This document shows positions 1 to 64,000 of a DNA stretch of 64,000 nucleotides, piece after piece. Made by a program: the position numbers and the translations under genes. Source of the stretch: Chloroflexia bacterium (GTDB lineage Bacteria > Chloroflexota > Chloroflexia > Thermomicrobiales > CADCWN01); assembly GCA_046328475.1 (NCBI GenBank), contig JAXLWN010000019.1, positions 12,323-76,322 on the forward strand. The letters are read 5' to 3'. The notes under the pieces are model-generated. The model had not been told where the DNA came from and did not search any database. It saw nothing but the letters and a program-made list of their open reading frames with translations. How positions within the stretch are numbered: position 1 is the first letter of the stretch; each line of letters opens with the position of its first letter.

Positions 1-108
1 GAACCTTCGAACCTTCAAACCGTACCCCAAACCTTGAACTCCCCCCCCGCTCGGCTATACTTGCCCCCGTGGCAATGTCCCGCGAAGTGATCGGAGTCCC
101 GCGCAACC

Positions 109-1236
109 ATGGCGATGCTTGAGCCATCCCAGCGAAGCACCTGGCGCAACGCCGACCCGGCGATGCTGATCATCACCCTGCTGCTCGTCGGCTTCGGCGT
201 GGTGACGATCTTCACCGCCAGCGACCACTCGATCTCCCTCGCCGATCCGGCGGCGAAGCAGGCCCTCTTCGCGATCATCGGCCTGGTCGCGATGACCTTC
301 CTGGCCGCGCTCGATTACCGCTTCTGGCGCGTCCTGATCGCCCCGGTTTACCTCGGGGCGCTGGGGCTGCTCGTGCTCGTGCTCCAGTTCGGTGCCGTCT
401 GGGGCGGCGCGCAGCGCTGGTTCGACCTGAAGGTGATGTCCTTCCAGCCCTCCGAGACGGCGAAACTCGCCACCATCGTCGCCCTGGCCGCCTTCGTCTC
501 GATGCGCGGCGTCCACATGCGCGGCCCCTTCTCCTTCGCCGCAACCGGCCTGATCGCGGCCGTCCCGGCGGTGCTCGTCTTCATCGAGCCCGACCTCGGC
601 ACCGCGCTGATCTTCATCGCGATCTGGCTCGGCGTTGCCGTCGTGTCACGCACGCGCGGCCTCTACCTGATCGGCTGCGCCATCGCGGCGGTGCCAGTCA
701 CCCTCTACTTCTGGAACAACGTCTTCCACGAATACCAGCGCGACCGCCTCCGCATCTTCCTCCACCCCGAGCGCGACGACACCGGGCAAGGCTTTAATAT
801 CATCCAGGCCAAGATCACCATCGGCCAGGCCGGCCTGGTCGGCCACCGCTTCTCCGAAACGGCGCAGATCAATCAGTACCAGCGCCTCGTCGTCTCCGAG
901 TCCGACTTCGCCTTCGCCCACGCCATCGGCAACTTCGGCTTCATCGGCGCGCTGGCCCTCTTCGCGCTCTACCTGCTCCTGATCTGGCGCTACCTGCGCG
1001 TCGCCCACCTCGCGCGCGACGAATTCGGGCAACTGATCGCGGTCGGCGCGGCGGCGATGCTCTTCTTCCAGGCCTTCATCAACATCGGGATGAACGTCAA
1101 CATCCTCCCCCCCGTCGGCATCCCGCTCCCCTTCATCAGCGCCGGTGGCGTCTCGCTGGTCACGCTCCTGGCGCTCCAGGGTATCCTGCAGAGCGTGCTG
1201 ATGCATCGGCAACGACTGGCCTTCGGCTCAGGGTGA
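109..1236 (+). CDS. SEDS-family peptidoglycan polymerase (FtsW/RodA/SpoVE family)
   Basis: 375-aa polytopic membrane ORF with family-typical FQPSETAKLA and PLPFISAGGVSL motifs. It has a 4-nt ATGA overlap with the next ORF. Confidence 0.85.
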   Translation: MAMLEPSQRSTWRNADPAMLIITLLLVGFGVVTIFTASDHSISLADPAAKQALFAIIGLVAMTFLAALDYRFWRVLIAPVYLGALGLLVLVLQFGAVWGGAQRWFDLKVMSFQPSETAKLATIVALAAFVSMRGVHMRGPFSFAATGLIAAVPAVLVFIEPDLGTALIFIAIWLGVAVVSRTRGLYLIGCAIAAVPVTLYFWNNVFHEYQRDRLRIFLHPERDDTGQGFNIIQAKITIGQAGLVGHRFSETAQINQYQRLVVSESDFAFAHAIGNFGFIGALALFALYLLLIWRYLRVAHLARDEFGQLIAVGAAAMLFFQAFINIGMNVNILPPVGIPLPFISAGGVSLVTLLALQGILQSVLMHRQRLAFGSG

Positions 1237-2897
1237 TGGCGCGCACCACGCGCGACGAGCACGCCGACCTCCCCAAACCGGCCGCCGCCACGCCGCCGAC
1301 CGGACCACGGCGTTCGCGCTGGCGGCTTGTTCTCACCCTCCCCGCCCTCCTGCTCGCCCTGCTCGGCGTCGCCGGGCTGATCCCCACGATCCGCTCGGCC
1401 CCGCCGCCCCCCTCCGCGCACGAGCCGAACCGCTACCCCTCCGGCACCGGTGCCGCCAACCGGCTGGTCATCATCCTGGCCCCGCAACTCGGCGAGCGCG
1501 AGATCCCCCTGCTCCGCGCGGCCCTGCTCCCCGCAGCCCCCGACGCCGGCGCGCAGTTCGCGATCGACCGGCCCGGCTTCTCCTCGTTCGACGATATCTC
1601 GCTCGTGCTGCTGGCCGGCAACGGGCCGAACGGCGTCACCCCGCCCGCGCCCGCCGATCAGCCGCCCGACACGCTCGTCCGCAGCGCGACCGGCAAGGGA
1701 CGCCGCGCCGTGCTGCTTGGCCCCGCCGACTGGCGCGCACTCTTCGGGTTCAGCGATCCCGCCCCCAGCGGCTCCAGCTCCCCCACGCCCGCCACCGAAA
1801 CCCTGCTCAACGGCGTCGGCGAGGCCCTGGTCGCGGGCGACGCCCCGCTGATCATCGTCATGGCGCGCGATCTCAACGCGCGCGACCTGCGCGAAGAACC
1901 GGGCAATCTGCGCGCGCTCCTGGCGCAACTCGGGGCGCAACTCGGCCCGAGCGACGCCCTGCTCCTGGTGGGCGGCGGCGGGACCATCGGCGAATCGCTC
2001 CACCTCTCGCTCGGTGGGGCCGGAATCAAACAGACCCTGCTCCGCACGATGGCGCTAAACGACATCGCGCCAACCTGCGCGGTGCTGCTCGGCCTCCCCT
2101 ATCCATCCGAAGTGCGCGGGCGCATCTCCTGGAGCGTGCTGGTCGCCGACGAGCGCCGCAAGGCCATCGCCACCTCCGGCCTGGCCCGGCAACGGACCTG
2201 GCTGGCGATCAGCGCCGTCCCCTTCGGCGCGCAGTACCCCGCCTCGCTGCGCGTCCTGGCCAGCCAGCTCGCCGAGGCCGACGCCGAGATCGCCCAGAGC
2301 CGCTACGACTACGGCTACCAACTCTCCTCCAGCAACCTCGACCAGGCCGACCGCCAGCTGGTGGCCCTGGCCGGGGTCGCCCCGCTCCCCACACCCCGCC
2401 GCGCCGCCTGGGGACTCGTCATCCCCTGCCTCGTCGCCGCCCTTTTGGCGATCGGCGCGGTCGCCCTGGTCCGCGCCTGGGGCACGCTCGGTGCCGCCGC
2501 CGCCGGGGCCACCACCGCCCTCATCCTCTGGAGCGCCCTCGCCATCTTCCTGCAGCGCGCCATCGTCCCCAACCTGCTCACCGTCGTCGCCCTCACCGCC
2601 GCCCACACCCTCTGCGGCGGCCTCGTCAGCGCCTGGCTCGCTCGCCGCTGGAGCCGCCCGCGCCCCAGGCTCGCCATCGACCTCCTTGTCCTCCTCGCCG
2701 CCTTCCCCGCCGCCATCTGCGCCTACCGCTACGGCCTCCCCTGGCGCCTGCGCCTGGAAGAATCCGCCCCCCTCTTCCTCTGGCGCTCCGCCCTCCTCGC
2801 CCCCCTCGGCCTCCTCCTCACCGGCTACCTCGCCCTCTGGTTCCTCCAACGCCGTGCAGCAACGGCGACCACCCCTACCCATCAGGAAGCCATCTAG
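1233..2897 (+). CDS. hypothetical membrane protein, translationally coupled to the SEDS gene
   Basis: 554-aa ORF with an N-terminal TM helix, a soluble Ala/Leu/Pro-rich domain and about 5 C-terminal TM helices. The start overlaps the SEDS stop (ATGA). No family recognised. Confidence 0.5.
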   Translation: MMARTTRDEHADLPKPAAATPPTGPRRSRWRLVLTLPALLLALLGVAGLIPTIRSAPPPPSAHEPNRYPSGTGAANRLVIILAPQLGEREIPLLRAALLPAAPDAGAQFAIDRPGFSSFDDISLVLLAGNGPNGVTPPAPADQPPDTLVRSATGKGRRAVLLGPADWRALFGFSDPAPSGSSSPTPATETLLNGVGEALVAGDAPLIIVMARDLNARDLREEPGNLRALLAQLGAQLGPSDALLLVGGGGTIGESLHLSLGGAGIKQTLLRTMALNDIAPTCAVLLGLPYPSEVRGRISWSVLVADERRKAIATSGLARQRTWLAISAVPFGAQYPASLRVLASQLAEADAEIAQSRYDYGYQLSSSNLDQADRQLVALAGVAPLPTPRRAAWGLVIPCLVAALLAIGAVALVRAWGTLGAAAAGATTALILWSALAIFLQRAIVPNLLTVVALTAAHTLCGGLVSAWLARRWSRPRPRLAIDLLVLLAAFPAAICAYRYGLPWRLRLEESAPLFLWRSALLAPLGLLLTGYLALWFLQRRAATATTPTHQEAI

Positions 2898-2996
2898 CCT
2901 CCAGTGGTCTGCCAGTCGCCATGCGTTAGATAGCAGCGACCAAGCTTGATGCACGCCGCACTACTACATCGGCCAGTCTGTCGGAAGTGCGCGGAA

Positions 2997-3404
2997 CTAT
3001 GGTTCAGCGACGAAGCCGACCACCACAGGCTTTTCCAACTCGGACGCCACGCGGCTCGGGGTGGTGGCCCGATATCCCGCCGGAACCTCGGCGTAGACCT
3101 CAAATGCCGCTGCTGGACAACCTGGGAGCCAAGCCGAGAGCCCTGCCACACCGTCTGCTCTGGTCACAGCGCTCGCCGCCCTGCGCTGGAAGACACTCTT
3201 GATATTCTCAAGTACGAAGGTGACGCCGCCCAGCGGTGGCTCATCGGACTCGCGGATACCATCGGCGTCCAAGTCAATCCATGCTTGGACGGGGACCTGC
3301 CAGATGCAATCCACCGCCATCGATGGCCGACTCGTCGCCTTTGGCGTCACACTCGGGGTAGGCGACTCAGATCCGCACCCCAGCAACACTAGCAACGTAG
3401 TCAT
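2997..3404 (-). CDS. putative lipoprotein
   Basis: An internal Met gives MTTLLVLLGCGSES, a lipobox-like LLGC. The region is locally AT-richer. A DADGIRESDEPPLGGVTFVLEN segment resembles SdrD-B/Cna-like folds. The upstream part of the 164-aa ORF was not used. Confidence 0.4.
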   Translation of the reverse strand: MTTLLVLLGCGSESPTPSVTPKATSRPSMAVDCIWQVPVQAWIDLDADGIRESDEPPLGGVTFVLENIKSVFQRRAASAVTRADGVAGLSAWLPGCPAAAFEVYAEVPAGYRATTPSRVASELEKPVVVGFVAEP

Positions 3405-3521
3405 CGCCAGGAACGGCCAGCCTCTGCCCACGTTGCCCCCCACAGCTGATAACCTGCACCACCGCCCAGAAGATAACGCGGCACACGCCATCAGGAAGCC
3501 CCAGAGACGGCACCGCTAGTC

Positions 3522-3562
3522 ATAAAAAAGGCCCCCCCTCTCCTCGCGGGAGAGGGGGCCGG
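3522..3562 (-). terminator. rho-independent terminator downstream of the M20 peptidase gene
   Basis: On the minus strand a ggccccctctcc/ggagagggggcc hairpin is followed by TTTTTT (plus-strand aaaaaa at 3524-3529). The hairpin is also a REP-like unit. Confidence 0.65.
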
Positions 3563-3611
3563 GGGGTGAGGTCGCTCCACGAACGCATGAACGCACTGAC
3601 CCACGCCCCCG

Positions 3612-4979
3612 TCACGCCAGCAGATCGTACGCCAGCGTCACCAGCATCTTCGTCGACAGAATCAGGGACTCGATATCCGCCGACTCATTGATATTGTGCG
3701 CCCCACCCTTCGTCGGGTCGGCGCTCGGGTGACTCGGCAGGAAGCCGTAGATCACCGGGCAGAGGTGCCGGATCAACCGCGAATCGGTGAACCCCACCGT
3801 CAGATTCGGCACGAACGCCAGCTTCTCATTGTCCAGCGCCGCCATCGTCGCCTCCTGCACCGCAGTCGCGAACGGCGCACCCGCCCCCTCATAGGGCGAC
3901 GCGCTCGGCACCGCCGTGTAATTGATCTGGAAGCTCACCCCCTCCAGCCCATCGAGGATCCGGCTGAGTTGGTCGTGGACGTAATTCACATCCTGGTGCG
4001 GCAGCGTGCGCACATCGCACTTAATCGTCGCGCTCTCGGCCACACTATTCGACTTCACCCCGGCACTGATCATCGACGCCACCAGCGTCATCCGCGTCAG
4101 CGCCTTCAACCCCGAACCCCAGTTCGGATTCTGCTTATCCAGCTCGGCCGCAATCCGGTCCACATTCTCGGCCGTGATCTTCTCCTCCACACCATACAGA
4201 TCGGCGATCGGATCGATCAGCGCCGGGTCAACGTGGATCTCCGGCTGATACGCCGCGATCCGGCTGATCACCGCCTGCGACTTGTAGATCGCATTGTCCG
4301 CGCGCCACGGCTGCGACGCGTGATACCCACGCCCCTTCACCGTGATCACGATCTCCAGCCGCCCCTTCTCCCCCGTGCTGACCAGATAGGCCATCCGACC
4401 ATCCGGCGCGTGTACCAGCGCCCCGCCCCCCTCATTAATCCCAAAGTCCGCCTTCAGCAGATCCCCGTGGTGCTTCGCCAGCCACTCAAATCCGTAGACA
4501 CCGCCCGTCTCCTCGTCGGCCCCCGCCGCGAAGATCAGATCCCCCTTCAACTGCACCCCGGCGCGCTTCAGCAGAATCATCGCCATCGCCTCGGCGGCGA
4601 CGGTATTCTTCATGTCATTCGCCCCGCGCCCGTAGATCCGCCCCTCGTGAATCTCCGCCCCAAACGGCGGATGCGTCCACGCCGCCTCATCCTCAACCGG
4701 CACCACATCGGTATGCGACAGATAGAGCAAACGCGGCGACCCCGCGCTCCCGCGCATCGTCGCGATGTAATTCCCCCGATTCGGCGCAGAGAGGAAAATA
4801 TCCCCGTCAATCCCATCGGCCGCCAGCTTATCCCGCAGCAACTCCGCCGCCGGCAACTCATCCCCGGTCGGCATAATCCCGGTGCTCACCGTCGGAATCC
4901 GCACCAGCGCCTGGCACAGCTCAATGATCTCCTGCCGCGCCGCCTCCACCGAAGCCAGCAACTCATCCCGCGTCGCCAT
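3612..4979 (-). CDS. M20-family metallopeptidase (ArgE/DapE/ACY1/CPG2 family)
   Basis: Contains LLYLSHTDVVPV...GRGANDMKN and a later DEETGG motif typical of M20 dipeptidases/deacylases. The Met at 4979 is preceded by GGGAGGG. The ORF is open to 5000. Confidence 0.85.
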   Translation of the reverse strand: MATRDELLASVEAARQEIIELCQALVRIPTVSTGIMPTGDELPAAELLRDKLAADGIDGDIFLSAPNRGNYIATMRGSAGSPRLLYLSHTDVVPVEDEAAWTHPPFGAEIHEGRIYGRGANDMKNTVAAEAMAMILLKRAGVQLKGDLIFAAGADEETGGVYGFEWLAKHHGDLLKADFGINEGGGALVHAPDGRMAYLVSTGEKGRLEIVITVKGRGYHASQPWRADNAIYKSQAVISRIAAYQPEIHVDPALIDPIADLYGVEEKITAENVDRIAAELDKQNPNWGSGLKALTRMTLVASMISAGVKSNSVAESATIKCDVRTLPHQDVNYVHDQLSRILDGLEGVSFQINYTAVPSASPYEGAGAPFATAVQEATMAALDNEKLAFVPNLTVGFTDSRLIRHLCPVIYGFLPSHPSADPTKGGAHNINESADIESLILSTKMLVTLAYDLLA

Positions 4980-5217
4980 CCAACCCTCCCTATCAATCAA
5001 TCAAGCGAACCAACCTCACCCGAACCCCAATTGGCCGCTATCCTATCACGCAGCCCCCCCTCCCGGCTGCCACCTAATCCCCCACCACTCCCCGTCTGCC
5101 ACCACCCCCAAATCCCGATTTCATCCGGCGCACCTCGTCGCCCGGAGCACACATCTCCGGGCGATCTGCGCACGTCACCACCCGCACCGCCACACACCAC
5201 CCGCTTCCCCCAGGATC

Positions 5218-5378
5218 CCCACCCTCTCCTCATCAGGGGAGGGTCGCCGCCGCAGCGGCGGGGAGGGGTGAGAACCGTCGCACGCCACCGCGCTAAATCA
5301 TTGCCCACAATCGTCGGTTCGTGTTCTCCTCTCCCAATCGGTGGGAGAGGGTGCCGCCCGCAGGCGGCGGGGTGAGGG
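5218..5378. repeat. two REP-like palindromic units (family 1: ggagagggg hairpin plus gccgc..gcggcggggtgagg)
   Basis: Units at about 5218-5271 and 5326-5378. The same bipartite motif recurs at 3531, 13348, 15652/16879, 18127, 36575, 36664 and 38732. Confidence 0.8.
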
Positions 5379-5387
5379 CCGTCCCCT

Positions 5388-5416
5388 CTTACGACGTACG
5401 ACTTACGACTTACGAC
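5388..5416. repeat. tandem heptamer array (CTTACGA-like)
   Basis: The sequence reads cttacgacgtacgacttacgacttacgac. A related array occurs at 49185-49200. Confidence 0.8.
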
Positions 5417-5612
5417 TCCGCAATCAAGTATCATCCCCCCACGTCAGCAGCGCTGACACCGACTCCCATCCCCCGGCCACCGGGACGTAAGCGAGGTGCC
5501 CCCATGTTGGTCCATACCCGCATCAGCAATCGACCGAACGGCACCAACCGAGCATAGAGCAGGCCGGGCCATCACATCGCCCCCTGCTCGGACGCAACCG
5601 CATGGGGGAGAC

Positions 5613-6153
5613 ATGCTCCAGAAACCACCAATCGCCGACGAGGCGTTGGCAGCATCCGTGCGCGCCAGCTACGGCGTCACCGTCGCGCACCTCGAATTCC
5701 TCCCGCTCGGCGAAGACAACGACGCCGGGGTCTACCGGGTCACCGCCGCCGACGGCCCGACCTACTTCCTGAAAGTCCGGCGCGGCACCCTCTACCCACC
5801 CAGCGTCACCGTCCCGCGCGCCCTGCGCGAAGCGGGCATGAGCGAAGTCGTCGCCCCCCTCCCGACCATCACCCCCGAGCCGTGGGGTACGGTCGGCGAG
5901 TTCGCCGTGCTGCTCTACCCCTTCGTCGAAGGCAAGAGCGGCTGGGAGCCAACCTGACGCCCGCGCAATGGGGCGAATACGGCGCGATCTTCGGGCGACT
6001 CCACGCCACCCAGTGCCACCAGCAATCGCGCAAACCCTGCCGCGCGACCTTCTCCTCGGCACGCCCGCGCCGCTCGTGGAAGCCCTGCTGTGGCGAACCG
6101 AGCGCGGCGCGCCCCACCCGGGCCGCGCCCGCCAACCCATCACACATCGATAG
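5613..6153 (+). pseudogene. aminoglycoside/choline-kinase-type phosphotransferase (APH family) remnant, frameshifted and truncated
   Basis: The N-lobe-like MLQKPPIADEALAASVRASYGV...YFLKVRR...LYPFVEG stops at 5957. The continuation LTPAQWGEYGAIFGRLHAT lies in another frame and VPPAIAQTLPR in a third. No C-terminal half is present. Confidence 0.6.
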
Positions 6154-6164
6154 GAGCAACCACC

Positions 6165-6935
6165 GTGGCAGAGAAGCTCTACCGCGCCGCTATCAGCCCG
6201 CCCACCTCCCCCGTTCCCACGCCGAACGCCTGGGGGCGCGCGGCCGGAACACTGCCCCCGCACGGCGAGGCAATGGGCACCATCCCCACCGCCCATCCGG
6301 TCTCCGCGCGTGCCGCCCTCGCCGCCCGGCTCGCGATCACCTCGGGCACGCTCTTCGTCCTGATACTCCTGAGCCTGCACCTCCTCGAACCCGAATTCGA
6401 CCCGACCTGGCGTTTCATCAGCGAATACGCACTGGGCACGTTCGGCTGGCTGATGCGCCTGGCATTCCTCATGCTCGCCGCGAGCCTCATCGGCACCGGC
6501 GTGGCAGTGTACGCCCACCTCCGCAGCGTCATCGGCTACATCGGCCTCTTCGGCCTCGGCCTCGCCGCCATCGGCCTCACCATCGCGGCGATCTTCATCA
6601 CCGATCCGATTACGACGAGCCAGGAAGCCGCGACCACCAGCGGGAAGTTGCACGCCCTGGGTGCCTCGCTCGACTACACCCCCGTCGCCACCCTCCTGCT
6701 CAGCATCGCGCTGGCCCGCAACCCGGCCTGGCGCCCCCTCCGCAAATGGCTCTTCCTCACCTCCGGCATCACCCTCGCCATCATGGCAGCCTTCTTCCTG
6801 CTGCTCCCGCGCGACGGCCAGTTCGGCCCCGGCGTCTATCTCGGCCTCTGCGGACGCGCCCAGCTGATCTCCTACCTCGGCTGGATCGCACCGGTCGGAC
6901 TCCACGTCATCCGGCTGCACAAGCGATCAGCGTAG
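6165..6935 (+). CDS. DUF998-like integral membrane protein
   Basis: Multi-TM ORF with the FISEYALGTFGWLMRLAF motif. GTG at 6165 lies 8 nt after AGGAG (6152-6156). An alternative ATG is at 6273. Confidence 0.55.
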   Translation: MAEKLYRAAISPPTSPVPTPNAWGRAAGTLPPHGEAMGTIPTAHPVSARAALAARLAITSGTLFVLILLSLHLLEPEFDPTWRFISEYALGTFGWLMRLAFLMLAASLIGTGVAVYAHLRSVIGYIGLFGLGLAAIGLTIAAIFITDPITTSQEAATTSGKLHALGASLDYTPVATLLLSIALARNPAWRPLRKWLFLTSGITLAIMAAFFLLLPRDGQFGPGVYLGLCGRAQLISYLGWIAPVGLHVIRLHKRSA

Positions 6936-7059
6936 CCCGAGAACACGCACCACCTCGACAGCACCATGCGGGGCCGGGGCAATCTTGCCCCGGCCCCACC
7001 TCGACGCAGCGCCCTCCCAGCCCCCCCGCCGCCCAGCCACACAGCCCCGCACCCACCAC

Positions 7060-7400
7060 CGCGTTAGAGTCCCCCCAGCATTGGGGGGATGGAGGGGGGC
7101 CTCCCCAATGTGGCATGATTTCCCCTCCTCGACGGGTCCGTAGAGATAGCGGCACCAGGCATCCCCCACCAAGGAGGCCCACCATGGCTCACGCCCAACT
7201 CTCCGCTCTCTTCTCCTTCTCTCTTCTCTCCACTCTCCTCACGCTCCTCTCTCCGTCCTTGGCGTCCTTGGCGTCTTGGCGGTTCACCCATCCTTTCTTT
7301 CCACGCTCTTCTCTCCACTCGCCACGCCACGCCCCCGGAGCAGCAGAAGAAAAAATCAAAAATGCAAAAACAAACCTACTTTCCCCGCGTAACTCGCTTA
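7060..7400. repeat. mosaic intergenic repeat element, copy A
   Basis: Modules at 7102-7150 and 7364-7389 recur reverse-complemented at 12637-12685 and 12323-12348. Low-complexity CT-rich tracts lie in between. Confidence 0.75.
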
Positions 7401-7529
7401 CACGCAATCCACGTACACACGGACGCACTGACGCACGGCCCCGCCCCACCCTGTACGGACAGATCGTGTCGCCCAAGACGACGAACGATAGCACAGGGTA
7501 CAAAAGTACCAATTTGTCACGCCAGGGAC

Positions 7530-7557
7530 TTGACGCCACGCCGATTCTGGGTATGAT
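7530..7557 (+). promoter_or_regulatory. candidate sigma-70 promoter
   Basis: TTGACG (7530-7535), a 16-nt spacer, then TATGAT (7552-7557). It sits in an AT-richer stretch about 210 nt upstream of the NlpC/P60 start. Confidence 0.45.
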
Positions 7558-7579
7558 GTGCGCAATGCCACGTACGTAT

Positions 7580-7645
7580 GAACCCTTGCTGAGTTGAAGT
7601 GCATCGCGATCATCGCAGCGGCTTCGGCCGCGAGGGTTCTTTTTG
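7580..7645 (+). terminator. promoter-proximal terminator-like hairpin (leader attenuator or small-RNA end)
   Basis: gaaccct (7580-7586) pairs with agggttc (7633-7639). An inner gcggc-ttcg-gccgc tetraloop hairpin is present, followed by TTTTT (7640-7644). Confidence 0.45.
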
Positions 7646-7767
7646 TCGTGTAGGGAGGTACGGATCGCCTTGTTAGCCAAACGGGCACCGCACCACACAA
7701 CCTCGACTCTCCTCCCTGCCACTCGCCCGCTGGTTGCCAGTCAGCCTGACGGGGGGACACGGAGTAC

Positions 7768-9225
7768 ATGCTAGCGGTGAGTCGATCGGCGCGTGGGCGC
7801 CTCCTGACGATGCTCTGCTGCGCGACCCTCTGCGCCGGGGCATTCGGCTTCCTCGCCCCCTCGCACGCCTCCGCCGACATCGTCGTCGGTGGCACCGCCG
7901 TCGTGATCACCACCGAAGGCGACAGCCTCAGCGTCCGCAGCGGAGCTGGTCGGCAGCACCCGATCGTCGGCTATCTCCCCCAGGGCACCACCGTCGCCAT
8001 CACCGGCGGCCCGGCCACGAGCGGCGACGGCATCGTCTGGTTCCAGATCCGCTGGCGCTCCCTCTCCGGCTGGTCCTCGGCCGAGTGGCTCGGCGAACCG
8101 GGTAAAGTCACCGCCGCCACCGACCCGCAGCCCTCCACACCGCCCGCCCCGGCGGCAGCGCCCGTCACCGCACCGCCCGCCACCGACCCGGTCCCCGCCA
8201 CCGGCCCCGGCCCCAAGATCACCGGCACCGGCGGCGTCGGTGCCCGGCTCCGCGCCGCCCCGAGCCTGAAAGCCGACATCCTCCTGATCATCCCCGAAGG
8301 TGCCACGGTCGAATTGACCGGCACCCCGCAGAGCGCCGAGGGCTACGAGTGGATGCCGGTGCGCTTCACCGGGCAGAGCGGCTGGGTGGCGAGCAGCCTC
8401 CTCTCCGCCAGCGCCGTCCCCGTTCCCGCGCCCGCGCCCGCCCCGGCAGCAGCCCCCGTCGCCACGCCGCCACCCGCCGCTGCACCGCCCGCCGTCCCGG
8501 CAGGCGGCATTAACCCCGGCGAGCGCGGCCAGGTGGTCGACACCGAGGGCATGCCGCTCCGCATCCGCCACTGGCCGGGCCTCGACGCCCCGATCACCGG
8601 CACGATCCCCGCCGGGGCGGTGGTGCAGGTCATCGGCGTCGCGCAGGCCGATAACACCGGCGCCCCCTGGTACCCCATCGACTACCTCGGCTCGCAGGGT
8701 TGGGTACTCGGCGAGCACCTGGCGCGTACCGACGCCCCCGTCGCCGCCGCGCCGCCCACGCCCGCCCCAACCCCGAAGCCGACACCGGCACCGACGCCCC
8801 CGCCAGCCGCCCCGGCCCCCCAGTCGGCTCCCGTCGCCGCGCCCGCCACCGCCGATCGCGGCCAGGCGATCGTGCAGTCGGCGCTGCGCTACATCGGCGC
8901 ACCCTACGTCTACGGCGGCACCACCCCGGCCGGGTGGGACTGCTCGGGCTACGTGATGTACGTCTACAAGGAAGCCGCCGGGATCAGCCTGCCGCGCTCG
9001 GCCGATCAGCAGTATCGGGTCGGCGCAGTCATCCCGGCCGACCAGGTGCGCGCGGGCGACATCGTCTTCTTCGCCGACACCTTCGGCCCCGGCATCACCC
9101 ACGACGGCATCGCGCTCGGCGATGGCCGCTTCGCCCATGCCCGCAGCGAAGGCTACGGGACCGTCATCAGCAGCCTCTCCGACCCCTACTGGTCGGCCCA
9201 CTACGCCGGAGCCCGCCGGCCCTGA
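7768..9225 (+). CDS. secreted NlpC/P60 (C40) peptidoglycan endopeptidase with three SH3b-like repeats
   Basis: Signal peptide, then three repeats of type G..L.VR..P......G..W..V...G..GW separated by Pro/Ala linkers. The C-terminal domain reads YVYGGTTPAGWDCSGYVMYVY...GDIVFF...HDGI. Confidence 0.9.
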   Translation: MLAVSRSARGRLLTMLCCATLCAGAFGFLAPSHASADIVVGGTAVVITTEGDSLSVRSGAGRQHPIVGYLPQGTTVAITGGPATSGDGIVWFQIRWRSLSGWSSAEWLGEPGKVTAATDPQPSTPPAPAAAPVTAPPATDPVPATGPGPKITGTGGVGARLRAAPSLKADILLIIPEGATVELTGTPQSAEGYEWMPVRFTGQSGWVASSLLSASAVPVPAPAPAPAAAPVATPPPAAAPPAVPAGGINPGERGQVVDTEGMPLRIRHWPGLDAPITGTIPAGAVVQVIGVAQADNTGAPWYPIDYLGSQGWVLGEHLARTDAPVAAAPPTPAPTPKPTPAPTPPPAAPAPQSAPVAAPATADRGQAIVQSALRYIGAPYVYGGTTPAGWDCSGYVMYVYKEAAGISLPRSADQQYRVGAVIPADQVRAGDIVFFADTFGPGITHDGIALGDGRFAHARSEGYGTVISSLSDPYWSAHYAGARRP

Positions 9226-9244
9226 TCCGCCACGAGCGATGAGC

Positions 9245-9290
9245 AACGAGCGAAGCGCGGTGGGCAGTTGCCCACCGCGCTTCGCTCGTT
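9245..9290. terminator. perfect 22-bp-stem hairpin between convergent genes
   Basis: aacgagcgaagcgcggtgggca-gt-tgcccaccgcgcttcgctcgtt. No clear U-tract. It lies between the NlpC/P60 (+) and TerC (-) stops. Confidence 0.5.
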
Positions 9291-9307
9291 CGATTGCCTA
9301 CGGGCGA

Positions 9308-10306
9308 TTACGAGGCATCCGGCGCGGGCACCCCAGGCTGCTGTTCGGCAGCGGGCGGCAGGGCGGCGGGCGCGGCGAGGTCGGCGGTTCCCAGTCGCCG
9401 GGCGCGGATGAGGGAGGCGGCGATGGCGATGCCGAGGATGAGGACGATGACCAGGAGCGAGATCGCGGTCGGGAGCTTGTACCACTCGCTCGCCAGCATC
9501 TTCAGGCCGACGAAGGTCAGGACGGCCGAGAGGCCGAGCTTCAGGTAGTGGAATTGGTTCACGGCCCCGGCCAGGATGAAGTAGAGCGAGCGCAAGCCGA
9601 GGATGGCGAAGACGTTCGAGGTGAAGACGATGAACGGGTCCTGGGTGACGGCGAAGATGGCCGGGATCGAGTCGACCGCGAAGATCAGGTCGGTGCTCTC
9701 GACCATCAGCAGCACCAGGAAGAGGGGTGTCGCCATCAGGACGCCCGCCTGGCGCACGAAGAAGTGCTCGCCCTGGTAGTCCCGCGTGACGCGGAAGAAG
9801 CGGCGGAAGAGGCGGATGAGCGGATTCTGCTCGGGGTGGATCTCCGAGTTGTCGTGGAAGGCCATGCGGATGCCGGTGAAGACGAGGAAGGCCCCGAAGA
9901 TGTAGATGATCCAGTGGAACTGCTTGATCAGCGCCGCGCCCGCCGCGATCATCACGCCGCGCATGACGAGCGCGCCGATGATGCCCCAGAAGAGGACGCG
10001 GTGCTGGTAGGCTGCCGGGACGGCGAAGTAGGTGAAGATCAGCACGAAGACGAAGATGTTGTCCATGCTCAGGGAGTATTCGATCACGTAGCCGGCGGCG
10101 AAGGCGAGCGCCTGCTCGCTGCCGTTGCGCAGCCAGAGGCCGATGCCGAAGAGCGTGGCGAGGCTGATCCAGACGACGGTCCAGATGCCCGCTTCCTTGA
10201 TCGAGACAGTGTGGGTTTTGCGATGGAAGACGCCGAGGTCGATGGCGAGCATCGCCAGGATGAAGAGGACGAAGCCTCCCCAGACGAGCAGGGTTTCGAC
10301 GGACAT
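9308..10306 (-). CDS. TerC/Alx-family integral membrane protein (putative Mn/metal exporter)
   Basis: 332 aa. The N-terminus MSVETLLVWGGFVLFILAMLAIDLGVF and the EYSLSMDNIFVF motif are typical of TerC family proteins. Confidence 0.85.
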   Translation of the reverse strand: MSVETLLVWGGFVLFILAMLAIDLGVFHRKTHTVSIKEAGIWTVVWISLATLFGIGLWLRNGSEQALAFAAGYVIEYSLSMDNIFVFVLIFTYFAVPAAYQHRVLFWGIIGALVMRGVMIAAGAALIKQFHWIIYIFGAFLVFTGIRMAFHDNSEIHPEQNPLIRLFRRFFRVTRDYQGEHFFVRQAGVLMATPLFLVLLMVESTDLIFAVDSIPAIFAVTQDPFIVFTSNVFAILGLRSLYFILAGAVNQFHYLKLGLSAVLTFVGLKMLASEWYKLPTAISLLVIVLILGIAIAASLIRARRLGTADLAAPAALPPAAEQQPGVPAPDAS

Positions 10307-10379
10307 TGCCCAGCCTCCAGTTCATGCCGGGCCGCGGGGCAAAGAAAAACGCGAGCCCCCACGGCACAATGAAGTGACG

Positions 10380-10495
10380 TGGTGGTCTCGCCGTCCGTGG
10401 CTGCGCACGTTCCCGAGCGACCGGGGGCTGGTGGCCCCGTACTGACGATCGCGCGGCCCGCGTGGGGATCACGCGGGTGGCTACTCCCCTACCGA
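10380..10495 (-). promoter_or_regulatory. yybP-ykoY-type (Mn2+) riboswitch candidate in the TerC leader
   Basis: The minus strand reads ..tAGGGGAGUAGCC.. (complement of 10481-10491), then GUCAGUAC, then ACGGCGAGACCACC (complement of 10381-10394). This matches the conserved GGGGAGUAG and GAGACC cores. The genomic context (TerC/Alx) is the classic one. Confidence 0.65.
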
Positions 10496-10569
10496 CTGGC
10501 AGCGTAGCACGCGAGCGAAGCGCCGATCAAGGGTTGCGGGGGGCTATGGCAAGAATCGGGAAGTTTGCC

Positions 10570-10605
10570 CCGGTGGCGGCGGGAAGGTCTTCCCGCCGCC
10601 ACCGG
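10570..10605. terminator. perfect 17-bp-stem hairpin downstream of the acyl-CoA ligase gene
   Basis: ccggtggcggcgggaag-gt-cttcccgccgccaccgg, immediately 3' of the minus-strand stop at 10616. Confidence 0.5.
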
Positions 10606-10615
10606 GAGGGAAGGG

Positions 10616-12153
10616 CTACGGACGCTCGACGGCGACCATGCCGGAGTCCAGCTGCCCGCGCTCGGTGACGAGGGCGGAGCGGCGGACTTTGCCCGCCTCC
10701 GAACGGAGGAAGGAGTCGGCGAACTCGTAGGTCTTGGGGACCTTGTAGGCGGCGAGGCGTTCGCGGCAGTAGGCGTCGAGGTCGGCCACGGCGGGCGGGT
10801 CGGCGGGATCGGCGGGTTGCACGATCGCGTGGACGCGCTTGCCCCACTCGACGTCGGGGACGCCGATGACGACGACATCGCCGATGGCGGGGTGGCCGCT
10901 GAGGACGGCCTCCACCTCGGCCGGGTAGACGTTGGCACCGCCGGTGATGATCAAGTCCACCCGGCGGTCGGCGAGGAAGAGGTAGCACTCGTCGTCGAGC
11001 CAACCGAGGTCGCCCATGGTGTGAAGCCGTCGGGGGTGGACCTGGCGGGGGCGAGCCGATGTATTCGTGGGTCGGGGCGAGGGGCCTTTCAGGCGCAGGA
11101 AGATCTCGCCGACCTGCCCGGTCGGGAGGTCGTTGCCCTCGGCGTCGAGGATGCGGACGTCGGAGAAGGTGGTCCGCCCGACGCTGCCGGGGTGGGCCAG
11201 CCACTCATCGCCCCGGATGGCGGTGGCACCGATGCCCTCGGTCATCGAGCAGAGCCGTAAATTTCTCGGGGCCGATGCGAGGTCGAACCAGGCGCGCTTG
11301 AGCCAGGGTGGGCAGGGGCGGCGGTGCTGGCGATGCCCCGGAGGCTGGAAAAGTCGTGCTCGCGGACATCCGGGAGGTTGGCGATGCGCTGCATGGCGGT
11401 GGAGGCGCAGAAGATCCACTCGATGCGGTGCCGCTCGATCAGGTCCACGGCGTGGGCGGCGTCGAAGCGGTCCATGATGACCAGGGTGTGGCCGTAGAAG
11501 AGGCCGAGGTAGGCCCCGTTCCAGGAGGTGGCGTGGTAGAGGGGGCCGATGACGAGCTGGACCTGATTGGCCCCGGAGCCGAGGGCGGTCAGGAGGAGCG
11601 CGACGTTCGCCGGGTCGCCTTCCTGCCGGCCGGGGGTGACGATGATCTTGGGGCGGCCGGTGGAGCCGCCGGAGGCGAGGGCGCGGCCGGGTTCGGAGAC
11701 GTTGTCGGGGAGGGAATCGGCGGGGTTCTCGGCGGCGCGGGCGAGGTCGGCGGGGGGGAGGCTGGGATAGGCGAGGCCGGACCAGTCGGAGATGACGAGC
11801 GCGGGGTTGGCGAGGTCGAGGATGGCGTCTCGCTCGTAGGGGGGCAGGGCGGCGCGGAGGGTGAGGACCATCGCGCCGAGCTTCCAGAGGGCGAAGCTGA
11901 TCGCGACGTGCTCGGGGCTGTTGGGGAAGCCGATGACGACGGTATCGCGCTCGCCGATGCCCCGGTCGGCGAGCAGGCGCGCGACCTGGTTGGCCTGGCG
12001 CTCCAGCTCGGCCCAGGTGGTGCGGCGCTCTGCGCCGTGGAGTGGGGCGAAGATGAGCGCGGTGGCGTCGGGGCGCTCGGCGGCGAGTTGGGTGAGGCGG
12101 CGACCGTAGGAGACCGGCTGCGGGGTGGGTGCGGTGGTTGCGGACATCGGCAT
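10616..12153 (-). pseudogene. AMP-dependent synthetase/ligase (acyl-CoA synthetase family), multiply frameshifted
   Basis: The N-terminal 300 aa are in one frame (ASGGSTGRPKII P-loop motif). CPPWLKRAWFDL, SMTEGIGATAIRGDEWLAHPGSVGR and HTMGDLGWLDDECYLFLADRRVDLIITGGANVYPAEVE...AYKVPK are in another frame, with garbled stretches between. Confidence 0.8.
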
Positions 12154-12299
12154 CCTCCCTCAATGGCGCGGTTTGTGGGGCGGTCTGGCGTGCGGGGGAT
12201 AGTAGCACGGCCGGGGCGGGGGTGTGGGGCGTGAGGGCGTGAGAGCGTGAGGGCGTGAGGGCGTTCGTGTGTAAGTGCGACTGTGTGTAAATGGATTAC

Positions 12300-12700
12300 A
12301 TGTAAGCGGAGTGGCGCGCTTACGCGGGGGAAAGTAGGTTTGTTTTGCGGTTTTTAACCTTCTCCTTCTCCGGGCGCGGGTGGGGCGAGGCGCAAAGCGA
12401 AAAAGACGGATGCTTCGCTGCGCTCAGCATGACAGGGGGGCGGGGGGCGGCGTAGGGGTGAGGGTGTGGCTGGCGAAGGCAAGGCCCCCCTACATCCCCC
12501 CAATCCTGGGGGGACTTTGACGTGTGGCGAGCGAAGATGGTGATGCTCATGGTAGGGCCTCCTTGGTGGTGTGGGTAGGGCGCGTCGTGGCGAACGGGTA
12601 TGAGCGCCGGGTTGTCTGGGCGGCGAGAAGATGGCCGCTATCTCTACGGACCCATCGAGGGGGGCGGATCATGCCACAGTGGGGGAAATTGGGTGGTGAG
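12300..12700. repeat. mosaic intergenic repeat element, copy B (inverted relative to 7060-7400)
   Basis: 12323-12348 and 12637-12685 are reverse complements of 7364-7389 and 7102-7150. It also contains the cttcgctgcgctcagcatgaca module seen at 25083 and 49103. Confidence 0.75.
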
Positions 12701-12717
12701 GGGAGACCTGAGGGGTG

Positions 12718-13257
12718 TTAGCAGTCGAATACTGACCAGCAGATGGCGTTGCGCAGGTGCTGGTCGTCGAGGACGAGGGCGCGGATGGCTGCGGGGAGCT
12801 GGTCGCGCTGCCACTGGCACTCGCGGTGCCCCGCGTCCTTGCCCGACCCTGCTGGTGCGGCGGCGCGGGCGGCTTTGATGGCGTAGGCGGCGGCTCCGAG
12901 TTCGTGCGCGGCGACGTGGGCGACCAGCGCGGCCTGGGCGGCGGCGTAGGCGGCGTGTCGCGCGGCCCCGCGCAGGTCGCGCGCGGCGGCGTTCGCGTGG
13001 CCGCCCGCCGTGCGGGACTGGGTCATGGAGATCTCGCCGCGCGCCCAGGCGCGGGCTTGCTCGATCGCATGGCGCGGTCGCGGGTCGTCCGGCCGAACCG
13101 CCGCGAAGAGGAGCAGGACGTGTTCGGCGCACGCCGCCGCCCAGAGGGCGAGGAGGTGGTGATCGGCGTCGGTGAGGGTGCCGCCGCGACGGATGGTGAT
13201 GAAGCGCGGGTCGCGTTCTTTGGGGAGGATCATCGTCGGTACCCTTTCTGTTGCCAT
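12718..13257 (-). CDS. conserved hypothetical all-helical protein (possibly Imm-5-like putative immunity family)
   Basis: 179-aa Ala-rich ORF starting ...RFITIRRGGTLTDADHHLLALWAAACAEHVL. The family assignment is from memory only. Confidence 0.4.
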   Translation of the reverse strand: MATERVPTMILPKERDPRFITIRRGGTLTDADHHLLALWAAACAEHVLLLFAAVRPDDPRPRHAIEQARAWARGEISMTQSRTAGGHANAAARDLRGAARHAAYAAAQAALVAHVAAHELGAAAYAIKAARAAAPAGSGKDAGHRECQWQRDQLPAAIRALVLDDQHLRNAICWSVFDC

Positions 13258-13347
13258 CTGCCCAACGGATTGCGGCTATTTCTGGCGGGAGGGCGTTTCG
13301 GCAAGTGTGGCCGCTGCGATCTTGCGACGTCTATTGGCCTTGACGAA

Positions 13348-13396
13348 CCTCATCCCGCCGCCTGCGGGCGGCACCGCACCCTCCCTACGGAGGGTA
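13348..13396. repeat. REP-like unit (family 1)
   Basis: cctcatcccgccgcctgcgggcggcaccgcaccctccctacggagggt. Confidence 0.7.
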
Positions 13397-13446
13397 CCCG
13401 CCCACCGATTGGGAGAGGGGAAGATTCCTATCCGGCAGGCATCGTA

Positions 13447-14760
13447 TTAGTCCGGGAGGGGTGGGCCGCCACGGTTGTAGGTGGTGGTGTGGAGGAAGGC
13501 GAGGGCGTCGAAGTTGGTGAGGCTGGCGGGGGTGAGGGGGTAGTAACCGGGGTTCTTGCGGCTGCCGGTGCGGGTGGGGAGGGCGGTGATGGCGGAGGCG
13601 GGGAGGCGCTGGCCCTGGTGGGTGGGGAGGAAGAGGGCGGGGCCGGGCTGGGCGGTGAGCAGGGCTTCGAGGGTGCCGGGTTCGGGCTGGCCGATGCCGT
13701 TGTCGGGGGAGGTGCCGACGCCGGAGCCGATGGCGGCGTAGCGCGGGCCGAGGAGGGTCGCGAGGTGCGCGCCTGCGGGCCACCAGACGAGGTGCTGGGG
13801 GCCGAGTTGCCACTCGATGGGTTGCGTGCGCTGGAGGTGCTGGTTGTGGGCGAAGGCGAGGACGCGGCCCCGGCCGCGCTCGCGGGCGACGGTGAAGGCG
13901 AGGTTGTCGGCCATGATCGCGTCGCGGATGCCGAGGAGGGTGGAGAGGCGGTCGTCGGAGGCGCGGGCGAGCCCGGCGTGGTAGGTGAGGAAGAGCCGGG
14001 CGATCGAGGCGTAGTGCAGGGCTTCCAAGAAGCGATCCGCGCCGCCCCTGGCGATCAGTTCGGGGCGGCGCAGCTGCAATGCGGTGATCAGTTCTTCGGT
14101 TTCGAGGCGGAGGGCGTTGGCGGCGTCCGACAGGCCGATGCCTGCGCTGGGGTCCATGAGGGCGGCGGGGTTTTCCCAGGCGGCGTCGGGGCCGAGGAGC
14201 GTTTCGATGCGCTCGCGCCGCTGGTGGGCGCGGGGATCGGCGAGCGAGGCGAGGTAGTCGAGGGGAAAGAGGAGGAGTTGGCGCGGGCTGTCGGTGCTGT
14301 AGGACTCGGAGGGGCTATCGACGCCGTAGAAGTGGAGCCTGGTCGGGTGCGCGGGGTCGGCGTTGTAGGCGCGCATCCACTCGATCAGTTCGCGGTTGGC
14401 GTCGAGTCGGCCGAAGTTGTGGCTGAAGCCGGTTTCCTGAATCTCCGCGAAGGTCGCCGGGCCGCGACCGAGCACGTAGTCGTTGGCGATGCGGCCACGG
14501 GGGAAGCTGCTTTCGATGGCGATGGCGCTGTAGCCGTGGGCTTCCGCGAGGCGCTGGAAGAGGCGATTGCGGAGGATGAGGGTTTCTTCGCTGCCGTGGA
14601 GGGCTTCGCCGAAGCCGAGGAGCTCCACCCGGTCGCCGAGCGAGGTCAGCAGCCTGGCGACGGCGGCATCGAATGCGCCCGACTCATCGATCGAGAAGGA
14701 CTGCGCTTCGCGCGCGATCCATTCATTGAGCGTCGCGTACAGTGGCATGGGACCAGGCAT
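13447..14760 (-). CDS. erythromycin-esterase-family protein (Ere-like)
   Basis: LLGFGEALHGSEETLILRNRLFQRLAEAHGYSAIAIESSFP matches the Ere family N-terminal signature. The Met at 14760 is preceded by GGAAGGGAG. The ORF is open to 14967. Confidence 0.7.
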   Translation of the reverse strand: MPGPMPLYATLNEWIAREAQSFSIDESGAFDAAVARLLTSLGDRVELLGFGEALHGSEETLILRNRLFQRLAEAHGYSAIAIESSFPRGRIANDYVLGRGPATFAEIQETGFSHNFGRLDANRELIEWMRAYNADPAHPTRLHFYGVDSPSESYSTDSPRQLLLFPLDYLASLADPRAHQRRERIETLLGPDAAWENPAALMDPSAGIGLSDAANALRLETEELITALQLRRPELIARGGADRFLEALHYASIARLFLTYHAGLARASDDRLSTLLGIRDAIMADNLAFTVARERGRGRVLAFAHNQHLQRTQPIEWQLGPQHLVWWPAGAHLATLLGPRYAAIGSGVGTSPDNGIGQPEPGTLEALLTAQPGPALFLPTHQGQRLPASAITALPTRTGSRKNPGYYPLTPASLTNFDALAFLHTTTYNRGGPPLPD

Positions 14761-14798
14761 CTGCACTCCCTTCCTTGGTCTGCCGGGTTTGACCTCCG

Positions 14799-14814
14799 CT
14801 ACAATCCATTGTAG
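14799..14814. promoter_or_regulatory. candidate operator palindrome in divergent intergenic region
   Basis: CTACAAT-CC-ATTGTAG is a perfect 7-2-7 inverted repeat between the esterase (-) and MerR-like (+) genes. TACAAT on the minus strand could also serve as a -10 box. Confidence 0.3.
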
Positions 14815-14921
14815 GACTCCGATGCAACTGTTGAGGGTTGGAAGGAGTATTACGGCTCTGTCGCTAGCAATCTGCCAGGAAGCTACTCGAAAAGCCGCCC
14901 TCCATATAGTGAGAGTTTGAG

Positions 14922-15923
14922 ATGAAGGAGAAGATCTATTTGCGCACGAGCGATCTCGCCCGGGCAACCGAGATCAGCGTGCAGCAGGTGCGCAATTACG
15001 AGGCGGGCGGGTTCCTCCCGGCGGTCGAGCGCAGCCCGAGCGGGTACCGTCGCTATACCCGGCGGCATCTCGTGGCGCTCCAGGCGACGCGGCAAATGAT
15101 CGGTGGATATGGCTGGCAGCGGACACAGGAGATCATGCAGGCGGCCAATCAGGGCAGGCTGGCCGAGGCGCTGGCGGCGATCGATGGGCAGCACGCCGAG
15201 ATCGATCGGGCGCGACAGCAGCTGGAGCAGACGCTGGCGGCGCTCGGCGTCCTGGCGGCGCAGTTGCCCTCGATGGCCTCCTCGCGCGCGACCCAACAAC
15301 TGCATGTCGGCGCGGCGGCGCGGCTCGTCGGTGTGCGCGTCTCGGCGGTGCGCTTCTGGGAGCAGCAGGGGTTGCTGCAGCCCGCCCGCGAGAGCGGCAG
15401 CCGGTATCGCGTCTATGGCGAGCGGCAATTGCGCCGCCTGCGCATCGTCGCGTTGCTCAGGCAGGCGAACTACGACTTCGCCGCGATTCGGACCACGCTG
15501 GACGAGCTTGAGGCGGGGCAGCCGCAGCGCGCGGTGGCGGCGGTCACGCAGCGGCGCGCTGAGCTGGCTGGGCTGAGTTGGCGGTGCCTGCAAGCGCTGG
15601 CCTCGTTTTATGCGTATGCCAGTGAGTTTTCGGACCTCGCCCCGCCAGGGGACCTCACCCCTGCCAGCGCCCGCGGGCGGCACCCCCTCCTCATACCGAA
15701 GCGTGGCGAGAATCCATGGTCGGTCTCGACGGGGGTCTCGGCGAGGGTCTGCAGCTTGGTCCGGCAGCGCGCCTTGACCTCCTCGGCCCGGGCCGCGAGG
15801 CTGGCGAAGAAGTGGCCGACTTTCTCCTGCACGGCCGCCTTGGTGCCCAGGCAGGTGTTCGCGGCTACCTCCTCGCGGACCCACGCCCAGATGGCCTCAT
15901 CCGCGTTGAAGTCGGGGCTGTAG
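14922..15923 (+). CDS. MerR-family regulator with two tandem HTH_MerR domains; C-terminus altered by IS insertion
   Basis: First domain: LRTSDLARATEISVQQVRNYEAGGFLP...GYRRYTRRHL. Second domain: HVGAAARLVGVRVSAVRFWEQQGLL...GSRYRVYGERQL. After about 15650 the ORF runs through a REP unit and then antisense through the IS (from 15696). Confidence 0.7.
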   Translation: MKEKIYLRTSDLARATEISVQQVRNYEAGGFLPAVERSPSGYRRYTRRHLVALQATRQMIGGYGWQRTQEIMQAANQGRLAEALAAIDGQHAEIDRARQQLEQTLAALGVLAAQLPSMASSRATQQLHVGAAARLVGVRVSAVRFWEQQGLLQPARESGSRYRVYGERQLRRLRIVALLRQANYDFAAIRTTLDELEAGQPQRAVAAVTQRRAELAGLSWRCLQALASFYAYASEFSDLAPPGDLTPASARGRHPLLIPKRGENPWSVSTGVSARVCSLVRQRALTSSARAARLAKKWPTFSCTAALVPRQVFAATSSRTHAQMASSALKSGL

Positions 15924-16876
15924 GCGGGCAAGCGGCAGACGCGCAGGTTCACGTCGGGCGTCGCCAGGTGGCCCGTACCGCCTCGCCGCCGTGGACGAGC
16001 TGTTGTCCCAGATAATGGTGAGCGGCCCGGCATGGTTGGCGCGCAGTTGCGCCAGGAACGCGGCGGTCGCGGCTGGTGCTTGGTGCCGGTCAGCTTCCAT
16101 GTGCTCCACCTCGCCCGGTCTCCAGGCAGACCGCCGAGTAGCAGTTGGCCTTCTCGCCCCAGCGCGGGCAGGTCGAGTCGACCAGGGCGGGCTGCTCCTT
16201 GAGCACCCACTTGCCGTGGAGGTCCGCATCGGCGCGGAAGTGCGGCCTCGTCCACGAAGAAGAGCTTCGCCCTGTCGCCCGGGTTTCCACCAGCAACGCC
16301 GCGTACTGCTCGAGAAGGTGGCGCGCTGCTCCTCGTCGGCCTTCAGCAGCCGCTTCTTCGGGCGCTTGTAGGCGAAGCCCAGCCGGTGCAGGTAGCGCAG
16401 GCAGGTCGCGCGGCTGAGGCGGAGGGCCGCAGCGCCGCGATGAACTGGCGCACGACCTTCCAGTTCCAGTTCGCCAGGGCGATGCCCACCTCCGCCGGGC
16501 TGACTTGCACCGCCACCTTCAAGCCAGCCTGACCGCCGCGTCGAGGGCGGGGGAGCCACCGGTTTGCTCGAGCTGGGCGCGTGGCCGCCCTCGCAGAACG
16601 CCGTGAGCCACCCCCCGATGGTATGCGCATCACGGTCGAGGACCGCCGCCACCTTGCCCGCCGACCAGCCTTGCGCCAGCAGCCACAGGGGCGTGCCAAC
16701 GCCTCCGCTCGCGCGGCGTCGGTGCTCGATACACCCAGTCGCGCATCTGCCCCAGATCCAGCCCCCACTGCGCCCGCCCCGCCTGGATGTCGCTCATGGC
16801 CCCCCCGCCCGACGGCAACCCCGGACAGCAAGCTTACACCATCCCCGCCCCTATGCGGGTTTCACCCGCGCTTCGG
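15696..16876 (-). mobile_element. IS630/Tc1-mariner-type insertion sequence (decayed)
   Basis: Terminal inverted repeats ccgaagcg.. (15696) and ..cgcttcgg (16876), with 8 perfect then partial matches. It is flanked by TA (15694-95) and TA (16877-78). The length of 1181 bp is typical for the family. Confidence 0.7.
15700..16797 (-). pseudogene. IS630-family DDE transposase, at least 4 frameshifts
   Basis: Fragments lie in three frames: MSDIQAGRAQWGLDLGQMRDWV; AAVLDRDAHTIGGWLTAF; PAEVGIALANWNWKVVRQFI; LSRATCLRYLHRLGFAYKRPKK; GPLTIIWDN; and LPAYSPDFNADEAIWAWVREEV. Confidence 0.8.
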
Positions 16877-16915
16877 TATAGCAGGAGAGGGGGAGGGATA
16901 ATCCGCCGGGTAAAT

Positions 16916-16948
16916 GGGATGTCGAGAATCCGCGCGCGGCTCCGTCCC
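16916..16948 (+). repeat. 33-nt conserved box, copy 1 (upstream of VOC gene)
   Basis: gggatgtcgagaatccgcgcgcggctccgtccc, ending 51 nt before the start at 16999. Confidence 0.7.
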
Positions 16949-16998
16949 AGGGATACGAGTGGCGGCGATGGGCCGCGCGACGAAGGAGGGGTACCGGC

Positions 16999-17439
16999 AT
17001 GGCGCTTCGGCGGATGGACAATGTGCTGATTGTGGTTGACGACCTGGAGGCGACCAAGGCGTTCTTTGTCGCGCTTGGGCTGGAGTTTGAGGGCGAGGTG
17101 ACTGTCGAAGGCCCCGCAGTGGACCGTCTCATCGACCTGACCAACGTCCGAGCGACCCTCGTGTTCCTGCGCACGCCCGACGGTCACGGGCGGATCGAGT
17201 TGGACAAGTTCCACACGCCGGAGGCGATCAGGATCGGTCCCGCAAGCGTGCCGGTGAACGCGCTCGGGATCCGCCGCGTCATGTTCTCCGTGGACGATAT
17301 CGACGCCGTCGTCGCGCGCCTGCGTGCCCACGGTGCGGAACTGGTCGGCGAGGTGGTGCAGTACGGGGAGACCGATCGGCTCTGCTACGTCCGTGGTCCC
17401 GAGGGGATCATCGTCGGGCTTGCCCAGCAAATTGGCTGA
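16999..17439 (+). CDS. VOC-family protein (glyoxalase/bleomycin-resistance/dioxygenase fold)
   Basis: 146 aa. It starts MDNVLIVVDDLEATKAFFVALGLEF... and ends ...FSVDDIDAVVARLRAHGAELVGEV, which fits the paired beta-alpha-beta-beta-beta modules. Confidence 0.8.
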   Translation: MALRRMDNVLIVVDDLEATKAFFVALGLEFEGEVTVEGPAVDRLIDLTNVRATLVFLRTPDGHGRIELDKFHTPEAIRIGPASVPVNALGIRRVMFSVDDIDAVVARLRAHGAELVGEVVQYGETDRLCYVRGPEGIIVGLAQQIG

Positions 17440-17453
17440 TGGTCCGTCACGGC

Positions 17454-17486
17454 GGGATGTCGAGAATCCGCACGTGGCTCCGTCCC
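17454..17486 (+). repeat. 33-nt conserved box, copy 2 (upstream of DHFR-like gene)
   Basis: gggatgtcgagaatccgcacgtggctccgtccc, with 2 mismatches to copy 1. It ends 68 nt before the start at 17554. Confidence 0.7.
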
Positions 17487-17553
17487 CGAAGTGAGCACGG
17501 CCACAGGGGGCCGTACTGCGCAGGCAGGTAGTAGTCCCAGGAGGAGAACAACG

Positions 17554-18102
17554 ATGAGGAAGCTGTGGGTGAAGGCGTGGATGACGCTGGATGGTGTCTT
17601 CGACGCCGATACGATGGATCACTGGTGGCAGAACAGCAATAGCCCGGAGCGGATGCAGTACATCACGGAGCAGTACGCGCAGGGGGATGCGTACCTGCTG
17701 GGGCGCACCACCTATGAGATGCTGTGGCCGGGCTGGTCCACCCAGACGACCGGCGATGGACCCGGGCCGATCCTCAACCGGATGCACAAATATGTGGTCT
17801 CGACCACGCTCAAGGAAGCGCCCTGGAAGGAATCGACCATCATCTCCGAGAATGTGGTGGAAACGCTCGCCGAATTGAAGCGGCAGCCGGGCAAAGACAT
17901 CATCATCGACGGCAGCGCGACCCTGGTGCAATCGCTGCAGGGGACGGACCTGATCGATGAGTACCGGTTCCTGGTCGAGCCCTTCGTAATGGGGCGGGGC
18001 AGGCGGTTCTTCCCGGACGGGATGGCACCGACGAAGCTGACGCTGGTCGAGAGCAAGGCGCTGCCTTCTGGAACGCTGGCCCTGGTCTACCGGCCGGCAT
18101 GA
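17554..18102 (+). CDS. dihydrofolate-reductase-like (RibD C-terminal domain) family protein
   Basis: MRKLWVKAWMTLDGVF...LLGRTTYEML...YVVSTTL...IIIDGSATLVQSL, a YwjB/RibD_C-like pattern. ATG 17554 is preceded by AGGAGG. Confidence 0.75.
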   Translation: MRKLWVKAWMTLDGVFDADTMDHWWQNSNSPERMQYITEQYAQGDAYLLGRTTYEMLWPGWSTQTTGDGPGPILNRMHKYVVSTTLKEAPWKESTIISENVVETLAELKRQPGKDIIIDGSATLVQSLQGTDLIDEYRFLVEPFVMGRGRRFFPDGMAPTKLTLVESKALPSGTLALVYRPA

Positions 18103-18126
18103 GTGCGACAGTCTGGCAGCGGGGAG

Positions 18127-18175
18127 ACCTCACCCCGCCGCTGCGGCGGCACCCCTCTCCCGCGAGGAGAGGGGA
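18127..18175. repeat. REP-like unit (family 1)
   Basis: acctcaccccgccgctgcggcggcacccctctcccgcgaggagagggga. Confidence 0.7.
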
Positions 18176-18286
18176 AGGTCCATCCGGCCAGTGATGCTAA
18201 ATTGCAGCACTAAACTTCGCCAGGCAAGCACGGCGCTGTGCTATCATGCGCGCCGTTTTGGGTGGGATGATGAAAGGGGAGGGACG

Positions 18287-18712
18287 ATGGCGACGGAGTC
18301 GGATGCGCTGGCGAAATTGACGCCCGAGGTGCGGGCGTTCCTGGCGGAGCGGCGGTTCGCGGTCGTCGCCTCGATCCGCGCCGATGGCCTGCCGCACCAG
18401 ACGGTGATGTGGTACGAGCTGCGCGGCGATACGGTCCTGCTCAACGAGGGGGCGGCGCGGGCGCGCTCGAAGCATCTCCACCGCGATCCGCGCCTGTCGC
18501 TTTGCGTCGAGGCGGCTGATCGCTACGTCACCCTCAGTGGGCCGTGCGAGATGCAGTCGGCCGACCAGGAGGCCGCGCTGAACGACATCGTGGCGCTGGC
18601 GGTCCGCTACTCGGGCGAGGAGGAGGGCGAGAAGATGCGCGCCTTCTTCGAGCAGGAGATTCGCGAGACGATCATCATGCGGATCACGGGGGTGGATACG
18701 CGGTATTTCTGA
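18287..18712 (+). CDS. PPOX-class (pyridoxamine-5'-phosphate-oxidase-like, probably F420/FMN-binding) protein
   Basis: LTPEVRAFLAERRFAVVASIRADGLPHQTVMWYELRGDTVLLN...RDPRLSLCV. ATG 18287 is preceded by GGGGAGGGA. Confidence 0.7.
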   Translation: MATESDALAKLTPEVRAFLAERRFAVVASIRADGLPHQTVMWYELRGDTVLLNEGAARARSKHLHRDPRLSLCVEAADRYVTLSGPCEMQSADQEAALNDIVALAVRYSGEEEGEKMRAFFEQEIRETIIMRITGVDTRYF

Positions 18713-18740
18713 GCAGGCGGGCGGGGGCGAGCGGGCGAGT

Positions 18741-18940
18741 CGGCGAAACGGCGAAACGGCGAGACGGCGAAACGGCGACCAGGCGAAAAGGCGACATCTA
18801 AGCCGGACGCCACCGCCCATCGAGCGGGTCACCCCGCCCCTATCAGCAGATGGAGATGGGGCAGGGAATGAGGCAAATCGCCCGTTCGTCCCCTCGCCGT
18901 TTCGCCGTCTCGCCGTCTCGCCGTCTCGCCGTTTCGCCGT
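18741..18940. repeat. inverted arrays of an 8-nt tandem repeat (GGCGAAAC-like) flanking a ~100-nt spacer
   Basis: The left arm is (cggcgaaa/cggcgaga) x7 at 18741-18796. The right arm is (tcgccgtt/tcgccgtc) x6 at 18893-18940. The right arm abuts the YciI RBS. Confidence 0.8.
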
Positions 18941-18952
18941 AAGGAGGAGACG

Positions 18953-19360
18953 ATGCCGAAGTACCTGCTGCTGAAGCACTACCGGGGGGCACCGGCGGCG
19001 GTCAATGACGTGCCGATGGAGCAGTGGACGCCGGAGGAGCTGTCGGCGCACGTGCAGTACATGCGGGACTTCGCGGCGCGGCTCGTGGAGACCGGCGAGT
19101 TTGTCGATCATCAGGCGCTCTCCCCGGAGGGTACGTTCGTCCGCTACGGCGGCGAGGGGCAGCCGCTTGTCACCGACGGTCCATTCGCGGAGACGAAGGA
19201 GTTGATCGCCGGGTGGATGATGATCGATGTCGAGAGCTACGCGCGGGCGATCGAACTAGCGGGCGAACTGTCCGCCGCCCCGGGCGCGGGCGGGAAGCCG
19301 ATTCACGAGTGGCTTGAGGTGCGCCCGTTCCTGTCCATGTCCGCGTCCATCACGGAGTGA
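18953..19360 (+). CDS. YciI-family (YCII-related domain) protein
   Basis: MPKYLLLKHYRG...GPFAETKELIAGWMMIDVES. The stop overlaps the GTG start of the downstream sigma-factor gene (GTGA). Confidence 0.8.
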   Translation: MPKYLLLKHYRGAPAAVNDVPMEQWTPEELSAHVQYMRDFAARLVETGEFVDHQALSPEGTFVRYGGEGQPLVTDGPFAETKELIAGWMMIDVESYARAIELAGELSAAPGAGGKPIHEWLEVRPFLSMSASITE

Positions 19361-20514
19361 CGGTGGACGAGGCGCTGCTGCGGACCCTCACCCCCACCGT
19401 GATCGGCATCGTCGTGCGTCGCGGAGCAGACTTCGCGGCGGCGGAGGATGCCGTGCAGGAGGCCCTGGTCGAGGCCGTGCGCGCGTGGCCGGGCGACCCG
19501 CCGCGCGACCCCAAGGGCTGGCTCGTCACCGTGGCCTCGGCGCAAGCTGGACGCCGCCCGCGCCGATAGCGCCCGGCGGCACCGCGAGGAACGGGTCGAG
19601 GGCGAGCCACGGCCCGACCTGGGCGAGGCGGTGGACGACACGCTCCAGCTCTATTTCCTGTGCGCGCACCCCTCCCTGACCCCGGCCTCGGCGGTCGCGC
19701 TCACGCTGCGCGCGGTGGGTGGCCTGACCACGCGGCAGATCGCGCAAGCCTACCTCGTGCCGGAGGCGACGATGGCCCAGCGGATCAGCCGGGCCAAGCG
19801 GACCGTCGCGGGCGTTCGGTTCGACCAACCCGGCGATGTCGCCACGGTGCTGCGCGTGCTCTACCTCGTCTTCAACGAGGGCTACTCCGGCGACGTCGAC
19901 CTCGCCGCCGAGGCGATCCGGCTCGCGCGCCAGCTGGCGACCAGGACCTACCACGAGGAGGTCCGGGGCTGCTCGCGCTGATGCTGCTGCACCACGCACG
20001 GCGCGCGGCGCGGACCGGCCCCGATGGCAGGCTGGTGCCGCTGGCCGAGCAGGACCGCAGCCTGTGGGACACCCGCCTGATCGCCGAGGGGTTGACGTTC
20101 CAGGCCGCGTTGCCCGCGACCGCCTGGGCGAGTTCCAGGCCCAGGCGGCCATCGCCGCGCTCCACGCCGACGCCCGGACGGCCGAGGAGACCGACTGGGC
20201 GCAAATCGTCGAGTGGTACGACGAACTGGTGCGCCTCACCGACAGCCCGGTGGCCCGGCCTCAACCGGGCTCGCCGCGGTCGGCGAGGCCGACGGCCCGC
20301 AGGCCGGTCTGGCGGCCCTGGCGGAACTCGATCCGGCCCTGTTTCGCTACGCCGCCGTCGCGGCATACCCTGCACGAGCGCGACGGCGACGCGGTGACGT
20401 GGGTGGCGCGGCTCGGCGCCGCCGAGGCCGCCCGGGCGGCACTCCTACCTCCCTGAACGCGACCACCTCACGCGACAGGCCGCACGGCCCAACCGCGCGG
20501 CCAGGTGCGGGTGA
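19357..20514 (+). pseudogene. COG4941-type ECF-like sigma factor with C-terminal helical extension, at least 5 frameshifts
   Basis: Fragments lie in alternating frames: AEDAVQEALVEAVRAW; LQLYFLCAHPSLTPASAVALTLRAVGGLTTRQIAQAYLVPEATMAQRISRAKR; VLYLVFNEGY; LLALMLLHHARR; LGEFQAQAAIAALHA; and a terminal NERDHLTRQAA. Confidence 0.75.
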
Positions 20515-20535
20515 GCGGCGGGTGCGGAGGCCGGT

Positions 20536-20595
20536 GGACTGAAGTCCCGGCTGGAGGCGACCTACGGGTCGCCGCGAAGTCCGCCTGCGCGGACT
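20536..20595. repeat. REP-like unit (family 2, triple hairpin: ggactGAAGtcc ... agtccgc-ctg-cgcggact)
   Basis: Related copies are at 23318-23372 and 35861-35931. Confidence 0.7.
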
Positions 20596-20821
20596 GGGCG
20601 GTGCCGTTGCGAGACAGGGAGGTTTCGCAGGCGCTTCGGTATCCTCCGCACTGGCAGCGTGGCCCTCCGTGGTCCAGTCCTTGCGCTGATCGTGTATACG
20701 TGCTGCTGCGGTTGTCTGGTGCTGTTGCCGGGGCGTGAAGGCGATAGCTTTCCGGCTGAGTTCGCCCGCAGCGGTCTACACCCAACTCGCAGCGCAATCC
20801 CTGATGGTAAGGAGCAGCACG

Positions 20822-23287
20822 ATGGATGAGCGGCAGTTGGAGGGCCTTCTCGACAGGATGACGCTGGAGGAGTGGGTGGCGCTGTTGGCGGGCGCGTCGT
20901 CTTGACGACGGTGCCGATCGAGCGGGTGGGGATCCCGGCGCTCAAGGTGACGGATGGGCCGGAACGGGGCGCGCGGCGGCGGGAGCCCGGGTCGGCGGGG
21001 TGAGGGCGGCGAGTTTCCCAGTGGGGATCGCGCTGGCGGCGAGTTGGGACACAGCGCCGGTGCGGGAGATCGGGTGGCGTCGCTGCGCAGGAGGCGCGGA
21101 CGAAGGGGGGCGCGCGTGTTGCTCGGCCCGACGGTGAATATCCACCGCTCGCCGCTGACCGGCCGCAATTTCGAGGTTATAGCAGGACCCGCACCTCTCG
21201 GCGGATGGCGGTGGCCTATATCACCGGCTTGCAGAGCGAGGGGGTCGCGGCGACGGTCAAGCATTTCGTCGGGAATGAGTCGGAATTCGAGCGGATGACG
21301 ATCAGTTCCGAGATCGACGAGCGCACCCTGCGCGAGATCTATCTGCCGCCGTTCGAGGCGGCGGTGCGCGAGGCGGGGACGTGGGCGATCATGTGCGCCT
21401 ACAACCGGCTGAACGGCACCTACGCGGGCGAGCACTCCTGGTTGATCCGCGATCTGCTCAGGCGCGAGTGGGGGTTCGACGGCGTGATGATGTCGGACTG
21501 GTTCGCGACGCACAGCACCGCGCCCGCCGCTGCGGCGGGGCTGGATCTGGAGATGCCAGGGCCGACACGGTATCGCGGCGAGCAACTGGTCGCGGCGGTC
21601 AATGCGGGCGAGGTCGGAGAGGGGGCGATCGAGGAGAGTGCGCGCCGGGTGCTGCGGCTGATCGGGCGCGTGGGGGCGTTCGCGGACCCGGCGATCCCCG
21701 AGGAGCGGGCGATCGACCGGCCGGAGCATCGCGCGCTCATCCGTCGCGCCGGGGCGGCGGGGACGGTGCTGCTGAAGAATGCGGGGATTCTGCCGCTCGA
21801 TCCGAGCGGGCTTACGTCGGTCGCGATCATCGGCCCGAACGCCAGGACAGCGCGGATTATGGGGGGCGGCAGCGCCCAGCTCAACGCGCACTACCGGGTG
21901 AGTCCCTACGAGGGGCTGGTGGCGCGGCTGGGGCCGGGGGTGCGGCTCGATTACGAGATTGGTTGCACCAACGACAAGCTGCTGCCGCTGCTGCGCGGCC
22001 CGGTGGCGGTCGAGTACTTCGCCAATCGCGACCTCGGCGGTGCGGTGGTGCAGCGCGCGGAGCAGGAGGACGCCGAGGTGATGTGGCTCGCGCCGCCTGC
22101 GGAGGGGATCGACCGGGCGAATTTCTCGGCGCGGCTGACGGCGACCTTCACGCCGGACGAGGCTGGCGAGCATCATTTTGGGCTGATCAGCGCGGGGCGG
22201 AGCCGCCTGCTGGTGGATGGGCAACTGGTGGTGGAGAACTGGGAGGGGTGGCGGCCGGGGGAGAGCTATTTCGGCTCGGGCAGCGACGAGGTGGTGGGCA
22301 CGCGCGACCTGGAGGCGGGTCGCGCGTATCGGGTGACGATCGAGTATGCCAGCATCGCGGATGGGCGGCTCGGGATTCGCGCGGTGCGCGCCGGGGTGAC
22401 CAGGCCGCTGGGGGACGAGGCGATCGAGCGGGCGGCGCGAGTGGCCGGTGGGGCGGATGTGGCGCTGGTCTTCGCCGGGCTGAACGGCGAGTGGGATAGC
22501 GAGGGGGCGGATCGCCCCCACATCGGGCTGGTGGGTCGGCAGGATGAGCTGATCGAGCGGGTGGCGGCGGCGAATCCGAGGACGGTGGTCGTGTTGCAGA
22601 GTGGCGGTCCGCTGGCGATGCCCTGGTTGGGGCGGGTCGCGGGGGTGTTGCAGGCGTGGTATCCGGGGCAGGAGGCGGGGAACGCGATCGCCGATGTGCT
22701 GTTCGGCGATGTCGAGCCGGGCGGGCGGCTGCCGCAGACCTTCCCGGTGCGATTGGAGGATAACCCGGCGTTCATCAATTATCCGGGTGACAATGGCCGG
22801 GTGCGCTATGGCGAGGGGATTTTCGTCGGGTATCGCTACTACGACAAGAAGCGGATCGCGCCGCTCTTCCCGTTCGGCTTTCGGGCTGTCGTACACGACG
22901 TTCGAGTACGGCGAATTGCGGCTGAGCACCGAGGCGCTCGAGCCGGGCGGAGTGATCACAGCATCGGTGGCGGTGACGAATAGCGGGGAGCGGGCGGGCG
23001 CGGAGGTGGTGCAGTTCTACGTGCGCGACCCGCAGGCGAAGCTGATGCGGCCGGAACGGGAGTTGCGCGGCTTCGTGAAGTTGGCGTTGCAGCCGGGAGA
23101 GACGGGAACGGCGACGGTTGCGCTCGATATGCGGGCACTGGCCTATTTTGACGACGCTCGCGCGGCGTGGGTGGCGGAGGCGGGCGAGTTCGAGGTGCTG
23201 GTAGGGTCGTCGTCGCGGGACATTCGGGGAGGGCGGGGGTGGTGGTGGGGGGGGGTGTGGGTGGAGAACGTGGGCTCGGGCGAATGA
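20822..23287 (+). pseudogene. GH3-family beta-glucosidase, multiply frameshifted at both ends
   Basis: The central 1.6 kb is intact (KHFVGNESEFERMTISSEIDERTLREIYLPPFE...). The N-terminal 400 nt is split over three frames (MTLEEWVALLAGAS* / TTVPIERVGIPALKVTDGP / VRAASFPVGIALAASWDTAPVREIG / ARVLLGPTVNIHRSPLTGRNFE). The C-terminus (FGLSYTTFEYGEL...VQFYVRDP) is shifted at about 22870. Confidence 0.85.
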
Positions 23288-23317
23288 GGAAGGAACGGAC
23301 GCTTGCGGGGTGACACC

Positions 23318-23372
23318 GGGACTGAAGTCCCGGCTAAGGGCCTGCGGGCCACAAAGTCCGCTCACGCGGACT
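23318..23372. repeat. REP-like unit (family 2)
   Basis: gggactgaagtcccggctaagggcctgcgggccacaaagtccgctcacgcggact. Confidence 0.7.
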
Positions 23373-23412
23373 GGGGCGGGCAAACATCACGCCGAATATG
23401 CTACGCAACAGC

Positions 23413-24387
23413 CTATCGGAAGTGGGGGATGACGTCGCGGCCGATGGCTTCGATGGCGGCGAGGGGGTCGGGGCCGAGGGGGGGGCCGAAGCTGAGGTGG
23501 CGGACGCCGCGCGCATGCAGGGTTTCCAGGCGAGCGATCAGGTCCTGCGGGGTGCCGGTAATGCCGATGGCGAGCATCTTGTCGGTGACGAGATTGCGGG
23601 CTTTGAAGGGGTCGCGCTCGGTCATGACCGCGTGTTCGAGGGGGCGGAAGTCGTCCTGGGTGACGCCGAGGCGGTCCCAGATGGTGGGGCTGAGGGCGTG
23701 GCCGTAGTAGGCGATCTTGTCCTTGAGCGGGGCTTCGGCGGCGGCGCGGTCGGGGGCGATCGAGCACCAGATGCAGGCGGCGATGTCGAGGTCGGCGACG
23801 CTGCGCCCGGCGCGGGCAGCACCCTCGGCAATCAGGGGGTGGACTTCGTCGTAGCCCTCGGGCGGGAAGAGGAGGGGGAGCGCGCCGTCGGCAATCTCGC
23901 CGGTGAGGCGCAACATGCGCGGACTCATCGCGCCGAGGTAGATCGGGATGCGGCGGCCGGTGGGCGGGGTGAAGCGAAGGTAGGCGTCGTCGGTCCAGGC
24001 GGGATCGCCGCCGCGCTCGCCCGCGAGGATGGCGCGAATGGCGGTGACGGCGCGACGGGTGGTGTCGAGCGGGGCGGTCTGGGGCAGGCCGACCCACTTG
24101 AGGAATTCGCCCGCGCCCGCGCCGAGGCCGAGCAATGCGCGACCGCCGCTCCACTCGTCGAGCGTGGCGGCGAACATGGCGATTTCGGCGGGGTGGAGGG
24201 TGTAGGGGTTGAGGATGCAGGTGCCGACGCCGATCCGCTCGGTCGCGCCCGCGACGGCGGTGAGGATGACGGCGGAACTGCGCAGGAAGAGGTCGTGGCT
24301 GATCCAGAACTGGTCGAATCCGGCCGCCTCGGCGGCGCGGGCGAGGGTGAGGTAGTCGCGAACGGGGAGGTCGTTGTTGAGGCGCAA
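23413..24387 (-). CDS. LLM-class (luciferase-like) flavin/F420-dependent oxidoreductase
   Basis: (L)RLNNDLPVRDYLTLARAAEAAGFDQFWISHDLFLR...LGLGAG. The start is uncertain: TTG at 24387 is proposed, because the upstream part of the ORF (to 24507) is encoded by the heptamer repeats. Confidence 0.7.
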   Translation of the reverse strand: MRLNNDLPVRDYLTLARAAEAAGFDQFWISHDLFLRSSAVILTAVAGATERIGVGTCILNPYTLHPAEIAMFAATLDEWSGGRALLGLGAGAGEFLKWVGLPQTAPLDTTRRAVTAIRAILAGERGGDPAWTDDAYLRFTPPTGRRIPIYLGAMSPRMLRLTGEIADGALPLLFPPEGYDEVHPLIAEGAARAGRSVADLDIAACIWCSIAPDRAAAEAPLKDKIAYYGHALSPTIWDRLGVTQDDFRPLEHAVMTERDPFKARNLVTDKMLAIGITGTPQDLIARLETLHARGVRHLSFGPPLGPDPLAAIEAIGRDVIPHFR

Positions 24388-24394
24388 ACTGAAA

Positions 24395-24505
24395 CGGAGT
24401 GCGGAGTGCGGAGTGCGGAGTGCGGAATCGATTTGGGAGGCAGGCACAGGCAGCGCCGGGCCTCCTTCGTCATTCCGCATTCCGCACTCCCAATTCCGCA
24501 TTCGC
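24395..24505. repeat. inverted heptamer arrays (CGGAGTG)n / (cattccg, cactccg)n
   Basis: The left arm is at 24395-24430 and the right arm at 24471-24505. It overlaps the 3' end of the RidA ORF and the nominal 5' end of the LLM ORF. Confidence 0.8.
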
Positions 24506-24889
24506 AATCACGGCATCGGCGTCGATTTCGACGAGGTAGCCGTCGCCGACGAGGGCGCTGACTTCGACGAGGGTGTTGGCGGGGCGGGTTTCGGCGAAGT
24601 AGTGGCCGTGGGCGCGGCCAACCGCGACCCAGTCGTCGGCGCGGGTGACGTAGACGCGGGTGCGGACGACGTCGGCGAGGGAGGCCCCGGCGGCGGCGAG
24701 GGCGCGGCCAATTTTCTCGATGATGTAGCGCGTTTGGGCTTCGGGGTCGCCGCCACCGACGAGGTTGCCATCGTCGTCGGTGGCGGTGGTGCCGGAGACG
24801 AAGACGAGGTTGCCGACGCGGACGGCGCGAGAGTAGCCGACCTGGGTTTCCCAGATGGTGCCGGAGGAGATGCGTTGGCGGTCGATCAT
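24470..24889 (-). CDS. RidA/YjgF/TdcF-family (Rid) protein
   Basis: MIDRQRISSGTIWETQVGYSRAVRVGNLVFVSGTTA...DVVRTRVYV...ANTLVEV. The Met at 24889 is preceded by GGAGG. The last ~11 codons are repeat-encoded. Confidence 0.8.
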   Translation of the reverse strand: MIDRQRISSGTIWETQVGYSRAVRVGNLVFVSGTTATDDDGNLVGGGDPEAQTRYIIEKIGRALAAAGASLADVVRTRVYVTRADDWVAVGRAHGHYFAETRPANTLVEVSALVGDGYLVEIDADAVIANAELGVRNAE

Positions 24890-25230
24890 GGGCCTCCGTG
24901 TGGGCGAGAGGACGTGGTTCGTGACGGGTATTGTACAGGTAACGAGTAACGAGGGGACCAAAGACGAAGACCGCAGAGGCGCAGAGACGCAGAGAACGAC
25001 GCAGAGAACGAGAAAAGACGGATTGAACCACAGAGGACACAGAGGAGAGAAGAGAGTGGAGAGAGGAGGGAGGAGCAGATTCTTCGCTGCGCTCAGCATG
25101 ACAGGGGGAGGGATGGAGCTGCTGGATAAGGGGATGAGCGAGGAAGGTGGGGTGCAGTGCTTTTGGGGCGGGGTTCGGCTACCATAGGGGGAATTGTGAA
25201 GGGTGTTTGGGGCGGGTTGTGGGGTGATGG

Positions 25231-26304
25231 ATGGCGATGGGGGAGACGGGATATGTGAGGATGGTGCGCCGGGGTGGGATGCTCGGGCGATTGCTGCGGG
25301 CGCTCGGCGCGGTTTCGCTCTTCTGGAAGGTGCTGCTCGCCAATGCGGTGCTGGTGCTCGGCTCGGTGCTGGCGGGGATGTTGCTGGCGGCGCACGCGGC
25401 GACGAGCACGCGCGAGGAAGAATCCTGGGCGCTGCTGGGCTATGCGGCGGGGGTGACGGGGCTGACGCTGCTGGTCAATGCGCTGGTGCTGCGCGCGGCA
25501 TTTTTGCCATTGCAGCGATTGGAGCGAACGGCTGACGCGGTGCGGCGGGGGGATTATCGCCGCCGCGCGCCGCATTCGCTCTTGAACGATCCGATGATCC
25601 AGCGGCTCACCGATGCGTTCAACGCGATGCTGGCGGTGCAGGAGGAGGGGCGCGCGGAGTTGGCGGCGTTGTCATCGCGGGCGCTGGCGGCGCAGGAGGA
25701 GGAGCGGCGGCGGATCGCGCGCGAGTTGCACGATGAGACGGCGCAGGAATTGACGGCGCTGCTGGTGCGGATCCGGCTGGCGGCGGATGGGAGTCGCGAG
25801 CCGGCGACGCGCGAGCGGTTGGCCGAACTGCGCGCGGCGGCGGCGAACGCGCTCGACGGGGTGCGTCGGCTGGCGCGCGAGTTGCGGCCGACGATTCTGG
25901 ACGACCTGGGACTGGTGGAGGCGGTGCGGGCGCACGCGCAGGATCTCTCGGCGCGGGGTCTGGTGAAGATCGCGGTGGAGGTGACGGGCTGCGAGGATCG
26001 GCTCGACCCGGACCGCGAGTTGGTGCTCTACCGCGTGATTCAGGAGGCGTTGAGCAACGCGGTGAAGCACGCCGAGGCGCGATCGATCGAGGTGACGCTG
26101 GCGCGCTCCGACGGCGCGATCACGGCGATGGTCTCGGATAATGGCCGGGGCTTCGATCCGGCGAAGGTGGTCGTGCCCTCGCCGACGGGGCAGGGGCTCG
26201 GTCTGCTGGGGATGCGCGAGCGGCTGACGCTGGTCGGCGGTAAGCTGGAACTCGATGCGCTGCCGGGGGGCGGGACGACGGTGCGGGCGACGGTGCCGGT
26301 GTGA
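25231..26304 (+). CDS. sensor histidine kinase, NarL/DegS type (HisKA_3 + HATPase_c)
   Basis: Two N-terminal TM helices, a HAMP-like linker, an H-box ERRRIARELHDETAQ, an N-box EALSNAVKHA and G-boxes DNGRGF and GLGLLGMRER. The start codon is uncertain. Confidence 0.85.
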   Translation: MAMGETGYVRMVRRGGMLGRLLRALGAVSLFWKVLLANAVLVLGSVLAGMLLAAHAATSTREEESWALLGYAAGVTGLTLLVNALVLRAAFLPLQRLERTADAVRRGDYRRRAPHSLLNDPMIQRLTDAFNAMLAVQEEGRAELAALSSRALAAQEEERRRIARELHDETAQELTALLVRIRLAADGSREPATRERLAELRAAAANALDGVRRLARELRPTILDDLGLVEAVRAHAQDLSARGLVKIAVEVTGCEDRLDPDRELVLYRVIQEALSNAVKHAEARSIEVTLARSDGAITAMVSDNGRGFDPAKVVVPSPTGQGLGLLGMRERLTLVGGKLELDALPGGGTTVRATVPV

Positions 26305-26305
26305 T

Positions 26306-26418
26306 GAGTCGTGAGTCGTGAGTCGTGAGTCGTGAGAGGGCTACGCCAAGCTTGTGCTCTCACTGGCAGCATCGTCGGCCATGGAGATTCTCACGACTCA
26401 CGACTCACGACTCACGAC
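26306..26418. repeat. inverted heptamer arrays (GTCGTGA)4 ... (TCACGAC)4 between the kinase and regulator genes
   Basis: Arms are at 26306-26336 and 26390-26418, with a ~53-nt loop. Confidence 0.85.
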
Positions 26419-26433
26419 TAACCAAGGATTGCG

Positions 26434-27105
26434 ATGAGCGAAACGATGGTCCGGCCGATTCGGGTGCTGCTGGCGGATGACCACGGGATTTTGCGCGCGG
26501 GGTTGCGGGCGCTGCTGGGGAATGAGCCGGATATCGAGGTGGTCGGCGAGGCGGCGGATGGCGAGGAGGCGGTCGCGCAGACAGCGGCGCTCGATCCGGA
26601 TGTGGTGGTGCTCGATATTGCGATGCCGCACCTGGACGGGTTGGAGGCGACGCGGCGGATTCGCGACCGGGGCTTGCGCGCGAAGATCCTGATCCTGACG
26701 GTGCACGCGGAGGAGCGGTATCTGCTGCCGGTGCTGCGCGCGGGCGGCGCGGGCTATGTGCTGAAGAGCGGCGCGGATACCGATCTGCTCGACGCGATCC
26801 GGACGGTGGCGCGCGGCGATGCGTTCCTCTACCCAGGCGCGACGCGGCTGCTGCTCTCCGAGTATCTGGGCAAGGAGGGGGAGCCGCGCGACCGGAGCAA
26901 GGCGCTGTCGGAGCGGGAGCGGCAGGTGCTGGCGCTGACGGCGGAGGGCTATAGTGCCCAGGAGATCGGCGAGCGGCTGATCCTGAGCCCGAAGACGGTG
27001 GAGACTTATCGCGAGCGGGCGATGCAGAAATTGGGGCTGCGGCGACGGGCGGATATTGTGCATTACGCGCTGAGGAGCGGGTTGTTGCAGTCGCCGGAAG
27101 GGTAG
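26434..27105 (+). CDS. NarL/FixJ-family response regulator (REC + LuxR HTH)
   Basis: IRVLLADDHGILRAGL...DVVVLDIAMPHLDG...KILILT, followed by LSERERQVLALTAEGYSAQEIGERLILSPKTVETYR. Confidence 0.9.
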   Translation: MSETMVRPIRVLLADDHGILRAGLRALLGNEPDIEVVGEAADGEEAVAQTAALDPDVVVLDIAMPHLDGLEATRRIRDRGLRAKILILTVHAEERYLLPVLRAGGAGYVLKSGADTDLLDAIRTVARGDAFLYPGATRLLLSEYLGKEGEPRDRSKALSERERQVLALTAEGYSAQEIGERLILSPKTVETYRERAMQKLGLRRRADIVHYALRSGLLQSPEG

Positions 27106-27169
27106 GGCGAATGACGAATGACGATTGACGAATGAGGCGGGGCCTGAGTTGGGCGGGGGAGGAGGGGGA

Positions 27170-27460
27170 ATGGTTTCGTTGCAGTCCACGGTGGTGGCGG
27201 CGACCGAGCAGGTTTCGGCCGATCTGGATGGGGAGATGGCGATCCTCAATTTGAGCAACGGGGTCTATTACGGGCTCAATCCGGTCGGGGCACGGGTTTG
27301 GGAGCTGGTGCAGGCACCGGGGACGGTCGCCGCGCTCTGCGAGCAATTGCTGGCGGAGTTCGACGTGGAGCGGGGGCGCTGCGAGCAGGAAGTGCTGGCG
27401 CTGCTGGCCGATCTGGAGGGCGCGGGGTTGGTCGAGGTGCGCGATGGGCAGGCTGCGTAA
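27170..27460 (+). CDS. PqqD-family protein: lasso-peptide B1 (RiPP recognition element)
   Basis: 96 aa: VSADLDGEMAILNLSNGVYYGLNPVGARVWELV...LCEQLLAEFDV. ATG 27170 follows GGAGGAGGGGGA. It overlaps the B2 start by 17 nt. Confidence 0.85.
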   Translation: MVSLQSTVVAATEQVSADLDGEMAILNLSNGVYYGLNPVGARVWELVQAPGTVAALCEQLLAEFDVERGRCEQEVLALLADLEGAGLVEVRDGQAA

Positions 27461-27881
27461 GCTGCTCGCGTTGTCGGGTGCCGAGCGACGGCTGCTGATC
27501 CGGGCGCTGCCGCTGGTGGTGCTGGTGCGGGTGGCGCTGTGGGTGCTGCCGTTTCGCAGGCTGCGGCGCTGGCAGGGGCGCTGGGCAACCCCGGCGGCGA
27601 GCGTGCGGGGCGACGAGGCGATGATCCCGCCGGTGGTGCGCGCGGTGACGCTCGCCAGCCGGGCGGTGCCGGGGGCGTCCTGTTTGACGCAGGCGCTGGC
27701 GGCGCAGGTGCTGCTGGCGCGACGCGGTTGCCCGAGCGAGCTGCGGCTGGGCGTCGGGCGCGGGGCGGATCGCCGCTTCGCGGCCCATGCGTGGCTCGAA
27801 TATGAGGGGCGGCCGATCATCGGGGAGTTCGAGGCCGGGCGCTTCACCCCGCTGCCGACATTGGCCGGGGAGCGGCGGTGA
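27444..27881 (+). CDS. lasso-peptide B2 leader peptidase (transglutaminase-like Cys protease)
   Basis: 145 aa with CLTQALAAQVLLARRG (catalytic Cys context) and HAWLEYEGRPI (His), typical of the lasso B2 family. Confidence 0.85.
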   Translation: MGRLRKLLALSGAERRLLIRALPLVVLVRVALWVLPFRRLRRWQGRWATPAASVRGDEAMIPPVVRAVTLASRAVPGASCLTQALAAQVLLARRGCPSELRLGVGRGADRRFAAHAWLEYEGRPIIGEFEAGRFTPLPTLAGERR

Positions 27882-29749
27882 GTCGCCTCGCCGCGCTGTT
27901 CCGCCGCGACGGACGATCGGTCGATCCCGATGAGCTGGCCCGGATGCTCGCCGCGCAGGAGCATCCGGGCCAGGTTGGCGTGGCGACGTGGGTCTCCGGG
28001 GCGGTCGGGCTCGGCGAGCGGCTGCGGCCGACCACGGGGCCGGGGCAGGGCACCATCGCCGGGCTGCCGGGTGGCGATGCGCTGGCAATCGCGGCGGAGG
28101 TGCGGCTCGACAATCGCGACGAACTGATCGCGGGGCTGGGGCTGCGCGGGCGCGAGAGCGAGATCGCCGATGCCGAGATTATCCTGCACGCCTATCGCGC
28201 GTGGGGCGAGGGGTGCTCGGCGCGGTTGATCGGCGATTTCGCGTTTGCGCTGTGGGACGGCGGGCGGCAGACGCTCTTTTGCGCCAGGGATCCGCTGGGG
28301 GTGCGGCAACTCCACTACGCCGCGAATGACCATTTCTGCGCGGTGGCAACGTCGCTGCCGGGGGTGCTGGCCCTGTCGGCGGTTTCGCGGCGGCTGGATG
28401 AGGGAAAGGTTGCGGAGTTCCTGACGCCCGGTCCGGAGGATCTGGCGCGCACGTTTTTTCGCGACATCGCGCGCCTGCCAGCGGGACACGCGCTGGTTGT
28501 GACCGCCGAGCGGGTACGCGTCGCGCCCTACTGGTCGTTCGCGGGCCAGCGCGAGGTGCGTTACCGGCGCGACGAGGAGTATGGCGAGGCGTTCCGCGCG
28601 CTCTTCGGCGAGGCGGTGCGCTGCCGGTTGCGGAGCGTCGCACCGGTGGGGGCGATGCTGAGCGGCGGGCTCGATTCTTCGTCGGTCGTCTGCGTGGCGC
28701 GGCAGGAGCGCGCGGCGGACGCGAACGAGCTCTTGCCGACGTTCAGCCTGATTTTCCCGCAGACGCCAGCCGCCGATGAGCGTGAGTATGCGCAGGCGGT
28801 GATCGATGGCGGGGGGCTGGAGCCGCATTTCGTCGATGGTGACGCGGTCAGTCCGCTGGTCGGGATCGACCGCCTGCTGGCGCTGGCGGGGCAGCCCTAC
28901 TGGGGGCCGTCGCTCTGCCTCCAATGGGAGACCTACGCGGCGGCGCGGCGGCGCGGCCTGGGGGTGCTGCTCGATGGCACCGGGGGCGACCAGGTGGTCT
29001 CGTTCGGGCTGGAGTTGCTGACGGAACTGGCGATGCGCGGTCGCTGGGTGGCGCTCGGGCGGGAGATCGCGGGATTGCGGCGCAATTTCGGCTTCGGGGC
29101 GGGCTATCTCCTGCGGGGCTACGCGATCAGCCCCCTGATCCCGGAGCCGCTGCGCCGGGTGCGGCGGCGCTGGCAGCGCGGCGCGATGCAGCAGCAGGCG
29201 ACGGGGTTCATCGCCGCGCCGTTCGCCGCGCGGCTCGGCGAGCGTCGGCAGCCCGCGCCGGGGAGGCGCGCGGCGCGGGACCGGCACGCGGCGACCTTGC
29301 CGCAGCAGCTCCTGCGCGACGTTTTCGACCAGGCGGCGGCGACGTTCGGGATCGAGCCGCGCTATCCGTTCCTCGACCGGCGGGTGGTGGAGTTCTGCCT
29401 GGGGCTGCCGGCCGAGCAGAAGCTGGCGCGGGGGATGACGCGCGCGATCGTCCGCCGCGCCCTCGGCGACCTGCTGCCACCGGCGGTGCGCGACCGGACG
29501 AGCAAGGCGACGCCCGCGCGGAGCCTGATGCGCAACCTGCTCGCCCACGAGCGCGAACGCCTCGACGCGGCGATCCTCGGGGAGCCGCCGCCGGTGGTGC
29601 GGGAATATATCGACGTGGACGCGCTCCGCGCGGCGTACCTGGCCTATCGCGAGCGCGGGGCGGGGGAAGCGACGTGGCTCGAGGTCGCGCGAATCTGGAA
29701 GACGGCGGTGCTGGCGATCTGGTTGCGGGGAGACACATTCGCGTGGTGA
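27878..29749 (+). CDS. lasso-peptide cyclase C (asparagine-synthetase B-like)
   Basis: 623 aa: GDFAFALWDGGRQTLFCARDPLGVRQLHY and the PP-loop MLSGGLDSSSVV. The GTG start overlaps the B2 stop (GTGA). Confidence 0.9.
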   Translation: MSRLAALFRRDGRSVDPDELARMLAAQEHPGQVGVATWVSGAVGLGERLRPTTGPGQGTIAGLPGGDALAIAAEVRLDNRDELIAGLGLRGRESEIADAEIILHAYRAWGEGCSARLIGDFAFALWDGGRQTLFCARDPLGVRQLHYAANDHFCAVATSLPGVLALSAVSRRLDEGKVAEFLTPGPEDLARTFFRDIARLPAGHALVVTAERVRVAPYWSFAGQREVRYRRDEEYGEAFRALFGEAVRCRLRSVAPVGAMLSGGLDSSSVVCVARQERAADANELLPTFSLIFPQTPAADEREYAQAVIDGGGLEPHFVDGDAVSPLVGIDRLLALAGQPYWGPSLCLQWETYAAARRRGLGVLLDGTGGDQVVSFGLELLTELAMRGRWVALGREIAGLRRNFGFGAGYLLRGYAISPLIPEPLRRVRRRWQRGAMQQQATGFIAAPFAARLGERRQPAPGRRAARDRHAATLPQQLLRDVFDQAAATFGIEPRYPFLDRRVVEFCLGLPAEQKLARGMTRAIVRRALGDLLPPAVRDRTSKATPARSLMRNLLAHERERLDAAILGEPPPVVREYIDVDALRAAYLAYRERGAGEATWLEVARIWKTAVLAIWLRGDTFAW

Positions 29750-29771
29750 TGCGGCATAGAAGTCCAGCTAC

Positions 29772-29800
29772 TTGACACACCATGGGCGCATCCTGATAAT
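29772..29800 (+). promoter_or_regulatory. candidate strong sigma-70 promoter for the precursor genes
   Basis: Perfect TTGACA (29772-77), a 17-nt spacer, then GATAAT (29795-29800). It sits in the AT-richer cyclase/precursor intergenic region, about 75 nt upstream of the A1 start. Confidence 0.55.
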
Positions 29801-29874
29801 ACGTACATTGTCCATTGCCTCCATTTCAGCCCGCGACCTGCCCCTTGTGTGTACTCAAGAAGGAGCAGCGAAAC

Positions 29875-30048
29875 GTGAAGACGCCGCGCCAGGGGTCGGT
29901 GACGTTGGTGCCGGGCGAGGGTGCCCGGGCGAAGCAGATCTGGGAAACGCCGCAACTGACGACGCACGGCACGGTGGGGAAGATCACCGCCGGGGGTGGG
30001 GGCCAGGATCCTGACACCGGCGGCGGCAACAGCGCACTCACCAATTGA
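29875..30048 (+). CDS. lasso peptide precursor A1
   Basis: GTG lies 9 nt after AGGAG. The 57-aa product is (M)KTPRQGSVTLVPGEGARAKQIWETPQLTTHGTVGKITA|GGGGQDPDTGGGNSALTN. The leader has W-17, P-14, L-12, G-8 and T-2. Confidence 0.8.
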   Translation: MKTPRQGSVTLVPGEGARAKQIWETPQLTTHGTVGKITAGGGGQDPDTGGGNSALTN

Positions 30049-30088
30049 TCGACGACTGGTGCTGACACCGAGACAAGGAGAGGAACCG

Positions 30089-30211
30089 ATGGCAAAGCGC
30101 ACCTGGACAACCCCGAAGCTACAGGTCCACGGCACGGTGGCGGAGATTACGGCTGGGGGTGGTGGCCAGACTCCAGACACCGGCGGTGGGAACAGCGGGC
30201 TCCTCCAGTAA
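30089..30211 (+). CDS. lasso peptide precursor A2
   Basis: ATG follows AAGGAGAGG. The 40-aa product is MAKRTWTTPKLQVHGTVAEITA|GGGGQTPDTGGGNSGLLQ. Confidence 0.85.
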   Translation: MAKRTWTTPKLQVHGTVAEITAGGGGQTPDTGGGNSGLLQ

Positions 30212-30284
30212 TCGGCGGGCGGCTGTGTCATGCAGTTGGCCGCATCCTGGGGCTCCTGCTAACGCGTGGGCGACGAGAGAGGCG

Positions 30285-30746
30285 ATGGCGATGCGCACCT
30301 GGGATACCCCGCAGTTGCATGTTCACGGTACCGTGGGACAGATCACCGCCGGGGGCGGCGGGAACTCGCCCGATACGGGGGGCGGGAACAGCGCGCTGGT
30401 GGCTGTGCCATCGGACCGGGCGCTGAAGGAGCGCGTGGTTCCGGTGGACCAGCGGGCGATCTTGCAGCGTGTGGCCGAATTGCCGATCGCGAGCTGGAAC
30501 TACACGGCGCAGCCGCCGTCGATCCGGCACATCGGGCCGATGGCGCAGGATTTCGCGGCGGCGTTCGGGGTCGGCGAGAGCGATAAGCAGATCAACCTGA
30601 TCGATGCCAACGGGGTGGCGCTGGCGGCGATCCAGGCGCTGGCCGCGCAGGTGCAGGCGCAGCAGGTTGAACTCGAACAATTGCGCGCCGAACTGGCGGC
30701 GGTGCGCCGCAGGACCGCCACCGGGCCGGATGACGTCGTCGCCTGA
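30285..30746 (+). CDS. lasso peptide precursor A3 fused to a peptidase-S74-like intramolecular chaperone/self-cleaving domain
   Basis: ATG follows GAGAGAGG. The product is MAMRTWDTPQLHVHGTVGQITA|GGGGNSPDTGGGNSALVAVP-SDRALKERVVPVD...WNY...HIGPMAQDF...LIDANGVALAAIQALAAQVQAQQVELEQL. S43-x4-K48 matches the S74 Ser/Lys dyad spacing. Confidence 0.75.
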   Translation: MAMRTWDTPQLHVHGTVGQITAGGGGNSPDTGGGNSALVAVPSDRALKERVVPVDQRAILQRVAELPIASWNYTAQPPSIRHIGPMAQDFAAAFGVGESDKQINLIDANGVALAAIQALAAQVQAQQVELEQLRAELAAVRRRTATGPDDVVA

Positions 30747-30770
30747 GCGGCGCGCGACGCAGGCTCTGCG

Positions 30771-31679
30771 ATGAGCGCCCTACCGTTCAGCTATCGAGCT
30801 TATGGCCTGACGATCCGCTCCGATCTCGCGCTGCCGGAACTCGCATCCGGCGGCGAGGGGGTCGGGGCGGATGTCGTTGTGCGCTTCGGTGCGGTGGCCG
30901 AGGAGGAGGCGGTCCCGCGCGTCGGGAATACGACGGTGCGGATCGTGCCGGAGGGGATGCAACTGGCCTATCCGGAGGTCGGGCGCTTCCTGGTGCGCGA
31001 GGGGCGCGAGGTCGTGGTCGCGCTCAGGCCCGGTGCGGACGAGCGGGATGTGCGCCTGAGTTTGCTCGGGCCGGTGCTGGCGGTGTTGCTTCACCAGCGC
31101 GGGTTGCTGGTGCTGCACGGGAGCGCGGTGGCGCTGGGTGACGGGGCGGTCGGGCTGCTGGGGCACGCCGGGGCGGGAAAATCGACGCTGGCGGGGGCGT
31201 TCCTGGCGGCGGGCTACCGGCCGCTGGCGGACGATCTGACGGTGGTCGATCTCACAGGGCCGACGCCGACCGCGCTCCCGGGGTTCCCGCAATTGAAGCT
31301 CTGGCCGCAATCGGTGACGGCGCTTGGCGGCAACCCGGAGACGCTGCCGGCGCTGGGGGCGCGGGTGGAAAAACGCGCCCGGCGGCTGGCAGCGGGCTTC
31401 GCGCCAGAGCCGCTGCCGCTGCGACGGCTGTACGTGATCGCGGATGGCGAGCGGGTGGCGAGCGAGCCGCTGGCGGGGCAGGAGGCGTTGGTCGAGTTGG
31501 TGCGGCACTCGTTTTGCGCGGTGCTGCTGCCCGCCGGGGGGCAGGGCGAGCATTTCCGGCAGTGCGCGGCGCTGCTGCGGATGGTGCCGCTGAGCCGCCT
31601 CGCGCGGCCGAAGGAGTTCGCGGCGCTCCCGGCGATCATCCGGGCGATCGCGGGGGAGGCGGGCGATGGCGACCGCTAG
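30771..31679 (+). CDS. HPr-kinase-related kinase (lasso precursor kinase-like)
   Basis: 302 aa. LVLHGSAVALGDGAVGLLGHAGAGKSTLAGAF (P-loop) resembles the HprK C-terminal fold found in lasso clusters. Confidence 0.7.
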   Translation: MSALPFSYRAYGLTIRSDLALPELASGGEGVGADVVVRFGAVAEEEAVPRVGNTTVRIVPEGMQLAYPEVGRFLVREGREVVVALRPGADERDVRLSLLGPVLAVLLHQRGLLVLHGSAVALGDGAVGLLGHAGAGKSTLAGAFLAAGYRPLADDLTVVDLTGPTPTALPGFPQLKLWPQSVTALGGNPETLPALGARVEKRARRLAAGFAPEPLPLRRLYVIADGERVASEPLAGQEALVELVRHSFCAVLLPAGGQGEHFRQCAALLRMVPLSRLARPKEFAALPAIIRAIAGEAGDGDR

Positions 31680-32898
31680 CGCGGCCCACCCCGCCATGCC
31701 AGACGCCGCCGAGGGGTTGCTGATCTGGTGCGCGCGGCCGATCCGCGATGCGGCGGTGGCGGCGCACATCGGCGAGTATGCGGCGGCGATCGAGGATTGG
31801 GAGGCGCTCGAGCGGCTGGCGTGGCGGCACGGCGTGCTGCCGCTGCTGGTGCGCGGCCTGACAGCCCTGCCGCCGGGCGCGGTGCCGCCCGAGGCGCTGG
31901 CGCAACTGCGGGCGCAGTATCTGGAGCGGTCGCAGCGCGCGATGGTCATGACCGGGGAATTGCTCGGGGTGCTGGCCGCGCTGGAGGAGGCGGGGATCGC
32001 GGCGATCCCCTACAAGGGGCCGGTGCTGGCGGCGCAGGCGCACGGGAATGTCTCGCTGCGACAGTTCCGCGATCTCGACATCCTGGTCGCGCCCGGGGAG
32101 GTGGATCGCGCGGAGGCGGTGTTGGCGGCGCGCGGCTACCGCCATGTCGCCCCGCTGACGGCGCTGGAGCGGCGGCTGATCCGACTGGGGGGGAGCGAAT
32201 TCGAGCTGGCGCGGGGCGACGGGACGCTGGTGGAGTTGCACTGGCAACTCTTCGGGCACTATTTCGCGCTGCCGCTCGACCTGGGGGCGCTGCGGGCGCG
32301 GCTGGTGCCGCTGCCGCTGGGCGGGCGAATGGTGCGGACCTTCGCGCTGGAGGATCTGCTGCTGATCCTCTGCGCGCACGGCGGCGACCACAGCTGGGAG
32401 CGGCTGGAGTGGATCGCGGACGTGGCGGCGCTGGTGGCGCGGCAGCCGGATCTCGATTGGGACGCGCTGATCGCGCGGGCGCGGCGGGCGGGGGGGCTGC
32501 GGATGGTCCTGCTGGGGCTGCAGCTGGCGAGCGATCTGCTCGACGCGCCGGTGCCAGATCGGGTGCTGATGCTGGCGCGGGCCGATGGCAGGGTCGGGGC
32601 GCTGGCGGCGGCGATGCGCGCGGCGCTCTTCGATGAGGCGCTGGCGATCCGGCGGTCGGAGCGGCCGATCTACGTCTTCAACCTGGCGATGCGGGAGCGG
32701 CGGCGCGACCGGGTGCATTACTGGCTCAGCCGGGCGTTCGTGCCGACGGTGGAGGATGCGGCATTCGTCGCCCTGCCCGCGCGGCTGCTCCCGCTCTATT
32801 TCCTGCTCAGGCCGTTGCGGCTGATCGCCCTGTTCTGCCTGCGAATCGCCCGACGCGGCCGGGCGACGGGGCGGACATCCGCGCCGACCGGCCCATGA
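31666..32898 (+). CDS. nucleotidyltransferase-family protein (NTP_transf_5-like)
   Basis: 410 aa: IPYKGPVLAAQAHGNVSLRQFRDLDILVAPGEVDRAEAVLAARGY...ELHW. It overlaps the kinase gene by 14 nt. Confidence 0.7.
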   Translation: MATASAAHPAMPDAAEGLLIWCARPIRDAAVAAHIGEYAAAIEDWEALERLAWRHGVLPLLVRGLTALPPGAVPPEALAQLRAQYLERSQRAMVMTGELLGVLAALEEAGIAAIPYKGPVLAAQAHGNVSLRQFRDLDILVAPGEVDRAEAVLAARGYRHVAPLTALERRLIRLGGSEFELARGDGTLVELHWQLFGHYFALPLDLGALRARLVPLPLGGRMVRTFALEDLLLILCAHGGDHSWERLEWIADVAALVARQPDLDWDALIARARRAGGLRMVLLGLQLASDLLDAPVPDRVLMLARADGRVGALAAAMRAALFDEALAIRRSERPIYVFNLAMRERRRDRVHYWLSRAFVPTVEDAAFVALPARLLPLYFLLRPLRLIALFCLRIARRGRATGRTSAPTGP

Positions 32899-34697
32899 TG
32901 CTCGACCTGGGACGCGCGCACCTCGCCTGGCTGGCGACGCTGGCGCGACGACAAGCGCTGGTGGCGCTCGGGCTGCTCTGCGCGGCGGGGCTGACCGAGG
33001 GGACGGGGCTGCTGCTGCTGCTACCACTGCTGCAACTGGTCGGGATCGACGTGGGGCAGGGTGCGCCCGCGCGCCTGGCGCGCGTGGTCGCCGCGGGCTT
33101 CGCGCGGGTGGGAGCGCGACCGACGCTGGAACTCGTGCTGCCGCTCTATGTCGCAATCGTGGGGGTGCAGGCGCTGCTCGTGCGACGGCAGGCGGGCGCG
33201 CAGATCGCGCTGCAATACGCGCTCGTTGACCGGCTGCGCGGGCGATTGTACCGGGCGATCGCGGGGGCGAACTGGCCGTTCCTGTCGCGCCAGCGGATAG
33301 CCGAACTGACGCACGCGCTGACCTCCGAGAGCGACCGGATCGGGGCGGCGACGCAATATCTCGGCCAGTTGTGCGCGGCGGGGCTGGTGGCGGCGGTCTA
33401 CCTGCTGCTCGCGGTGCAGATCTCGGCGGCGCTGACGGGGCTGATCGGGCTGTGCGGGCTGGCGCTGCTGTTCGCGCAGCGGCAACAGCGGCGGCGGGTG
33501 GGGGAGGCGGGCGAGGCGCTGACGCAGTCGTTGCGTCGCTGGCACAGCGCGGCGAGCGAGCTGCTGGGCGGGCTGAAGCTGATCAAGAGCACCGGGTCCG
33601 AGGCGCGGAGCATCGCGCACGCCGACGAACGGATCCGGGCGGTGAGCGCGGCGCACGGCGCGGTGGTGCGGGGGCAGGCGGCGGCGAAGAGCTGGCTCGA
33701 TATCGGCGCGGTGGCCCTGCTGAGCGGGATCGTCTATGTCGCGGTGCGGGGGCTGCACCTGTCGGCGGCGGGGCTGCTGCTGCTGATCTTCCTCTTCGCC
33801 AGGGTGCTGCCCCGGCTGACCGGCGCGATCCAGAGCTACCACAATTACATCGCGCTGCTGCCGGCGGTCGGCGCGGTGCGGGAGCAGCTGGCGCGGTGCG
33901 AGGCGGAGGCGGAGGCACCGAAGGATGCCACCGCGACGTTCGCGCTGCGATCGGCGGTGGCGTTCGAGGGGGTGGAATTCGGGTATGCACCTGGGCAGAC
34001 GGTGGTGGGGCCGCTCGATCTGGTCATCCCGGCGGGGCGGACGACGGCGATCGTGGGGCCGTCGGGCGCGGGGAAGAGCACGCTGGCGGATTTGCTGCTC
34101 GGGTTGCTGGAGCCGACGGCGGGGGCGATCCGCGTCGATGGGCAACCGCTGCTGTCGCAGCAGCGCGGGGCGTGGCAGCGACAGATCGGCTATGTGCCGC
34201 AGGAGGCGCTGCTCTTCCACGATTCGCTGCGGGCGAATGTCTGCTGGGACCGGCCGGAGGCGTCGGAGGGGGAGATCGCTGCGGCGCTGGGCCAGGCGGC
34301 GGCCGAGTTCGCCTGGCTGCTGCCCGAAGGGCTGGACACCGTCGTCGGGGAGCGCGGGACGCGGCTTTCGGGCGGGGAGCGGCAGCGGGTGGCGCTGGCC
34401 CGCGCGCTGCTGCGCAACCCGGCGCTGCTGATCCTGGACGAGGCGACCAGCAATCTCGATGTCGAGAGCGAGGGGCGCATCCTGGCGACGCTGGAGGCGC
34501 TGCACCAGCGGGTGACGATTCTGCTGATCACGCACCGGCTGGCGACGGCCCGGCTGGCCGACACGATCCATGTGCTGCAAGCGGGGCGAATCGTGCAATC
34601 GGGCGATTGGGAAGCCCTGATCACCGACCGAACGGGACAATTCCACGCGCTCTGGCAGACGGCCAGCGTCGAGCAGGTGCCGCCGAGGGTGGGGTGA
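32895..34697 (+). CDS. ABC exporter, fused permease/ATPase (lasso D, McjD-like)
   Basis: 600 aa with 6 TM helices, Walker A GPSGAGKST, the signature LSGGERQRVALARAL and Walker B LLILDEATS. It has an ATGA overlap with the upstream gene. Confidence 0.9.
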   Translation: MMLDLGRAHLAWLATLARRQALVALGLLCAAGLTEGTGLLLLLPLLQLVGIDVGQGAPARLARVVAAGFARVGARPTLELVLPLYVAIVGVQALLVRRQAGAQIALQYALVDRLRGRLYRAIAGANWPFLSRQRIAELTHALTSESDRIGAATQYLGQLCAAGLVAAVYLLLAVQISAALTGLIGLCGLALLFAQRQQRRRVGEAGEALTQSLRRWHSAASELLGGLKLIKSTGSEARSIAHADERIRAVSAAHGAVVRGQAAAKSWLDIGAVALLSGIVYVAVRGLHLSAAGLLLLIFLFARVLPRLTGAIQSYHNYIALLPAVGAVREQLARCEAEAEAPKDATATFALRSAVAFEGVEFGYAPGQTVVGPLDLVIPAGRTTAIVGPSGAGKSTLADLLLGLLEPTAGAIRVDGQPLLSQQRGAWQRQIGYVPQEALLFHDSLRANVCWDRPEASEGEIAAALGQAAAEFAWLLPEGLDTVVGERGTRLSGGERQRVALARALLRNPALLILDEATSNLDVESEGRILATLEALHQRVTILLITHRLATARLADTIHVLQAGRIVQSGDWEALITDRTGQFHALWQTASVEQVPPRVG

Positions 34698-34851
34698 GCG
34701 CGACAGCGCGCGTGTCGGGAAAATCCCCACAAAAGTATCGCTGGCGTCCCGACTGCGATCTGAGGCCCCAGTGTCTAGACTTTGACAGTGGGGGGATGAG
34801 CGGATCGTCGCCGACACCGCCCGGTGGGCGGCGACTGGACGGGATTGAGGA

Positions 34852-35832
34852 ATGCGGGAGCACTGGTCAACGGAGACCACGCCGCCAACTCAGCGACGCA
34901 CACGCCTGCCGCGAGGTTGGCGGGCGCTGCCTGCGCGCCGCGAAGCACCGCGCCGCGAACGCGAGATCGAGGAGACCTTCTCGGAGCGCGAGTTGCTGGC
35001 GCGCTATCTGCGCGAGGCGGGGAAGATCCCCCTCCTGACGCCGACCGCCGAGGCCGAACTCTTCCGCCAACTCGAAGAAGGGGACGCCGACGAGCGCCGG
35101 GAGGCGCGATCGCAACTGATCGCGGCGAATTTGCGGCTGGTCGTCGGCGTGGCGCGGCACTATGTGGGGCTGGGCCTGACGCTGCCGGAGTTGATCGCCG
35201 AGGGGAACCTGGGGCTGATCGCGGCGGTGGACCGCTTCGAGCGGTCGCGCGGGCACCGCTTCAGCACGTTCGCGCGCTGGCCAATCCGCAAGGCGATCAC
35301 ACGGTCGCTCGATGACCGCGCGCGGCTGGTGCGGTTGCCGGCGAATAGCTGGCAGGCACTGCGCGAACTCAGGAAGGCGGAGGAGACGCTGCCCGATACG
35401 CTCGGGCGCGAGCCGACGCCGGCCGAACTGGCGGCGGCGTGCAAGGTGGCGACCTGGCGCTTCGATTCGCTGCGGGTGGCGGCGGCGGCCCCGGTCTCGA
35501 TCGACACCCCGGCGCGCAACGGCCACGCGGATGAGTCCGAGGAGATGACGCTGGGCGAGACGCTGGAGGACCACGAGCGGGCGCTGCCGACGCTGGTGGG
35601 GAACCACATCGCGCGCGATCAACTCGGGACGCTGCTCGACGCGCTGACGCCGCGCGAGCGGGCATTGCTGGTGCTGCGGCATGGCCTGGATGGGGGTGCG
35701 CCGCGCACGTTGCAGCAGGTGGGGGCGGCGCTGGGGATCTCCGGCGAGCGGACGCGGCAGTTGGAGGCGCGGGCGCTCGATCAGTTGCGGGCGCACCCGC
35801 TGGTGGCGGCGCTGCGGGATGCGATTGAGTGA
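34852..35832 (+). CDS. sigma-70-family RNA polymerase sigma factor (regions 2-4, RpoD-like non-ECF)
   Basis: LIAANLRLVVGVARHY, LIAEGNLGLIAAVDRFE...FSTFARWPIRKAITRSL, LVRLPAN, and region 4 TLQQVGAALGISGERTRQLEARAL. The start is uncertain. Confidence 0.85.
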   Translation: MREHWSTETTPPTQRRTRLPRGWRALPARREAPRREREIEETFSERELLARYLREAGKIPLLTPTAEAELFRQLEEGDADERREARSQLIAANLRLVVGVARHYVGLGLTLPELIAEGNLGLIAAVDRFERSRGHRFSTFARWPIRKAITRSLDDRARLVRLPANSWQALRELRKAEETLPDTLGREPTPAELAAACKVATWRFDSLRVAAAAPVSIDTPARNGHADESEEMTLGETLEDHERALPTLVGNHIARDQLGTLLDALTPRERALLVLRHGLDGGAPRTLQQVGAALGISGERTRQLEARALDQLRAHPLVAALRDAIE

Positions 35833-35860
35833 GTGCCCAAGCGTTGTGGTAGGTGCCCCA

Positions 35861-35931
35861 AGGTCTGAAGACCTGGGCTGAAGGCTCCCTGCGGTCGCCG
35901 CAAAGCCCGCCTACGCGGGCTCGGTTCATGG
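35861..35931. repeat. REP-like unit (family 2)
   Basis: aggtctgaagacct...cgcaaagcccgcctacgcgggct. Confidence 0.65.
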
Positions 35932-36082
35932 GCGTTCCTCGTTTGTGCCAATCCGCAAGAGCAAGGTAGTCTGCTTCCGTTCGCCCGGTGGGGCGTGGGC
36001 GTGTACAATCGCGCGGCTGCGCTCGGGATGGGCGTGGGGTGTGGCTTTGCTGTGTGTAGTCGGCGTTGCAGAGGAGGCGGGG

Positions 36083-36403
36083 ATGTTCTTCGAGCTGCGG
36101 CAGTACCGGACGAAGCCGGGGCAGCGGGATAACTGGGTGAAGCTCATGGAGGAGAAGATCATTCCCTTCCAGGTGTCGAAGGGGATGGTGATCGTCGGGA
36201 GTTTCGTGGATCAGGCGGAGGACGACCACTACATCTGGATCCGCCGGTTTGAGAGTGAGGAGCAGCGCGTCGAGCTCTACAAAGCGGTGTATGAGACGGA
36301 CTTCTGGAAGAATGAGATGGCACCGAAGGCAGGGGAGATGTTAGACCGGTCGAAGACGGTGATTACGCGGATCGAGGCGACGCCGAAGTCGGTGATTCAG
36401 TAG
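36083..36403 (+). CDS. NIPSNAP-family protein
   Basis: MFFELRQYRTKPGQRDNWVKLMEE...YIWIRRFESEEQRVELYKAVY. ATG 36083 follows GAGGAGG. Confidence 0.75.
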   Translation: MFFELRQYRTKPGQRDNWVKLMEEKIIPFQVSKGMVIVGSFVDQAEDDHYIWIRRFESEEQRVELYKAVYETDFWKNEMAPKAGEMLDRSKTVITRIEATPKSVIQ

Positions 36404-36490
36404 GGACGCGATAGGTTCTGGTTGGGGCCGCCTGGCTGCCCGATGCTCGCCGCGATGCGGCGAGTGGATCGGGGGCTGGGCAGCCTTTTG

Positions 36491-36572
36491 AGTGCTGAGT
36501 GCTGAGTGCTGAGTGCTGAGTGGGTCGGATAGTCGGATAGTCGGGTAGTCGGATAGTCGGGTAGGAGTGACG
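36491..36572. repeat. two adjacent tandem arrays: (GAGTGCT)4 then (GTCGGATA/GTCGGGTA)5
   Basis: Read directly from the sequence. No inverted partner is nearby. Confidence 0.8.
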
Positions 36573-36574
36573 GA

Positions 36575-36717
36575 CCTCACCCCGCCGCTGCGGCGCACCC
36601 CTCTCCGCGAGGAGAGGGGAGGACGTAGAGATGTGGGGGCGTGAGGGCGTGGGGGCGAGACGACCCCTCCCCGCCGCCTGCGGGCGGCGACCCTCCCCTG
36701 ATGAGGAGAGGGTGGGG
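36575..36717. repeat. two REP-like units (family 1)
   Basis: Units at 36575-36620 and 36664-36717. Confidence 0.7.
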
Positions 36718-36787
36718 GAACGAGGGTGAGCAGGTGGCGATCAATGAAGCGATAGCCATTCCCACGAGGGCGAGTCGGTGACCCGCC

Positions 36788-37779
36788 CTACCATGGCGGG
36801 TAGGGATGTGGGGGTGGGGTTAGTGGTGGGTGGCTGGGGAGGGGGTGGGGGGACGGGGGGTGGTAGCGGATTTCGGTGAGGCCGGCGCGTTTGGTGGCGG
36901 AGGTTGGCCGGCGAAGGGGGCGCGGAAGGTGCCGGAGGTGGGGGCGACGTCGCCGTAGTCGCGGCCGGTGGCGACGGTGATGTAGTTGAGGCCGGGGCGG
37001 TTGCCGTGGGTGGGGTCGAAGGGGAGGGCGACGTAGCCATCGCCGTTGGGGCGCGGGGCGAGGACTTCGACCCAGGCGTGCGAGCCGCCCTCGCCGAGCA
37101 GGTGGCCGGAGACGTAGCGCGCGGGGAGGCCGCAGAGGCGGCAGATGGCGAGCATGATGTGGGCGTAGTCCTGGCAGACGCCGCGCTGGAGGGCGAGGGC
37201 TTCGGCGGCGGTGGTGCGCACGCCGGTGATGCCGTGCTCGTAGGTGAGCTGGGCGTGGACCCAGGCGTTGATGCGCGCGGCGAGGGCTTCGGGCGCGGCG
37301 TCGCCGATGGCGAGTTCGGCGGCGGCGGCGCGCGGGCGTCGTCGGGCTGGGTGAGCGCGGAGGGTTCGCTGAAGGCGGGGTTGCAGTAGGTATGTGCCGA
37401 GATGATGGCGGGGTCGCTGGTGGTGTCGCGCTCGACGACGATCCAGGCGACGAAATCGATTGAGCGCGCGATCTCCGTCGCGGAGAATGAGAGGACGAGG
37501 TTGCCGAACTCGTCGCGGGATTCCTGGGGGCGGGAGCTGTTCCGGCGGTTGGCCGGGGATGGCGATCTCCAGCTTGCGCGTGACCAGGCGCTGCCCGCCG
37601 TGGCGCTCGGGCGGGACGATCATCAGGCGCTGGTGCAGGTCGTGGATGGGGCCGGGGTAGTCGTAGCGCAGGTGCTGGTGGATCAGGTAAGCGGTCCATT
37701 GGACGCGCGGCCAGTCCACCCCGTGGTGATCGAGCGTGCCGAGCGTCGCGATCAGGGTTTCGAGATTCTCGTGCTCCAC
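36788..37779 (-). pseudogene. transglutaminase-family protein (Bact_transglu_N + transglutaminase core), internal frameshifts
   Basis: The core RGVCQDYAHIMLAICRLCGLPARYVSGHLL...SHAWVEV is intact. In the middle, SPANRRNSSRPQESRDEFGNLVLSFSATEIARSIDFVAWIVVERD is readable only in a different frame (about 37330-37565) although the long ORF stays open. The C-terminal ..KRAGLTEIRY is in a third frame. Confidence 0.75.
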
Positions 37780-37820
37780 GTCCCTTCCCCGCGTCCCTTC
37801 TCCCACCGTTCCCCCGCGCC

Positions 37821-38715
37821 TTATCCCTGGCGATCGACCACCCGCGCGGCGGTCGTGTCGGTGCCGCCGACCGGCGCGCTGACGGCGACCGTGGGGGCAT
37901 TCTCCGCGCCGACCACGTCGCACCAGACGGTCATGCGCCGGAATTGCGCCGCGCCGTAGGAGGTCATCATCGCCACATCGACCGCGTCGCGCCCGCGCCC
38001 GATCGGGATGCGCCCGATCAGGGGGCGATTGAAGCGCGCGTCGAAGGTGTACCAGCGCCCGCCCTGCGGCCCGCGTAAGTAGACCTCAAACCAGGCGTGG
38101 AAGTCCATCGCCGGATAGGGCAGTTCGAGGCTGACGTCAGGCATGTAGCCGAAGACGTAGCGCGCGGGGATATTCAGCGCGCGGCAGAAGGTGACGGCGA
38201 GGTGCGCGAAATCGCGGCACATGCCGCCCTGCGCGACGTAGACATCGACGGCGGTCGTCAGCGGGGTGCTGTAGAGGCCGTAGCGGATATTCTGGTGGAG
38301 CCAGTCGCAGACGGCCTGCACGCGTCCCCAGCCCAGCGGGGCCGCGCCGAAGAGGTGCCAGGCGGTGGCGGAGAGGGCATCGGAGAGGCAATAGCGGCTC
38401 GCCAGGGTGTAGAGGAGCACATCGTCGGGCAGATCTTCGACGGCGAACTGGGCGGCGGTGGGTTCGACTTCGTCGGGGTCGCCGGAGACCTCGACCTCGG
38501 CGTCGTAGCGGAGGGTGGTGGCACCGGGCGGGAGGGTGAAGCGGCGGCAGCGATTGCTGAAGCTGTCGCGGTACTCGTTGGAGTAGATCACGGGCACGGC
38601 ACCCCAGGCTTCCGTAAGCACCGGCGAGGGGTTGTCCGGGTGGGGCTGCACGAGCATGACCGAGGGTCGGCCAGGTCGTCTCATAGTCGAAGGCGCAGCC
38701 GACCCGTAAGCGCAT
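37821..38715 (-). pseudogene. transglutaminase-family protein paralog, one N-terminal frameshift
   Basis: MRLRVGCAFDYETTWPT (start 38715, AGGAG RBS) is in a different frame from the rest (..SVMLVQPHPDNPSP...GGMCRDFAHLAVTFCRALNIPARYVFGY...FHAWFEVY). Confidence 0.75.
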
Positions 38716-38731
38716 GGGGTACTCCTGGTTA

Positions 38732-38792
38732 CCTCACCCCCCGCCGCCTGCGGGCGGCACCCCCTCTCCATCTGCGGATAGGAGAGGGGGAG
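38732..38792. repeat. REP-like unit (family 1)
   Basis: cctcaccccccgccgcctgcgggcggcaccccctctccatctgcggataggagaggggga. Confidence 0.7.
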
Positions 38793-39133
38793 GGTGGTGA
38801 CGGTGTCGGGCATGGGCGCAACGGGCCGAGGGATGGCCTCGGCTGGCCGTTCGTCGGCTCATGCTTGCGATCATATGCTACTGGTAAGGATTGCTGGCCG
38901 CAAGGGGCGGGTTGCACCATACGGACCGGCTGGGGTTGTGCGGATGGCACAGGGCAGGGCGCGGGATGAGGGGAGAAGGGGGAAGGGGGAGGAGAGGGGC
39001 GAGAGGGGGCAGGCATTCTCTTCGCTGTGCTGATGATCAGCATGACACGACGGAAACTGGTGGCCTCCGGGAGAAGAACCCGGACGATTGCGGCGATGGC
39101 ACCACACAACGCGGGCGTCCCAGCGGGTCGCCT

Positions 39134-39349
39134 CTACGATGGGGAGCGGCGCTGTTTGAGGTAGACGAGGAGGCCGAGGAAGCCGCCGAGGAAGCCGCTG
39201 ATCAGGCCGGTGATGGCGTGGTTGACTGCGTTGATCGTCGCGTCGGCGGGCATCCCGACGAAGAGATAGTTGGCTGCGGCGCTCAGGAGCGCACCCGGGA
39301 TCGCGCCGCCGACTCCGGCGAGCAGCGAGGCTTTGATCGCTGGCGACAT
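39134..39349 (-). CDS. small hypothetical membrane protein (71 aa, two TM helices)
   Basis: MSPAIKASLLAGVGGAIPGALLSAAANYLF...GLISGFLGGFLGLLVYLKQRR. The Met follows AGGAGAGGA. Confidence 0.5.
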   Translation of the reverse strand: MSPAIKASLLAGVGGAIPGALLSAAANYLFVGMPADATINAVNHAITGLISGFLGGFLGLLVYLKQRRSPS

Positions 39350-39450
39350 AGCACGCTCCTCTCCTATTCGACACTGCGCGTCCCGTTCAGCATTGCGGTT
39401 CGATGCGGATGATCGCCACGGGTTATTCCGGCGTGGGCTTGGCACCCGGC

Positions 39451-40050
39451 TTACGCGATGGGTCCGCCCGGCTCGGTGAGCGTTGACGCGCGGCGCAGCA
39501 GGTCGCTGACACTCAATTCGCTTGCCCAGTGATGCAGATAGGCCCAGTCGAGATTGTCGGCCTGAAGCGCAAGCACGTTGAGGATGTCCAGCCATTGTCG
39601 ATCTGAGACTTCGCCGCCGTTGCGATACCAGACCAGCTTGCTGAGGATGACGTCTTCGGGGCTGGCGAAGAAGAGAATGGGAGCATCGGGCTCGCCCGAC
39701 AGCGTTTCCGGGCGGCGGCGGCGGATTTGTTGCTGTGACCACGGCTCTCGCTTCATCACGAAGATGTCGATCTTGTCGAATGTGGTGAGGTCGATGATAT
39801 TGAATGAGCGCTCCTGCGCAATCGCCATGCTCACGGCCTGCGGGTCAATCATGTAGTCGTGCTCTAATGCGGCGACGAGTAGGGTGACGTGCTCGGGGCG
39901 CAACGCGACAACAAGATCGATGTCGTTGGTGGAGCGGGGCAGGCTGTAAAAGGAGCTGGCGAAGGAGCCGCCGACGCAATAGGCCAGGCCAAGTCGATCC
40001 AAGGCCGCGGCCACCCGCAGGAGCGTCGCAACCGGCTCGGGCGACATCAA
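39451..40050 (-). CDS. minimal nucleotidyltransferase-fold protein
   Basis: CVGGSFASSFYSLPRSTNDIDLVV fits the GS-x(n)-D-x-D pattern of Pol-beta-type NTases. The region is AT-richer than its surroundings. Confidence 0.55.
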   Translation of the reverse strand: MMSPEPVATLLRVAAALDRLGLAYCVGGSFASSFYSLPRSTNDIDLVVALRPEHVTLLVAALEHDYMIDPQAVSMAIAQERSFNIIDLTTFDKIDIFVMKREPWSQQQIRRRRPETLSGEPDAPILFFASPEDVILSKLVWYRNGGEVSDRQWLDILNVLALQADNLDWAYLHHWASELSVSDLLRRASTLTEPGGPIA

Positions 40051-40364
40051 TACCCTTCTCGCCTGGCATCCCAGCCGAGATGCTCCCGCACGAAGTTGGC
40101 CCCATAGCGGCGTACGGCGAGTCGTAGCAACACCTCACGCTCATCTGCATCGGGATGTTGCTGACGAATATTCGCGAGGGCGAGCGCGATCGTCGTGCGA
40201 TTTAAGGCGCGGACGCGCGCGATTTTCTCGGCACCGGACATCTTCCGGTAGGCATCGATGAGGAAGCGTTCGACGTCCGGGCTGGTATCCTCGCCGAACA
40301 GGCGCAGGTGAACTTCGTGCGGTCGTTTCTTCGGCGGCGCGGCGTCTGCTGACGAATGCTCCAT
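40047..40364 (-). CDS. small helical hypothetical protein, coupled to the NTase-fold gene
   Basis: 105 aa. The Met at 40364 follows GGGAGG. The stop overlaps the downstream start (ATGA at 40047-40050). Confidence 0.5.
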   Translation of the reverse strand: MEHSSADAAPPKKRPHEVHLRLFGEDTSPDVERFLIDAYRKMSGAEKIARVRALNRTTIALALANIRQQHPDADEREVLLRLAVRRYGANFVREHLGWDARREGY

Positions 40365-40509
40365 GTGACCTCCCGGGTACGAGGCAAAGTCTAGCACGAC
40401 CGGGCATGCCCATGGCATCAAGCACGGTGCATCCGCCGCGCCATAACGCGGCGGGGCGACGCTGCTCGCGCGCCGCCCCGCAGTTGTCGTTACCGTTACC
40501 TGGCCGCCG

Positions 40510-40875
40510 TCAGTGCCGCCGCCGTCCGGGACGTCCGCTCGACACCTGGTGGCGTGCGCTGCGGCCCACGGCCTGCGCGGGGGCGGGGCGCTGGACGGGG
40601 ATCGGCTCGCCGCCGCGCGTCTGGCCGAGGTTGCGCCGCACCGGGAGCGTCGCGACGAGCTCGTCGCTGTGGCCCCGGCGCTCGACCGCGACCTCGACGC
40701 CCGCCGGATCGATATCGAGATGGCGCGAGATCACCTGCATGATCTCGATCTTGATCGCTTCCATCGTCGCCGGGGTGAGGGCGAGGTGATCGGTCACCAG
40801 CACCTTCACCAGCCGATCTTTCGCCAGCTGCGCGCTGTTCGGCTCGCGCGCGAAGAGATTTCGGAAGAATCCCAT
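40510..40875 (-). CDS. minE: cell-division topological specificity factor MinE (with extended basic C-terminal tail)
   Basis: MGFFRNLFAREPNSAQLAKDRLVKVLVTDH...IKIEIMQVISRHLDIDPAGVEV. It lies directly downstream of minD. Confidence 0.85.
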   Translation of the reverse strand: MGFFRNLFAREPNSAQLAKDRLVKVLVTDHLALTPATMEAIKIEIMQVISRHLDIDPAGVEVAVERRGHSDELVATLPVRRNLGQTRGGEPIPVQRPAPAQAVGRSARHQVSSGRPGRRRH

Positions 40876-40890
40876 GCCACCCTCCTCCCG

Positions 40891-41697
40891 CTAGCTCGCC
40901 ACGCGCTGGTGCGGGCGGAAGATGCTGAGCACCCGGCTCAGGAAGCCCTCGCCGGTCGGGATGACGATCGGCACCGTCTCGCCGAGCAGGCGCTGCGCGA
41001 TCTCGCGGTAGGCCCGCCCCGCCTTGCTGCTGTTCGAGAGAACCGCCGGTTCGCCCCGGTTGGAGGCCATCACGATCGTGCTGTCCTCCGGCACGATGCC
41101 GACCAGGTCGATCGCCAGGATATCCTGCACATCGTCGGTCGTCATCATCTCGCCGCGCTGCACCAGCGAGGGGTTGAGGCGGTTGAGGATGAGGCGCGGC
41201 GGCGGCAGTTCGGCCGCCTCCACCAACCCGATGATCCGGTCGGCGTCGCGCACCGCCGAGACCTCGGGCGTCGTCACCACCAGCACCTCGTCGGCCCCGG
41301 CGATGGCGTTGCGGAAGCCCTGCTCGATCCCGGCGGGCGAATCGACGATCACGAAGTCGAACTGCTGCTTCAGCTTGTGGCAGAGGTCGGCCATCTGCTC
41401 GGGCGAGACGGCCTCCTTGTCGCGCGTCTGCGCGGCCGGGATGAGGCAGAGGTTGGGGTGGTGCTTGTCGCGGATGAAGGCCTGCTTCAGCCGGCAGTTC
41501 CCCTCGACCACATCGACGAGGTCGTAGACGATCCGGTTCTCCAGCCCCAGCACGATGTCGAGGTTGCGCAGGCCGATATCGGCGTCGATCAGGCAGGCGG
41601 TCTTGCCCGACAGCGCCAGCGCCATCCCCAGGTTGGCGGTCGTCGTCGTCTTGCCGACGCCCCCCTTCCCCGAGGTCACGGTGATGCAGCGTCCCAT
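40891..41697 (-). CDS. minD: septum site-determining ATPase MinD
   Basis: ITVTSGKGGVGKTTTTANLGMALA (deviant Walker A). The 268-aa length and the minC/minE neighbours fit. Confidence 0.95.
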   Translation of the reverse strand: MGRCITVTSGKGGVGKTTTTANLGMALALSGKTACLIDADIGLRNLDIVLGLENRIVYDLVDVVEGNCRLKQAFIRDKHHPNLCLIPAAQTRDKEAVSPEQMADLCHKLKQQFDFVIVDSPAGIEQGFRNAIAGADEVLVVTTPEVSAVRDADRIIGLVEAAELPPPRLILNRLNPSLVQRGEMMTTDDVQDILAIDLVGIVPEDSTIVMASNRGEPAVLSNSSKAGRAYREIAQRLLGETVPIVIPTGEGFLSRVLSIFRPHQRVAS

Positions 41698-41706
41698 GAG
41701 TCCTCC

Positions 41707-41815
41707 AGTAGTCAGTAGTCAGTAGTCAGTAGTCAGTTTCTCGCACGAAGCACATGCTTTTCGGTATTGCGCAAGCTCCGAGTAAGACACTGACTACTGA
41801 CTACTGACTACTGAT
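41707..41815. repeat. inverted heptamer arrays (AGTCAGT)4 ... (ACTGACT)4 between minD and minC
   Basis: Arms are at 41707-41737 and 41789-41815. Confidence 0.85.
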
Positions 41816-41818
41816 AAC

Positions 41819-42661
41819 TCACTTCGCATTCCACGGTTCAACAATCAACCGCCCTTGCTCCAGGCGCGCTCGCTCCGGGCCGGAGGGGCGGCTGGCCTTC
41901 TTGGCCGTTTCGGAGGGCGGCAAGGCGTAGTGGCTGCCGATGCGGAGTTGGGTCGGGGTGAGGCCGAGGGCGCAGATGATCGCGTTGTTGTCGCCGAGCG
42001 CCCCGGCGTGGATGGTCCCCCGCACGACGCCCCAGACGATGATGTCCCCGGAGGCCGCGACCTCCGCGCCGGGGTTCACGTCGCCGACGATGACGAGGTG
42101 GCCGTGATGCCGCACGCGCGCCCCGGAGCGGAGCGTGCGGCGGAGGTAGAGCGCCTCGACGATGTCGGGGTTCACCGCCGGGATGCCCTGCTGCGGCGAG
42201 AGCTGCTGCGGGGGCGGCGGCTGGCGCTCAACCGGCACGATGTGGAGCGGGTGGTAGCCCTGCTTGCGCAGGATCTCCCGCGCCTGGGGGCTGCTGGCGG
42301 TGAAGCCGCGCACGATCACGCCGCGCTCCTCCAGCACCCGGCGGTAGGCGGCGACCTCCTCCTCGGCGATCTCGCGCTGGCCCAGGTCCACGATGACCTC
42401 GGCCCCGCCGAAGAAGGCCTCGGCGCTGGCGAGGTGCGCCGCCAACGCCCCCATCACCTCGCCGGGGGAGACGGCCCGCGCGTCGTCGGGGACCGTCAGC
42501 AACAAGCCGTCGCGGGTGCCGCGCACCTTGATCAGCGCCGCAGCACCGCCCGCGCCCCGCCCCGGTCCCACCGGCGGCGGATCGTGGAGATAGCTCGGGG
42601 CCTGCTGTGCCATCGCCGCGCTCCTCGCCCGACGGCTGCTGGCAACACTCCACCAGGGCAT
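41819..42661 (-). CDS. minC: septum-formation inhibitor MinC
   Basis: The C-terminal beta-helix reads TLRSGARVRHHGHLVIVGDVNPGAEVAASGDIIVWGVVRGTIHAG. An alternative start is at 42613. Confidence 0.85.
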   Translation of the reverse strand: MPWWSVASSRRARSAAMAQQAPSYLHDPPPVGPGRGAGGAAALIKVRGTRDGLLLTVPDDARAVSPGEVMGALAAHLASAEAFFGGAEVIVDLGQREIAEEEVAAYRRVLEERGVIVRGFTASSPQAREILRKQGYHPLHIVPVERQPPPPQQLSPQQGIPAVNPDIVEALYLRRTLRSGARVRHHGHLVIVGDVNPGAEVAASGDIIVWGVVRGTIHAGALGDNNAIICALGLTPTQLRIGSHYALPPSETAKKASRPSGPERARLEQGRLIVEPWNAK

Positions 42662-42842
42662 CGCGCATTGGCGCGAACACCACCTCGCGGCATGTTGCGA
42701 TCAGTCGTCCGGCATTGACGCGATGGCGGTCGCGCCTACCATCGGCCTCCCCGGCGCATCGTCCGGGGACGCCACTGCTGCCCGTGCTGGGCCGTACGTA
42801 CAGTTTAGTGGTTCGGTGACGTATGGTCAAGTGGGAGGAGAC

Positions 42843-42951
42843 GTGAGTCGTGAGTCGTGAGTCGTGAGATTCTTGCTTCTAGCTGGTGACCGCTGGTGCA
42901 GGCACTCGCTTCGCGTAACTCTCTCACGACTCACGTCTCACGTCTCACGAC
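42843..42951. repeat. inverted heptamer arrays (GTGAGTC)n ... (CTCACGA/CTCACGT)n between minC and PBP2
   Basis: Arms are at 42843-42868 and 42923-42951. The PBP2 stop codon (42945-47) lies inside the right arm. Confidence 0.85.
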
Positions 42952-45473
42952 TTCTTCCGTGCAAACCAGGCGTTGATCATGCCGTTGGCGACGGGGGCCG
43001 CGATCGTGGCGGAGGCGGTGCCGCCCTCCACGAAGGCGACGACACAGATTTCGGGGTTGTCGTAGGGGGCGAAGGCGGCGGTCCAGGCGTGGGCGCGCAG
43101 CAGCAGGCCATCGTCATCCACCTCAGTGCCGTATTCCGCCGTCCCGGTCTTCACCCCGGCGGTGAGCCCGTTCGGGAGTGGGAATTGCTCCGTGCCGGGG
43201 ATCACGTTCCCCTGCTCGTCGAACTTTGGTGCGACCAGGCCACGAACCTGGATGCCGTACTTGGCGAGTTCGGGGTCGGGGCGGTGCCAATCGACATTCA
43301 TCCGCATCCCCTCGCGCACCATGTCGAGGTGCTGGGCGGCGATCGGCAGCTTGCGGATGACGGATGCTTGCGGCCCGCGCACGACGTTGCCGTCGTCATC
43401 GAGAATCTGGTGGACCAGGGTCGGCTTATAGAGCGTGCCGCGATTGGCGACGGCCGCCGTGGCGTTGCAGAGTTGCAGCGGGGTGACCAGATCGTAGCCC
43501 TGGCCGATCGCGGTCACGATCGTGTCGCCGATCGACCAGTATTCGCCGGGGAAGTTCGTTTCCTTCCAATCGGGGCCTGGCACGATCCCCCGCACATCTT
43601 CCGGCAGTTCGATCCCGGTCTTCTCGCCGTAGCCGAAGGCGCGCAGGTATTCGTTGATGCGCTCGATGCCCAATCCGCTGAACCAGTGCTTCTCGGGGTC
43701 GCCCGGCTGGTAGTAGTGGGTATATTCGCCCGCCTCGTCCTGCTGGCGGGGGCCGCCGACGTTGTAGAAGAAGACGTCGCAGGAGGTCGCCAGCGCCTCG
43801 CGCACGTCGAGTTCCTGGTGCTGCTCGTCGCGGGTCCAGCACCAGAAGAAGTTGCGCTTGTAGCTCCAGGTCTCCTCGATCTCGATGTGCCCTCGGCAGC
43901 GGAACTTGGTGTCGGGCTTGATCGCCCCCCCCTGCAAGCCGGCGGCGGCGATGAAGGACTTCATCGTCGAACCGGGGGGAACCTCGTAGGAGATGGTGCG
44001 ATTGATCAGCGGGTGGCGCTTCTCCTTGTCCGGGACATCCTTCTCCAACAGCGTGTCGAACGCGGCCTGGGAGATACCCCCGGAGAAGAGGTTGGGGTCG
44101 TAGCTGGGGATGCTGACCAGGGCCAGCACCTCGCCGTTGCGCGGGTCGATCGCCACGGCGGCACCAGCCTGGATCGGGAAGGGTCGAACCTTATCAAACC
44201 GCCCCTCGCCGCGCCACCGCTCGTTCTCCCCTTCGAGGTAGGGGTGCACGGCATCGATCTGCCGCTGGAGGATGGCGATGACTTCCTTCTGGTAGTCGAG
44301 CGGGATCGTCAGGACGACACCGTTGCCATTGACCGGCTCCAGGCGGCCCTCGGGGTATTCGCCGACGACCCGGCCGGCGGCGTTGATCCGGGCGACCACC
44401 TTGCCGCGCTTGCCGCGCAGGATCGGCTCCAGCCCGGCCTCGATGCCCGCCTTCCCGAGATAATCGTTCAGGCCATAGATCGGGATCGTCTCGTTGTCGG
44501 TCGGGTCGATGACCGGGTCGCCGCGATCGTCGCGCAGGATGTTGCTGTCCCACTCTTCCTTGGTGATCGGCCCGGTGTAGCCGAGGATGTGCCCGATCTC
44601 CGCGCCGACGTGGTAGCGGCGGGTGAGCGCATTGTCGGAGATCTGCACGCCGGGGAAGTAGAGGCGGTTCGCCTCGATCCCCATCGCGATATCCTTCGAC
44701 ACGCCGGTCTTGATCGTCAACGGATTGTACTGGTCGTAGAAACCGAAGGTATCGACCTGGTAGGCGACCGGGTTGACGACGTGGACGGCGAGCAGGTCGT
44801 TTTCGAGCGCCCGCGCCGCCGCGATCTGCTCCGGCGTCAGTTCGTCCTTGCCCTCGGGCACCTTGATCATCGCCTGGGCGGCGACCTTCTTGGACGCGGC
44901 CGAGGCTATCTCGCGCTCCACCGGATCTTTGATCAGATCGAGCGTCAGCTTCAGCGCCGACGCGAGCCGATTGTAGATCTCGTCGCGCAGCTTCTCGTCC
45001 TTCGGCAGTTCGCTCGTGCGCAGGACGAGGATGTCGCCCATGCCGAGGTGTTTCGCGAGCGTCTGGAAGATCGCGCGGCGCTCGGCCAGCCCCTCGTCGG
45101 TCTCGTCGGTGGGCAGGCTGATCGGGACGATCGCGACCGACCAACTCTTGACGTTGTCGGCGATCAAGGTGCGGTCCCGGTCGTAGAGCATGCCGCGCGC
45201 CTGGTTGAGGACGAAGAAGCGCTTGTTGTACTCCTCCTGCTTGCCAACCCAGGCGTCGTGGTCGCGCACCTGCAACTGCCAGAGCCGCGCGGTGAGCGCG
45301 GTGAAACCGGCGGCGGCGAGCCCCTTGAAGACGAAGGTGCGGCGGGTGAGCCGTCGGTAATCGGCGGTCTGCTCCGGGGCGCGCGGCCGTTTCTTGTCGG
45401 CCATGCGCTCGATTTCGATCCGCTTCCGCACCCGCCAGGGTGCCGGTTCGATGGCCGTCCTACGCCCGAGCAT
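42945..45473 (-). CDS. mrdA: penicillin-binding protein 2 (elongasome class B transpeptidase)
   Basis: 842 aa with an N-terminal TM helix, a dimerisation domain and a transpeptidase domain with PPGSTMKSF (SxxK). It is adjacent to mreD. An alternative start is at 45404. Confidence 0.85.
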   Translation of the reverse strand: MLGRRTAIEPAPWRVRKRIEIERMADKKRPRAPEQTADYRRLTRRTFVFKGLAAAGFTALTARLWQLQVRDHDAWVGKQEEYNKRFFVLNQARGMLYDRDRTLIADNVKSWSVAIVPISLPTDETDEGLAERRAIFQTLAKHLGMGDILVLRTSELPKDEKLRDEIYNRLASALKLTLDLIKDPVEREIASAASKKVAAQAMIKVPEGKDELTPEQIAAARALENDLLAVHVVNPVAYQVDTFGFYDQYNPLTIKTGVSKDIAMGIEANRLYFPGVQISDNALTRRYHVGAEIGHILGYTGPITKEEWDSNILRDDRGDPVIDPTDNETIPIYGLNDYLGKAGIEAGLEPILRGKRGKVVARINAAGRVVGEYPEGRLEPVNGNGVVLTIPLDYQKEVIAILQRQIDAVHPYLEGENERWRGEGRFDKVRPFPIQAGAAVAIDPRNGEVLALVSIPSYDPNLFSGGISQAAFDTLLEKDVPDKEKRHPLINRTISYEVPPGSTMKSFIAAAGLQGGAIKPDTKFRCRGHIEIEETWSYKRNFFWCWTRDEQHQELDVREALATSCDVFFYNVGGPRQQDEAGEYTHYYQPGDPEKHWFSGLGIERINEYLRAFGYGEKTGIELPEDVRGIVPGPDWKETNFPGEYWSIGDTIVTAIGQGYDLVTPLQLCNATAAVANRGTLYKPTLVHQILDDDGNVVRGPQASVIRKLPIAAQHLDMVREGMRMNVDWHRPDPELAKYGIQVRGLVAPKFDEQGNVIPGTEQFPLPNGLTAGVKTGTAEYGTEVDDDGLLLRAHAWTAAFAPYDNPEICVVAFVEGGTASATIAAPVANGMINAWFARKKS

Positions 45474-45966
45474 AATTCTCGTTCCGTTCGATCCAGCGAT
45501 TCAGCAGCTGCACGAGCACGTAGAGCGGGGGGACCATCAGCGAGTTGAGCAAGGCCCCGAGCGTGCTCAGTTGCACCAGCGCGACGAAGTTCATGTGCCC
45601 GCCGAGCAGGGGCGCGAGCAGGGTCTGCGCCAGGCCGTGGCAGAAGGTCGCCACCATCGCCATCAGCATCGGGAAGAGCAGGCCGCTCTGGAAGAAGGGG
45701 CTGCGGCTGAACCAGGCGGTGATCGTCACCGGCACCAGGATCAGCGCGGCGCTGCCGAACGGCGACATCGTGAGCAAGTCGAGAAAGAGCCCGATCCCGA
45801 AGGTCCAGAGCAAGCCCTCGCCCGGTTCGCGCCCCGCGCACCAGAGCAGCAAGGCCACCAGCAGCAGGTCCGGCATGATCCCCAGGAACCGCGCCATCGG
45901 CAGGACCGTCGTCTGGAGCAAGGCGAAGAACATCAGCAGTGTCGCGAAAAAGACTCGTGGCAGCAT
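45460..45966 (-). CDS. mreD: rod-shape-determining protein MreD
   Basis: 168-aa polytopic protein: LLQTTVLPMARFLGIMPDLLLVALLLW. It lies immediately upstream of PBP2. Confidence 0.75.
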   Translation of the reverse strand: MLPRVFFATLLMFFALLQTTVLPMARFLGIMPDLLLVALLLWCAGREPGEGLLWTFGIGLFLDLLTMSPFGSAALILVPVTITAWFSRSPFFQSGLLFPMLMAMVATFCHGLAQTLLAPLLGGHMNFVALVQLSTLGALLNSLMVPPLYVLVQLLNRWIERNENYARA

Positions 45967-46283
45967 GCCCTCAGACCTTTACCCGGTCGCGCCAGCGTCG
46001 CCCGGAATCGCTCGATCCCTCCGCTTTCCAGGTCGCGTCCGAAGGATAGCACAGTCGTCGGAGGGGCGACAATGATGTACGGACGGCGCGTTGTGTCGAT
46101 TTGTCAGTGCGTTCGTGCGTTTGTGCGTTCGTAAACGCCACCAGCAGACGAGCACACAAACATAGGAACGCATAACCCCACCCACTTGCAACACCTTGCC
46201 CCATTGCCGCAAGATAGCGCGTGCAATCGAGCGGCACCAGACGGACTGACACACTGACGCACTGACGCACAAAGGAAAACTCG

Positions 46284-48920
46284 GTGAGCCAACCAACCGC
46301 CAGCGACCACGACTTGCGCCTCCCGGACTGGGGGCCATACACCAAACGCTACATCGGCGTGTCGCACATCGCCGACCGGCAGCGCGGGCTGCGCTTCGAC
46401 CTGAGCGTCTTCCCCGGCTTCTACCGCCGCCGGGTGGACGTGCCGAACGTGCTCTGGGAGTCGGGCTACCACCCGCGCGAGGCGTCGCCCGACCTGCGCT
46501 ACTTCGCGCACCGCCACGAATTGCAGGGGCGCGACCAGGTCTACTGCGACATCGCCTACTCCGCGATCGACGAGGGCGCGCGGCTGGTCTGCTGCACCTG
46601 CGTGAACCACAGCGAGGCCCCGCAGACGCTCGTGATGCACTGGATGGCCTCGCTCAACTTCCCCACCCTGCGCGCCAACGCGCCTGACCTCCTCTACCCC
46701 GCCGAGGCGAAGCTGCCCGATGGGGCGACCTGGATTGACGCGCTCGATTATGTCAATCTCACCTTCGCCACCCCGCGCCCGACCGACACGCTCGTGCCCG
46801 ACGGGCTGCGGCGCGGCGAGACGCGCGGGCACGGCTTCACCGGTGGCACGGGGATCGGCCAGCACTTCGGGCGCGAGCCGGGCGACCGGGTCATCTTCCG
46901 CCCGGCGCTGCACCGCGCCATGCCCGACGCGGCGCTGGTGTTGCGCTATCGCCTCGCGACCGGCAACCCGATCACCCTCGAACTGAGCGGCCTCGTCGCC
47001 ACGCGGCTCAACCTGCTCGGCGATGGCAATTTCCTGACCGTGACAGTGCCGGTCGGCGACCTCGCGGCGGTGGAGCACGAGCTGACGATCACGAGCGGCG
47101 GCGGCGCGGCGATCGACCTCGACGGCTTCGCGATCGTCGCCGCGCGCGAGGCACCGCTGGTGCGCTTCGTCCCGGTGCGCTGGCAGCCGCAGCCCGAGAT
47201 CCTGCCCGGCCCGCACGCGCGCAGCGTGCTGCTGCGCTACCCCGACCTCGACCACTGGTATGGCCTCGCCTGGGACGGCGAGGCCGGCGAGGTGCGCGGC
47301 TTCCACACCGACGACCTCGACTCGACACTGCGCATCGCGGTCCACCACCACACGCGCCGCGTCTTCAATGGTCCGGGCGAGGGGCACTTCACCAACGTCT
47401 TCATCCGCCCCATCCCGCTCGCGCCGGGCGAGACGCTGGCGCTCTACGGCGTCGTCTGCGCCGGGGGGCGCGAAGAAGTGGAAGAGCGGCTGCGCGGCTA
47501 CGCGGCGGGGGTGATCGACAAGGCCGCGACCCACGAGGCGGCGCGCAACGGCCGCTTCCTGCCGCAGCCGTCGCCGAGCGGCGAGCCGTTCGCCCCCAGC
47601 CAGGAGCGGATGGCCGCGACGCTGCTGACCAACGTGGTCTTCCCGATCTACGCGCGCCGCAACTACATTCGCCACAATACGCCGGGGCGCTGGTGGGATA
47701 GCCTCTACACCTGGGATTCGGGCTTCATCGGCCTGGGGCTGGCCGAACTCGACTTCGACCGCGCGACCGACTGCCTGCGCGCCTACCTGACGCCGGAGGG
47801 GGACGCCGACGCCGCCTTCATGCACCACGGCAGCCCGGTCCCGACGCAATTCGCGCTTTTCCTCGATCTCTGGAACCGCACGCAATCGCGCGAGCTGCTG
47901 GAATGGTGCTACCCGCGCCTGCGGCAATACCACCGCTTCCTCGCCGGGAAGATCGGCAGTTCGACCACCGACCGCTTCCACTCCGGGCTGCTGCAAACCT
48001 GGGACTACTTCTACAACTCGGGCGGCTGGGACGACTACCCGCCGCAGGTCTACGCCCACGACCAGGGGTTGGCGGCGACCGTCGCGCCGGTGATCACCTC
48101 GTCGCAGGTGATCCGCACCGCGAAGATTCTGCGCCACGCCGCCGGGGCGCTCGGGTTGGCGGCGGATGTGGCCGAGTACGACGCCGACATCGCGCGCCTG
48201 GGCACGGCGGTGCAGCGCCACGCCTGGGACAATGAACTGGGCTACTTCGGCTATGTGCAGCACACCAGGAGCGGCATGCCGCTCGATATCGTGCGCGACC
48301 GGGGCGGCACGAACCTCAACCAGGGGCTGGATGGTGCCTATCCGCTCGTCGCGGGCATCTGCACCCCCGAGCAGGAGGAGCGGCTACTCGCCCACCTCTG
48401 CGCCGGAGCGCCTCTGGACCGCGATCGGCCTGACCGCCGTGGACCAGTCGGCCCTACTATCGCGCCGACGGCTACTGGAACGGCACGGTCTGGATGGCGC
48501 GCACCAGTGGTATTTCGAAGACGCTGCTCGACCTCGGCCAGCCCGACCTCGCGCGCCGGATCGCGCAGACCGCGCTCGAAGTCTGGCGGGATGAGGTGGA
48601 GCGATCCGGCACCTGCGCCGAGCATTTTGTGGTCGCCACCGGACGCGGCGCGGGCTGGCACCACTTCGGGGGGCTCTCCGCGCCGGTCCTCCCAGTGGTT
48701 CGGGGCCTACCACCGCCCCGGTCGCCTGACGACCGGCCTCGACATCTGGGTGGAATCCTGCCAGTGGGAGGAGGGGCACAACGGCGTGGTCGCCACGCTG
48801 GTGCGCCGTGGCGATCCGCGCCACCGCGCCGCGATCCTGGCGACGGTGCCCGCCACGCGCGTCTATCTGGTCAGCTGGAACAACGCCCCGGTCGAGCACA
48901 CCGTGGATATAGCGGCCTGA
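46284..48920 (+). pseudogene. large glycoside hydrolase with (alpha/alpha)6-barrel GH63/trehalase-like C-terminal domain, frameshifted near the C-terminus
   Basis: RWWDSLYTWDSGFIGLGL...YNSGGWDDYP is in the main frame. LWTAIGLTAVDQSA and TLLDLGQPDLARRIAQTALEVWRDEVERSGTCAEHF...GWHHFGGLSAPVL are in other frames (about 48400-48700), before the sequence returns to the main frame. Confidence 0.6.
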
Positions 48921-49062
48921 TCACCATCCGCGCCCGCAGGCGCGACCACCGGCACCCTGCGGATCGACCTCGCCACCCGCTACAACTGGAACCCGTACAC
49001 CGGCATCAACCCGGAGCGCCCGGACGAGCGGATCGATCCGGATGCAGAGAGCGACTGCGGGG

Positions 49063-49255
49063 GAGGGAGTGACGACGGTAACGAGAATGAGGGGAGACGG
49101 ATTCTTCGCTGCGCTCGGAATGACACCTGCTCAAAGGCACAGCCCTCGGTGGTGTCATTCAGCGAAGAATCCGTAAGCCCCCTTACGACTTACATCGTGA
49201 CATGACGACTCGTCCCTCGTTACTCGTCCCTCGTTACTCGTTACTCGTCACTCGT
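49063..49255. repeat. nested inverted repeats (heptamer-type outer arms plus ggattcttcgctgcgctcggaatgacacc/ggtgtcattcagcgaagaatcc inner hairpin)
   Basis: The inner arms are at 49099-49127 and 49151-49172. The outer heptamer-rich arms are at about 49063-49095 and 49207-49255. Confidence 0.7.
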
Positions 49256-49269
49256 GTTGGAGGAACGCC

Positions 49270-50236
49270 GTGGCATTCTTCGATTCCTCCCGCTCGACCG
49301 TCTCCAGACCTATCAGCCGCCGCGCGACGAGCCGACCGATTTTGATGCGTTCTGGCGCGACACGCTCGCCGAGGCCGAGAGTTTTCCGCTCGCCGCGCGC
49401 TTCGAGGCGGCCGATTTCGGGCTGCGGGCGCTCGAAGGTTCGATGTGACCTTCAACGGCTACGGCGGGCAGCCGATCAAGGGCGGCTGCTGCTGCCGCGC
49501 GAGCGGTCGGGGCCCGCTCCCCTGCGTCGTGCAGTATCTCGGCTACGGCGGCGGGCGCGGCTTCCCGCTGAATCACCTCGTCTGGAGCAGCGCGGGCTTC
49601 GCCCACTTCATCATGGATACGCGCGGGCAGGGGAGCGCGTGGTCGCACGGCGACACACCCGACCCGGAGCCGGAGGGGACCAACCCGCACCACCCCGGCT
49701 TTATGACGCGCGGCGTGCTGCGCCCGCAGACCTACTACTATCGCCGCGTCTTCACCGACGCGGTGCGCGCTGTGGCCGCCGCGTGCTCGCACCCGGCGGT
49801 CGATGCGACCGGATCGCCGCTGCGGGCGGCAGCCAGGGGGCGGCATCACGCTCGCGGTCACGGCCTCGTCCCCTACCGACATCAAGGTCGCTATACCCGA
49901 CGTGCCGGCCTTTGCCACTACCGCCGCGCCACCGAGATCACCAACGACAATCCCTACGGCGAGTTGACGCGCTACTGCACCGTCCACCGCGACAAGATCG
50001 ACACCATCTTCGACGCTCGCCTACTTCGACGGCGTCAACTTCGCGGCCCGCGCCAAAGCCCAGGCGCTCTTCTCGGTCGGCCTGATGGACACCATCGCCG
50101 CCCTCGACCCGTCTACGCCGCTTACAACCACTACGCCGGGCCGAAGGAGATCAAGATCTGGCGCTACAACAACCACGAAGGCGGCGGCGCGCACCAGACG
50201 GTGGAGCGGGAGAGGTTCTTGCAAGAAGTGCTGTAA
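49270..50236 (+). pseudogene. CE7 acetyl-xylan esterase / cephalosporin-C deacetylase, multiply frameshifted
   Basis: Fragments lie in three frames: (M)AFFD; LPLDRLQTYQPPRDEPTDFDAFWRDTLAEAE; FNGYGGQPIKG...LPCVVQYLGYGGGRGF...FIMDTRGQGS...PGFMTRG; IAAAGGSQG; and a C-terminal [13 protein letters not shown]. Confidence 0.8.
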
Positions 50237-50361
50237 CGAGTATTGGGTAATCCCAGTCGGGAGGGCATTTCTGCCAGAATTGTCCATCCCCGGGCGGCAA
50301 CGCGCTGCGATGCTCACCGATAGAATGGGCAGCATGAAGTTAACATCAACCAGGTGAGAGG

Positions 50362-52133
50362 ATGAGTGTGCAGCAGGCTATCTTCAAGCAGGTTGGCTAT
50401 TCGCGCTGGGACTCCTGCATGAGATCGAAATCGGGAATATTGGTCTGCCTGACATCCAACGTCCATTCGTTTGGAATGCGACGAAAAAGTCCGCGATCTG
50501 TTTGATTCAATGTATCGCGGCTTTCCCGTTGGCTACTTCCTCTTCTGGGCCAATACTGCCGCGAAGGGTACCCATAGTATTGGAACGGATCAAAAGATCC
50601 AGCCGCGAACCTACTCATTGTCGATGGACAGCAGCGACTTACATCACTATATGCTGTGGTCTTCGGTAAGCCTGTCCTCAACGATGCCTACCAGCCAATC
50701 AAGATCGAGATTGCATTCCGCCCCCGCGATGGGCACTTCGAAGTTGCCAATGCAGCTACCAAGAAGGATCCTGAGTATATTCCCAATATCTCTGCATTAT
50801 GGGCTCCTGGAAGTAATAGTTACACCCTCATTGATGCATTCCTGAGCAAACTGGGTACGAGTCAGCCTCACCAGCCACTTACACCGGCGGACAGGGCTCA
50901 ACTCAGTAGCAATATGGCTCGTCTCATTGCGCTCCAGTCGTACCCTTTCACGGCGCTTGAAATCGCGGCGGCGGCGGACGAAGAGCAGGTTGCCGACATC
51001 TTCGTCCGAATTAACAGCGAAGGCGTTAAACTGAACCAGGCAGATTTCATCCTGACCTTACTCTCTGTCTTCTGGGATCAAGGTCGGTCCGACATGGAGC
51101 AGTTCTGCCGCCGCGCGGGAAATCCGCCAAAACAAGGCAGCGGCCCGTCGCCATTCAACCATTTCATCGAGCCTAGCCCCGATCAACTGCTACGCGTTTC
51201 CATCGCGCTCGCCTTCTACCGTGCCCGGCTCCAAAGTGTCTATCAAGTTCTGCGCGGCAAAGATGTCAGTACAGGATCTTATTCACCAACCCGGCGCGAT
51301 CAGCAGTTCGCTCAGCTCCGCGAAACCCAAGCGAAAGTTCTGGACCTCACGAACTGGCATTCGTTCTTCGAGTGTCTCGTCGCGGCGGGATTTCGCGGGA
51401 AGGCGATGATCTCCTCACAGAACACATTGCTGTACGCCTATGCTTGCTATTTGATTGGCAAGTGCGAATACAAAGTACCAGGGCAGCAACTTCAGAAGGT
51501 AATCGGGCGCTGGTTCTTTGCGGCACTGCTTACGGGACACTATACCAACTCGCCCGAGACGGCCATGGAAGCCGATCTCAACCGACTCAAAGGGCTTGCC
51601 AACGCTCAAGCCTTCGTCGACGCTCTTGAGTCGATGATTGCCACCCTCCTCACTGGCGACTTCTGGACCATCACACTCCCGAACGAGTTGGAGACATCCT
51701 CTGCGCAGAGTCCTTACTTCCTGGCCTACATCGCCGCACAGAATTTACTCGATGCGCCCGTTCTTTTCTCGCAGCAGAAGATCAGCGCCTTGCTCGACCC
51801 CCTGATCAAGCCAAAGAAAAAGCCGCTCGAAAATCATCATCTCTTTCCAAGTGCCTGGCTCAAAGAGAACGGAATTACCAAGGTACCGACCATTAATCAG
51901 GTAGCAAATCTGGCATTGCTGGATTGGCCGTCCAACATCGCGATCAGTGACGCCGCCCAAAAACCTACGTCCCGCAACTCAGTCAGAAGTTCAACGCAGC
52001 GACCTTGGCCAGGATGCACGATCTCCATGCTCTCCCCAACGGTTGGGAGAATCTGTCCTACGATGTATTCCTCCAACAGCGTCGAATCCTCATGGCAAAC
52101 GTGATCCGTCGAGGATTCGAAACGCTCGCCTGA
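50362..52133 (+). pseudogene. GmrSD-like (DUF262 + DUF1524/HNH-like) type IV restriction-type endonuclease, at least 4 frameshifts, on an AT-richer island
   Basis: The N-terminus is in shifting frames: LLHEIEIGNIGLPDIQRPFVWNATK / VRDLFDSMYRGFPVGYFLFW / (LIVDGQQRLTSLYAV)VFGKPVL. The C-terminus has HHLFPSAWL...NQVANLALLDW, then a shift to ...LHALPNGWENLSYDVFLQQRRILMANVIRRGFETLA. Confidence 0.75.
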
Positions 52134-52359
52134 GTTTGACAAGATAGGGCAACTCGCACTGCTGGTTACGCGGGCGGCGATGCCGGATGTAGGGCGGCGC
52201 GCGATCCTCGATGTTCGCGCCGCATCCTCGAGACTCGCCACTAACCCGTTCTGCGCCGCTGAGATCGGCTCGGACTCGCAGAACCATTGTGATACTTTCG
52301 CCACACTTCGCGGCTACGCTACGCGCAGTTGAGACGGGATAGACCGGGGAGGAGACACC

Positions 52360-52923
52360 ATGACACTCGGACTCGCGCGCGGGGGGCTCATCGCCGGGAT
52401 GGCGCTGGTCACGCTGGGGGTGGTGCTGCTGATCGAGCCGATCACTGGCAGGAATCCCTGGGGCGTGATCTGGCCGTTCGCGATCATCATTCCCGGTCTG
52501 CTTTTCTTCGTCGGAATGATCGGCGGGGGGCCGAAGAGCGCGCCACTGGCGATCCCTGGGAGCCTCCTGACGACCGTCGGGCTGCTGCTCTTCTACCAGA
52601 ACAGCTTCGGCTACTTCCAGAGCTGGGCCTACGCCTGGGCGCTGGTCGTGCCGACCTCGATCGGCGTGGGCCTGCTGCTGCTGAGCCACCTGGGCGCGCA
52701 GCCGCAATTGCGCCCGGTGGGAGCCTATTTCACCGCGATCGGCCTCGGTCTCTTCGTCAGCCTCGCCGCGATCTTCGAGGTCGGCGTCTTCCGCTCGTCG
52801 CTTGCGGCGCGCATCGGCTGGCCGCTGGTGCTGATCGCCTTCGGCGTCACCATCGTCGCCGGGAGCCTCGCCCACGCCTTCGCCCGCGATGAGCGCGACA
52901 CGCAGATCGGCTACACGCTGTAG
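52360..52923 (+). CDS. hypothetical polytopic membrane protein
   Basis: 187 aa with about 6 TM helices. ATG follows GGGGAGGAG. No family recognised. Confidence 0.55.
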   Translation: MTLGLARGGLIAGMALVTLGVVLLIEPITGRNPWGVIWPFAIIIPGLLFFVGMIGGGPKSAPLAIPGSLLTTVGLLLFYQNSFGYFQSWAYAWALVVPTSIGVGLLLLSHLGAQPQLRPVGAYFTAIGLGLFVSLAAIFEVGVFRSSLAARIGWPLVLIAFGVTIVAGSLAHAFARDERDTQIGYTL

Positions 52924-52995
52924 CAGGCGAGTCGTGAGTCGTGAGTCGTGAGTTGTGAGGGAAGTACGAACGGCGATAGGCGATAGGCGATAGTG

Positions 52996-53040
52996 ACGAA
53001 GAGACCCGGAGAGCGATATGCTCTCCGGGTCTCTTCGTTT
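52996..53040. terminator. perfect 19-bp-stem hairpin between convergent genes
   Basis: acgaagagacccggagagc-gatat-gctctccgggtctcttcgt, followed by tt. Heptamer arrays lie on both sides (52929-52959 and 53041-53095). Confidence 0.6.
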
Positions 53041-53105
53041 CTGACTACTGACTACTGGCTACTGACTACTCACCCTCGTCCCCCACGACTCACGACTCGC
53101 CTCCT

Positions 53106-55325
53106 TCACCGCCGCGCCACCGCCTGATAGATCTCGGCGGAGACGCGCGCGATGGATCGTTCGATCCCCGCCTCGTCGGGGTCGCGCGCGATGAGCACCA
53201 GGATGTAGAGGTTGCCCCCGTCCGCGATGATCCCCGCATCGGCGCGGAGCCCGGTCAGGGTGCCGGTGAGGTGGGCGGCGTTCACGCCGCCGGGGAGATC
53301 GCGCAGCATCCACTCGCGGTCCTGCTGCGCCCGCTCGACGAGATTGCCCATCAGCCGCTCCGACACCGCCGCGTTCACCACCTGGCCCGCGCCGAGCTTC
53401 AGCAGGAAGTGCGCGATGTCGTTCGTCGTCGTGGTGTTCTCCAGGCCGCGCGCCTGCGCCGCCTGGTCGAAGAGCTTGCGGCGCAGCGTCGTGTGCCCCA
53501 TCCCCAGACGCGCGGCGTAGTCGTTGACCGGGCCGAAGCCGCCGAGGCGATCGATCAGCATATTCGCGGCCGTGTTGTCGCTGTGGAGCAGCATCGTCTC
53601 GATCAGTTGATCGAGCGTGAAGGTCGTGCCCAGCGGCCGATCCCTGATGATGCCGGTCCCGCCGGTGCGATTTGCCTCGGTCAGCTTAAAGGTCTCGTTG
53701 GGCTGCCAGTGGCCCAGCGCCACCTGCTCGTAGGCGGCGGCGGCGATCGGCAGCTTGATCAGCGACCCGGCGGGCAGCACCATGTCGGGATCGTCGGCGG
53801 CATAGGTGACGGGGTCATTCAAGCGCACGAAGACGCCGCTCGACGTGCCGGGCAGGCTCAGGATCGCGCGCCGGGCGGTCGTCTCCAGCGGACTCGCCGC
53901 GATTGCCGTCGGGGCCGCCGTTGGTGGCGGGGCCGGGGGCGCGGTCGGGGCCACGGTCGCGGTCGGTGGCACTGGCGTGGCGGTGGGCGGCACGCGCGTG
54001 GCCGTGGGCGGGATCGCCGTGGGCGCGGGGGGAGGCGGCACCGTTGCTGTCGGCGGCACCGGCGTCGGCGTCGGCTGCGCCGGGCGCTCGGTCGGCAGCG
54101 GCGCGGTCGCGGTGGCGGGGTCGGCGTCGCCGTGGGCGGGGCGAGCGTCGCGGTCCGCGTCGGCGTGGCGGTTGCGGTGGGGGCGAACGTCGGCGGTGGC
54201 GCGGCGGTCGCAGTCGGCACGATAACTGCGGCCACGGTCGGCGTTTCGTCTTGCGCCGCCAGGAGCTGGCGGCGCGGTCGCGGTCGATTCCGGGCCATCG
54301 GCGGCCTGATCGCGCGACGAGAGCAGCCGCATGCCAAGCCCGGAGACGACGCAGACGAGCAAGAATGCCAGCGCGACCCCGGCAATCGCGGCGAGGCGGG
54401 CCGAGCCGTTGTCGTGCCTCGCCGCCGGTGGGTTGCCCGGTGGGCGCGGAGGGGTCTGTGTCTTCGCGGCGGCAACCGGACGCGGCGGCGCTGGCGCTGG
54501 CGACCGGGCGGCGCTCAGGGCGGCGCAGAGGTCGCCACCTGCCGCATAGCGTTCCGCTGGCGACTTCGCCAAAGCCCGCAGCAGCACCGCGTCTACCCCG
54601 GCGGGCAGGTCGGGATTGATCGAGCGGGGTGGCGGGGGCTGCGCGGCGATGACGCGCACCGCCGCCGACAGGATGGTGTCGGTCGCGCTCATCGGGAAAG
54701 GCGGCTGGCCCGTCAGCGTCTCGAAGAAGATCACGGCGAGCGCGTAGAGGTCGGCCCGGCCATCGAGCGGCTGCCCCTGGGCCTGCTCGGGCGCGAGGTA
54801 GCGCACGGTGCCGATCTGCGACCCGACGGCGGTGATCGCGGCCTCGCCCACCTCGCGGGCGATCCCGAAATCGGCCAGCAGCGGCTCGCCCTCGTCGGTG
54901 AAGAGGATGTTGCTCGGCTTCACGTCGCGATGCACCACGCCCCGGACGTGGGCGTAGTCGAGCGCGGCGGCGATCGGCCCGAGCAGCGCGAGCGCCTCGT
55001 CGGGGGTCAGCCCGGCGCGCAGGCGGTCGGCAAACGTCCCGCCGCCGAGATAGGGCATGACGATGTAGGGGAGGCCGTCATCTTCGCCGAAATCGCGGAG
55101 CGGCACGATGCAGGGGTGCTGGAGGCGGGCGACGGTCCGCGCCTCGCGCAGGAAGCGCGCGACGAATGCGGGATCGTCGGCGAGGCGGGGGTGGATCACC
55201 TTCACCGCCACCGTACACCCGTCGTCGGGGTCGGTGGCGCGATAGACCTGCGCCATGCCGCCCTCACCAAGAAGGGCGTCGAGGCGGTAGCGTCCGAGCG
55301 TGGTCCCGATCAGCGGGCGAGCCAT
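53106..55325 (-). CDS. Ser/Thr protein kinase with TM helix, Pro/Thr/Ala-rich linker and extracytoplasmic class-A beta-lactamase-like domain
   Basis: Hanks kinase motifs are present (GEGGMAQVY, VAVK, HRDVKPSNIL, DFG, APE). The ectodomain has SLIK (SxxK), HSDNTAANML (SDN) and LTGT where KTG is expected. Confidence 0.85.
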   Translation of the reverse strand: MARPLIGTTLGRYRLDALLGEGGMAQVYRATDPDDGCTVAVKVIHPRLADDPAFVARFLREARTVARLQHPCIVPLRDFGEDDGLPYIVMPYLGGGTFADRLRAGLTPDEALALLGPIAAALDYAHVRGVVHRDVKPSNILFTDEGEPLLADFGIAREVGEAAITAVGSQIGTVRYLAPEQAQGQPLDGRADLYALAVIFFETLTGQPPFPMSATDTILSAAVRVIAAQPPPPRSINPDLPAGVDAVLLRALAKSPAERYAAGGDLCAALSAARSPAPAPPRPVAAAKTQTPPRPPGNPPAARHDNGSARLAAIAGVALAFLLVCVVSGLGMRLLSSRDQAADGPESTATAPPAPGGARRNADRGRSYRADCDRRATADVRPHRNRHADADRDARPAHGDADPATATAPLPTERPAQPTPTPVPPTATVPPPPAPTAIPPTATRVPPTATPVPPTATVAPTAPPAPPPTAAPTAIAASPLETTARRAILSLPGTSSGVFVRLNDPVTYAADDPDMVLPAGSLIKLPIAAAAYEQVALGHWQPNETFKLTEANRTGGTGIIRDRPLGTTFTLDQLIETMLLHSDNTAANMLIDRLGGFGPVNDYAARLGMGHTTLRRKLFDQAAQARGLENTTTTNDIAHFLLKLGAGQVVNAAVSERLMGNLVERAQQDREWMLRDLPGGVNAAHLTGTLTGLRADAGIIADGGNLYILVLIARDPDEAGIERSIARVSAEIYQAVARR

Positions 55326-55404
55326 GTCGCCCTCGCAAGAATCGTTTCCATCGCCCGATTGTCGCCATCGAGGGCGGGTCTGTCAAGTGTTATGACAAAT
55401 CTGC

Positions 55405-55508
55405 GCGAAGTACGAAGTACGAACGACGAAGTACGAACGAGGGGTTACGACTCGAATTTGCTTTTGGCAGGGCCTTAATTCGTACTTCGTACTTCGTCGT
55501 TCGTACTT
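55405..55508. repeat. inverted heptamer arrays (GAAGTAC-type)
   Basis: Arms are at 55405-55440 and 55479-55508. They are nearly identical to the arms at 59012-59047 and 59072-59101. Confidence 0.85.
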
Positions 55509-56597
55509 TCACACCTCGATTCGATACCGCGCCACCGCCTCGCGATCAAACGCGATCCCCAAGCCCGGCTTCTCGGGGACGGCCACCGCGCCGTCGCGCA
55601 GCGTCAGCGGTTCCTCCAGCAGCGGCGCGCTCCAGGTCACCCACTCCAGTTGCCCGGCGGTGCGGCTCGACGCGAGCAGGTGGACGCTGACCTCGGGGAA
55701 GAGGTGCGAGGTGATCGGCACGCGCCACGCCTCGGCCAGCGCGCCCATCGTGATCCAGCCGGTGACGCCGCCGATCCGCTGCAAGTCGGGCATGATCGTG
55801 GCGACCGCGCCCGCCTCGATCAGCGCGCGGACGCCGTCGGTGCCGTAGGCGTTCTCCCCGGCCGTGATCGGCGTCGCCAGCTCGGCGCGCAGCGCGGCCA
55901 GCCCGGCCACATCCTCGGCGGGCAGCGGCTCCTCCAGCCAGCCGACGTTGTAATCGGCCAGCTTGCGGCCAGAGAATCGCGCCTGCTCGCGCCCCCAGCC
56001 CTGATTCACGTCCACGTAGAGTTGCACGCCATCCCCGACCGCGCGGCGCACCGCGTCGAGCGTCGCCAGGTCGCGCGCGGTGTCGCGCCGCCCGAAGCGC
56101 ATCTTGACCGTGGCGAAACCCGCCGCCGCGAACCCGGTCGCCTCGTCGGCCACTTTCGCGGGGTCGTCCTGCAGCCAGCAGCCGTCGCTGGCGTAGGCCG
56201 GGACGCTGGTGCGGCGCGTGCCGAGCAGCCGGTGGAGCGGCGCGTTCAGCAGCTTCCCCTGCAAGTCCCAGAGCGCGGTGTCGATCGCCGAGAGGGCGAA
56301 GAGGGCGATACCGGTGTGCCCGCTCAGCGTCGCCGCCGCCCACATCCGGTCCCAGGCCGCGCCGATCTGCGTCGCGTCGGTGCCGCGCAGCACCTCCGCC
56401 AGATCGGCGACCATCGCCACGGTCGCCGCCGCCTTGCCGCGCGTGAACCCGGCGACGTAGGCGACGCCGCTCGGCCCCTCGTCGGTCAGCACCTCGACCA
56501 GCACATTGATCACCGTGTCGGCCTGGCGCACCGCCGAGCGAATTGGGTAGCGCACCGGCACCGCCACGATCGTCGTCTCGATCTCGCGAATTCGCAT
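55509..56597 (-). CDS. enolase-superfamily enzyme (mandelate racemase/muconate lactonizing enzyme family)
   Basis: MRIREIETTIVAVPV... is followed by the barrel residue pattern VDVNQGW, LEEP and DLQRIGG. ATG 56597 follows GGAGGG. Confidence 0.8.
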   Translation of the reverse strand: MRIREIETTIVAVPVRYPIRSAVRQADTVINVLVEVLTDEGPSGVAYVAGFTRGKAAATVAMVADLAEVLRGTDATQIGAAWDRMWAAATLSGHTGIALFALSAIDTALWDLQGKLLNAPLHRLLGTRRTSVPAYASDGCWLQDDPAKVADEATGFAAAGFATVKMRFGRRDTARDLATLDAVRRAVGDGVQLYVDVNQGWGREQARFSGRKLADYNVGWLEEPLPAEDVAGLAALRAELATPITAGENAYGTDGVRALIEAGAVATIMPDLQRIGGVTGWITMGALAEAWRVPITSHLFPEVSVHLLASSRTAGQLEWVTWSAPLLEEPLTLRDGAVAVPEKPGLGIAFDREAVARYRIEV

Positions 56598-56641
56598 CCC
56601 GCCCTCCACCACCGAATGAGGTTAGCGCCGCTGGGCGGGAT

Positions 56642-57070
56642 TCAGCAAAGTTTGTTGACGCGGTTCTGGTGGCGACCACCCTCGAACGGGGTCGAGAAAA
56701 AGGTCGTGGCGCAATCCTTCGCCGTGTCGCTGCCGATGAGGCGAGCGCCGAGCACGAGCACATTCGCATCGTTATGCTGGCGCGACAGTTTCGCGCTCAG
56801 GCCGTCGTGGCACAGGGCGGCACGAATGTGGCGGTGCCGGTTGGCGGCGATGCTGATGCCGATGCCGGATCCGCAAATCAAAACCCCTCGCTCGGCGCGT
56901 TGTTCTTTGAGCGCGGCGGCCAGCTTGTCGGCATAGTCGGGATAATCGACCGACGCCGTGCTCTCCGGCCCGAGATCGAGCACCTCATGACCGAGGCCCG
57001 TCAGATGATCTTTCAGCTGCGCTTTCAAGTCCACGCCGGCATGGTCGGAGGCGATGGCGATGATCCCCAT
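56642..57070 (-). CDS. rpiB: ribose-5-phosphate isomerase B (RpiB/LacA/LacB family)
   Basis: MGIIAIASDHAGVDLK...GVLICGSGIGISIAANR...NDANVLVLGARLIG...FEGGRHQNRV. Confidence 0.85.
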   Translation of the reverse strand: MGIIAIASDHAGVDLKAQLKDHLTGLGHEVLDLGPESTASVDYPDYADKLAAALKEQRAERGVLICGSGIGISIAANRHRHIRAALCHDGLSAKLSRQHNDANVLVLGARLIGSDTAKDCATTFFSTPFEGGRHQNRVNKLC

Positions 57071-57289
57071 GTGTATCCCACAATCTCTCGTGCGTGCGCA
57101 CATCCGTATGTCGCAATGTCAGGCAACGACCGCTTCCCGGCGAGGAGTATAGCAAGGCTTGTGGCGGCGCGGGTGACGCGCTGGCGGTTGCAACCGCCAG
57201 CCTGCTCTATACTCCCCCCACGCGGGCACTCGCCCCGGGCCAACGACCAACCTCGACCTACGGATTACCTACATGTGCGGGAGAGACCG

Positions 57290-58126
57290 ATGCTACACCG
57301 CATCCTCGTGCCGCTCGACGGCACCGACTTCGCCGAGGCGGCGCTGCCCTACGCCGAGGCGCTCGCGCGCCGCACCGGGGCCAAAATCCACCTCGTCCGC
57401 GCCTCCATCGTGCGCCACCCGCCGCCCGACAACACCGAGGAATCGCGCATCGTCGCCAGGGAGCGCGCCTACCTGGTCGAGCAGGCGCAGCGGCTGGGCG
57501 CGGGGCAGTTCGCGGCCACGGTCACGCTGCAACAGTCCGACCCGCCCGACGCGATCGTGGGGCAGGCGCGGCAGTGGGGTGCCGACCTGATCGTGATGGC
57601 GACGCACGAGCGCGGCCCGCTCGGGCGGGCGATCTTCGGCTCGACGACGGGGAAGGTGCTGGACGACACGCCCGCGCCGGTGCTGCTGGTGCAGCCGGGC
57701 GATGCCGCCCCGTTCGCGGGTGCGCAGCGGGTGCTCCTGCCGCTCGACGGCTCGCCGCAGGCCGAGGAGGCGCTGCCGATCGCGCAACTCCTCGCGCAGG
57801 CTTTCGAAGCACCGCTCACCCTCGTCCTGGCGCTCGATCGCGGCCAATCGAAGTCCGAGCACGCCCTGCGCATCTACTTGCGCGAGGTGGCCGAGCGGCT
57901 GGCAGCGGCGGGGCTGACGGTCCAGATCGAGGTCCGCAGCGGCGATGCCGCCCGCGCCATCCGCGACGTGGCCGCAGCGACCGGCGCGACCGTGATCGCG
58001 ATGGCGATGCGCGAGCACAACGTGCTCCGGCGGGTGGTGCTCGGCAGCACCGCCGAGGCCGTGCTCCGCGCGACGGAGATCCCGCTGGTCATGGTGCGGC
58101 CAAAGGAAGAGGGGCGGGAGGGATAA
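57290..58126 (+). CDS. tandem universal stress protein (two UspA domains)
   Basis: MLHRILVPLDGTDFAEAAL...LIVMATHERGPLGRAIFGSTTGKVL, and a second domain VLLPLDGSPQAEEAL...VLGSTAEAVL. Only the C-terminal 278 codons of the 527-aa ORF are used. Confidence 0.85.
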   Translation: MLHRILVPLDGTDFAEAALPYAEALARRTGAKIHLVRASIVRHPPPDNTEESRIVARERAYLVEQAQRLGAGQFAATVTLQQSDPPDAIVGQARQWGADLIVMATHERGPLGRAIFGSTTGKVLDDTPAPVLLVQPGDAAPFAGAQRVLLPLDGSPQAEEALPIAQLLAQAFEAPLTLVLALDRGQSKSEHALRIYLREVAERLAAAGLTVQIEVRSGDAARAIRDVAAATGATVIAMAMREHNVLRRVVLGSTAEAVLRATEIPLVMVRPKEEGREG

Positions 58127-58174
58127 CCCTCGCCGCCCCTCGTTTTGCTCGCGCGGATATGTCGCGCGACGGGC

Positions 58175-58933
58175 TCAGTCGGCCGCGACCGCGCCGAGTT
58201 CCCGCCGCGCCCGGTGCGCCCTGGCTTCCTCGATCAGCCCGGCGAAGAGGCGCAGGTGCTCGGTGTGCTCCACGAACATCTTCTCGGGGTGCCACTGCAC
58301 GCCGAGCACGAACCGCTTCTCGATGTGCTCCACCGCCTCGATCGAGCCGTCGGTGCTGCGCCCGATCACGCGCAGGCTCGGCGGGACCTGCTTCAGCGAC
58401 TGGTGGTGCGCCGAGTTAGTGCCGACCGTCGTCGCGTCGAGCAGATCGCCGAGCAGGCTGTCGCGCTCGACCGCGACCTCGTGGATCGGGTGCTCGTAGG
58501 AGCCGACTTCCCACGGCTGGCTGTGCTTCAAGTCGGTCGGGTACTCGGTCGGGATATCCTGATAGAGCGTGCCGCCCAGCGCGACGTTCAGCACCTGGAT
58601 GCCCCGGCAGATCGCCAGCGTCGGCACATCGGCGCGCAACGCCGCTTCGAGCAGCTGGAACTCGAACTCGTCGCGCAGGTCGCTGATCCCGTAAGTCTTC
58701 TCGTGGACGTAGTCGTCGCCGTAGCGATCCGGGCGGATATCCGCGCCGCCGCTGAAGATGATGCCATCCACGATCCCGACCAGCTCCTCGACGCCCGCGC
58801 CGCTCGGCGGCAGCAGGATCGGCACGCCGCCCGCCGCCTCGACCGCCTGCACGTAGCTGACTTCCATCCGGAAGATCTCGCCCCGGTTCTCGAACGCCCC
58901 GATCGAGGGCGTGATCCCGATAACTGGCTTCAT
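58175..58933 (-). CDS. gamma-glutamyl-GABA-hydrolase-like class I glutamine amidotransferase (peptidase C26)
   Basis: MKPVIGITP...GIIFSGGADI...PTLAICRGIQVLNVALGGTLYQDI...SAHHQS...VEH. Confidence 0.85.
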   Translation of the reverse strand: MKPVIGITPSIGAFENRGEIFRMEVSYVQAVEAAGGVPILLPPSGAGVEELVGIVDGIIFSGGADIRPDRYGDDYVHEKTYGISDLRDEFEFQLLEAALRADVPTLAICRGIQVLNVALGGTLYQDIPTEYPTDLKHSQPWEVGSYEHPIHEVAVERDSLLGDLLDATTVGTNSAHHQSLKQVPPSLRVIGRSTDGSIEAVEHIEKRFVLGVQWHPEKMFVEHTEHLRLFAGLIEEARAHRARRELGAVAAD

Positions 58934-59011
58934 CTCGCTCCCTTTCCCGCTCGCCCATTGGCCGCACGTCGGGAAAGTATGTCGCCCGGAATCGGCAGCG
59001 TCAAGAATCGG

Positions 59012-59101
59012 GCGAAGTACGAAGTACGAACGACGAAGTACGAAGTAGGCTTCCCAACGGCACAGCCTTCATTCGTACTTCGTACTTCGTCGTTCGTACT
59101 T
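59012..59101. repeat. inverted heptamer arrays (GAAGTAC-type), second locus
   Basis: Arms are at 59012-59047 and 59072-59101. The arm sequences are the same as at 55405-55508 but the loop is different and shorter. Confidence 0.85.
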
Positions 59102-59106
59102 AACGC

Positions 59107-59403
59107 CTATCCCGCCTGCCGCACCCGTTCGGCGATCCGCCCCAGCGACGCCGGGATGTCGTTCACTTTCAATGGTCGTACTACAAAGCGCATCAGGTCC
59201 GCATACGGATGGAAAATCCCGTGCAGCGCCTCGGCATCGTCGGTCTCGATCAGCAGGAACCCCTGCCCCGATCCGGCGAAGTCGTACCAGCCGCGCCACA
59301 GCTCCGGTCGCAGCGCCTCGGCCCTGAACTGCCGGTCGTGCCGCGCGCGGACCTGCTCCATCGTCGTACCCGGATGCCAGGTGTACTCGCAGAAGAACAG
59401 CAT
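59107..59403 (-). CDS. DUF3303-like small protein
   Basis: MLFFCEYTWHPGTTMEQV...GQGFLLIETDDAEAL. ATG follows AAGGAG. Confidence 0.5.
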   Translation of the reverse strand: MLFFCEYTWHPGTTMEQVRARHDRQFRAEALRPELWRGWYDFAGSGQGFLLIETDDAEALHGIFHPYADLMRFVVRPLKVNDIPASLGRIAERVRQAG

Positions 59404-59453
59404 CGCCCCCACTCCTTTTCTCATGATGAGCCACATGATGAGCCACGCGCACC

Positions 59454-59765
59454 TCAGACCTCGCGCTCCTCGAACATCAGCAGCGTCGCGCCACCGGTCG
59501 CGAAGTTCGGCAGATCGCTCGCCGCCGCCGCGCCCTCGGCCGATCCCATCGCCGCCCCGAGCGCGGGCAGCGAATCGAACGCGAGCGACGCGACGAGGTG
59601 ATACGGCGCTGCCCCGCCCGGCGCGGCGACCGGGCCGTCGCTGATAGATAGCGACCGCAGGCCGGGGATCGCCTTCGCGATCGGCGCGTGCGTCTCGCGA
59701 TAGTAGGTATCGAATGCGGCGCTATCGGTGGGATGGTGATAGAGCACGAGCAACTTCGCGGCCAT
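59454..59765 (-). CDS. EthD-family protein
   Basis: MAAKLLVLYHHPTDSAAFDTYYRETHAPIAKAIPGLRSLSIS matches the EthD/TIGR02118-type N-terminus. Confidence 0.7.
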   Translation of the reverse strand: MAAKLLVLYHHPTDSAAFDTYYRETHAPIAKAIPGLRSLSISDGPVAAPGGAAPYHLVASLAFDSLPALGAAMGSAEGAAAASDLPNFATGGATLLMFEEREV

Positions 59766-59915
59766 CGCTCCCCTCGCCTTTCTCTCGCCGACTGCCGTGC
59801 CAACCACGGCATCTGCCAGCAGCATAGGGCGCGCGGCGATGCGCCACATCCGTAGAGATGCGGAGATCACCTGCTGATTTTTTCGCGCCGGGCTACGGAG
59901 ATTGGGAGGGGAGCA

Positions 59916-60998
59916 TCAGCGCACGAGGCGGATGCGCGGCGTTGCCTCCCCGTTGGCGGCAGCGCCACGCAGGCCGCGATCGCTGGCCCAGGTGGCGATC
60001 TGCGCGCGGGTCGCGAGTTCGAGCTTGCCGAGCAGATTGCTGACGTGGGTGTGGATCGTGCGCTCGCCGATCGAGAGCGCATCCGCGATCTGGCGGTTCG
60101 TCATCCCGCATGCCACCAGCGCCGCCACCTCGCGCTCGCGCCGCGTCAGCCCATCGGTCGGCACAGTGGGGAGCGCCACCGGTTCGGCCAGGAAGCGATC
60201 GACCGCGTCGGTAATCGAGCGCGAGTCGCCGAAGTAGGGGATGTGCAGATCGCCGTCCAGCAGTTCGAGGCGAGCGTTCGGCAGCCGCGCGGCGACATAC
60301 TCCGCGCGTGCGACCCCGTTCGGCTCGTCGCGGCGCTGCAAGATCAGCGTCGGCTGCCGGATCGACGGCAGGAGCGCGCGAACATCGGTGTTGTACCAGG
60401 CCCGTCGCGCCGCCACCGCGCCCTGCGGCGTGATCCCGGCGCGCTGGTAGGCGGTGAACCACTCGGTCAGCCCGCTGTCGCCCTCGGGCAAATATTGCAG
60501 CGCCAGGAAGCGCGAGCCCATGCCCCACTCGCTCCCGACGATCGTCAGGGTCGCCTCGGCCCGCGCCGGGTCGGCACCAAACGGGTAGTCGGGAGCCCGG
60601 AGTCCGCACACACCCGAACTGTAGACGATCAGGTGCGAGACGCGCTCCGGGTAGCGCGCCGCGAAGGCGATGCTGATCGGCCCACCCTCCGACCAGCCCA
60701 TCAGCGCGGCGCGCTGGACGCCCGCCGCGTCCATGACGGCGGCGAGATCTTCCACGCGCGTATCGATCGTGAAGGCTTCGGGGGCGGTCGTGCGCTCGGA
60801 GAGCCCCGTCCCGCGCTTGTCGTAGTGGACCACGCGCCGGTGCCGAGCGAGGCCATCATAGAACTCGCGCACAAACGGCGTGTCGCGATCCAGCTGCAGG
60901 TGACTTACCCAGCCGGGGACCGCCACCAGCGGCGGCTCCCCCTCGCCGAGGATTTCGTACGCCAGCGTGGCAGCCCCCGTTGTGAAGCGGATCGCCAT
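59916..60998 (-). CDS. alpha/beta-hydrolase domain fused to a C-terminal LuxR-type HTH
   Basis: PLVAVPGWVSHL...ALMGWSEGG (nucleophile-elbow-like), then LTRREREVAALVACGMTNRQIADALSIGERTIHTHVSNLLGKL. Only the C-terminal 360 codons of the 798-aa ORF are used. Confidence 0.75.
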   Translation of the reverse strand: MAIRFTTGAATLAYEILGEGEPPLVAVPGWVSHLQLDRDTPFVREFYDGLARHRRVVHYDKRGTGLSERTTAPEAFTIDTRVEDLAAVMDAAGVQRAALMGWSEGGPISIAFAARYPERVSHLIVYSSGVCGLRAPDYPFGADPARAEATLTIVGSEWGMGSRFLALQYLPEGDSGLTEWFTAYQRAGITPQGAVAARRAWYNTDVRALLPSIRQPTLILQRRDEPNGVARAEYVAARLPNARLELLDGDLHIPYFGDSRSITDAVDRFLAEPVALPTVPTDGLTRREREVAALVACGMTNRQIADALSIGERTIHTHVSNLLGKLELATRAQIATWASDRGLRGAAANGEATPRIRLVR

Positions 60999-61093
60999 GC
61001 TCACCCACCACCTGCGCCAGGACAAACCGGCAGGGCGTTCGCTTAGATGTCGTGCGAGGAGTATACCACTGTTCCTGCACGCGCCATCGCCCG

Positions 61094-62164
61094 CTAGGCG
61101 CGCGGCGGCGCGGTCGAATCGCGCACGATCAGCTCGGGCTGGAGCAAGAGATCGTCGTCGGGCGGCGAGGTCCCGCGCCCCTCCAGGAGATCGATCAACA
61201 CCTCGGTGGCCCGGCGACCCAGCTCGGCCAGCGGCTGCCGCACCGTCGTCAGCGGCGGTGCCAGGTACTGCGCCACGCCGATATCGCCGAACCCGACGAT
61301 CGAGAGGTCGCCCGGCACGCGCAAGCCCCACTGCCACGCCGCGTGCAGCGCCCCGATCGCCAACTGATCGTTCGCGGCGAGAATCGCCGTCGGCGGCTGC
61401 CTCGCGGCGAGGAGCGCGGCGGTCGCGACCTTGCCATCCTCGTAATAGCTCGCCTCGGTCGCGCCGACCGCGCCCGGTGCCGTCGGCAAACCAGCCTCGC
61501 GCACGAATGCATCGAACGTCTCCCGGAGATGGCGCATCCGCAGGTGGCGCTCGTCGTAGATCATCCCGAGTCGGCGGTGGCCGAGGTCGTGGAGGTGCCT
61601 CAGGGCAGCCAGGGCACCGGCGCGGACGTCCACATCGACCGCGAACGACGGCAGGTCGGGGTTGTTGGGGATGGCGGTGACGAGGCCGCGATGCTGCGCC
61701 GCGACGCCGGGGAAGGGCACATAGCCGAGCAGTTGGAAGCCGAGCAGCAGCGCGCCATCCACGAAGCGCAGGCCTGCCGCCTCGTCGCCGGTCGGCTGCC
61801 CCTCGGTGGAGAGCCCCATGCCGCTCATCATCAGGATGGTGCGGTAGCCGCGCTCGCGGGCGACCGCATCCATCGCCTGCACGACCTCGCCGGTGACCGG
61901 ATCGGCGATGGTCGTGACCAGCAGCCCCAGCGTCTGGCTGCGGCCGGTCCGCAGGGTGCGCGCGAAGGGATTCGGCCGGTAGTCGAGCTCGGCGCTCGCC
62001 GCCTGCACCCGCTGCCGCGTCTCCTCGCCGATCGCAATCGCGCTCGGGCGACCGCCCAGCACGACCGACGCGGTCGTCACCGAGACCCCGGCCTTGCGCG
62101 CGACATCGCCGATCGTCGCACGCGAACGGCGCTGTCCCGATGCCGGATCGCCCGAGCGCGGCAT
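61094..62164 (-). CDS. LacI-family transcriptional regulator
   Basis: ATIGDVARKAGVSVTTASVVLGG is followed by a periplasmic-binding-like core. ATG 62164 follows GGGGGAG. Confidence 0.85.
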   Translation of the reverse strand: MPRSGDPASGQRRSRATIGDVARKAGVSVTTASVVLGGRPSAIAIGEETRQRVQAASAELDYRPNPFARTLRTGRSQTLGLLVTTIADPVTGEVVQAMDAVARERGYRTILMMSGMGLSTEGQPTGDEAAGLRFVDGALLLGFQLLGYVPFPGVAAQHRGLVTAIPNNPDLPSFAVDVDVRAGALAALRHLHDLGHRRLGMIYDERHLRMRHLRETFDAFVREAGLPTAPGAVGATEASYYEDGKVATAALLAARQPPTAILAANDQLAIGALHAAWQWGLRVPGDLSIVGFGDIGVAQYLAPPLTTVRQPLAELGRRATEVLIDLLEGRGTSPPDDDLLLQPELIVRDSTAPPRA

Positions 62165-62341
62165 AGCTCCCCCATTCCGGCACGTCCGCGTCAAGGCGGG
62201 CAGTATAGCAGCGAGCGCGTGGCCCAACCCGCCGCTTGACACCGGTCGCACGCGGCTTTACGATGACTGAAACGTTACATGTACAACGATATTTCTGCAA
62301 ACCAGCGTTCATAGCGCTCAGACCAGACGAAGGAGCACGCC

Positions 62342-63361
62342 ATGCGCTACAAACTCCTCGGCCCGAGCGGCCTGCGCGTCGCCGAAGTCGCCCTCGGCAC
62401 GATGACGTTCGGCGACACCATCCCCTGGGGTGCCCCGCGCGACGAATGCCGCCGCATCTTCGACGCCTACGTGGAGGCGGGCGGCAACTTCATCGACACC
62501 GCCATCAACTACACCGGCGGGATGAGCGAGCAACTGGTCGGTGAATTCATCGCCGGGCAGCGCGATTGCTTCGTCGTCGCCACCAAATACACGATGCACC
62601 CGCCGACCGGCGACCCGAACGTCGCCGGGAACCACCGCAAGAACCTCGTCCGCGCGCTCGAAAGCAGCCTGCGCCGTCTCGGCACCGACTACATCGACCT
62701 CTACTGGGTCCACGCCTGGGACGGCATCACCCCGGTGGAGGAGATGATGCGCGCCCTCGACGACCAGGTGCGCGCGGGCAAGATCCTCTACCTCGGCATT
62801 TCCAACGCCCCCGCCTGGGTCGTCGCGCAAGCCAATACACTCGCCGCGCTGCGCGGCTGGACGCCGTTCACCGGCCTGCAAATCTCCTACAGCCTGATCG
62901 AGCGCAGCGCCGAGCGCGATCTGCTGCCGATGGCCCGCGCCTTCGGCCTCGGCGTCACCGCCTGGGCACCGCTCGGCAGCGGACTGCTCACCGGCAAGTA
63001 CAACCGCGTCGACCCGGCCGAAGCGCGCCGCCTCGACACCTCCACCGCCGTCACCGTGGACGACCAGAAGCTCGCCGTCGCCGCAGCGGTCTGGGAGGTG
63101 GCGCAGGAACTCGACCGCTCCCCGGCGCAGGTCGCGCTGGCCTGGGTGCGGCAGCGCGGCGCGATCCCGCTGCTGGGGGCGCGCACCCTGGCGCAGTTCG
63201 CGGAGAACCTCGCCTGCCTCGGCCTCACCCTGGACGCCGACCAACTCGCGCGCCTCGAAGCGGCCAGCGCGATCGACCTCGGCTACCCGCACGATTTCCT
63301 GGCGCGCGACAATATCCGCACCTCGGTCACCGCCGGGATGCAGCAGTTGCTCGATATCTGA
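62342..63361 (+). CDS. aldo/keto reductase
   Basis: MRYKLLGPSGLRVAEVALGTMTFG...GGNFIDTAINY...DLYWVHAWD...LGISNAPAW. Confidence 0.9.
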   Translation: MRYKLLGPSGLRVAEVALGTMTFGDTIPWGAPRDECRRIFDAYVEAGGNFIDTAINYTGGMSEQLVGEFIAGQRDCFVVATKYTMHPPTGDPNVAGNHRKNLVRALESSLRRLGTDYIDLYWVHAWDGITPVEEMMRALDDQVRAGKILYLGISNAPAWVVAQANTLAALRGWTPFTGLQISYSLIERSAERDLLPMARAFGLGVTAWAPLGSGLLTGKYNRVDPAEARRLDTSTAVTVDDQKLAVAAAVWEVAQELDRSPAQVALAWVRQRGAIPLLGARTLAQFAENLACLGLTLDADQLARLEAASAIDLGYPHDFLARDNIRTSVTAGMQQLLDI

Positions 63362-63399
63362 GAAAAACATCATGGAGGGGTGCGCGACGCGCGGCGGGC

Positions 63400-64000
63400 T
63401 CAGGCCGCCGCGCGTGCCGCGCGCTCCTGCGGCGTCGGGCGCAGCACCAGCGAGAGCACGATGCCGCCGAGCAGCGTCGAGGCGACCAGGATGACGAGCG
63501 GCCACTGGTAGCCGCCGCGCACGATCAGTTGGCCGCTGATCACGCTGCTGAAGGCCCAGGCGAGGTTCCAGGCGGCGGTGCGCAGCCCGAAGGCCCCGGC
63601 GCGGGCGCGCGGGTGGACCCGGTCGTTGAGGATCGACGCCTCGATCGGCCAGGTCATGCCCGCGCCGATGTTGCGCGTGGCGTAGGTGACCACCACCAGC
63701 GGGATCGAGGGGAAGAAGATCAGGGCGATCGCGGGCACGATCGGGGCCATGCGCATCAGCACCGACAGCCGTTCGCGCCCGATGAAGCGGGCCAGCGTCG
63801 GGGCCAGCAGGCCCAGCACCGCGCCTGTCGCGCCGACCGCCGACAGGAACCCGCCGATCGCGCCGGGCGGCGAACCAAGTTTCGCCAGGTAGACATTGAC
63901 GAACGGCAGGAACGCGCCCGCGCCGAGGCTGATCAGCGCCGTGGCGGCGGCATATTGCCGCACCAGGCGGCGCACGCGCGAGCGCAGTTCGTCGTCCTGG
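63400..64000 (-). CDS. MFS transporter (partial; N-terminus beyond window end)
   Basis: Six TM helices are visible with no start in the window. The reading frame stays open to the window edge. Confidence 0.6.
   Translation of the reverse strand, partial: QDDELRSRVRRLVRQYAAATALISLGAGAFLPFVNVYLAKLGSPPGAIGGFLSAVGATGAVLGLLAPTLARFIGRERLSVLMRMAPIVPAIALIFFPSIPLVVVTYATRNIGAGMTWPIEASILNDRVHPRARAGAFGLRTAAWNLAWAFSSVISGQLIVRGGYQWPLVILVASTLLGGIVLSLVLRPTPQERAARAAA

Follow-up and report, generated by a model that had tools for sequence, protein, structure and literature searches.

A lasso-peptide gene cluster of the kinase/nucleotidyltransferase type, probably a functional accessory insertion in a Thermomicrobiales genome, with one precursor fused to a Peptidase_S74 domain

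Positions 27170-34697 of the 64,000-nucleotide stretch of DNA analysed here (the window) raise two questions: do the genes in this segment form a working lasso-peptide cluster, and what would a precursor fused to a Peptidase_S74 domain do in it? We found nine open reading frames, all on the plus strand and in the order B1-B2-C-A1-A2-A3-K-N-D, whose translations have no internal stops (Table 1). The first-pass annotation had described nine co-directional genes with tight junctions, and these were reproduced exactly from the sequence: a 17-nt overlap of B1 with B2, the GTGA common to B2 and C, a 14-nt overlap of K with N (ATG...TAG), and the ATGA common to N and D. The component families it had named were all recovered by profile searches, the B1, B2 and C models among them. 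The segment is a real, intact lasso-peptide gene cluster of a known, kinase-bearing type.

Table 1. Features of the lasso-peptide locus (window coordinates)
Feature	Position	Strand	Description
B1	27170..27460	+	PqqD-type RiPP recognition element; 96 aa; PF05402, 71 bits
B2	27444..27881	+	Transglutaminase-like leader peptidase; 145 aa; NF033537 lasso_biosyn_B2, 100 bits (cut-off 33 bits)
C	27878..29749	+	Asn-synthetase-like lasso macrolactam cyclase; 623 aa; NF033535 lasso isopeptide-bond cyclase, 567.5 bits (cut-off 525 bits)
Promoter-like site	29772..29800	+	TTGACA-17-GATAAT, ahead of the precursor genes; 11/12 consensus positions
A1	29875..30048	+	Precursor; 57 aa; GTG start, AAGGAG ribosome-binding site; 39-aa leader ending ...WETPQLTTHGTVGKITA; core GGGGQDPDTGGGNSALTN
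A2	30089..30211	+	Precursor; 40 aa; leader MAKRTWTTPKLQVHGTVAEITA; core GGGGQTPDTGGGNSGLLQ
A3	30285..30746	+	Precursor; 153 aa
A3 leader	30285..30350	+	22 aa; MAMRTWDTPQLHVHGTVGQITA
A3 core	30351..30410	+	20 aa; GGGGNSPDTGGGNSALVAVP; predicted Gly1-Asp8 ring
A3 Peptidase_S74 domain	30411..30746	+	Self-cleaving intramolecular chaperone type; PF13884, 40.9 bits (cut-off 22 bits)
K	30771..31679	+	HPr-kinase-like P-loop kinase; 302 aa; invariant His116, GKST136-139, Asp154-Asp155
N	31666..32898	+	NTP_transf_5 protein; 410 aa; PF14907, 205.6 bits; PsmN counterpart
D	32895..34697	+	ABC exporter half-transporter; 600 aa; PF00005 ABC_tran and PF00664 ABC_membrane

B1 scored 74.8 bits against NF033536 lasso_PqqD_Bac, slightly below the cut-off of 80. 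Its ATG is preceded by AGGAGG; the longest open reading frame opens at a TTG at 27125. B2 also matched PF13471 Transglut_core3 (82 bits) and C matched PF00733 Asn_synthase (180 bits). The motifs quoted by the annotation were seen in both translations: B2 keeps its Cys and His motifs (CLTQAL...HAWLE), and the SGGLDSS PP-loop of C is in place. D, with transmembrane and nucleotide-binding domains, had been called a McjD-like exporter. The name fits in the general sense of an ABCB-type half-transporter: the best 60 PDB matches were of the ABCB1/ABCB4/ABCB19, Atm1, ABCB10 and BmrA types, and McjD was not among these 60.

The three small open reading frames between C and K, proposed earlier as lasso precursors, proved to be so. 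A GGAG-type ribosome-binding site lies ahead of each refined start. All three carry the leader WxTPxLxxHGTVxxITA followed by the core GGGGxxPD8, and they fit the lasso leader motif YxxPxLx3Gx5Tx, with Thr at -2 and with Gly1 and Asp8 in the cores. A1 matched lasso_cyano (E=5e-4); A2 reached 19.1 bits against NF033521 lasso_leader_L3 (cut-off 19) and 29 bits against lasso_cyano. The precursors are kept in the related metagenome contig L007. The leader and core hallmarks were invariant across the six paralogues and orthologues of this clade (window and L007), whose cores share GGGGxxPDxGGGNS. Several precursor genes in one lasso cluster have been reported before. The glycine-rich cores predict a Gly1-Asp8 ring, and the predicted [M+H]+ values of the three products are 1556.66, 1554.71 and 1665.78. 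A1 ends in ...LTN and A2 in ...LLQ; A3 runs on into the S74 domain.

The K sequence alone matched weakly (HprK_rel_A, 34 bits; PF07475, E=0.013). A profile of seven K homologues, all of which matched PF07475, hit the HPr kinase structures 3tqf (E=9e-6), 1ko7 and 1jb1, with E values from 9e-6 to 1e-4. The K translation contains the P-loop GHAGAGKST, and H116, K137, D154 and D155 are invariant in the seven homologues. We liken K to lasso kinases by this His-Lys-Asp-Asp motif, which is known from them (PMC9266682). N overlaps both of its neighbours, K and D. Characterised kinases of the paeninodin/pseudomycoidin type phosphorylate the precursor at its C-terminal Ser (PMC9266682). In the window the last residues are Asn (A1), Gln (A2) and, after the predicted cleavage, Pro (A3); a C-terminal Ser was absent from all three precursors, and the L007 orthologues terminate in E and A. 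K could therefore be idle on A1 and A2. At another locus, L002, a K homologue adjoins a precursor ending in ...PVSS, unlike those of the window.

The tails TGGGNSALTN, TGGGNSGLLQ and TGGGNSALVAVP contain no F, Y, W, R, K or H. As they lack the classical bulky plug residues, and the modest side chains present (Asn, Leu) may be too small to be trapped by an 8-residue ring, the products might be branched-cyclic Gly1-Asp8 macrolactams that are not threaded, at least without modification by K and N. The same residues were absent from the tail in 31 of the 49 Asp8/Glu8 cores of fused precursors, and pseudomycoidin showed the behaviour of a branched cycle when it was purified without modification by K and N. 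However, the conserved tail Ser together with K and N could furnish a plug. Ser occurs at positions 12-14 in 40 of these 49 cores, and the K/N modifications of pseudomycoidin were proposed as a lock for its plug-free tail. We regard unthreaded products as rather unlikely, though a serious alternative to a lasso. For a lasso product, the best guess for the target of K and N would be the invariant tail Ser14, because no precursor ends in Ser. The modification by K and N would most likely be a phosphate, followed by a second group (a hexose, by the pseudomycoidin precedent). A serine so modified may give the glycine-rich tail the bulky plug that it lacks.

The S74 domain of A3 opens at Ser43 of SDRALK (S43-D-R-A-L-K48). 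Ser43, Asp44 and Lys48 were invariant among 32 fused homologues, as were the leader Pro, Gly and Thr(-2), and Asp8 was retained in at least 90% of them. The Ser-to-Lys spacing is the same as in the dyads of MyRF (S587/K592) and endoNF (S911/K916); in MyRF the cut is on the N-terminal side of the Ser, between P586 and S587 (PMC8326128). The A3 junction reads VP followed by SDRALK. A triple beta-helix fibre is absent ahead of this domain, where the leader and core lie instead. When a profile of the fused family was run against the PDB, it matched no solved structure by sequence. S74 domains trimerise via a C-terminal coiled coil (PMC8326128), and an AF2 monomer model of A3, of low confidence (pLDDT 64), has a long C-terminal helix at residues 105-145. 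We propose that A3 trimerises and cuts itself just ahead of Ser43, which would leave a core ending in ...VAVP, and that the freed core would be about as long as those of A1 and A2.

It is improbable, in our judgment, that the domain stays on A3, giving a trimeric protein with three lasso or lactam caps or serving in immunity, solubility or partner recruitment. Lasso-protein fusions are viable (PMC8498205), and C-terminal coiled-coil trimers (PMC8326128) and the modelled helix would suit such a protein. However, a scaffold alone would need neither the catalytic Ser nor the Lys, both of which are invariant in the homologues. In addition, the S74-less paralogues A1 and A2 stop 1-3 residues or less from where the cut is predicted, and D is a small-substrate pump. 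Removal of the domain is the reading we prefer.

The annotation had also argued from an intact cluster amid frameshifted genes that the cluster is functional or recently selected. The cluster is intact, but the contrast is weak. In the public record JAXLWR010000015.1, which is 99.0% identical to the window, the C frame is broken by one base (GGG, against GGGG at 29257-29260 of the window) and so is the N frame (CCCC, against CCC at 31865-31867). Conversely, the GH3 gene is frameshifted in the window (21000-21184) and not in that record. Since frameshifts occur in both directions between the assemblies, they may be sequencing noise, and the contrast between intact and frameshifted genes is therefore weak evidence of selection. 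L007 is 79-85% related to the window (about 20% diverged) and has the same nine genes, intact and of the same lengths. Amino-acid identity between the two sets ranges from 62 to 85% and dN/dS from 0.14 to 0.44 (A1, 0.39; A2, 0.14). The promoter-like site is the sole such site in 11.7 kb, where shuffles give 0.4, and both of its hexamers are invariant in L007, with the spacer around them diverged. Function is better supported by purifying selection and synteny than by the frameshift contrast.

These comparisons also bear on another reading, a decaying or silent relic that is intact here by an accident of assembly. The broken C and N frames of the nearest public record, the frameshifted neighbours in the window and the empty site in related Thermomicrobiales all fit a relic. 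However, both frameshifts are single-base differences in homopolymer length, typical of sequencing error, and the independent L007 keeps all nine genes under constraint and the promoter conserved. We consider a relic very unlikely.

The cluster is an insertion with a response regulator on one side and a sigma factor on the other. In the Thermomicrobiales MAGs L096 and L097 the HK, response regulator and sigma factor genes are directly contiguous and the cluster is absent. We think it probable that the locus is a functional lasso cluster of the kinase/nucleotidyltransferase (paeninodin/pseudomycoidin) type, which a Thermomicrobiales (Chloroflexota) genome carries as an accessory insertion of 7.6 kb. 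In the pathway that we propose, a dedicated promoter would drive the three precursor genes, B1 would bind the shared leader, B2 would cleave following the Thr-Ala at the leader end, and C would close the ring by joining the freed amine of Gly1 to the side chain of Asp8 (a ring position that we infer). The products, which D would export, should be glycine-rich peptides of about 1.55-1.67 kDa with an 8-residue ring and a tail of 10-12 residues.

Precursors of the leader-core-S74 form occur in many bacteria (79 sequences sampled). Nine separate loci, drawn from at least four phyla, have such a precursor next to C and a K-like gene: the window, L007, L003 (Capsulimonas corticalis), L005, L010, L013, L090, L091 and L092. 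All nine were found to have B1, eight to have B2 and six to have N. Other genes of this form had no lasso enzymes nearby: none was found up to 8 kb away in L089, up to 10 kb away in L017, or in the range examined in L011 (about 8 kb on the upstream side and 1 kb on the downstream side). In further fusions the S74 subfamily of A3 follows double-glycine leaders, Flp-pilin-like peptides and one other kind of leader. PF13884 domains typically belong to phage tail fibres or tailspikes and the subfamily in genomes consists mostly of long fibre-like proteins, but it is extremely improbable that A3 is an unrelated gene of this kind, there by chance beside A1 and A2 as the only precursors, given that its first 36 residues, leader and core included, align to A1 and A2 without gaps, that the fusion recurs beside lasso enzymes in eight further loci of several phyla, and that in Capsulimonas the fused precursor was the sole leader-bearing open reading frame in a motif scan.

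A full-text literature search found no description of leader-core-S74 lasso precursors in the papers that it covered. We tentatively suggest, as a possibility less likely than not, that S74 serves ribosomal peptide precursors as a natural C-terminal follower that removes itself. In kinase-type lasso clusters of several phyla its catalytic Ser would have taken the place of the canonical C-terminal Ser, and K and N would modify an internal tail Ser (positions 12-14) to make a plug. If so, S74 would be a device of general use in the maturation of small exported peptides, and one so far undescribed.

The annotation had considered the combination with three precursors and the fusion unusual. The combination of K and N is not new, as it defines the paeninodin/pseudomycoidin type (PMC6993621, PMC9266682); what is unusual is that all three precursors lack a C-terminal Ser and that A3 carries an S74 domain. 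The pseudomycoidin cluster psmCAKB1B2ND of Bacillus pseudomycoides DSM 12442 has the same gene set, with split B1/B2, C, K, N and D (PMC6993621), and its tail, like the tails here, is poor in plug residues. Its order C-A-K-B1-B2-N-D (PMC6993621) is matched by the C-A-K-B1-B2-N of Capsulimonas. PsmA, however, is one short, Ser-terminal precursor that is phosphorylated by K and then receives a hexose from N (PMC6993621), whereas the window has three precursors, none Ser-terminal and one S74-fused, in a different gene order, and its host belongs to Chloroflexota rather than Firmicutes. The paeninodin cluster padeACKB1B2D of Paenibacillus dendritiformis C454 has neither an N gene nor a fused domain, and the strictly conserved C-terminal Ser that is its kinase target (PMC9266682) is absent here. 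The S74/ICA domains of the K1F endosialidase endoNF and of MyRF have a Ser-x4-Lys dyad at the domain start (PMC8326128), as does A3, and A3 resembles MyRF in the Pro before the Ser at the (predicted) cut. In endoNF and MyRF the domain follows a long triple beta-helix, aids its folding and is then shed (PMC8326128), whereas in A3 it follows a 42-residue leader and core; S74 domains normally cut solely after trimerising. Engineered C-terminal fusions of astexin-1 and pandonodin to GFP or a leucine zipper are still processed by B and C (PMC8498205). Those were laboratory constructs with linkers, whereas A3 is a natural, linker-free fusion whose domain is predicted to remove itself.

Nine ORFs, all uninterrupted, make up the lasso cluster in the order B1-B2-C-A1-A2-A3-K-N-D (see the table). 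The first-pass annotation had described nine co-directional genes with overlapping junctions, and every claimed junction was confirmed: B1 and B2 overlap by 17 nt and K and N by 14 nt, while B2/C have GTGA in common and N/D have ATGA. Families were assigned by Pfam and NCBIfam scans of the cluster proteins, and the recovered PqqD, lasso_biosyn_B2 and lasso cyclase matches supported the lasso-cluster interpretation. The exporter D had been called McjD-like, which held only in a generic sense. Rfam and tRNA scans of the window gave no matches. In a search for attenuators, the RNA of the A1-A2, A2-A3 and A3-K spacers folded no better than shuffles, and no convincing terminator was found inside the cluster.

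The intact cluster had also been contrasted with frameshifted neighbours as an argument for selection. This argument is unsound. The public record JAXLWR010000015.1 (GCA_046328415.1; L001) encodes an identical A3 protein and is 99.0% identical to the window (142 mismatches and 41 gap openings in 20.5 kb). In L001, C and N are each frame-broken by a one-base homopolymer difference (GGG versus GGGG at 29257-29260 of the window; CCCC versus CCC at 31865-31867), and the part of the GH3 glycosidase gene that is broken in the window is intact. Because the breaks differ between the two records, the frameshifts in these assemblies look like sequencing noise. The Fn3-like C-terminal part of the GH3 gene is out of frame in both alike, and the differences between the two records lie in patches. 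Better evidence of function comes from L007, an independent metagenome contig (JGI 3300073979) with the same nine genes at near-equal lengths and the same flanking genes. Its cluster genes share 62-85% amino-acid identity with those of the window, and dN/dS is 0.14-0.44 for each. Comparatively, the values for the neighbours are 0.03 (response regulator) and 0.10 (sigma factor).

The downstream sigma-70 gene is 71-78% identical to Thermomicrobiales MAG genes. In two Thermomicrobiales MAGs (L096 and L097), the histidine kinase, response regulator and sigma factor genes are directly adjacent, and no lasso genes are present at this site; L097 also has the upstream luciferase-like and RidA genes of the window. 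Since regulator and sigma factor adjoin each other there, the cluster is an accessory insertion of 7.6 kb, with the stop of the response regulator (27105) on one side and the start of the sigma factor (34852) on the other. A GGGGATTCCCCCACA-like element 5′ of the sigma gene is retained on the right side of the insertion. In many intergenic regions of the window, heptamers repeated 4-5 times in tandem form paired arrays. In the one pair inspected, TGAGTCG x4.6 is followed by CTCACGA x4.3; as reverse complements, these two arms could fold into a long hairpin. A lone array lies exactly on the left junction of the insertion. Elsewhere in the window, a low-GC patch (0.55 versus about 0.69) may be a foreign insertion.

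Features of the window and of compared loci
Feature	Sequence	Coordinates	Strand	Observation
Lasso cluster	window	27170-34697	+	nine ORFs
B1	window			PqqD, 71 bits
B2	window			lasso_biosyn_B2, 100 bits (cut-off 33)
C	window			lasso isopeptide-bond cyclase NF033535, 567.5 bits (cut-off 525)
Promoter-like site	window	29772-29800		TTGACA-17-GATAAT, between C and A1
A1	window	29875-30048	+	GTG start; 57 aa; core GGGGQDPDTGGGNSALTN
A2	window	30089-30211	+	40 aa; core GGGGQTPDTGGGNSGLLQ
A3	window	30285-30746	+	153 aa; core GGGGNSPDTGGGNSALVAVP, then SDRALKERV...
N	window			NTP_transf_5, 206 bits
D	window			ABC transmembrane and ATPase domains
Junction regions	window	27106-27169; 34698-34851		
Junction region	L096	about 9640-9760		
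Junction region	L097	about 9640-9764		
Lone heptamer array	window	27108-27135		CGAATGA x4
Heptamer array pair	window	24395-24426 / 24471-24503		
Heptamer array pair	window	26305-26336 / 26390-26419		
Heptamer array pair	window	41706-41737 / 41789-41814		
Heptamer array pair	window	42838-42868 / 42923-42952		
Heptamer array pair	window	55406-55437 / 55479-55508		
Heptamer array pair	window	59013-59047 / 59072-59101		
Window-L001 differences	window	20268-40730		patches at 20-21 kb and 34-36 kb
Split GH3 gene	window	21000-23284		N-terminus over three frames at 21000-21184; Fn3-like part at 22952-23284
Low-GC patch	window	50001-52000		
ORF of low-GC patch	window	50656-52104		weak, sub-threshold match to GmrSD restriction endonuclease N-terminal domain
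739-aa protein	window	53106-55325	-	N-terminal Ser/Thr protein kinase, C-terminal class-A beta-lactamase-like domain
Variant cluster	L092	3757-5522		two 2OG-Fe(II) oxygenase genes on either side of the fused precursor
Tandem fused genes	L089	8001-8821		two leader-core(Asp8)-S74 genes
Second precursor	L005	10520-10678		without S74, beside the fused one

The three small ORFs had been credited with lasso-type leaders, and A1, A2 and A3 indeed have the motif W-x-T-P-x-L-x-x-H-G-T-V-x-x-I-T-A in common. It fits YxxPxLx3Gx5Tx with Thr at -2, and A2 attains the NCBIfam lasso-leader cut-off. With gene starts refined from the DNA, each of the three is preceded by a GGAG-type ribosome-binding site. GGGG-x-x-P-D-x-GGGNS is invariant across six cores (A1-A3 and three L007 orthologues). 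From these cores we predict an 8-residue macrolactam, putatively closed between Gly1 and Asp8. For the dehydrated peptides, [M+H]+ was calculated as 1556.66 for A1, 1554.71 for A2 and 1665.78 for A3 cut before Ser43. The promoter-like site is near-consensus, and 11.7 kb contain no second one. Neither of its hexamers is changed in L007, although the spacer around them has diverged.

From Ser43 on, A3 matches Peptidase_S74 (PF13884, 40.9 bits versus a cut-off of 22). Phage endosialidase and eukaryotic MyRF have this domain as their self-cleaving intramolecular chaperone. MyRF is cut between P586 and S587, and Ser587 and Lys592, equivalent to S911 and K916 of endoNF, are essential (PMC8326128). 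At the A3 junction, ...VAVP is followed by S43-D-R-A-L-K48, with the same Ser-Lys spacing and the same Pro-Ser junction as in MyRF. A1, A2 and their L007 orthologues, all without S74, end 1-3 residues from this VP/S junction. Because these paralogues end so close to it, S74 fits a removable extension, with putative self-cleavage of A3. An AF2 monomer model of A3 (32-sequence alignment) had a long C-terminal helix and a pLDDT of 64, too poor for a fold search. A poor monomer model is expected of an obligate intertwined trimer. The fused-family profile had no match at E<=0.01 among PDB sequences. A3 could plausibly be processed while it carries S74, because in engineered lasso-protein fusions a C-terminal protein is tolerated by the B and C enzymes (PMC8498205).

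More than 2,000 relatives were recovered with A3 as the query. Among the best 120 of them, 61 had the leader-core-S74 architecture, i.e. a length of about 125-190 aa and, in order, a lasso-type leader, a core of 12-21 residues, SDRxxK and S74; a representative search brought the total to 79 sequences. Residue 1 was Gly in 44 of the 79, and 57 had an acidic residue at position 7-9. The 32-sequence alignment has no variation at the Pro, Gly and Thr(-2) of the leader or at the Ser, Asp and Lys of S74, and at least 90% of its members retain the core Asp8. This conservation shows that both halves are under selection. The S74 fusion is a family, not a single case.

Fused precursors adjoin lasso genes in nine separate loci: the window, L007, Capsulimonas corticalis (Armatimonadota), L005, L010 (a Blastocatellia MAG), L013 (a Gaiellales MAG), L090, L091 and L092. 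All nine have C, B1 and a K-like gene, although the K-like match of L092 is weak (E = 3e-6) and C of L091 was inferred from gene size and position, without a sequence match; B2 is present in eight and N in six. The oxygenase genes flanking the L092 precursor suggest hydroxylated products. The second precursor of L005 has a Ser C-terminus (...DLTR followed by KGGNILGRLGVS) and no Asp/Glu for a lactam. No lasso enzymes were found near leader-core-S74 genes in L089 (8 kb), L017 (10 kb) or L011 (about 8 kb upstream and 1 kb downstream). The L089 tandem pair adjoins IMS-family and Pol III alpha-like DNA polymerase genes and a lytic transglycosylase gene, and the cores of the leader-like S74 genes in L017 and L011 have no acidic residue.

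The wider S74 subfamily comprises 19,384 clusters (50% identity, E<=1e-3), mostly on long fibre-like proteins. One protein, P0125 (382 aa), has five tandem leader-core-SD(R/K)xxK stub units before one complete S74 domain, and represents a multi-core precursor or, alternatively, a series of partial duplications. In cyanobacteria (Calothrix, Nostoc, Aulosira), the same subfamily follows double-glycine-type leaders (...EELSDDELASCVGG), often in tandem genes (L016, L037, L041, L052, L056, L075; P0071, P0109, P0080, P0082 and others). It also follows Flp-pilin-like peptides (P0076, P0096, P0101) and a third leader type, ...DPAKRDFLK...SFSMDGLSVYEAHAQ (P0027, P0040). The annotated S74-fused examples inspected bear the names 'tail fiber domain-containing protein' or 'hypothetical protein'. 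Leader-core-S74 genes are probably missed by standard lasso-mining tools, perhaps owing to their length of about 150 codons. A scan of species-representative genomes with the single C protein found only one distant relative, in L002; an alignment query was required.

By itself, K gave a weak match (HprK_rel_A, 34 bits) and only P-loop noise in a PDB search; an alignment profile was required. The profile of seven homologues from related clusters matched the HPr kinase structures 3tqf, 1ko7 and 1jb1 (E = 9e-6 to 1e-4), and all seven alignment members matched PF07475, in agreement with the HPrK-like assignment of the first-pass annotation. His116, Gly-Lys-Ser-Thr 136-139 and Asp154-Asp155 are invariant. 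They form the His-Lys-Asp-Asp signature of lasso-tailoring kinases (PMC9266682).

In known systems, the precursor ends in a strictly conserved Ser whose side chain is phosphorylated by K (PMC9266682), and in pseudomycoidin N adds a hexose onto the phosphate (PMC6993621). The precursors here do not have this Ser: A1 ends in Asn and A2 in Gln, their L007 orthologues end in Glu and Ala, and cleavage by S74 would leave A3 with a C-terminal Pro. Unlike the window, L002 has a K homologue (E = 4e-42) next to a canonical precursor ending in ...PVSS. Among the 49 fused cores with Asp8/Glu8, 40 have Ser at positions 12-14 and 31 have a tail without F/Y/W/R/K/H, which together suggest an internal Ser as a possible K site. 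In the window this is Ser14 of GGGNS, invariant in six of six clade cores. Without its modifications, pseudomycoidin behaves like a branched cycle that is not threaded, and the phospho-hexose was proposed as a lock (PMC6993621); likewise, an internal Ser modified by K and N could serve as a plug. Alternatively, K might phosphorylate Ser43 at the junction, which would take the place of the canonical C-terminal Ser. However, a phosphate there would block the S74 nucleophile, and we rank this below phosphorylation of the internal Ser. We infer both the K/N target and the topology of the product.

Full-text searches found no report of lasso or other RiPP precursors fused to S74 or intramolecular chaperone domains, although most subscription journals were outside their scope and absence is not proof; terms for such fusions were likewise absent from a 2026 review of interlocked peptides. 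The cluster type is an ordinary natural-product locus, and this is a clean, intact example of the leader-core-S74 architecture. If S74 is a self-removing follower, it would be a new maturation step for RiPP biology, and lasso engineering would gain a traceless C-terminal tag of natural origin. The target of HPr-kinase-like enzymes in the absence of a C-terminal Ser would then also be in question again. A sister cluster lies at about 3.237-3.257 Mb of AP025739 in a named species, Capsulimonas corticalis (7.6-Mb genome sequence), which we believe to be cultured; the S74 idea would then be directly testable.

We classify the locus as a kinase/N-type lasso cluster, in which the new features are precursors without the canonical Ser, one of them fused to a predicted self-cleaving domain. 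The gene order C-A-K-B1-B2-N in Capsulimonas corticalis is that of the pseudomycoidin (psm) cluster. B1, B2, C, K, N and D occur both in the window and in the pseudomycoidin cluster, and paeninodin has the same set but lacks N.

Follow-up and report, generated by a model that had tools for sequence, protein, structure and literature searches.

Organization of the Locus

The window, i.e., the whole 64,000-nt stretch of Chloroflexia DNA that was analyzed, contains a gene cluster in the order B1-B2-C-A1-A2-A3-kinase-nucleotidyltransferase-ABC, in which A1, A2, and A3 are the precursor genes (Table 1). The earlier note had assigned A3 to a lasso peptide cluster, and profile matches to the adjacent B1, B2, and C genes bore this out. 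B1 scored 74.8 bits against the NCBIfam model lasso_PqqD_Bac, slightly under its cutoff of 80. Homologs of C at ~40% identity carry the NCBI name lasso peptide isopeptide bond-forming cyclase, and only two close relatives of C, both metagenomic, were found. The best families for the kinase (K) were TIGR04352 HprK_rel_A (34 bits) and Hpr_kinase_C, both sub-threshold; the ABC exporter of the cluster is of the ordinary peptide type. The histidine kinase and response regulator constitute a conserved two-component pair upstream of the cluster. The promoter-like sequence TTGACA-17-GATAAT immediately precedes the precursor genes and is the sole such site between positions 26000 and 36000 (mean of 0.3 in shuffled sequence). 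Pfam annotation of the neighborhood revealed no prophage genes near A3, and an Rfam scan of the window gave no match.

Table 1. Features of the A3 cluster, with positions in the window.
Feature	Position	Strand	Evidence and remarks
Histidine kinase (HisKA_3/HATPase_c)	25231..26304	+	Pfam; same position in L086 and L088
LuxR-type response regulator	26434..27105	+	Pfam Response_reg and GerE; syntenic in L086, L088, and L090
B1, PqqD-family leader-binding chaperone (RRE)	27125..27460	+	PF05402, 71 bits
B2, lasso leader peptidase	27444..27881	+	NF033537 lasso_biosyn_B2, 100 bits (cutoff 33); PF13471
C, lasso cyclase (asparagine-synthase-like)	27878..29749	+	PF00733, 180 bits
Sigma-70-like promoter match	29772..29800	+	11/12 consensus positions; consensus match only
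A1, stand-alone precursor; leader ..WETPQLTTHGTVGKITA, core GGGGQDPDTGGGNSALTN (18 aa)	about 29875..30048	+	ORF and motif scan; start codon uncertain
A2, stand-alone precursor; core GGGGQTPDTGGGNSGLLQ (18 aa)	30090..30211	+	ORF and motif scan
A3 leader, residues 1-22	30285..30350	+	W6-x-x-P9, Gly15, Thr21 at -2, Ala22 at -1
A3 core, residues 23-42: GGGGNSPDTGGGNSALVAVP	30351..30410	+	Predicted Gly1-Asp8 macrolactam
A3 S74/intramolecular-chaperone domain, catalytic part, residues 43-94	30411..30566	+	Ser43, Lys48, Trp71/Tyr73, RHIGPMAQDF
A3 S74 domain, remainder	30567..30746	+	Long C-terminal helix, short tail, stop codon
K, HprK-related P-loop kinase	30771..31679	+	Walker A GHAGAGKST; TIGR04352 HprK_rel_A, Hpr_kinase_C
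N, NTP_transf_5 nucleotidyltransferase-fold tailoring enzyme	31666..32898	+	PF14907, 205.6 bits
ABC exporter, fused transmembrane and ATPase parts	32895..34697	+	PF00005 and PF00664
Sigma-70 family factor	34852..35832	+	Pfam regions 1.2, 2, 3, and 4; syntenic with the cluster, same position in L086

Layout of the A3 Precursor

A3 is an intact 153-aa ORF at positions 30285-30746 of the plus strand, with an ATG at 30285, a stop codon at 30744-30746, and the translation given for it in the earlier note. A Shine-Dalgarno-like GAGAGG lies upstream. An in-frame ATG at 30291 is an alternative start, but 30285 is favored since orthologs open with MA-x-R-x-W. The protein consists of a lasso leader (residues 1-22), a 20-aa core (residues 23-42), and a Peptidase_S74/intramolecular-chaperone domain (residues 43 to ~145). 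The YxxP-type motif of lasso leaders is present as W6-D-T-P9, together with T21-A22, and the same motif occurs in A1 and A2. Among 34 homologs, P9 was invariant, and G15 and T21 were conserved in at least 90%. The core begins with a small residue (Gly1), has an acidic residue (Asp8) within positions 7-9, and contains few bulky residues able to lock a lasso. Its Ser14 is a candidate phospho-acceptor; most cores of the family that have D8 also have a Ser at positions 12-14. In an AF2 model, pLDDT was <50 across the core, consistent with a disordered peptide. Against the curated NCBIfam lasso-precursor models, A3 scored below threshold (NF033534, 17.6 bits, cutoff 30; NF033528, 17.4 bits, cutoff 33), although these are lineage-specific subfamily models, and the low scores are therefore weak evidence against a lasso precursor. 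A1 likewise gave weak, sub-cutoff matches to NCBIfam lasso models, and genes orthologous to it were called in relatives.

The leader and core are common to all three precursors, with A1 and A2 ending 18 residues into the core and A3 running on for 111 more. As the nearly identical A1 and A2 cores occur without S74, the domain is not needed for such a core. Counted up to the Ser that opens the S74 domain, core lengths were 20 residues vs. 18 and 18 in the S74-less paralogs of the window, 19 vs. 17 and 19 in L086, 19 vs. 18-20 in L088, and 17 vs. 17 in L007. On these counts, a cut before Ser43 is predicted to leave cores as long as those of the stand-alone paralogs. The core end proposed previously (..VAVP) agrees both with this length and with the published cut site of S74 domains, N-terminal to the Ser. 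The C-termini are ..LTN in A1, ..LLQ in A2, and, after the predicted cut, ..AVP in A3; none ends in Ser.

The S74 Domain of A3

Residues 43-94 of A3 matched PF13884 (Peptidase_S74) with 41.7 bits (E = 1.4e-10; profile positions 1-53 of 58), well above chance and above the gathering cutoff of 22 bits, the check that had been suggested for the claim of a lasso precursor fused in frame to an S74 domain. That claim was further sustained by the best sequence and fold matches, i.e., the MyRF ICA, GA-1, and endoNF chaperone domains, and by the invariance of the Ser/Lys dyad. The predicted nucleophile, Ser43, is encoded at 30411-30413, and Lys48 at 30426-30428. Their i/i+5 spacing, which had been likened to that of the family, is indeed the spacing of S587/K592 in MyRF and S1264/K1269 in T5 pb1. 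Ser43, Asp44, Lys48, Trp71, and Tyr73 were invariant in an alignment of 34 diverse homologs. One cyanobacterial member outside of this alignment has Cys at the Ser43 position, a swap that preserves a nucleophile. When PDB sequences were searched with the family profile, the best match was the MyRF ICA, weak (E = 0.08) but in register: S43 of A3 aligned with S587(A), K48 with K592, and W71/Y73 with Y615/Y617, the aromatic residues needed for cleavage of MyRF. A pure scaffold would not need an invariant Ser/Lys dyad and cleavage-linked aromatics.

The AF2 monomer model of A3 had a pLDDT of 77, and a helix spanning residues 105-145 was modeled at pLDDT 84-95. Hydrophobic residues read from the sequence fall in heptads along this helix (I114, L117, V121, L128, L131, L135, V138), and a coiled coil is predicted at the C-terminus. 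Top Foldseek matches to the model were all S74 domains, namely the MyRF ICA (7dc3; probability 1.0, TM 0.48-0.53), 3gud, and 3gw6, with E-values of 0.01 or worse.

Published S74 cuts fall N-terminal to the Ser, as established by mass spectrometry for MyRF (P586|S587) and by structure for T5 pb1 (T1263|S1264). Cleavage of MyRF requires only trimerization of the domain and no upstream stalk. In phage S74 proteins, the cut depends on the folding of a triple beta-helix that precedes the domain, and A3 has no such helix. Self-cleavage of A3 is predicted to yield fragments of 4.1 and 11.9 kDa, in line with the earlier estimate of ~4 and ~11-12 kDa. A cut by which the released core would end in Ser, and so supply the kinase with the type of acceptor found in paeninodin, was also considered; it was rejected because the MyRF and T5 pb1 data place the cut on the other side of the Ser, and because the S74-less paralogs do not end in Ser.

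Conservation and Distribution of the Fusion

The fusion was kept in three syntenic relatives (L086, L088, and L090). There, as in the window, the frame was intact across the junction, with neither the stop nor the indel that a separate ORF would entail. Across the four orthologous loci, the S74 part had a dN/dS of 0.14-0.25, which indicates purifying selection on the fusion. The S74 part was the most conserved stretch of the protein. In one L090 paralog, P0008 (143 aa), it had decayed, so S74-fused copies can break down. The leader and core had a higher dS than the S74 part; we rejected this as a signal of selection since mosaic paralogy accounts for it, the leader/core of A3 being 92% identical in DNA to copy d of L090 and its S74 part being closest to copy e.

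The genome collection contained no close relative, the best match to A3 being at 52%. The leader-core-S74 layout occurred in 66 of the 120 best database matches, and proteins of this kind were found in at least five phyla (Armatimonadota, Chloroflexota, Cyanobacteriota, Planctomycetota, and Rokubacteria/Methylomirabilia). No viral contig carried the precursor leader. In Capsulimonas corticalis, which has a near-complete 7.6-Mb assembly, the S74-fused gene (CCAX7_27030) is the sole precursor of a C-A-K-B1-B2-N cluster, and its predicted peptide is FIGPNSGDGIIGSQVII. Of the 66 leader-bearing homologs, 47 had Asp or Glu at core position 7-9, and about a quarter lacked such an acid. The label "lasso" fails for the family as a whole, given these missing acids and clusters without a cyclase (L015) or without both B2 and C (L094). 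As an alternative ring acceptor in very short cores (Rokubacteria, L019, L020), the invariant Asp44 of the SDR motif fits a few cases by eye; it is not general, as only two of the 66 have Asp44 at position 7-9 and no core acid. Some family members have almost nothing before the Ser, or a signal peptide and ~8 residues; in these cases, the gene may have been called too short.

Partners of the S74 Fusion

Orphans aside, all loci with sufficient flanking sequence (the window, L001, L003, L013, L015, L016, L019, L020, L086, L088, L090, L093, and L094) had a PqqD protein and an HprK-like kinase beside the S74-fused precursors, and both were kept even in the two loci in which lasso enzymes are missing. 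It is the PqqD chaperone and the HprK-like kinase, not the lasso cyclase, that constantly accompany the fusion. Orphan S74-fused genes without a neighboring kinase were found as well (L005/L009, L006, L022, and L092). In a second class of S74 fusions, the N-terminus reads VDPxKRDFLK..AHAQGGSN, and the gene directly follows a PqqD gene and an HprK_rel_A-like gene, near glycosyltransferases. A Ser located 4-7 residues before the S74 junction was common in this class and in the lasso-leader class. The S74 module also follows other RiPP-type leaders, beside YcaO or glycosyltransferase genes.

Proposed Maturation of A3 and Alternative Explanations

On the whole, we consider it fairly probable that A3 functions as a precursor in a kinase-type lasso (RiPP) pathway and carries a self-removing C-terminal follower. 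If A3 behaves like MyRF and phage T5 pb1, three A3 chains would trimerize through the C-terminal coiled coil of S74, and Lys48 would activate Ser43 for cleavage of the Pro42-Ser43 bond. A 42-aa leader-core peptide would be released, with its C-terminus where A1 and A2 simply stop. The neighboring genes suggest that B1 would bind the leader, B2 would cut after Ala22, and C would join Gly1 to Asp8; the HprK-like kinase would phosphorylate a Ser, for which the conserved core Ser14 is the most likely candidate, the phosphate may be extended by the NTP_transf_5 enzyme, and the ABC transporter would export the product. In our view, the most likely purpose of S74 would be that of a built-in, trimerization-gated C-terminal protease and protecting tag, which would present the peptide to the PqqD/kinase machinery and, once cut, give it a defined C-terminus that is often Pro or Ile.

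A broader proposal, which we hold with about equal belief and doubt, is that S74 is a general, hitherto unrecognized self-cleaving follower module of ribosomal peptide precursors, recruited from fiber-like proteins, whose trimerization-gated cut before the Ser would set the core C-terminus and the timing of release. At least three maturation systems would make use of it: lasso enzymes with an HprK-like kinase; PqqD and an HprK-like kinase with glycosyltransferases and no cyclase; and a cyanobacterial PatD-like YcaO cyclodehydratase system with double-glycine leaders. A bolder and far less probable step would be capture of the ester intermediate by a nucleophile other than water, with modification of the C-terminus.

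The constancy of the PqqD and kinase partners also accords with a possible, though not favored, arrangement in which S74 mainly serves the kinase/nucleotidyltransferase module, either as a trimer that presents three peptides to the HprK-like kinase and PqqD or by coupling phosphorylation to cleavage, definition of the C-terminus being secondary. Persistence of the association without a cyclase (L015) or without B2 and C (L094), its recurrence in the VDPxKRDFLK class, and the shared Ser before the junction all argue for such a role. However, the same clusters contain S74-less precursors, characterized lasso kinases need no follower, the orphan genes have no kinase at hand, and the association could merely reflect common descent of one cluster lineage. 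This arrangement refines the self-removing follower rather than excluding it. It is unlikely that S74 instead stays attached as a scaffold, giving a trimeric product whose three N-terminal heads bear the modification (lasso or phosphate), in which the domain might act as a stopper for a weakly locked tail in the ring. The core does lack bulky plug residues, lasso-protein fusions are viable, and the beta-helix on which phage S74 cleavage depends is absent from A3; yet MyRF cuts without a stalk, the dyad and the aromatics with cleavage-essential MyRF counterparts are invariant, the Ser-to-Cys variant retains a nucleophile, the exporter is an ordinary peptide-type ABC transporter, and the core is as long as the free cores of the paralogs.

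We regard it as very improbable that the functional product, structural or regulatory, is the S74 trimer set free by cleavage, with the leader-core part as a pro-peptide or by-product. The strong conservation of S74 and the members with next to nothing before the Ser, or with a signal peptide and ~8 residues, would fit this explanation, but the latter may be truncated gene calls, and the domain has no known function beyond chaperoning and self-cleavage; moreover, the leader retains its lasso recognition motif, the core retains Asp8, and the genes are located within RiPP clusters. An accidental fusion, pseudogene, or assembly error involving a phage-derived neighbor, for which the decayed L090 paralog could be cited, is effectively refuted by the comparative data: the frame is intact in the window and three syntenic relatives at a dN/dS of 0.14-0.25, the same layout recurs in 66 of the 120 best matches and in five phyla, prophage genes are absent from the neighborhood, and no viral contig has the leader.

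Significance and Comparison with Known Systems

RiPP precursors are usually viewed as a leader and a core, at times with a short follower, that are trimmed by separate proteases. To our knowledge, the S74 domain is known only from phage/eCIS fibers and MyRF. A search of the literature found nothing linking S74 to RiPPs within the library searched, nor, as the earlier note had surmised, any description of a RiPP precursor with an autoproteolytic S74 follower; this route to modified peptides is apparently undescribed. If our interpretation is correct, a self-cutting, folded follower would be a new design principle for RiPP precursors and a new biological use of the S74 domain, and it would explain why these ~150-aa genes are labeled not as precursors but as "hypothetical" or "tail fiber domain-containing protein". 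For peptide engineering, an S74 follower would be a traceless C-terminal tag already at hand, and the tight link to PqqD and HprK-like kinase modules points to a substrate for these kinases, which are poorly understood. With its single S74-fused precursor, Capsulimonas corticalis would allow a direct test if the strain is culturable.

Among known systems, the C-terminal intramolecular chaperones of phages (MEROPS S74: K1F endosialidase, T5 pb1, GA-1/phi29 appendage) share with A3 the Pfam family, the i/i+5 Ser/Lys pair at the start of the domain, a mixed alpha/beta part followed by a long helix (modeled in A3, trimer-forming in phage), and a cut N-terminal to the Ser, which is predicted for A3. 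In phages, however, S74 is preceded by a large trimeric beta-helix or fiber whose folding it aids, whereas in A3 it follows a 42-aa, probably disordered peptide encoded in a cellular biosynthetic cluster. The MyRF ICA, the best match in sequence and fold, resembles A3 in its Pro|Ser cut site (again predicted for A3) and two aromatics near the site. It serves to release an N-terminal cargo, as the A3 domain would, but MyRF is a eukaryotic membrane transcription factor, and its cargo is a DNA-binding trimer and not a peptide for enzymatic modification.

The bottromycin follower and the cyanobactin C-terminal recognition sequence are short peptides removed by separate enzymes. As in A3, the core is internal and a C-terminal extension is removed in maturation; unlike them, A3 has an extension that is folded as a domain and is predicted to cut itself off. 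Engineered fusions of astexin-1 or pandonodin to GFP or a leucine zipper were processed, showing that a C-terminal protein is tolerated, although these man-made fusions required a linker and do not cleave themselves, as A3 is predicted to do. In the NCBIfam HPr-rel-A system, TIGR04352 is the best match of the kinases beside S74-fused precursors, and TIGR04353 is among the matches of the PqqD proteins; at 34-44 bits against an equivalog cutoff of 200, they are relatives rather than members of that system.

The closest likeness of the cluster as a whole is to the kinase-type lasso clusters (paeninodin, pseudomycoidin, and the proteobacterial polyphosphorylated type), with which it shares split B1/B2 genes, C, an HPr-kinase homolog, an NTP_transf_5-type nucleotidyltransferase, and an ABC exporter, the precursors likewise having Thr at -2, Gly1, and Asp at core position 8. 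Known precursors of this type are short and end in a Ser that is phosphorylated by the kinase, which needs that Ser. Unlike the paeninodin type, the A3 cluster encodes three precursors, none of them Ser-ending and one with a 111-aa domain that is predicted to be self-cleaving, and its hosts belong to other phyla.

The A3 fusion and its gene cluster

The third precursor gene of the window, A3, is an intact ORF whose frame and translation agree with the earlier note. A3 shares the leader motif W-x-T-P-x-L-x-x-H-G-T-V-x-x-I-T-A with its S74-less (free) paralogs A1 and A2. The cores of A1 and A2 follow the pattern GGGG-x-x-P-D-T-GGGNS-x-L and both end at core residue 18; A3 continues for 111 residues past this point. 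The continuation had been read by eye as a peptidase S74 domain, and a Pfam search bore this out, with PF13884 (Peptidase_S74, 'chaperone of endosialidase') matching A3 residues 43-94 at 41.7 bits (E = 1.4e-10; cutoff, 22 bits). The original observation and the core of its interpretation stand.

The gene order of the cluster is histidine kinase, LuxR-type response regulator, PqqD-family chaperone (B1), leader peptidase (B2), cyclase (C), A1, A2, A3, P-loop protein, NTP_transf_5 protein, ABC exporter and sigma-70 factor. B2 matched NF033537 with 100 bits versus a cutoff of 33, C matched Asn_synthase with 180 bits, and homologs of C at about 40% identity carry the NCBI name lasso cyclase. The best families for the P-loop protein encoded 3′ of A3 were HprK-related kinase A and Hpr_kinase_C, and the nucleotidyltransferase-type protein matched NTP_transf_5 with 205 bits. 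The surroundings of A3 are those of a kinase-type lasso cluster. In characterized clusters of this type, the kinase phosphorylates the linear precursor on its C-terminal Ser, and the nucleotidyltransferase then puts a hexose onto that phosphate (PMC8498205). Within 10 kb, a strong match to a sigma-70-like promoter occurs only once, shortly 5′ of A1. Downstream of the cluster's sigma factor gene, at a distance of about 1 kb, lie two adjacent, overlapping transglutaminase-core (PF01841) genes.

Coordinates of features in the window and in related loci
Feature	Position	Strand	Remark
Promoter match	window 29772-29800		sigma-70-like
A1	window about 29875-30048	+	free precursor, core 18 residues
A2	window 30090-30211	+	free precursor, core 18 residues
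A3	window 30285-30746	+	intact ORF, 153 codons
Ser14 of core	A1 30030-30032; A2 30193-30195; A3 30390-30392	+	GGGNS motif
Ser43 of A3	window 30411-30413	+	S74 Ser codon
Lys48 of A3	window 30426-30428	+	S74 Lys codon
PF01841 gene pair	window 36820-37923; 37821-38813	-	transglutaminase core
P0008	L090 4078-4509		S74 part without Pfam match
Second fused precursor	L090 4541-5005		intact, 3′ of P0008
Cys-bearing member	L013 about 10007-10465		Floridaenema flaviceps
Kinase locus without cyclase match	L015 8992-12000		Phycisphaerales
Three fused precursors, K, B1	L094 2573-5196		no lasso cyclase
Orphan fused pair	L092 9001-9821		tandem
Tandem S74 pair	L008 9045-9599; 9782-10324		YcaO gene 10380-12608
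Third-class locus	L163 3278-5789		also P0040 contigs

Predicted self-removal of the S74 domain

In MyRF, the cut site was placed at P586/S587 by mass spectrometry; cleavage is lost in S587A and in K592A, requires Y615 and Y617, and depends on trimerization of the domain, not on the upstream stalk (PMC8326128). In T5 pb1, the cut lies between T1263 and S1264, and K1269 serves as base (PMC4690869). The best PDB sequence match of the family profile was the MyRF ICA, with a weak E-value (0.08) and an alignment in register, S43 falling on 587, K48 on 592 and W71/Y73 on Y615/Y617. An AF2 monomer model of A3 (pLDDT 77) has a disordered core and a helix at residues 105-145, in which direct reading of the sequence shows a clean heptad pattern. 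The model matched the MyRF ICA first (prob 1.0, TM about 0.5), followed by the GA-1 and endoNF chaperone domains, and the fold search gave no credible match beyond such S74 chaperone domains.

A cut ahead of Ser43 would free residues 1-42 (4.1 kDa, computed), with the 20-aa core GGGGNSPDTGGGNSALVAVP, and leave a domain of 11.9 kDa. In every locus with both kinds of precursor, the fused core up to the Ser is as long as the free cores. Because these lengths match, the S74 domain begins where free precursors end, as a self-removing follower predicts. Lasso enzymes accept engineered C-terminal protein fusions, and cyclization could therefore precede or follow the cut. Judged from sequence, A3 is a RiPP precursor of the lasso or kinase type that carries a predicted self-cleaving S74 follower, an architecture that is conserved and widespread.

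Core lengths in loci with fused and free precursors
Locus	Fused core (aa)	Free cores (aa)
window	20	18, 18
L086	19	17, 19
L088	19	18-20
L007	17	17
L015	12	13
L014	7-11	7

Conservation and distribution of the fusion

In three metagenomic relatives (L086, L088, L090), the counterparts of A3 are 77-86% identical and gene order is kept, with 2-4 short precursors ahead of an S74-fused one that lies immediately 5′ of the kinase gene. The earlier note had allowed for a stop or indel between the leader-core and S74 parts, and the frame was found open across this junction in the window and in all three relatives. Pairwise dN/dS of the S74 part was 0.14-0.25. The leader-core-S74 fusion is genuine and has been conserved. 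Paralogs are mosaics of leader/core cassettes and S74 parts, which accounts for the higher dS of the leader/core. The nearest relative of the A3 leader/core (92% DNA identity) is P0008 of L090, in which similarity of the S74 part ends past ..ELPI; the likely causes are a frameshift, decay of the copy or an error in the assembly.

Family counts were taken from the best 120 of 2018 matches in a database search, 66 of which consisted of a lasso-type leader, a short core, S-D-R-x-x-K and the remainder of the domain. Of these 66, 47 had Asp/Glu at core position 7-9 (almost always at position 8). Core length had a mode of 17, and the Ser was preceded by Pro in 26 matches and by Ile in 16. When 34 diverse members were aligned, the invariant positions were leader P9, S43, D44, K48, W71, Y73 and R-H-x-G-P-M-A-Q-D-F, with Thr at -2 conserved in at least 90%. 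In the Floridaenema flaviceps member, Cys replaces Ser43 (..NGF-C-DQNLKE..), a substitution of the sort that a requirement for a nucleophile would predict; the S74 Asp and Lys are retained, and the core has Asp at position 9. Named or binned hosts were Capsulimonas corticalis (Armatimonadota), a Thermomicrobiales MAG (Chloroflexota), Floridaenema (Cyanobacteriota), Phycisphaerales and Tepidisphaerales MAGs (Planctomycetota), and Rokubacteria and Methylomirabilia MAGs. The Capsulimonas cluster is C-A(S74)-K-B1-B2-N-acetyltransferase-MFS (K, HprK-like kinase; N, NTP_transf_5 protein, followed by a separate acetyltransferase), and the fused gene is the sole precursor found there. Source databases label family proteins 'hypothetical' or 'tail fiber domain-containing protein'.

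Concatemers were also seen (P0124, 382 aa; P0078, 189 aa; P0146, 229 aa; P0156). P0124 has five consecutive leader-core-SDRxxKxxFxxVDxxxVL cassettes, with a complete S74 domain only behind the fifth, and in P0078 two cassettes precede one S74 domain. Multi-core precursors are one explanation and run-through gene calls another.

Association with a kinase

What stays constant next to S74-fused precursors is PqqD together with the HprK-like kinase rather than the cyclase, and the kinase occurs in every non-orphan fused-precursor locus with enough flank. Locus L015 has B1, B2, K and the NTP_transf_5 protein, no cyclase match, and no acidic residue at position 7-9 of its cores (in one core, none anywhere). 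In L094, three fused precursors are followed by K and B1 (PqqD) only. The peptides of these two loci cannot be lasso peptides. Orphan fused genes were found in L005/L009, L006, L022 and L092. The L092 pair, with canonical Asp8 cores, adjoins a gene for a 938-aa SLT/M23 protein, and no lasso or kinase genes lie within 9 kb of it.

Whereas characterized kinase substrates end in Ser, none of the three window cores does so, which makes Ser14 the obvious candidate for the kinase's acceptor. Ser is frequent at core position 12-14, and a Ser 4-7 residues from the core end is kept in fused and free precursors (GGGNS in the window, G-S in most relatives).

S74 domains behind other leaders

Nostocales and other cyanobacteria (Calothrix, Tolypothrix, Nostoc, Aulosira) encode tandem pairs of S74 proteins of about 180 aa, composed of a double-glycine-type leader (..ELSDDELASCVGG), a stretch of about 45 residues that ends in ..DPNGSxR(Y/F)x, and the same S74 domain. 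In addition to L008, loci of this type were L010, L012, L023, L026, L034, L037, L043, L049, L061, L063 and L080. In all 12 loci whose flanks were long enough, the pairs adjoin a TPS-domain protein gene, 5′ of a wHTH-E1-like-YcaO (PatD-like) cyclodehydratase gene. This arrangement suggests that S74 followers are used by a second class of RiPPs. Small S74 proteins of a third class have a Tat-signal-like N-terminus (..VDPxKRDFLK..hydrophobic..AHAQGGSN..) and are encoded immediately 3′ of PqqD and HprK_rel_A-like kinase genes, with a SunS-like glycosyltransferase next; one locus additionally has NTP_transf_5, Stealth and other glycosyltransferases. Lasso B2 and C are absent from these third-class loci.

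Comparison with known S74 proteins

The S74 subfamily comprises 19,366 clusters at 50% identity, the majority being the C-terminal part of large fiber-like proteins. A reading frame was recoverable for 57 of 68 S74 matches on viral contigs; all 57 were the C-terminus of large fiber-like proteins, and none had a lasso-type leader. A further non-fiber host of the same domain was observed in Myxococcota (L017, L039, L041, L047, L052, L053, L069, L084), where Cys-rich proteins containing repeats of a CxxCxxxC-like module run through ..CP(Q/R)GC(A/S)P(L/Q)C(A/V/Q)-SDRN(I/L)K.. into the S74 domain. In a body of literature with a minority of the subscription papers, searches for S74 or PF13884, alone or together with lasso or precursor peptides, gave only papers on phage, eCIS, MyRF or unrelated subjects. 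The association with the kinase and the use of the S74 module by other RiPP-like systems are the most promising leads.
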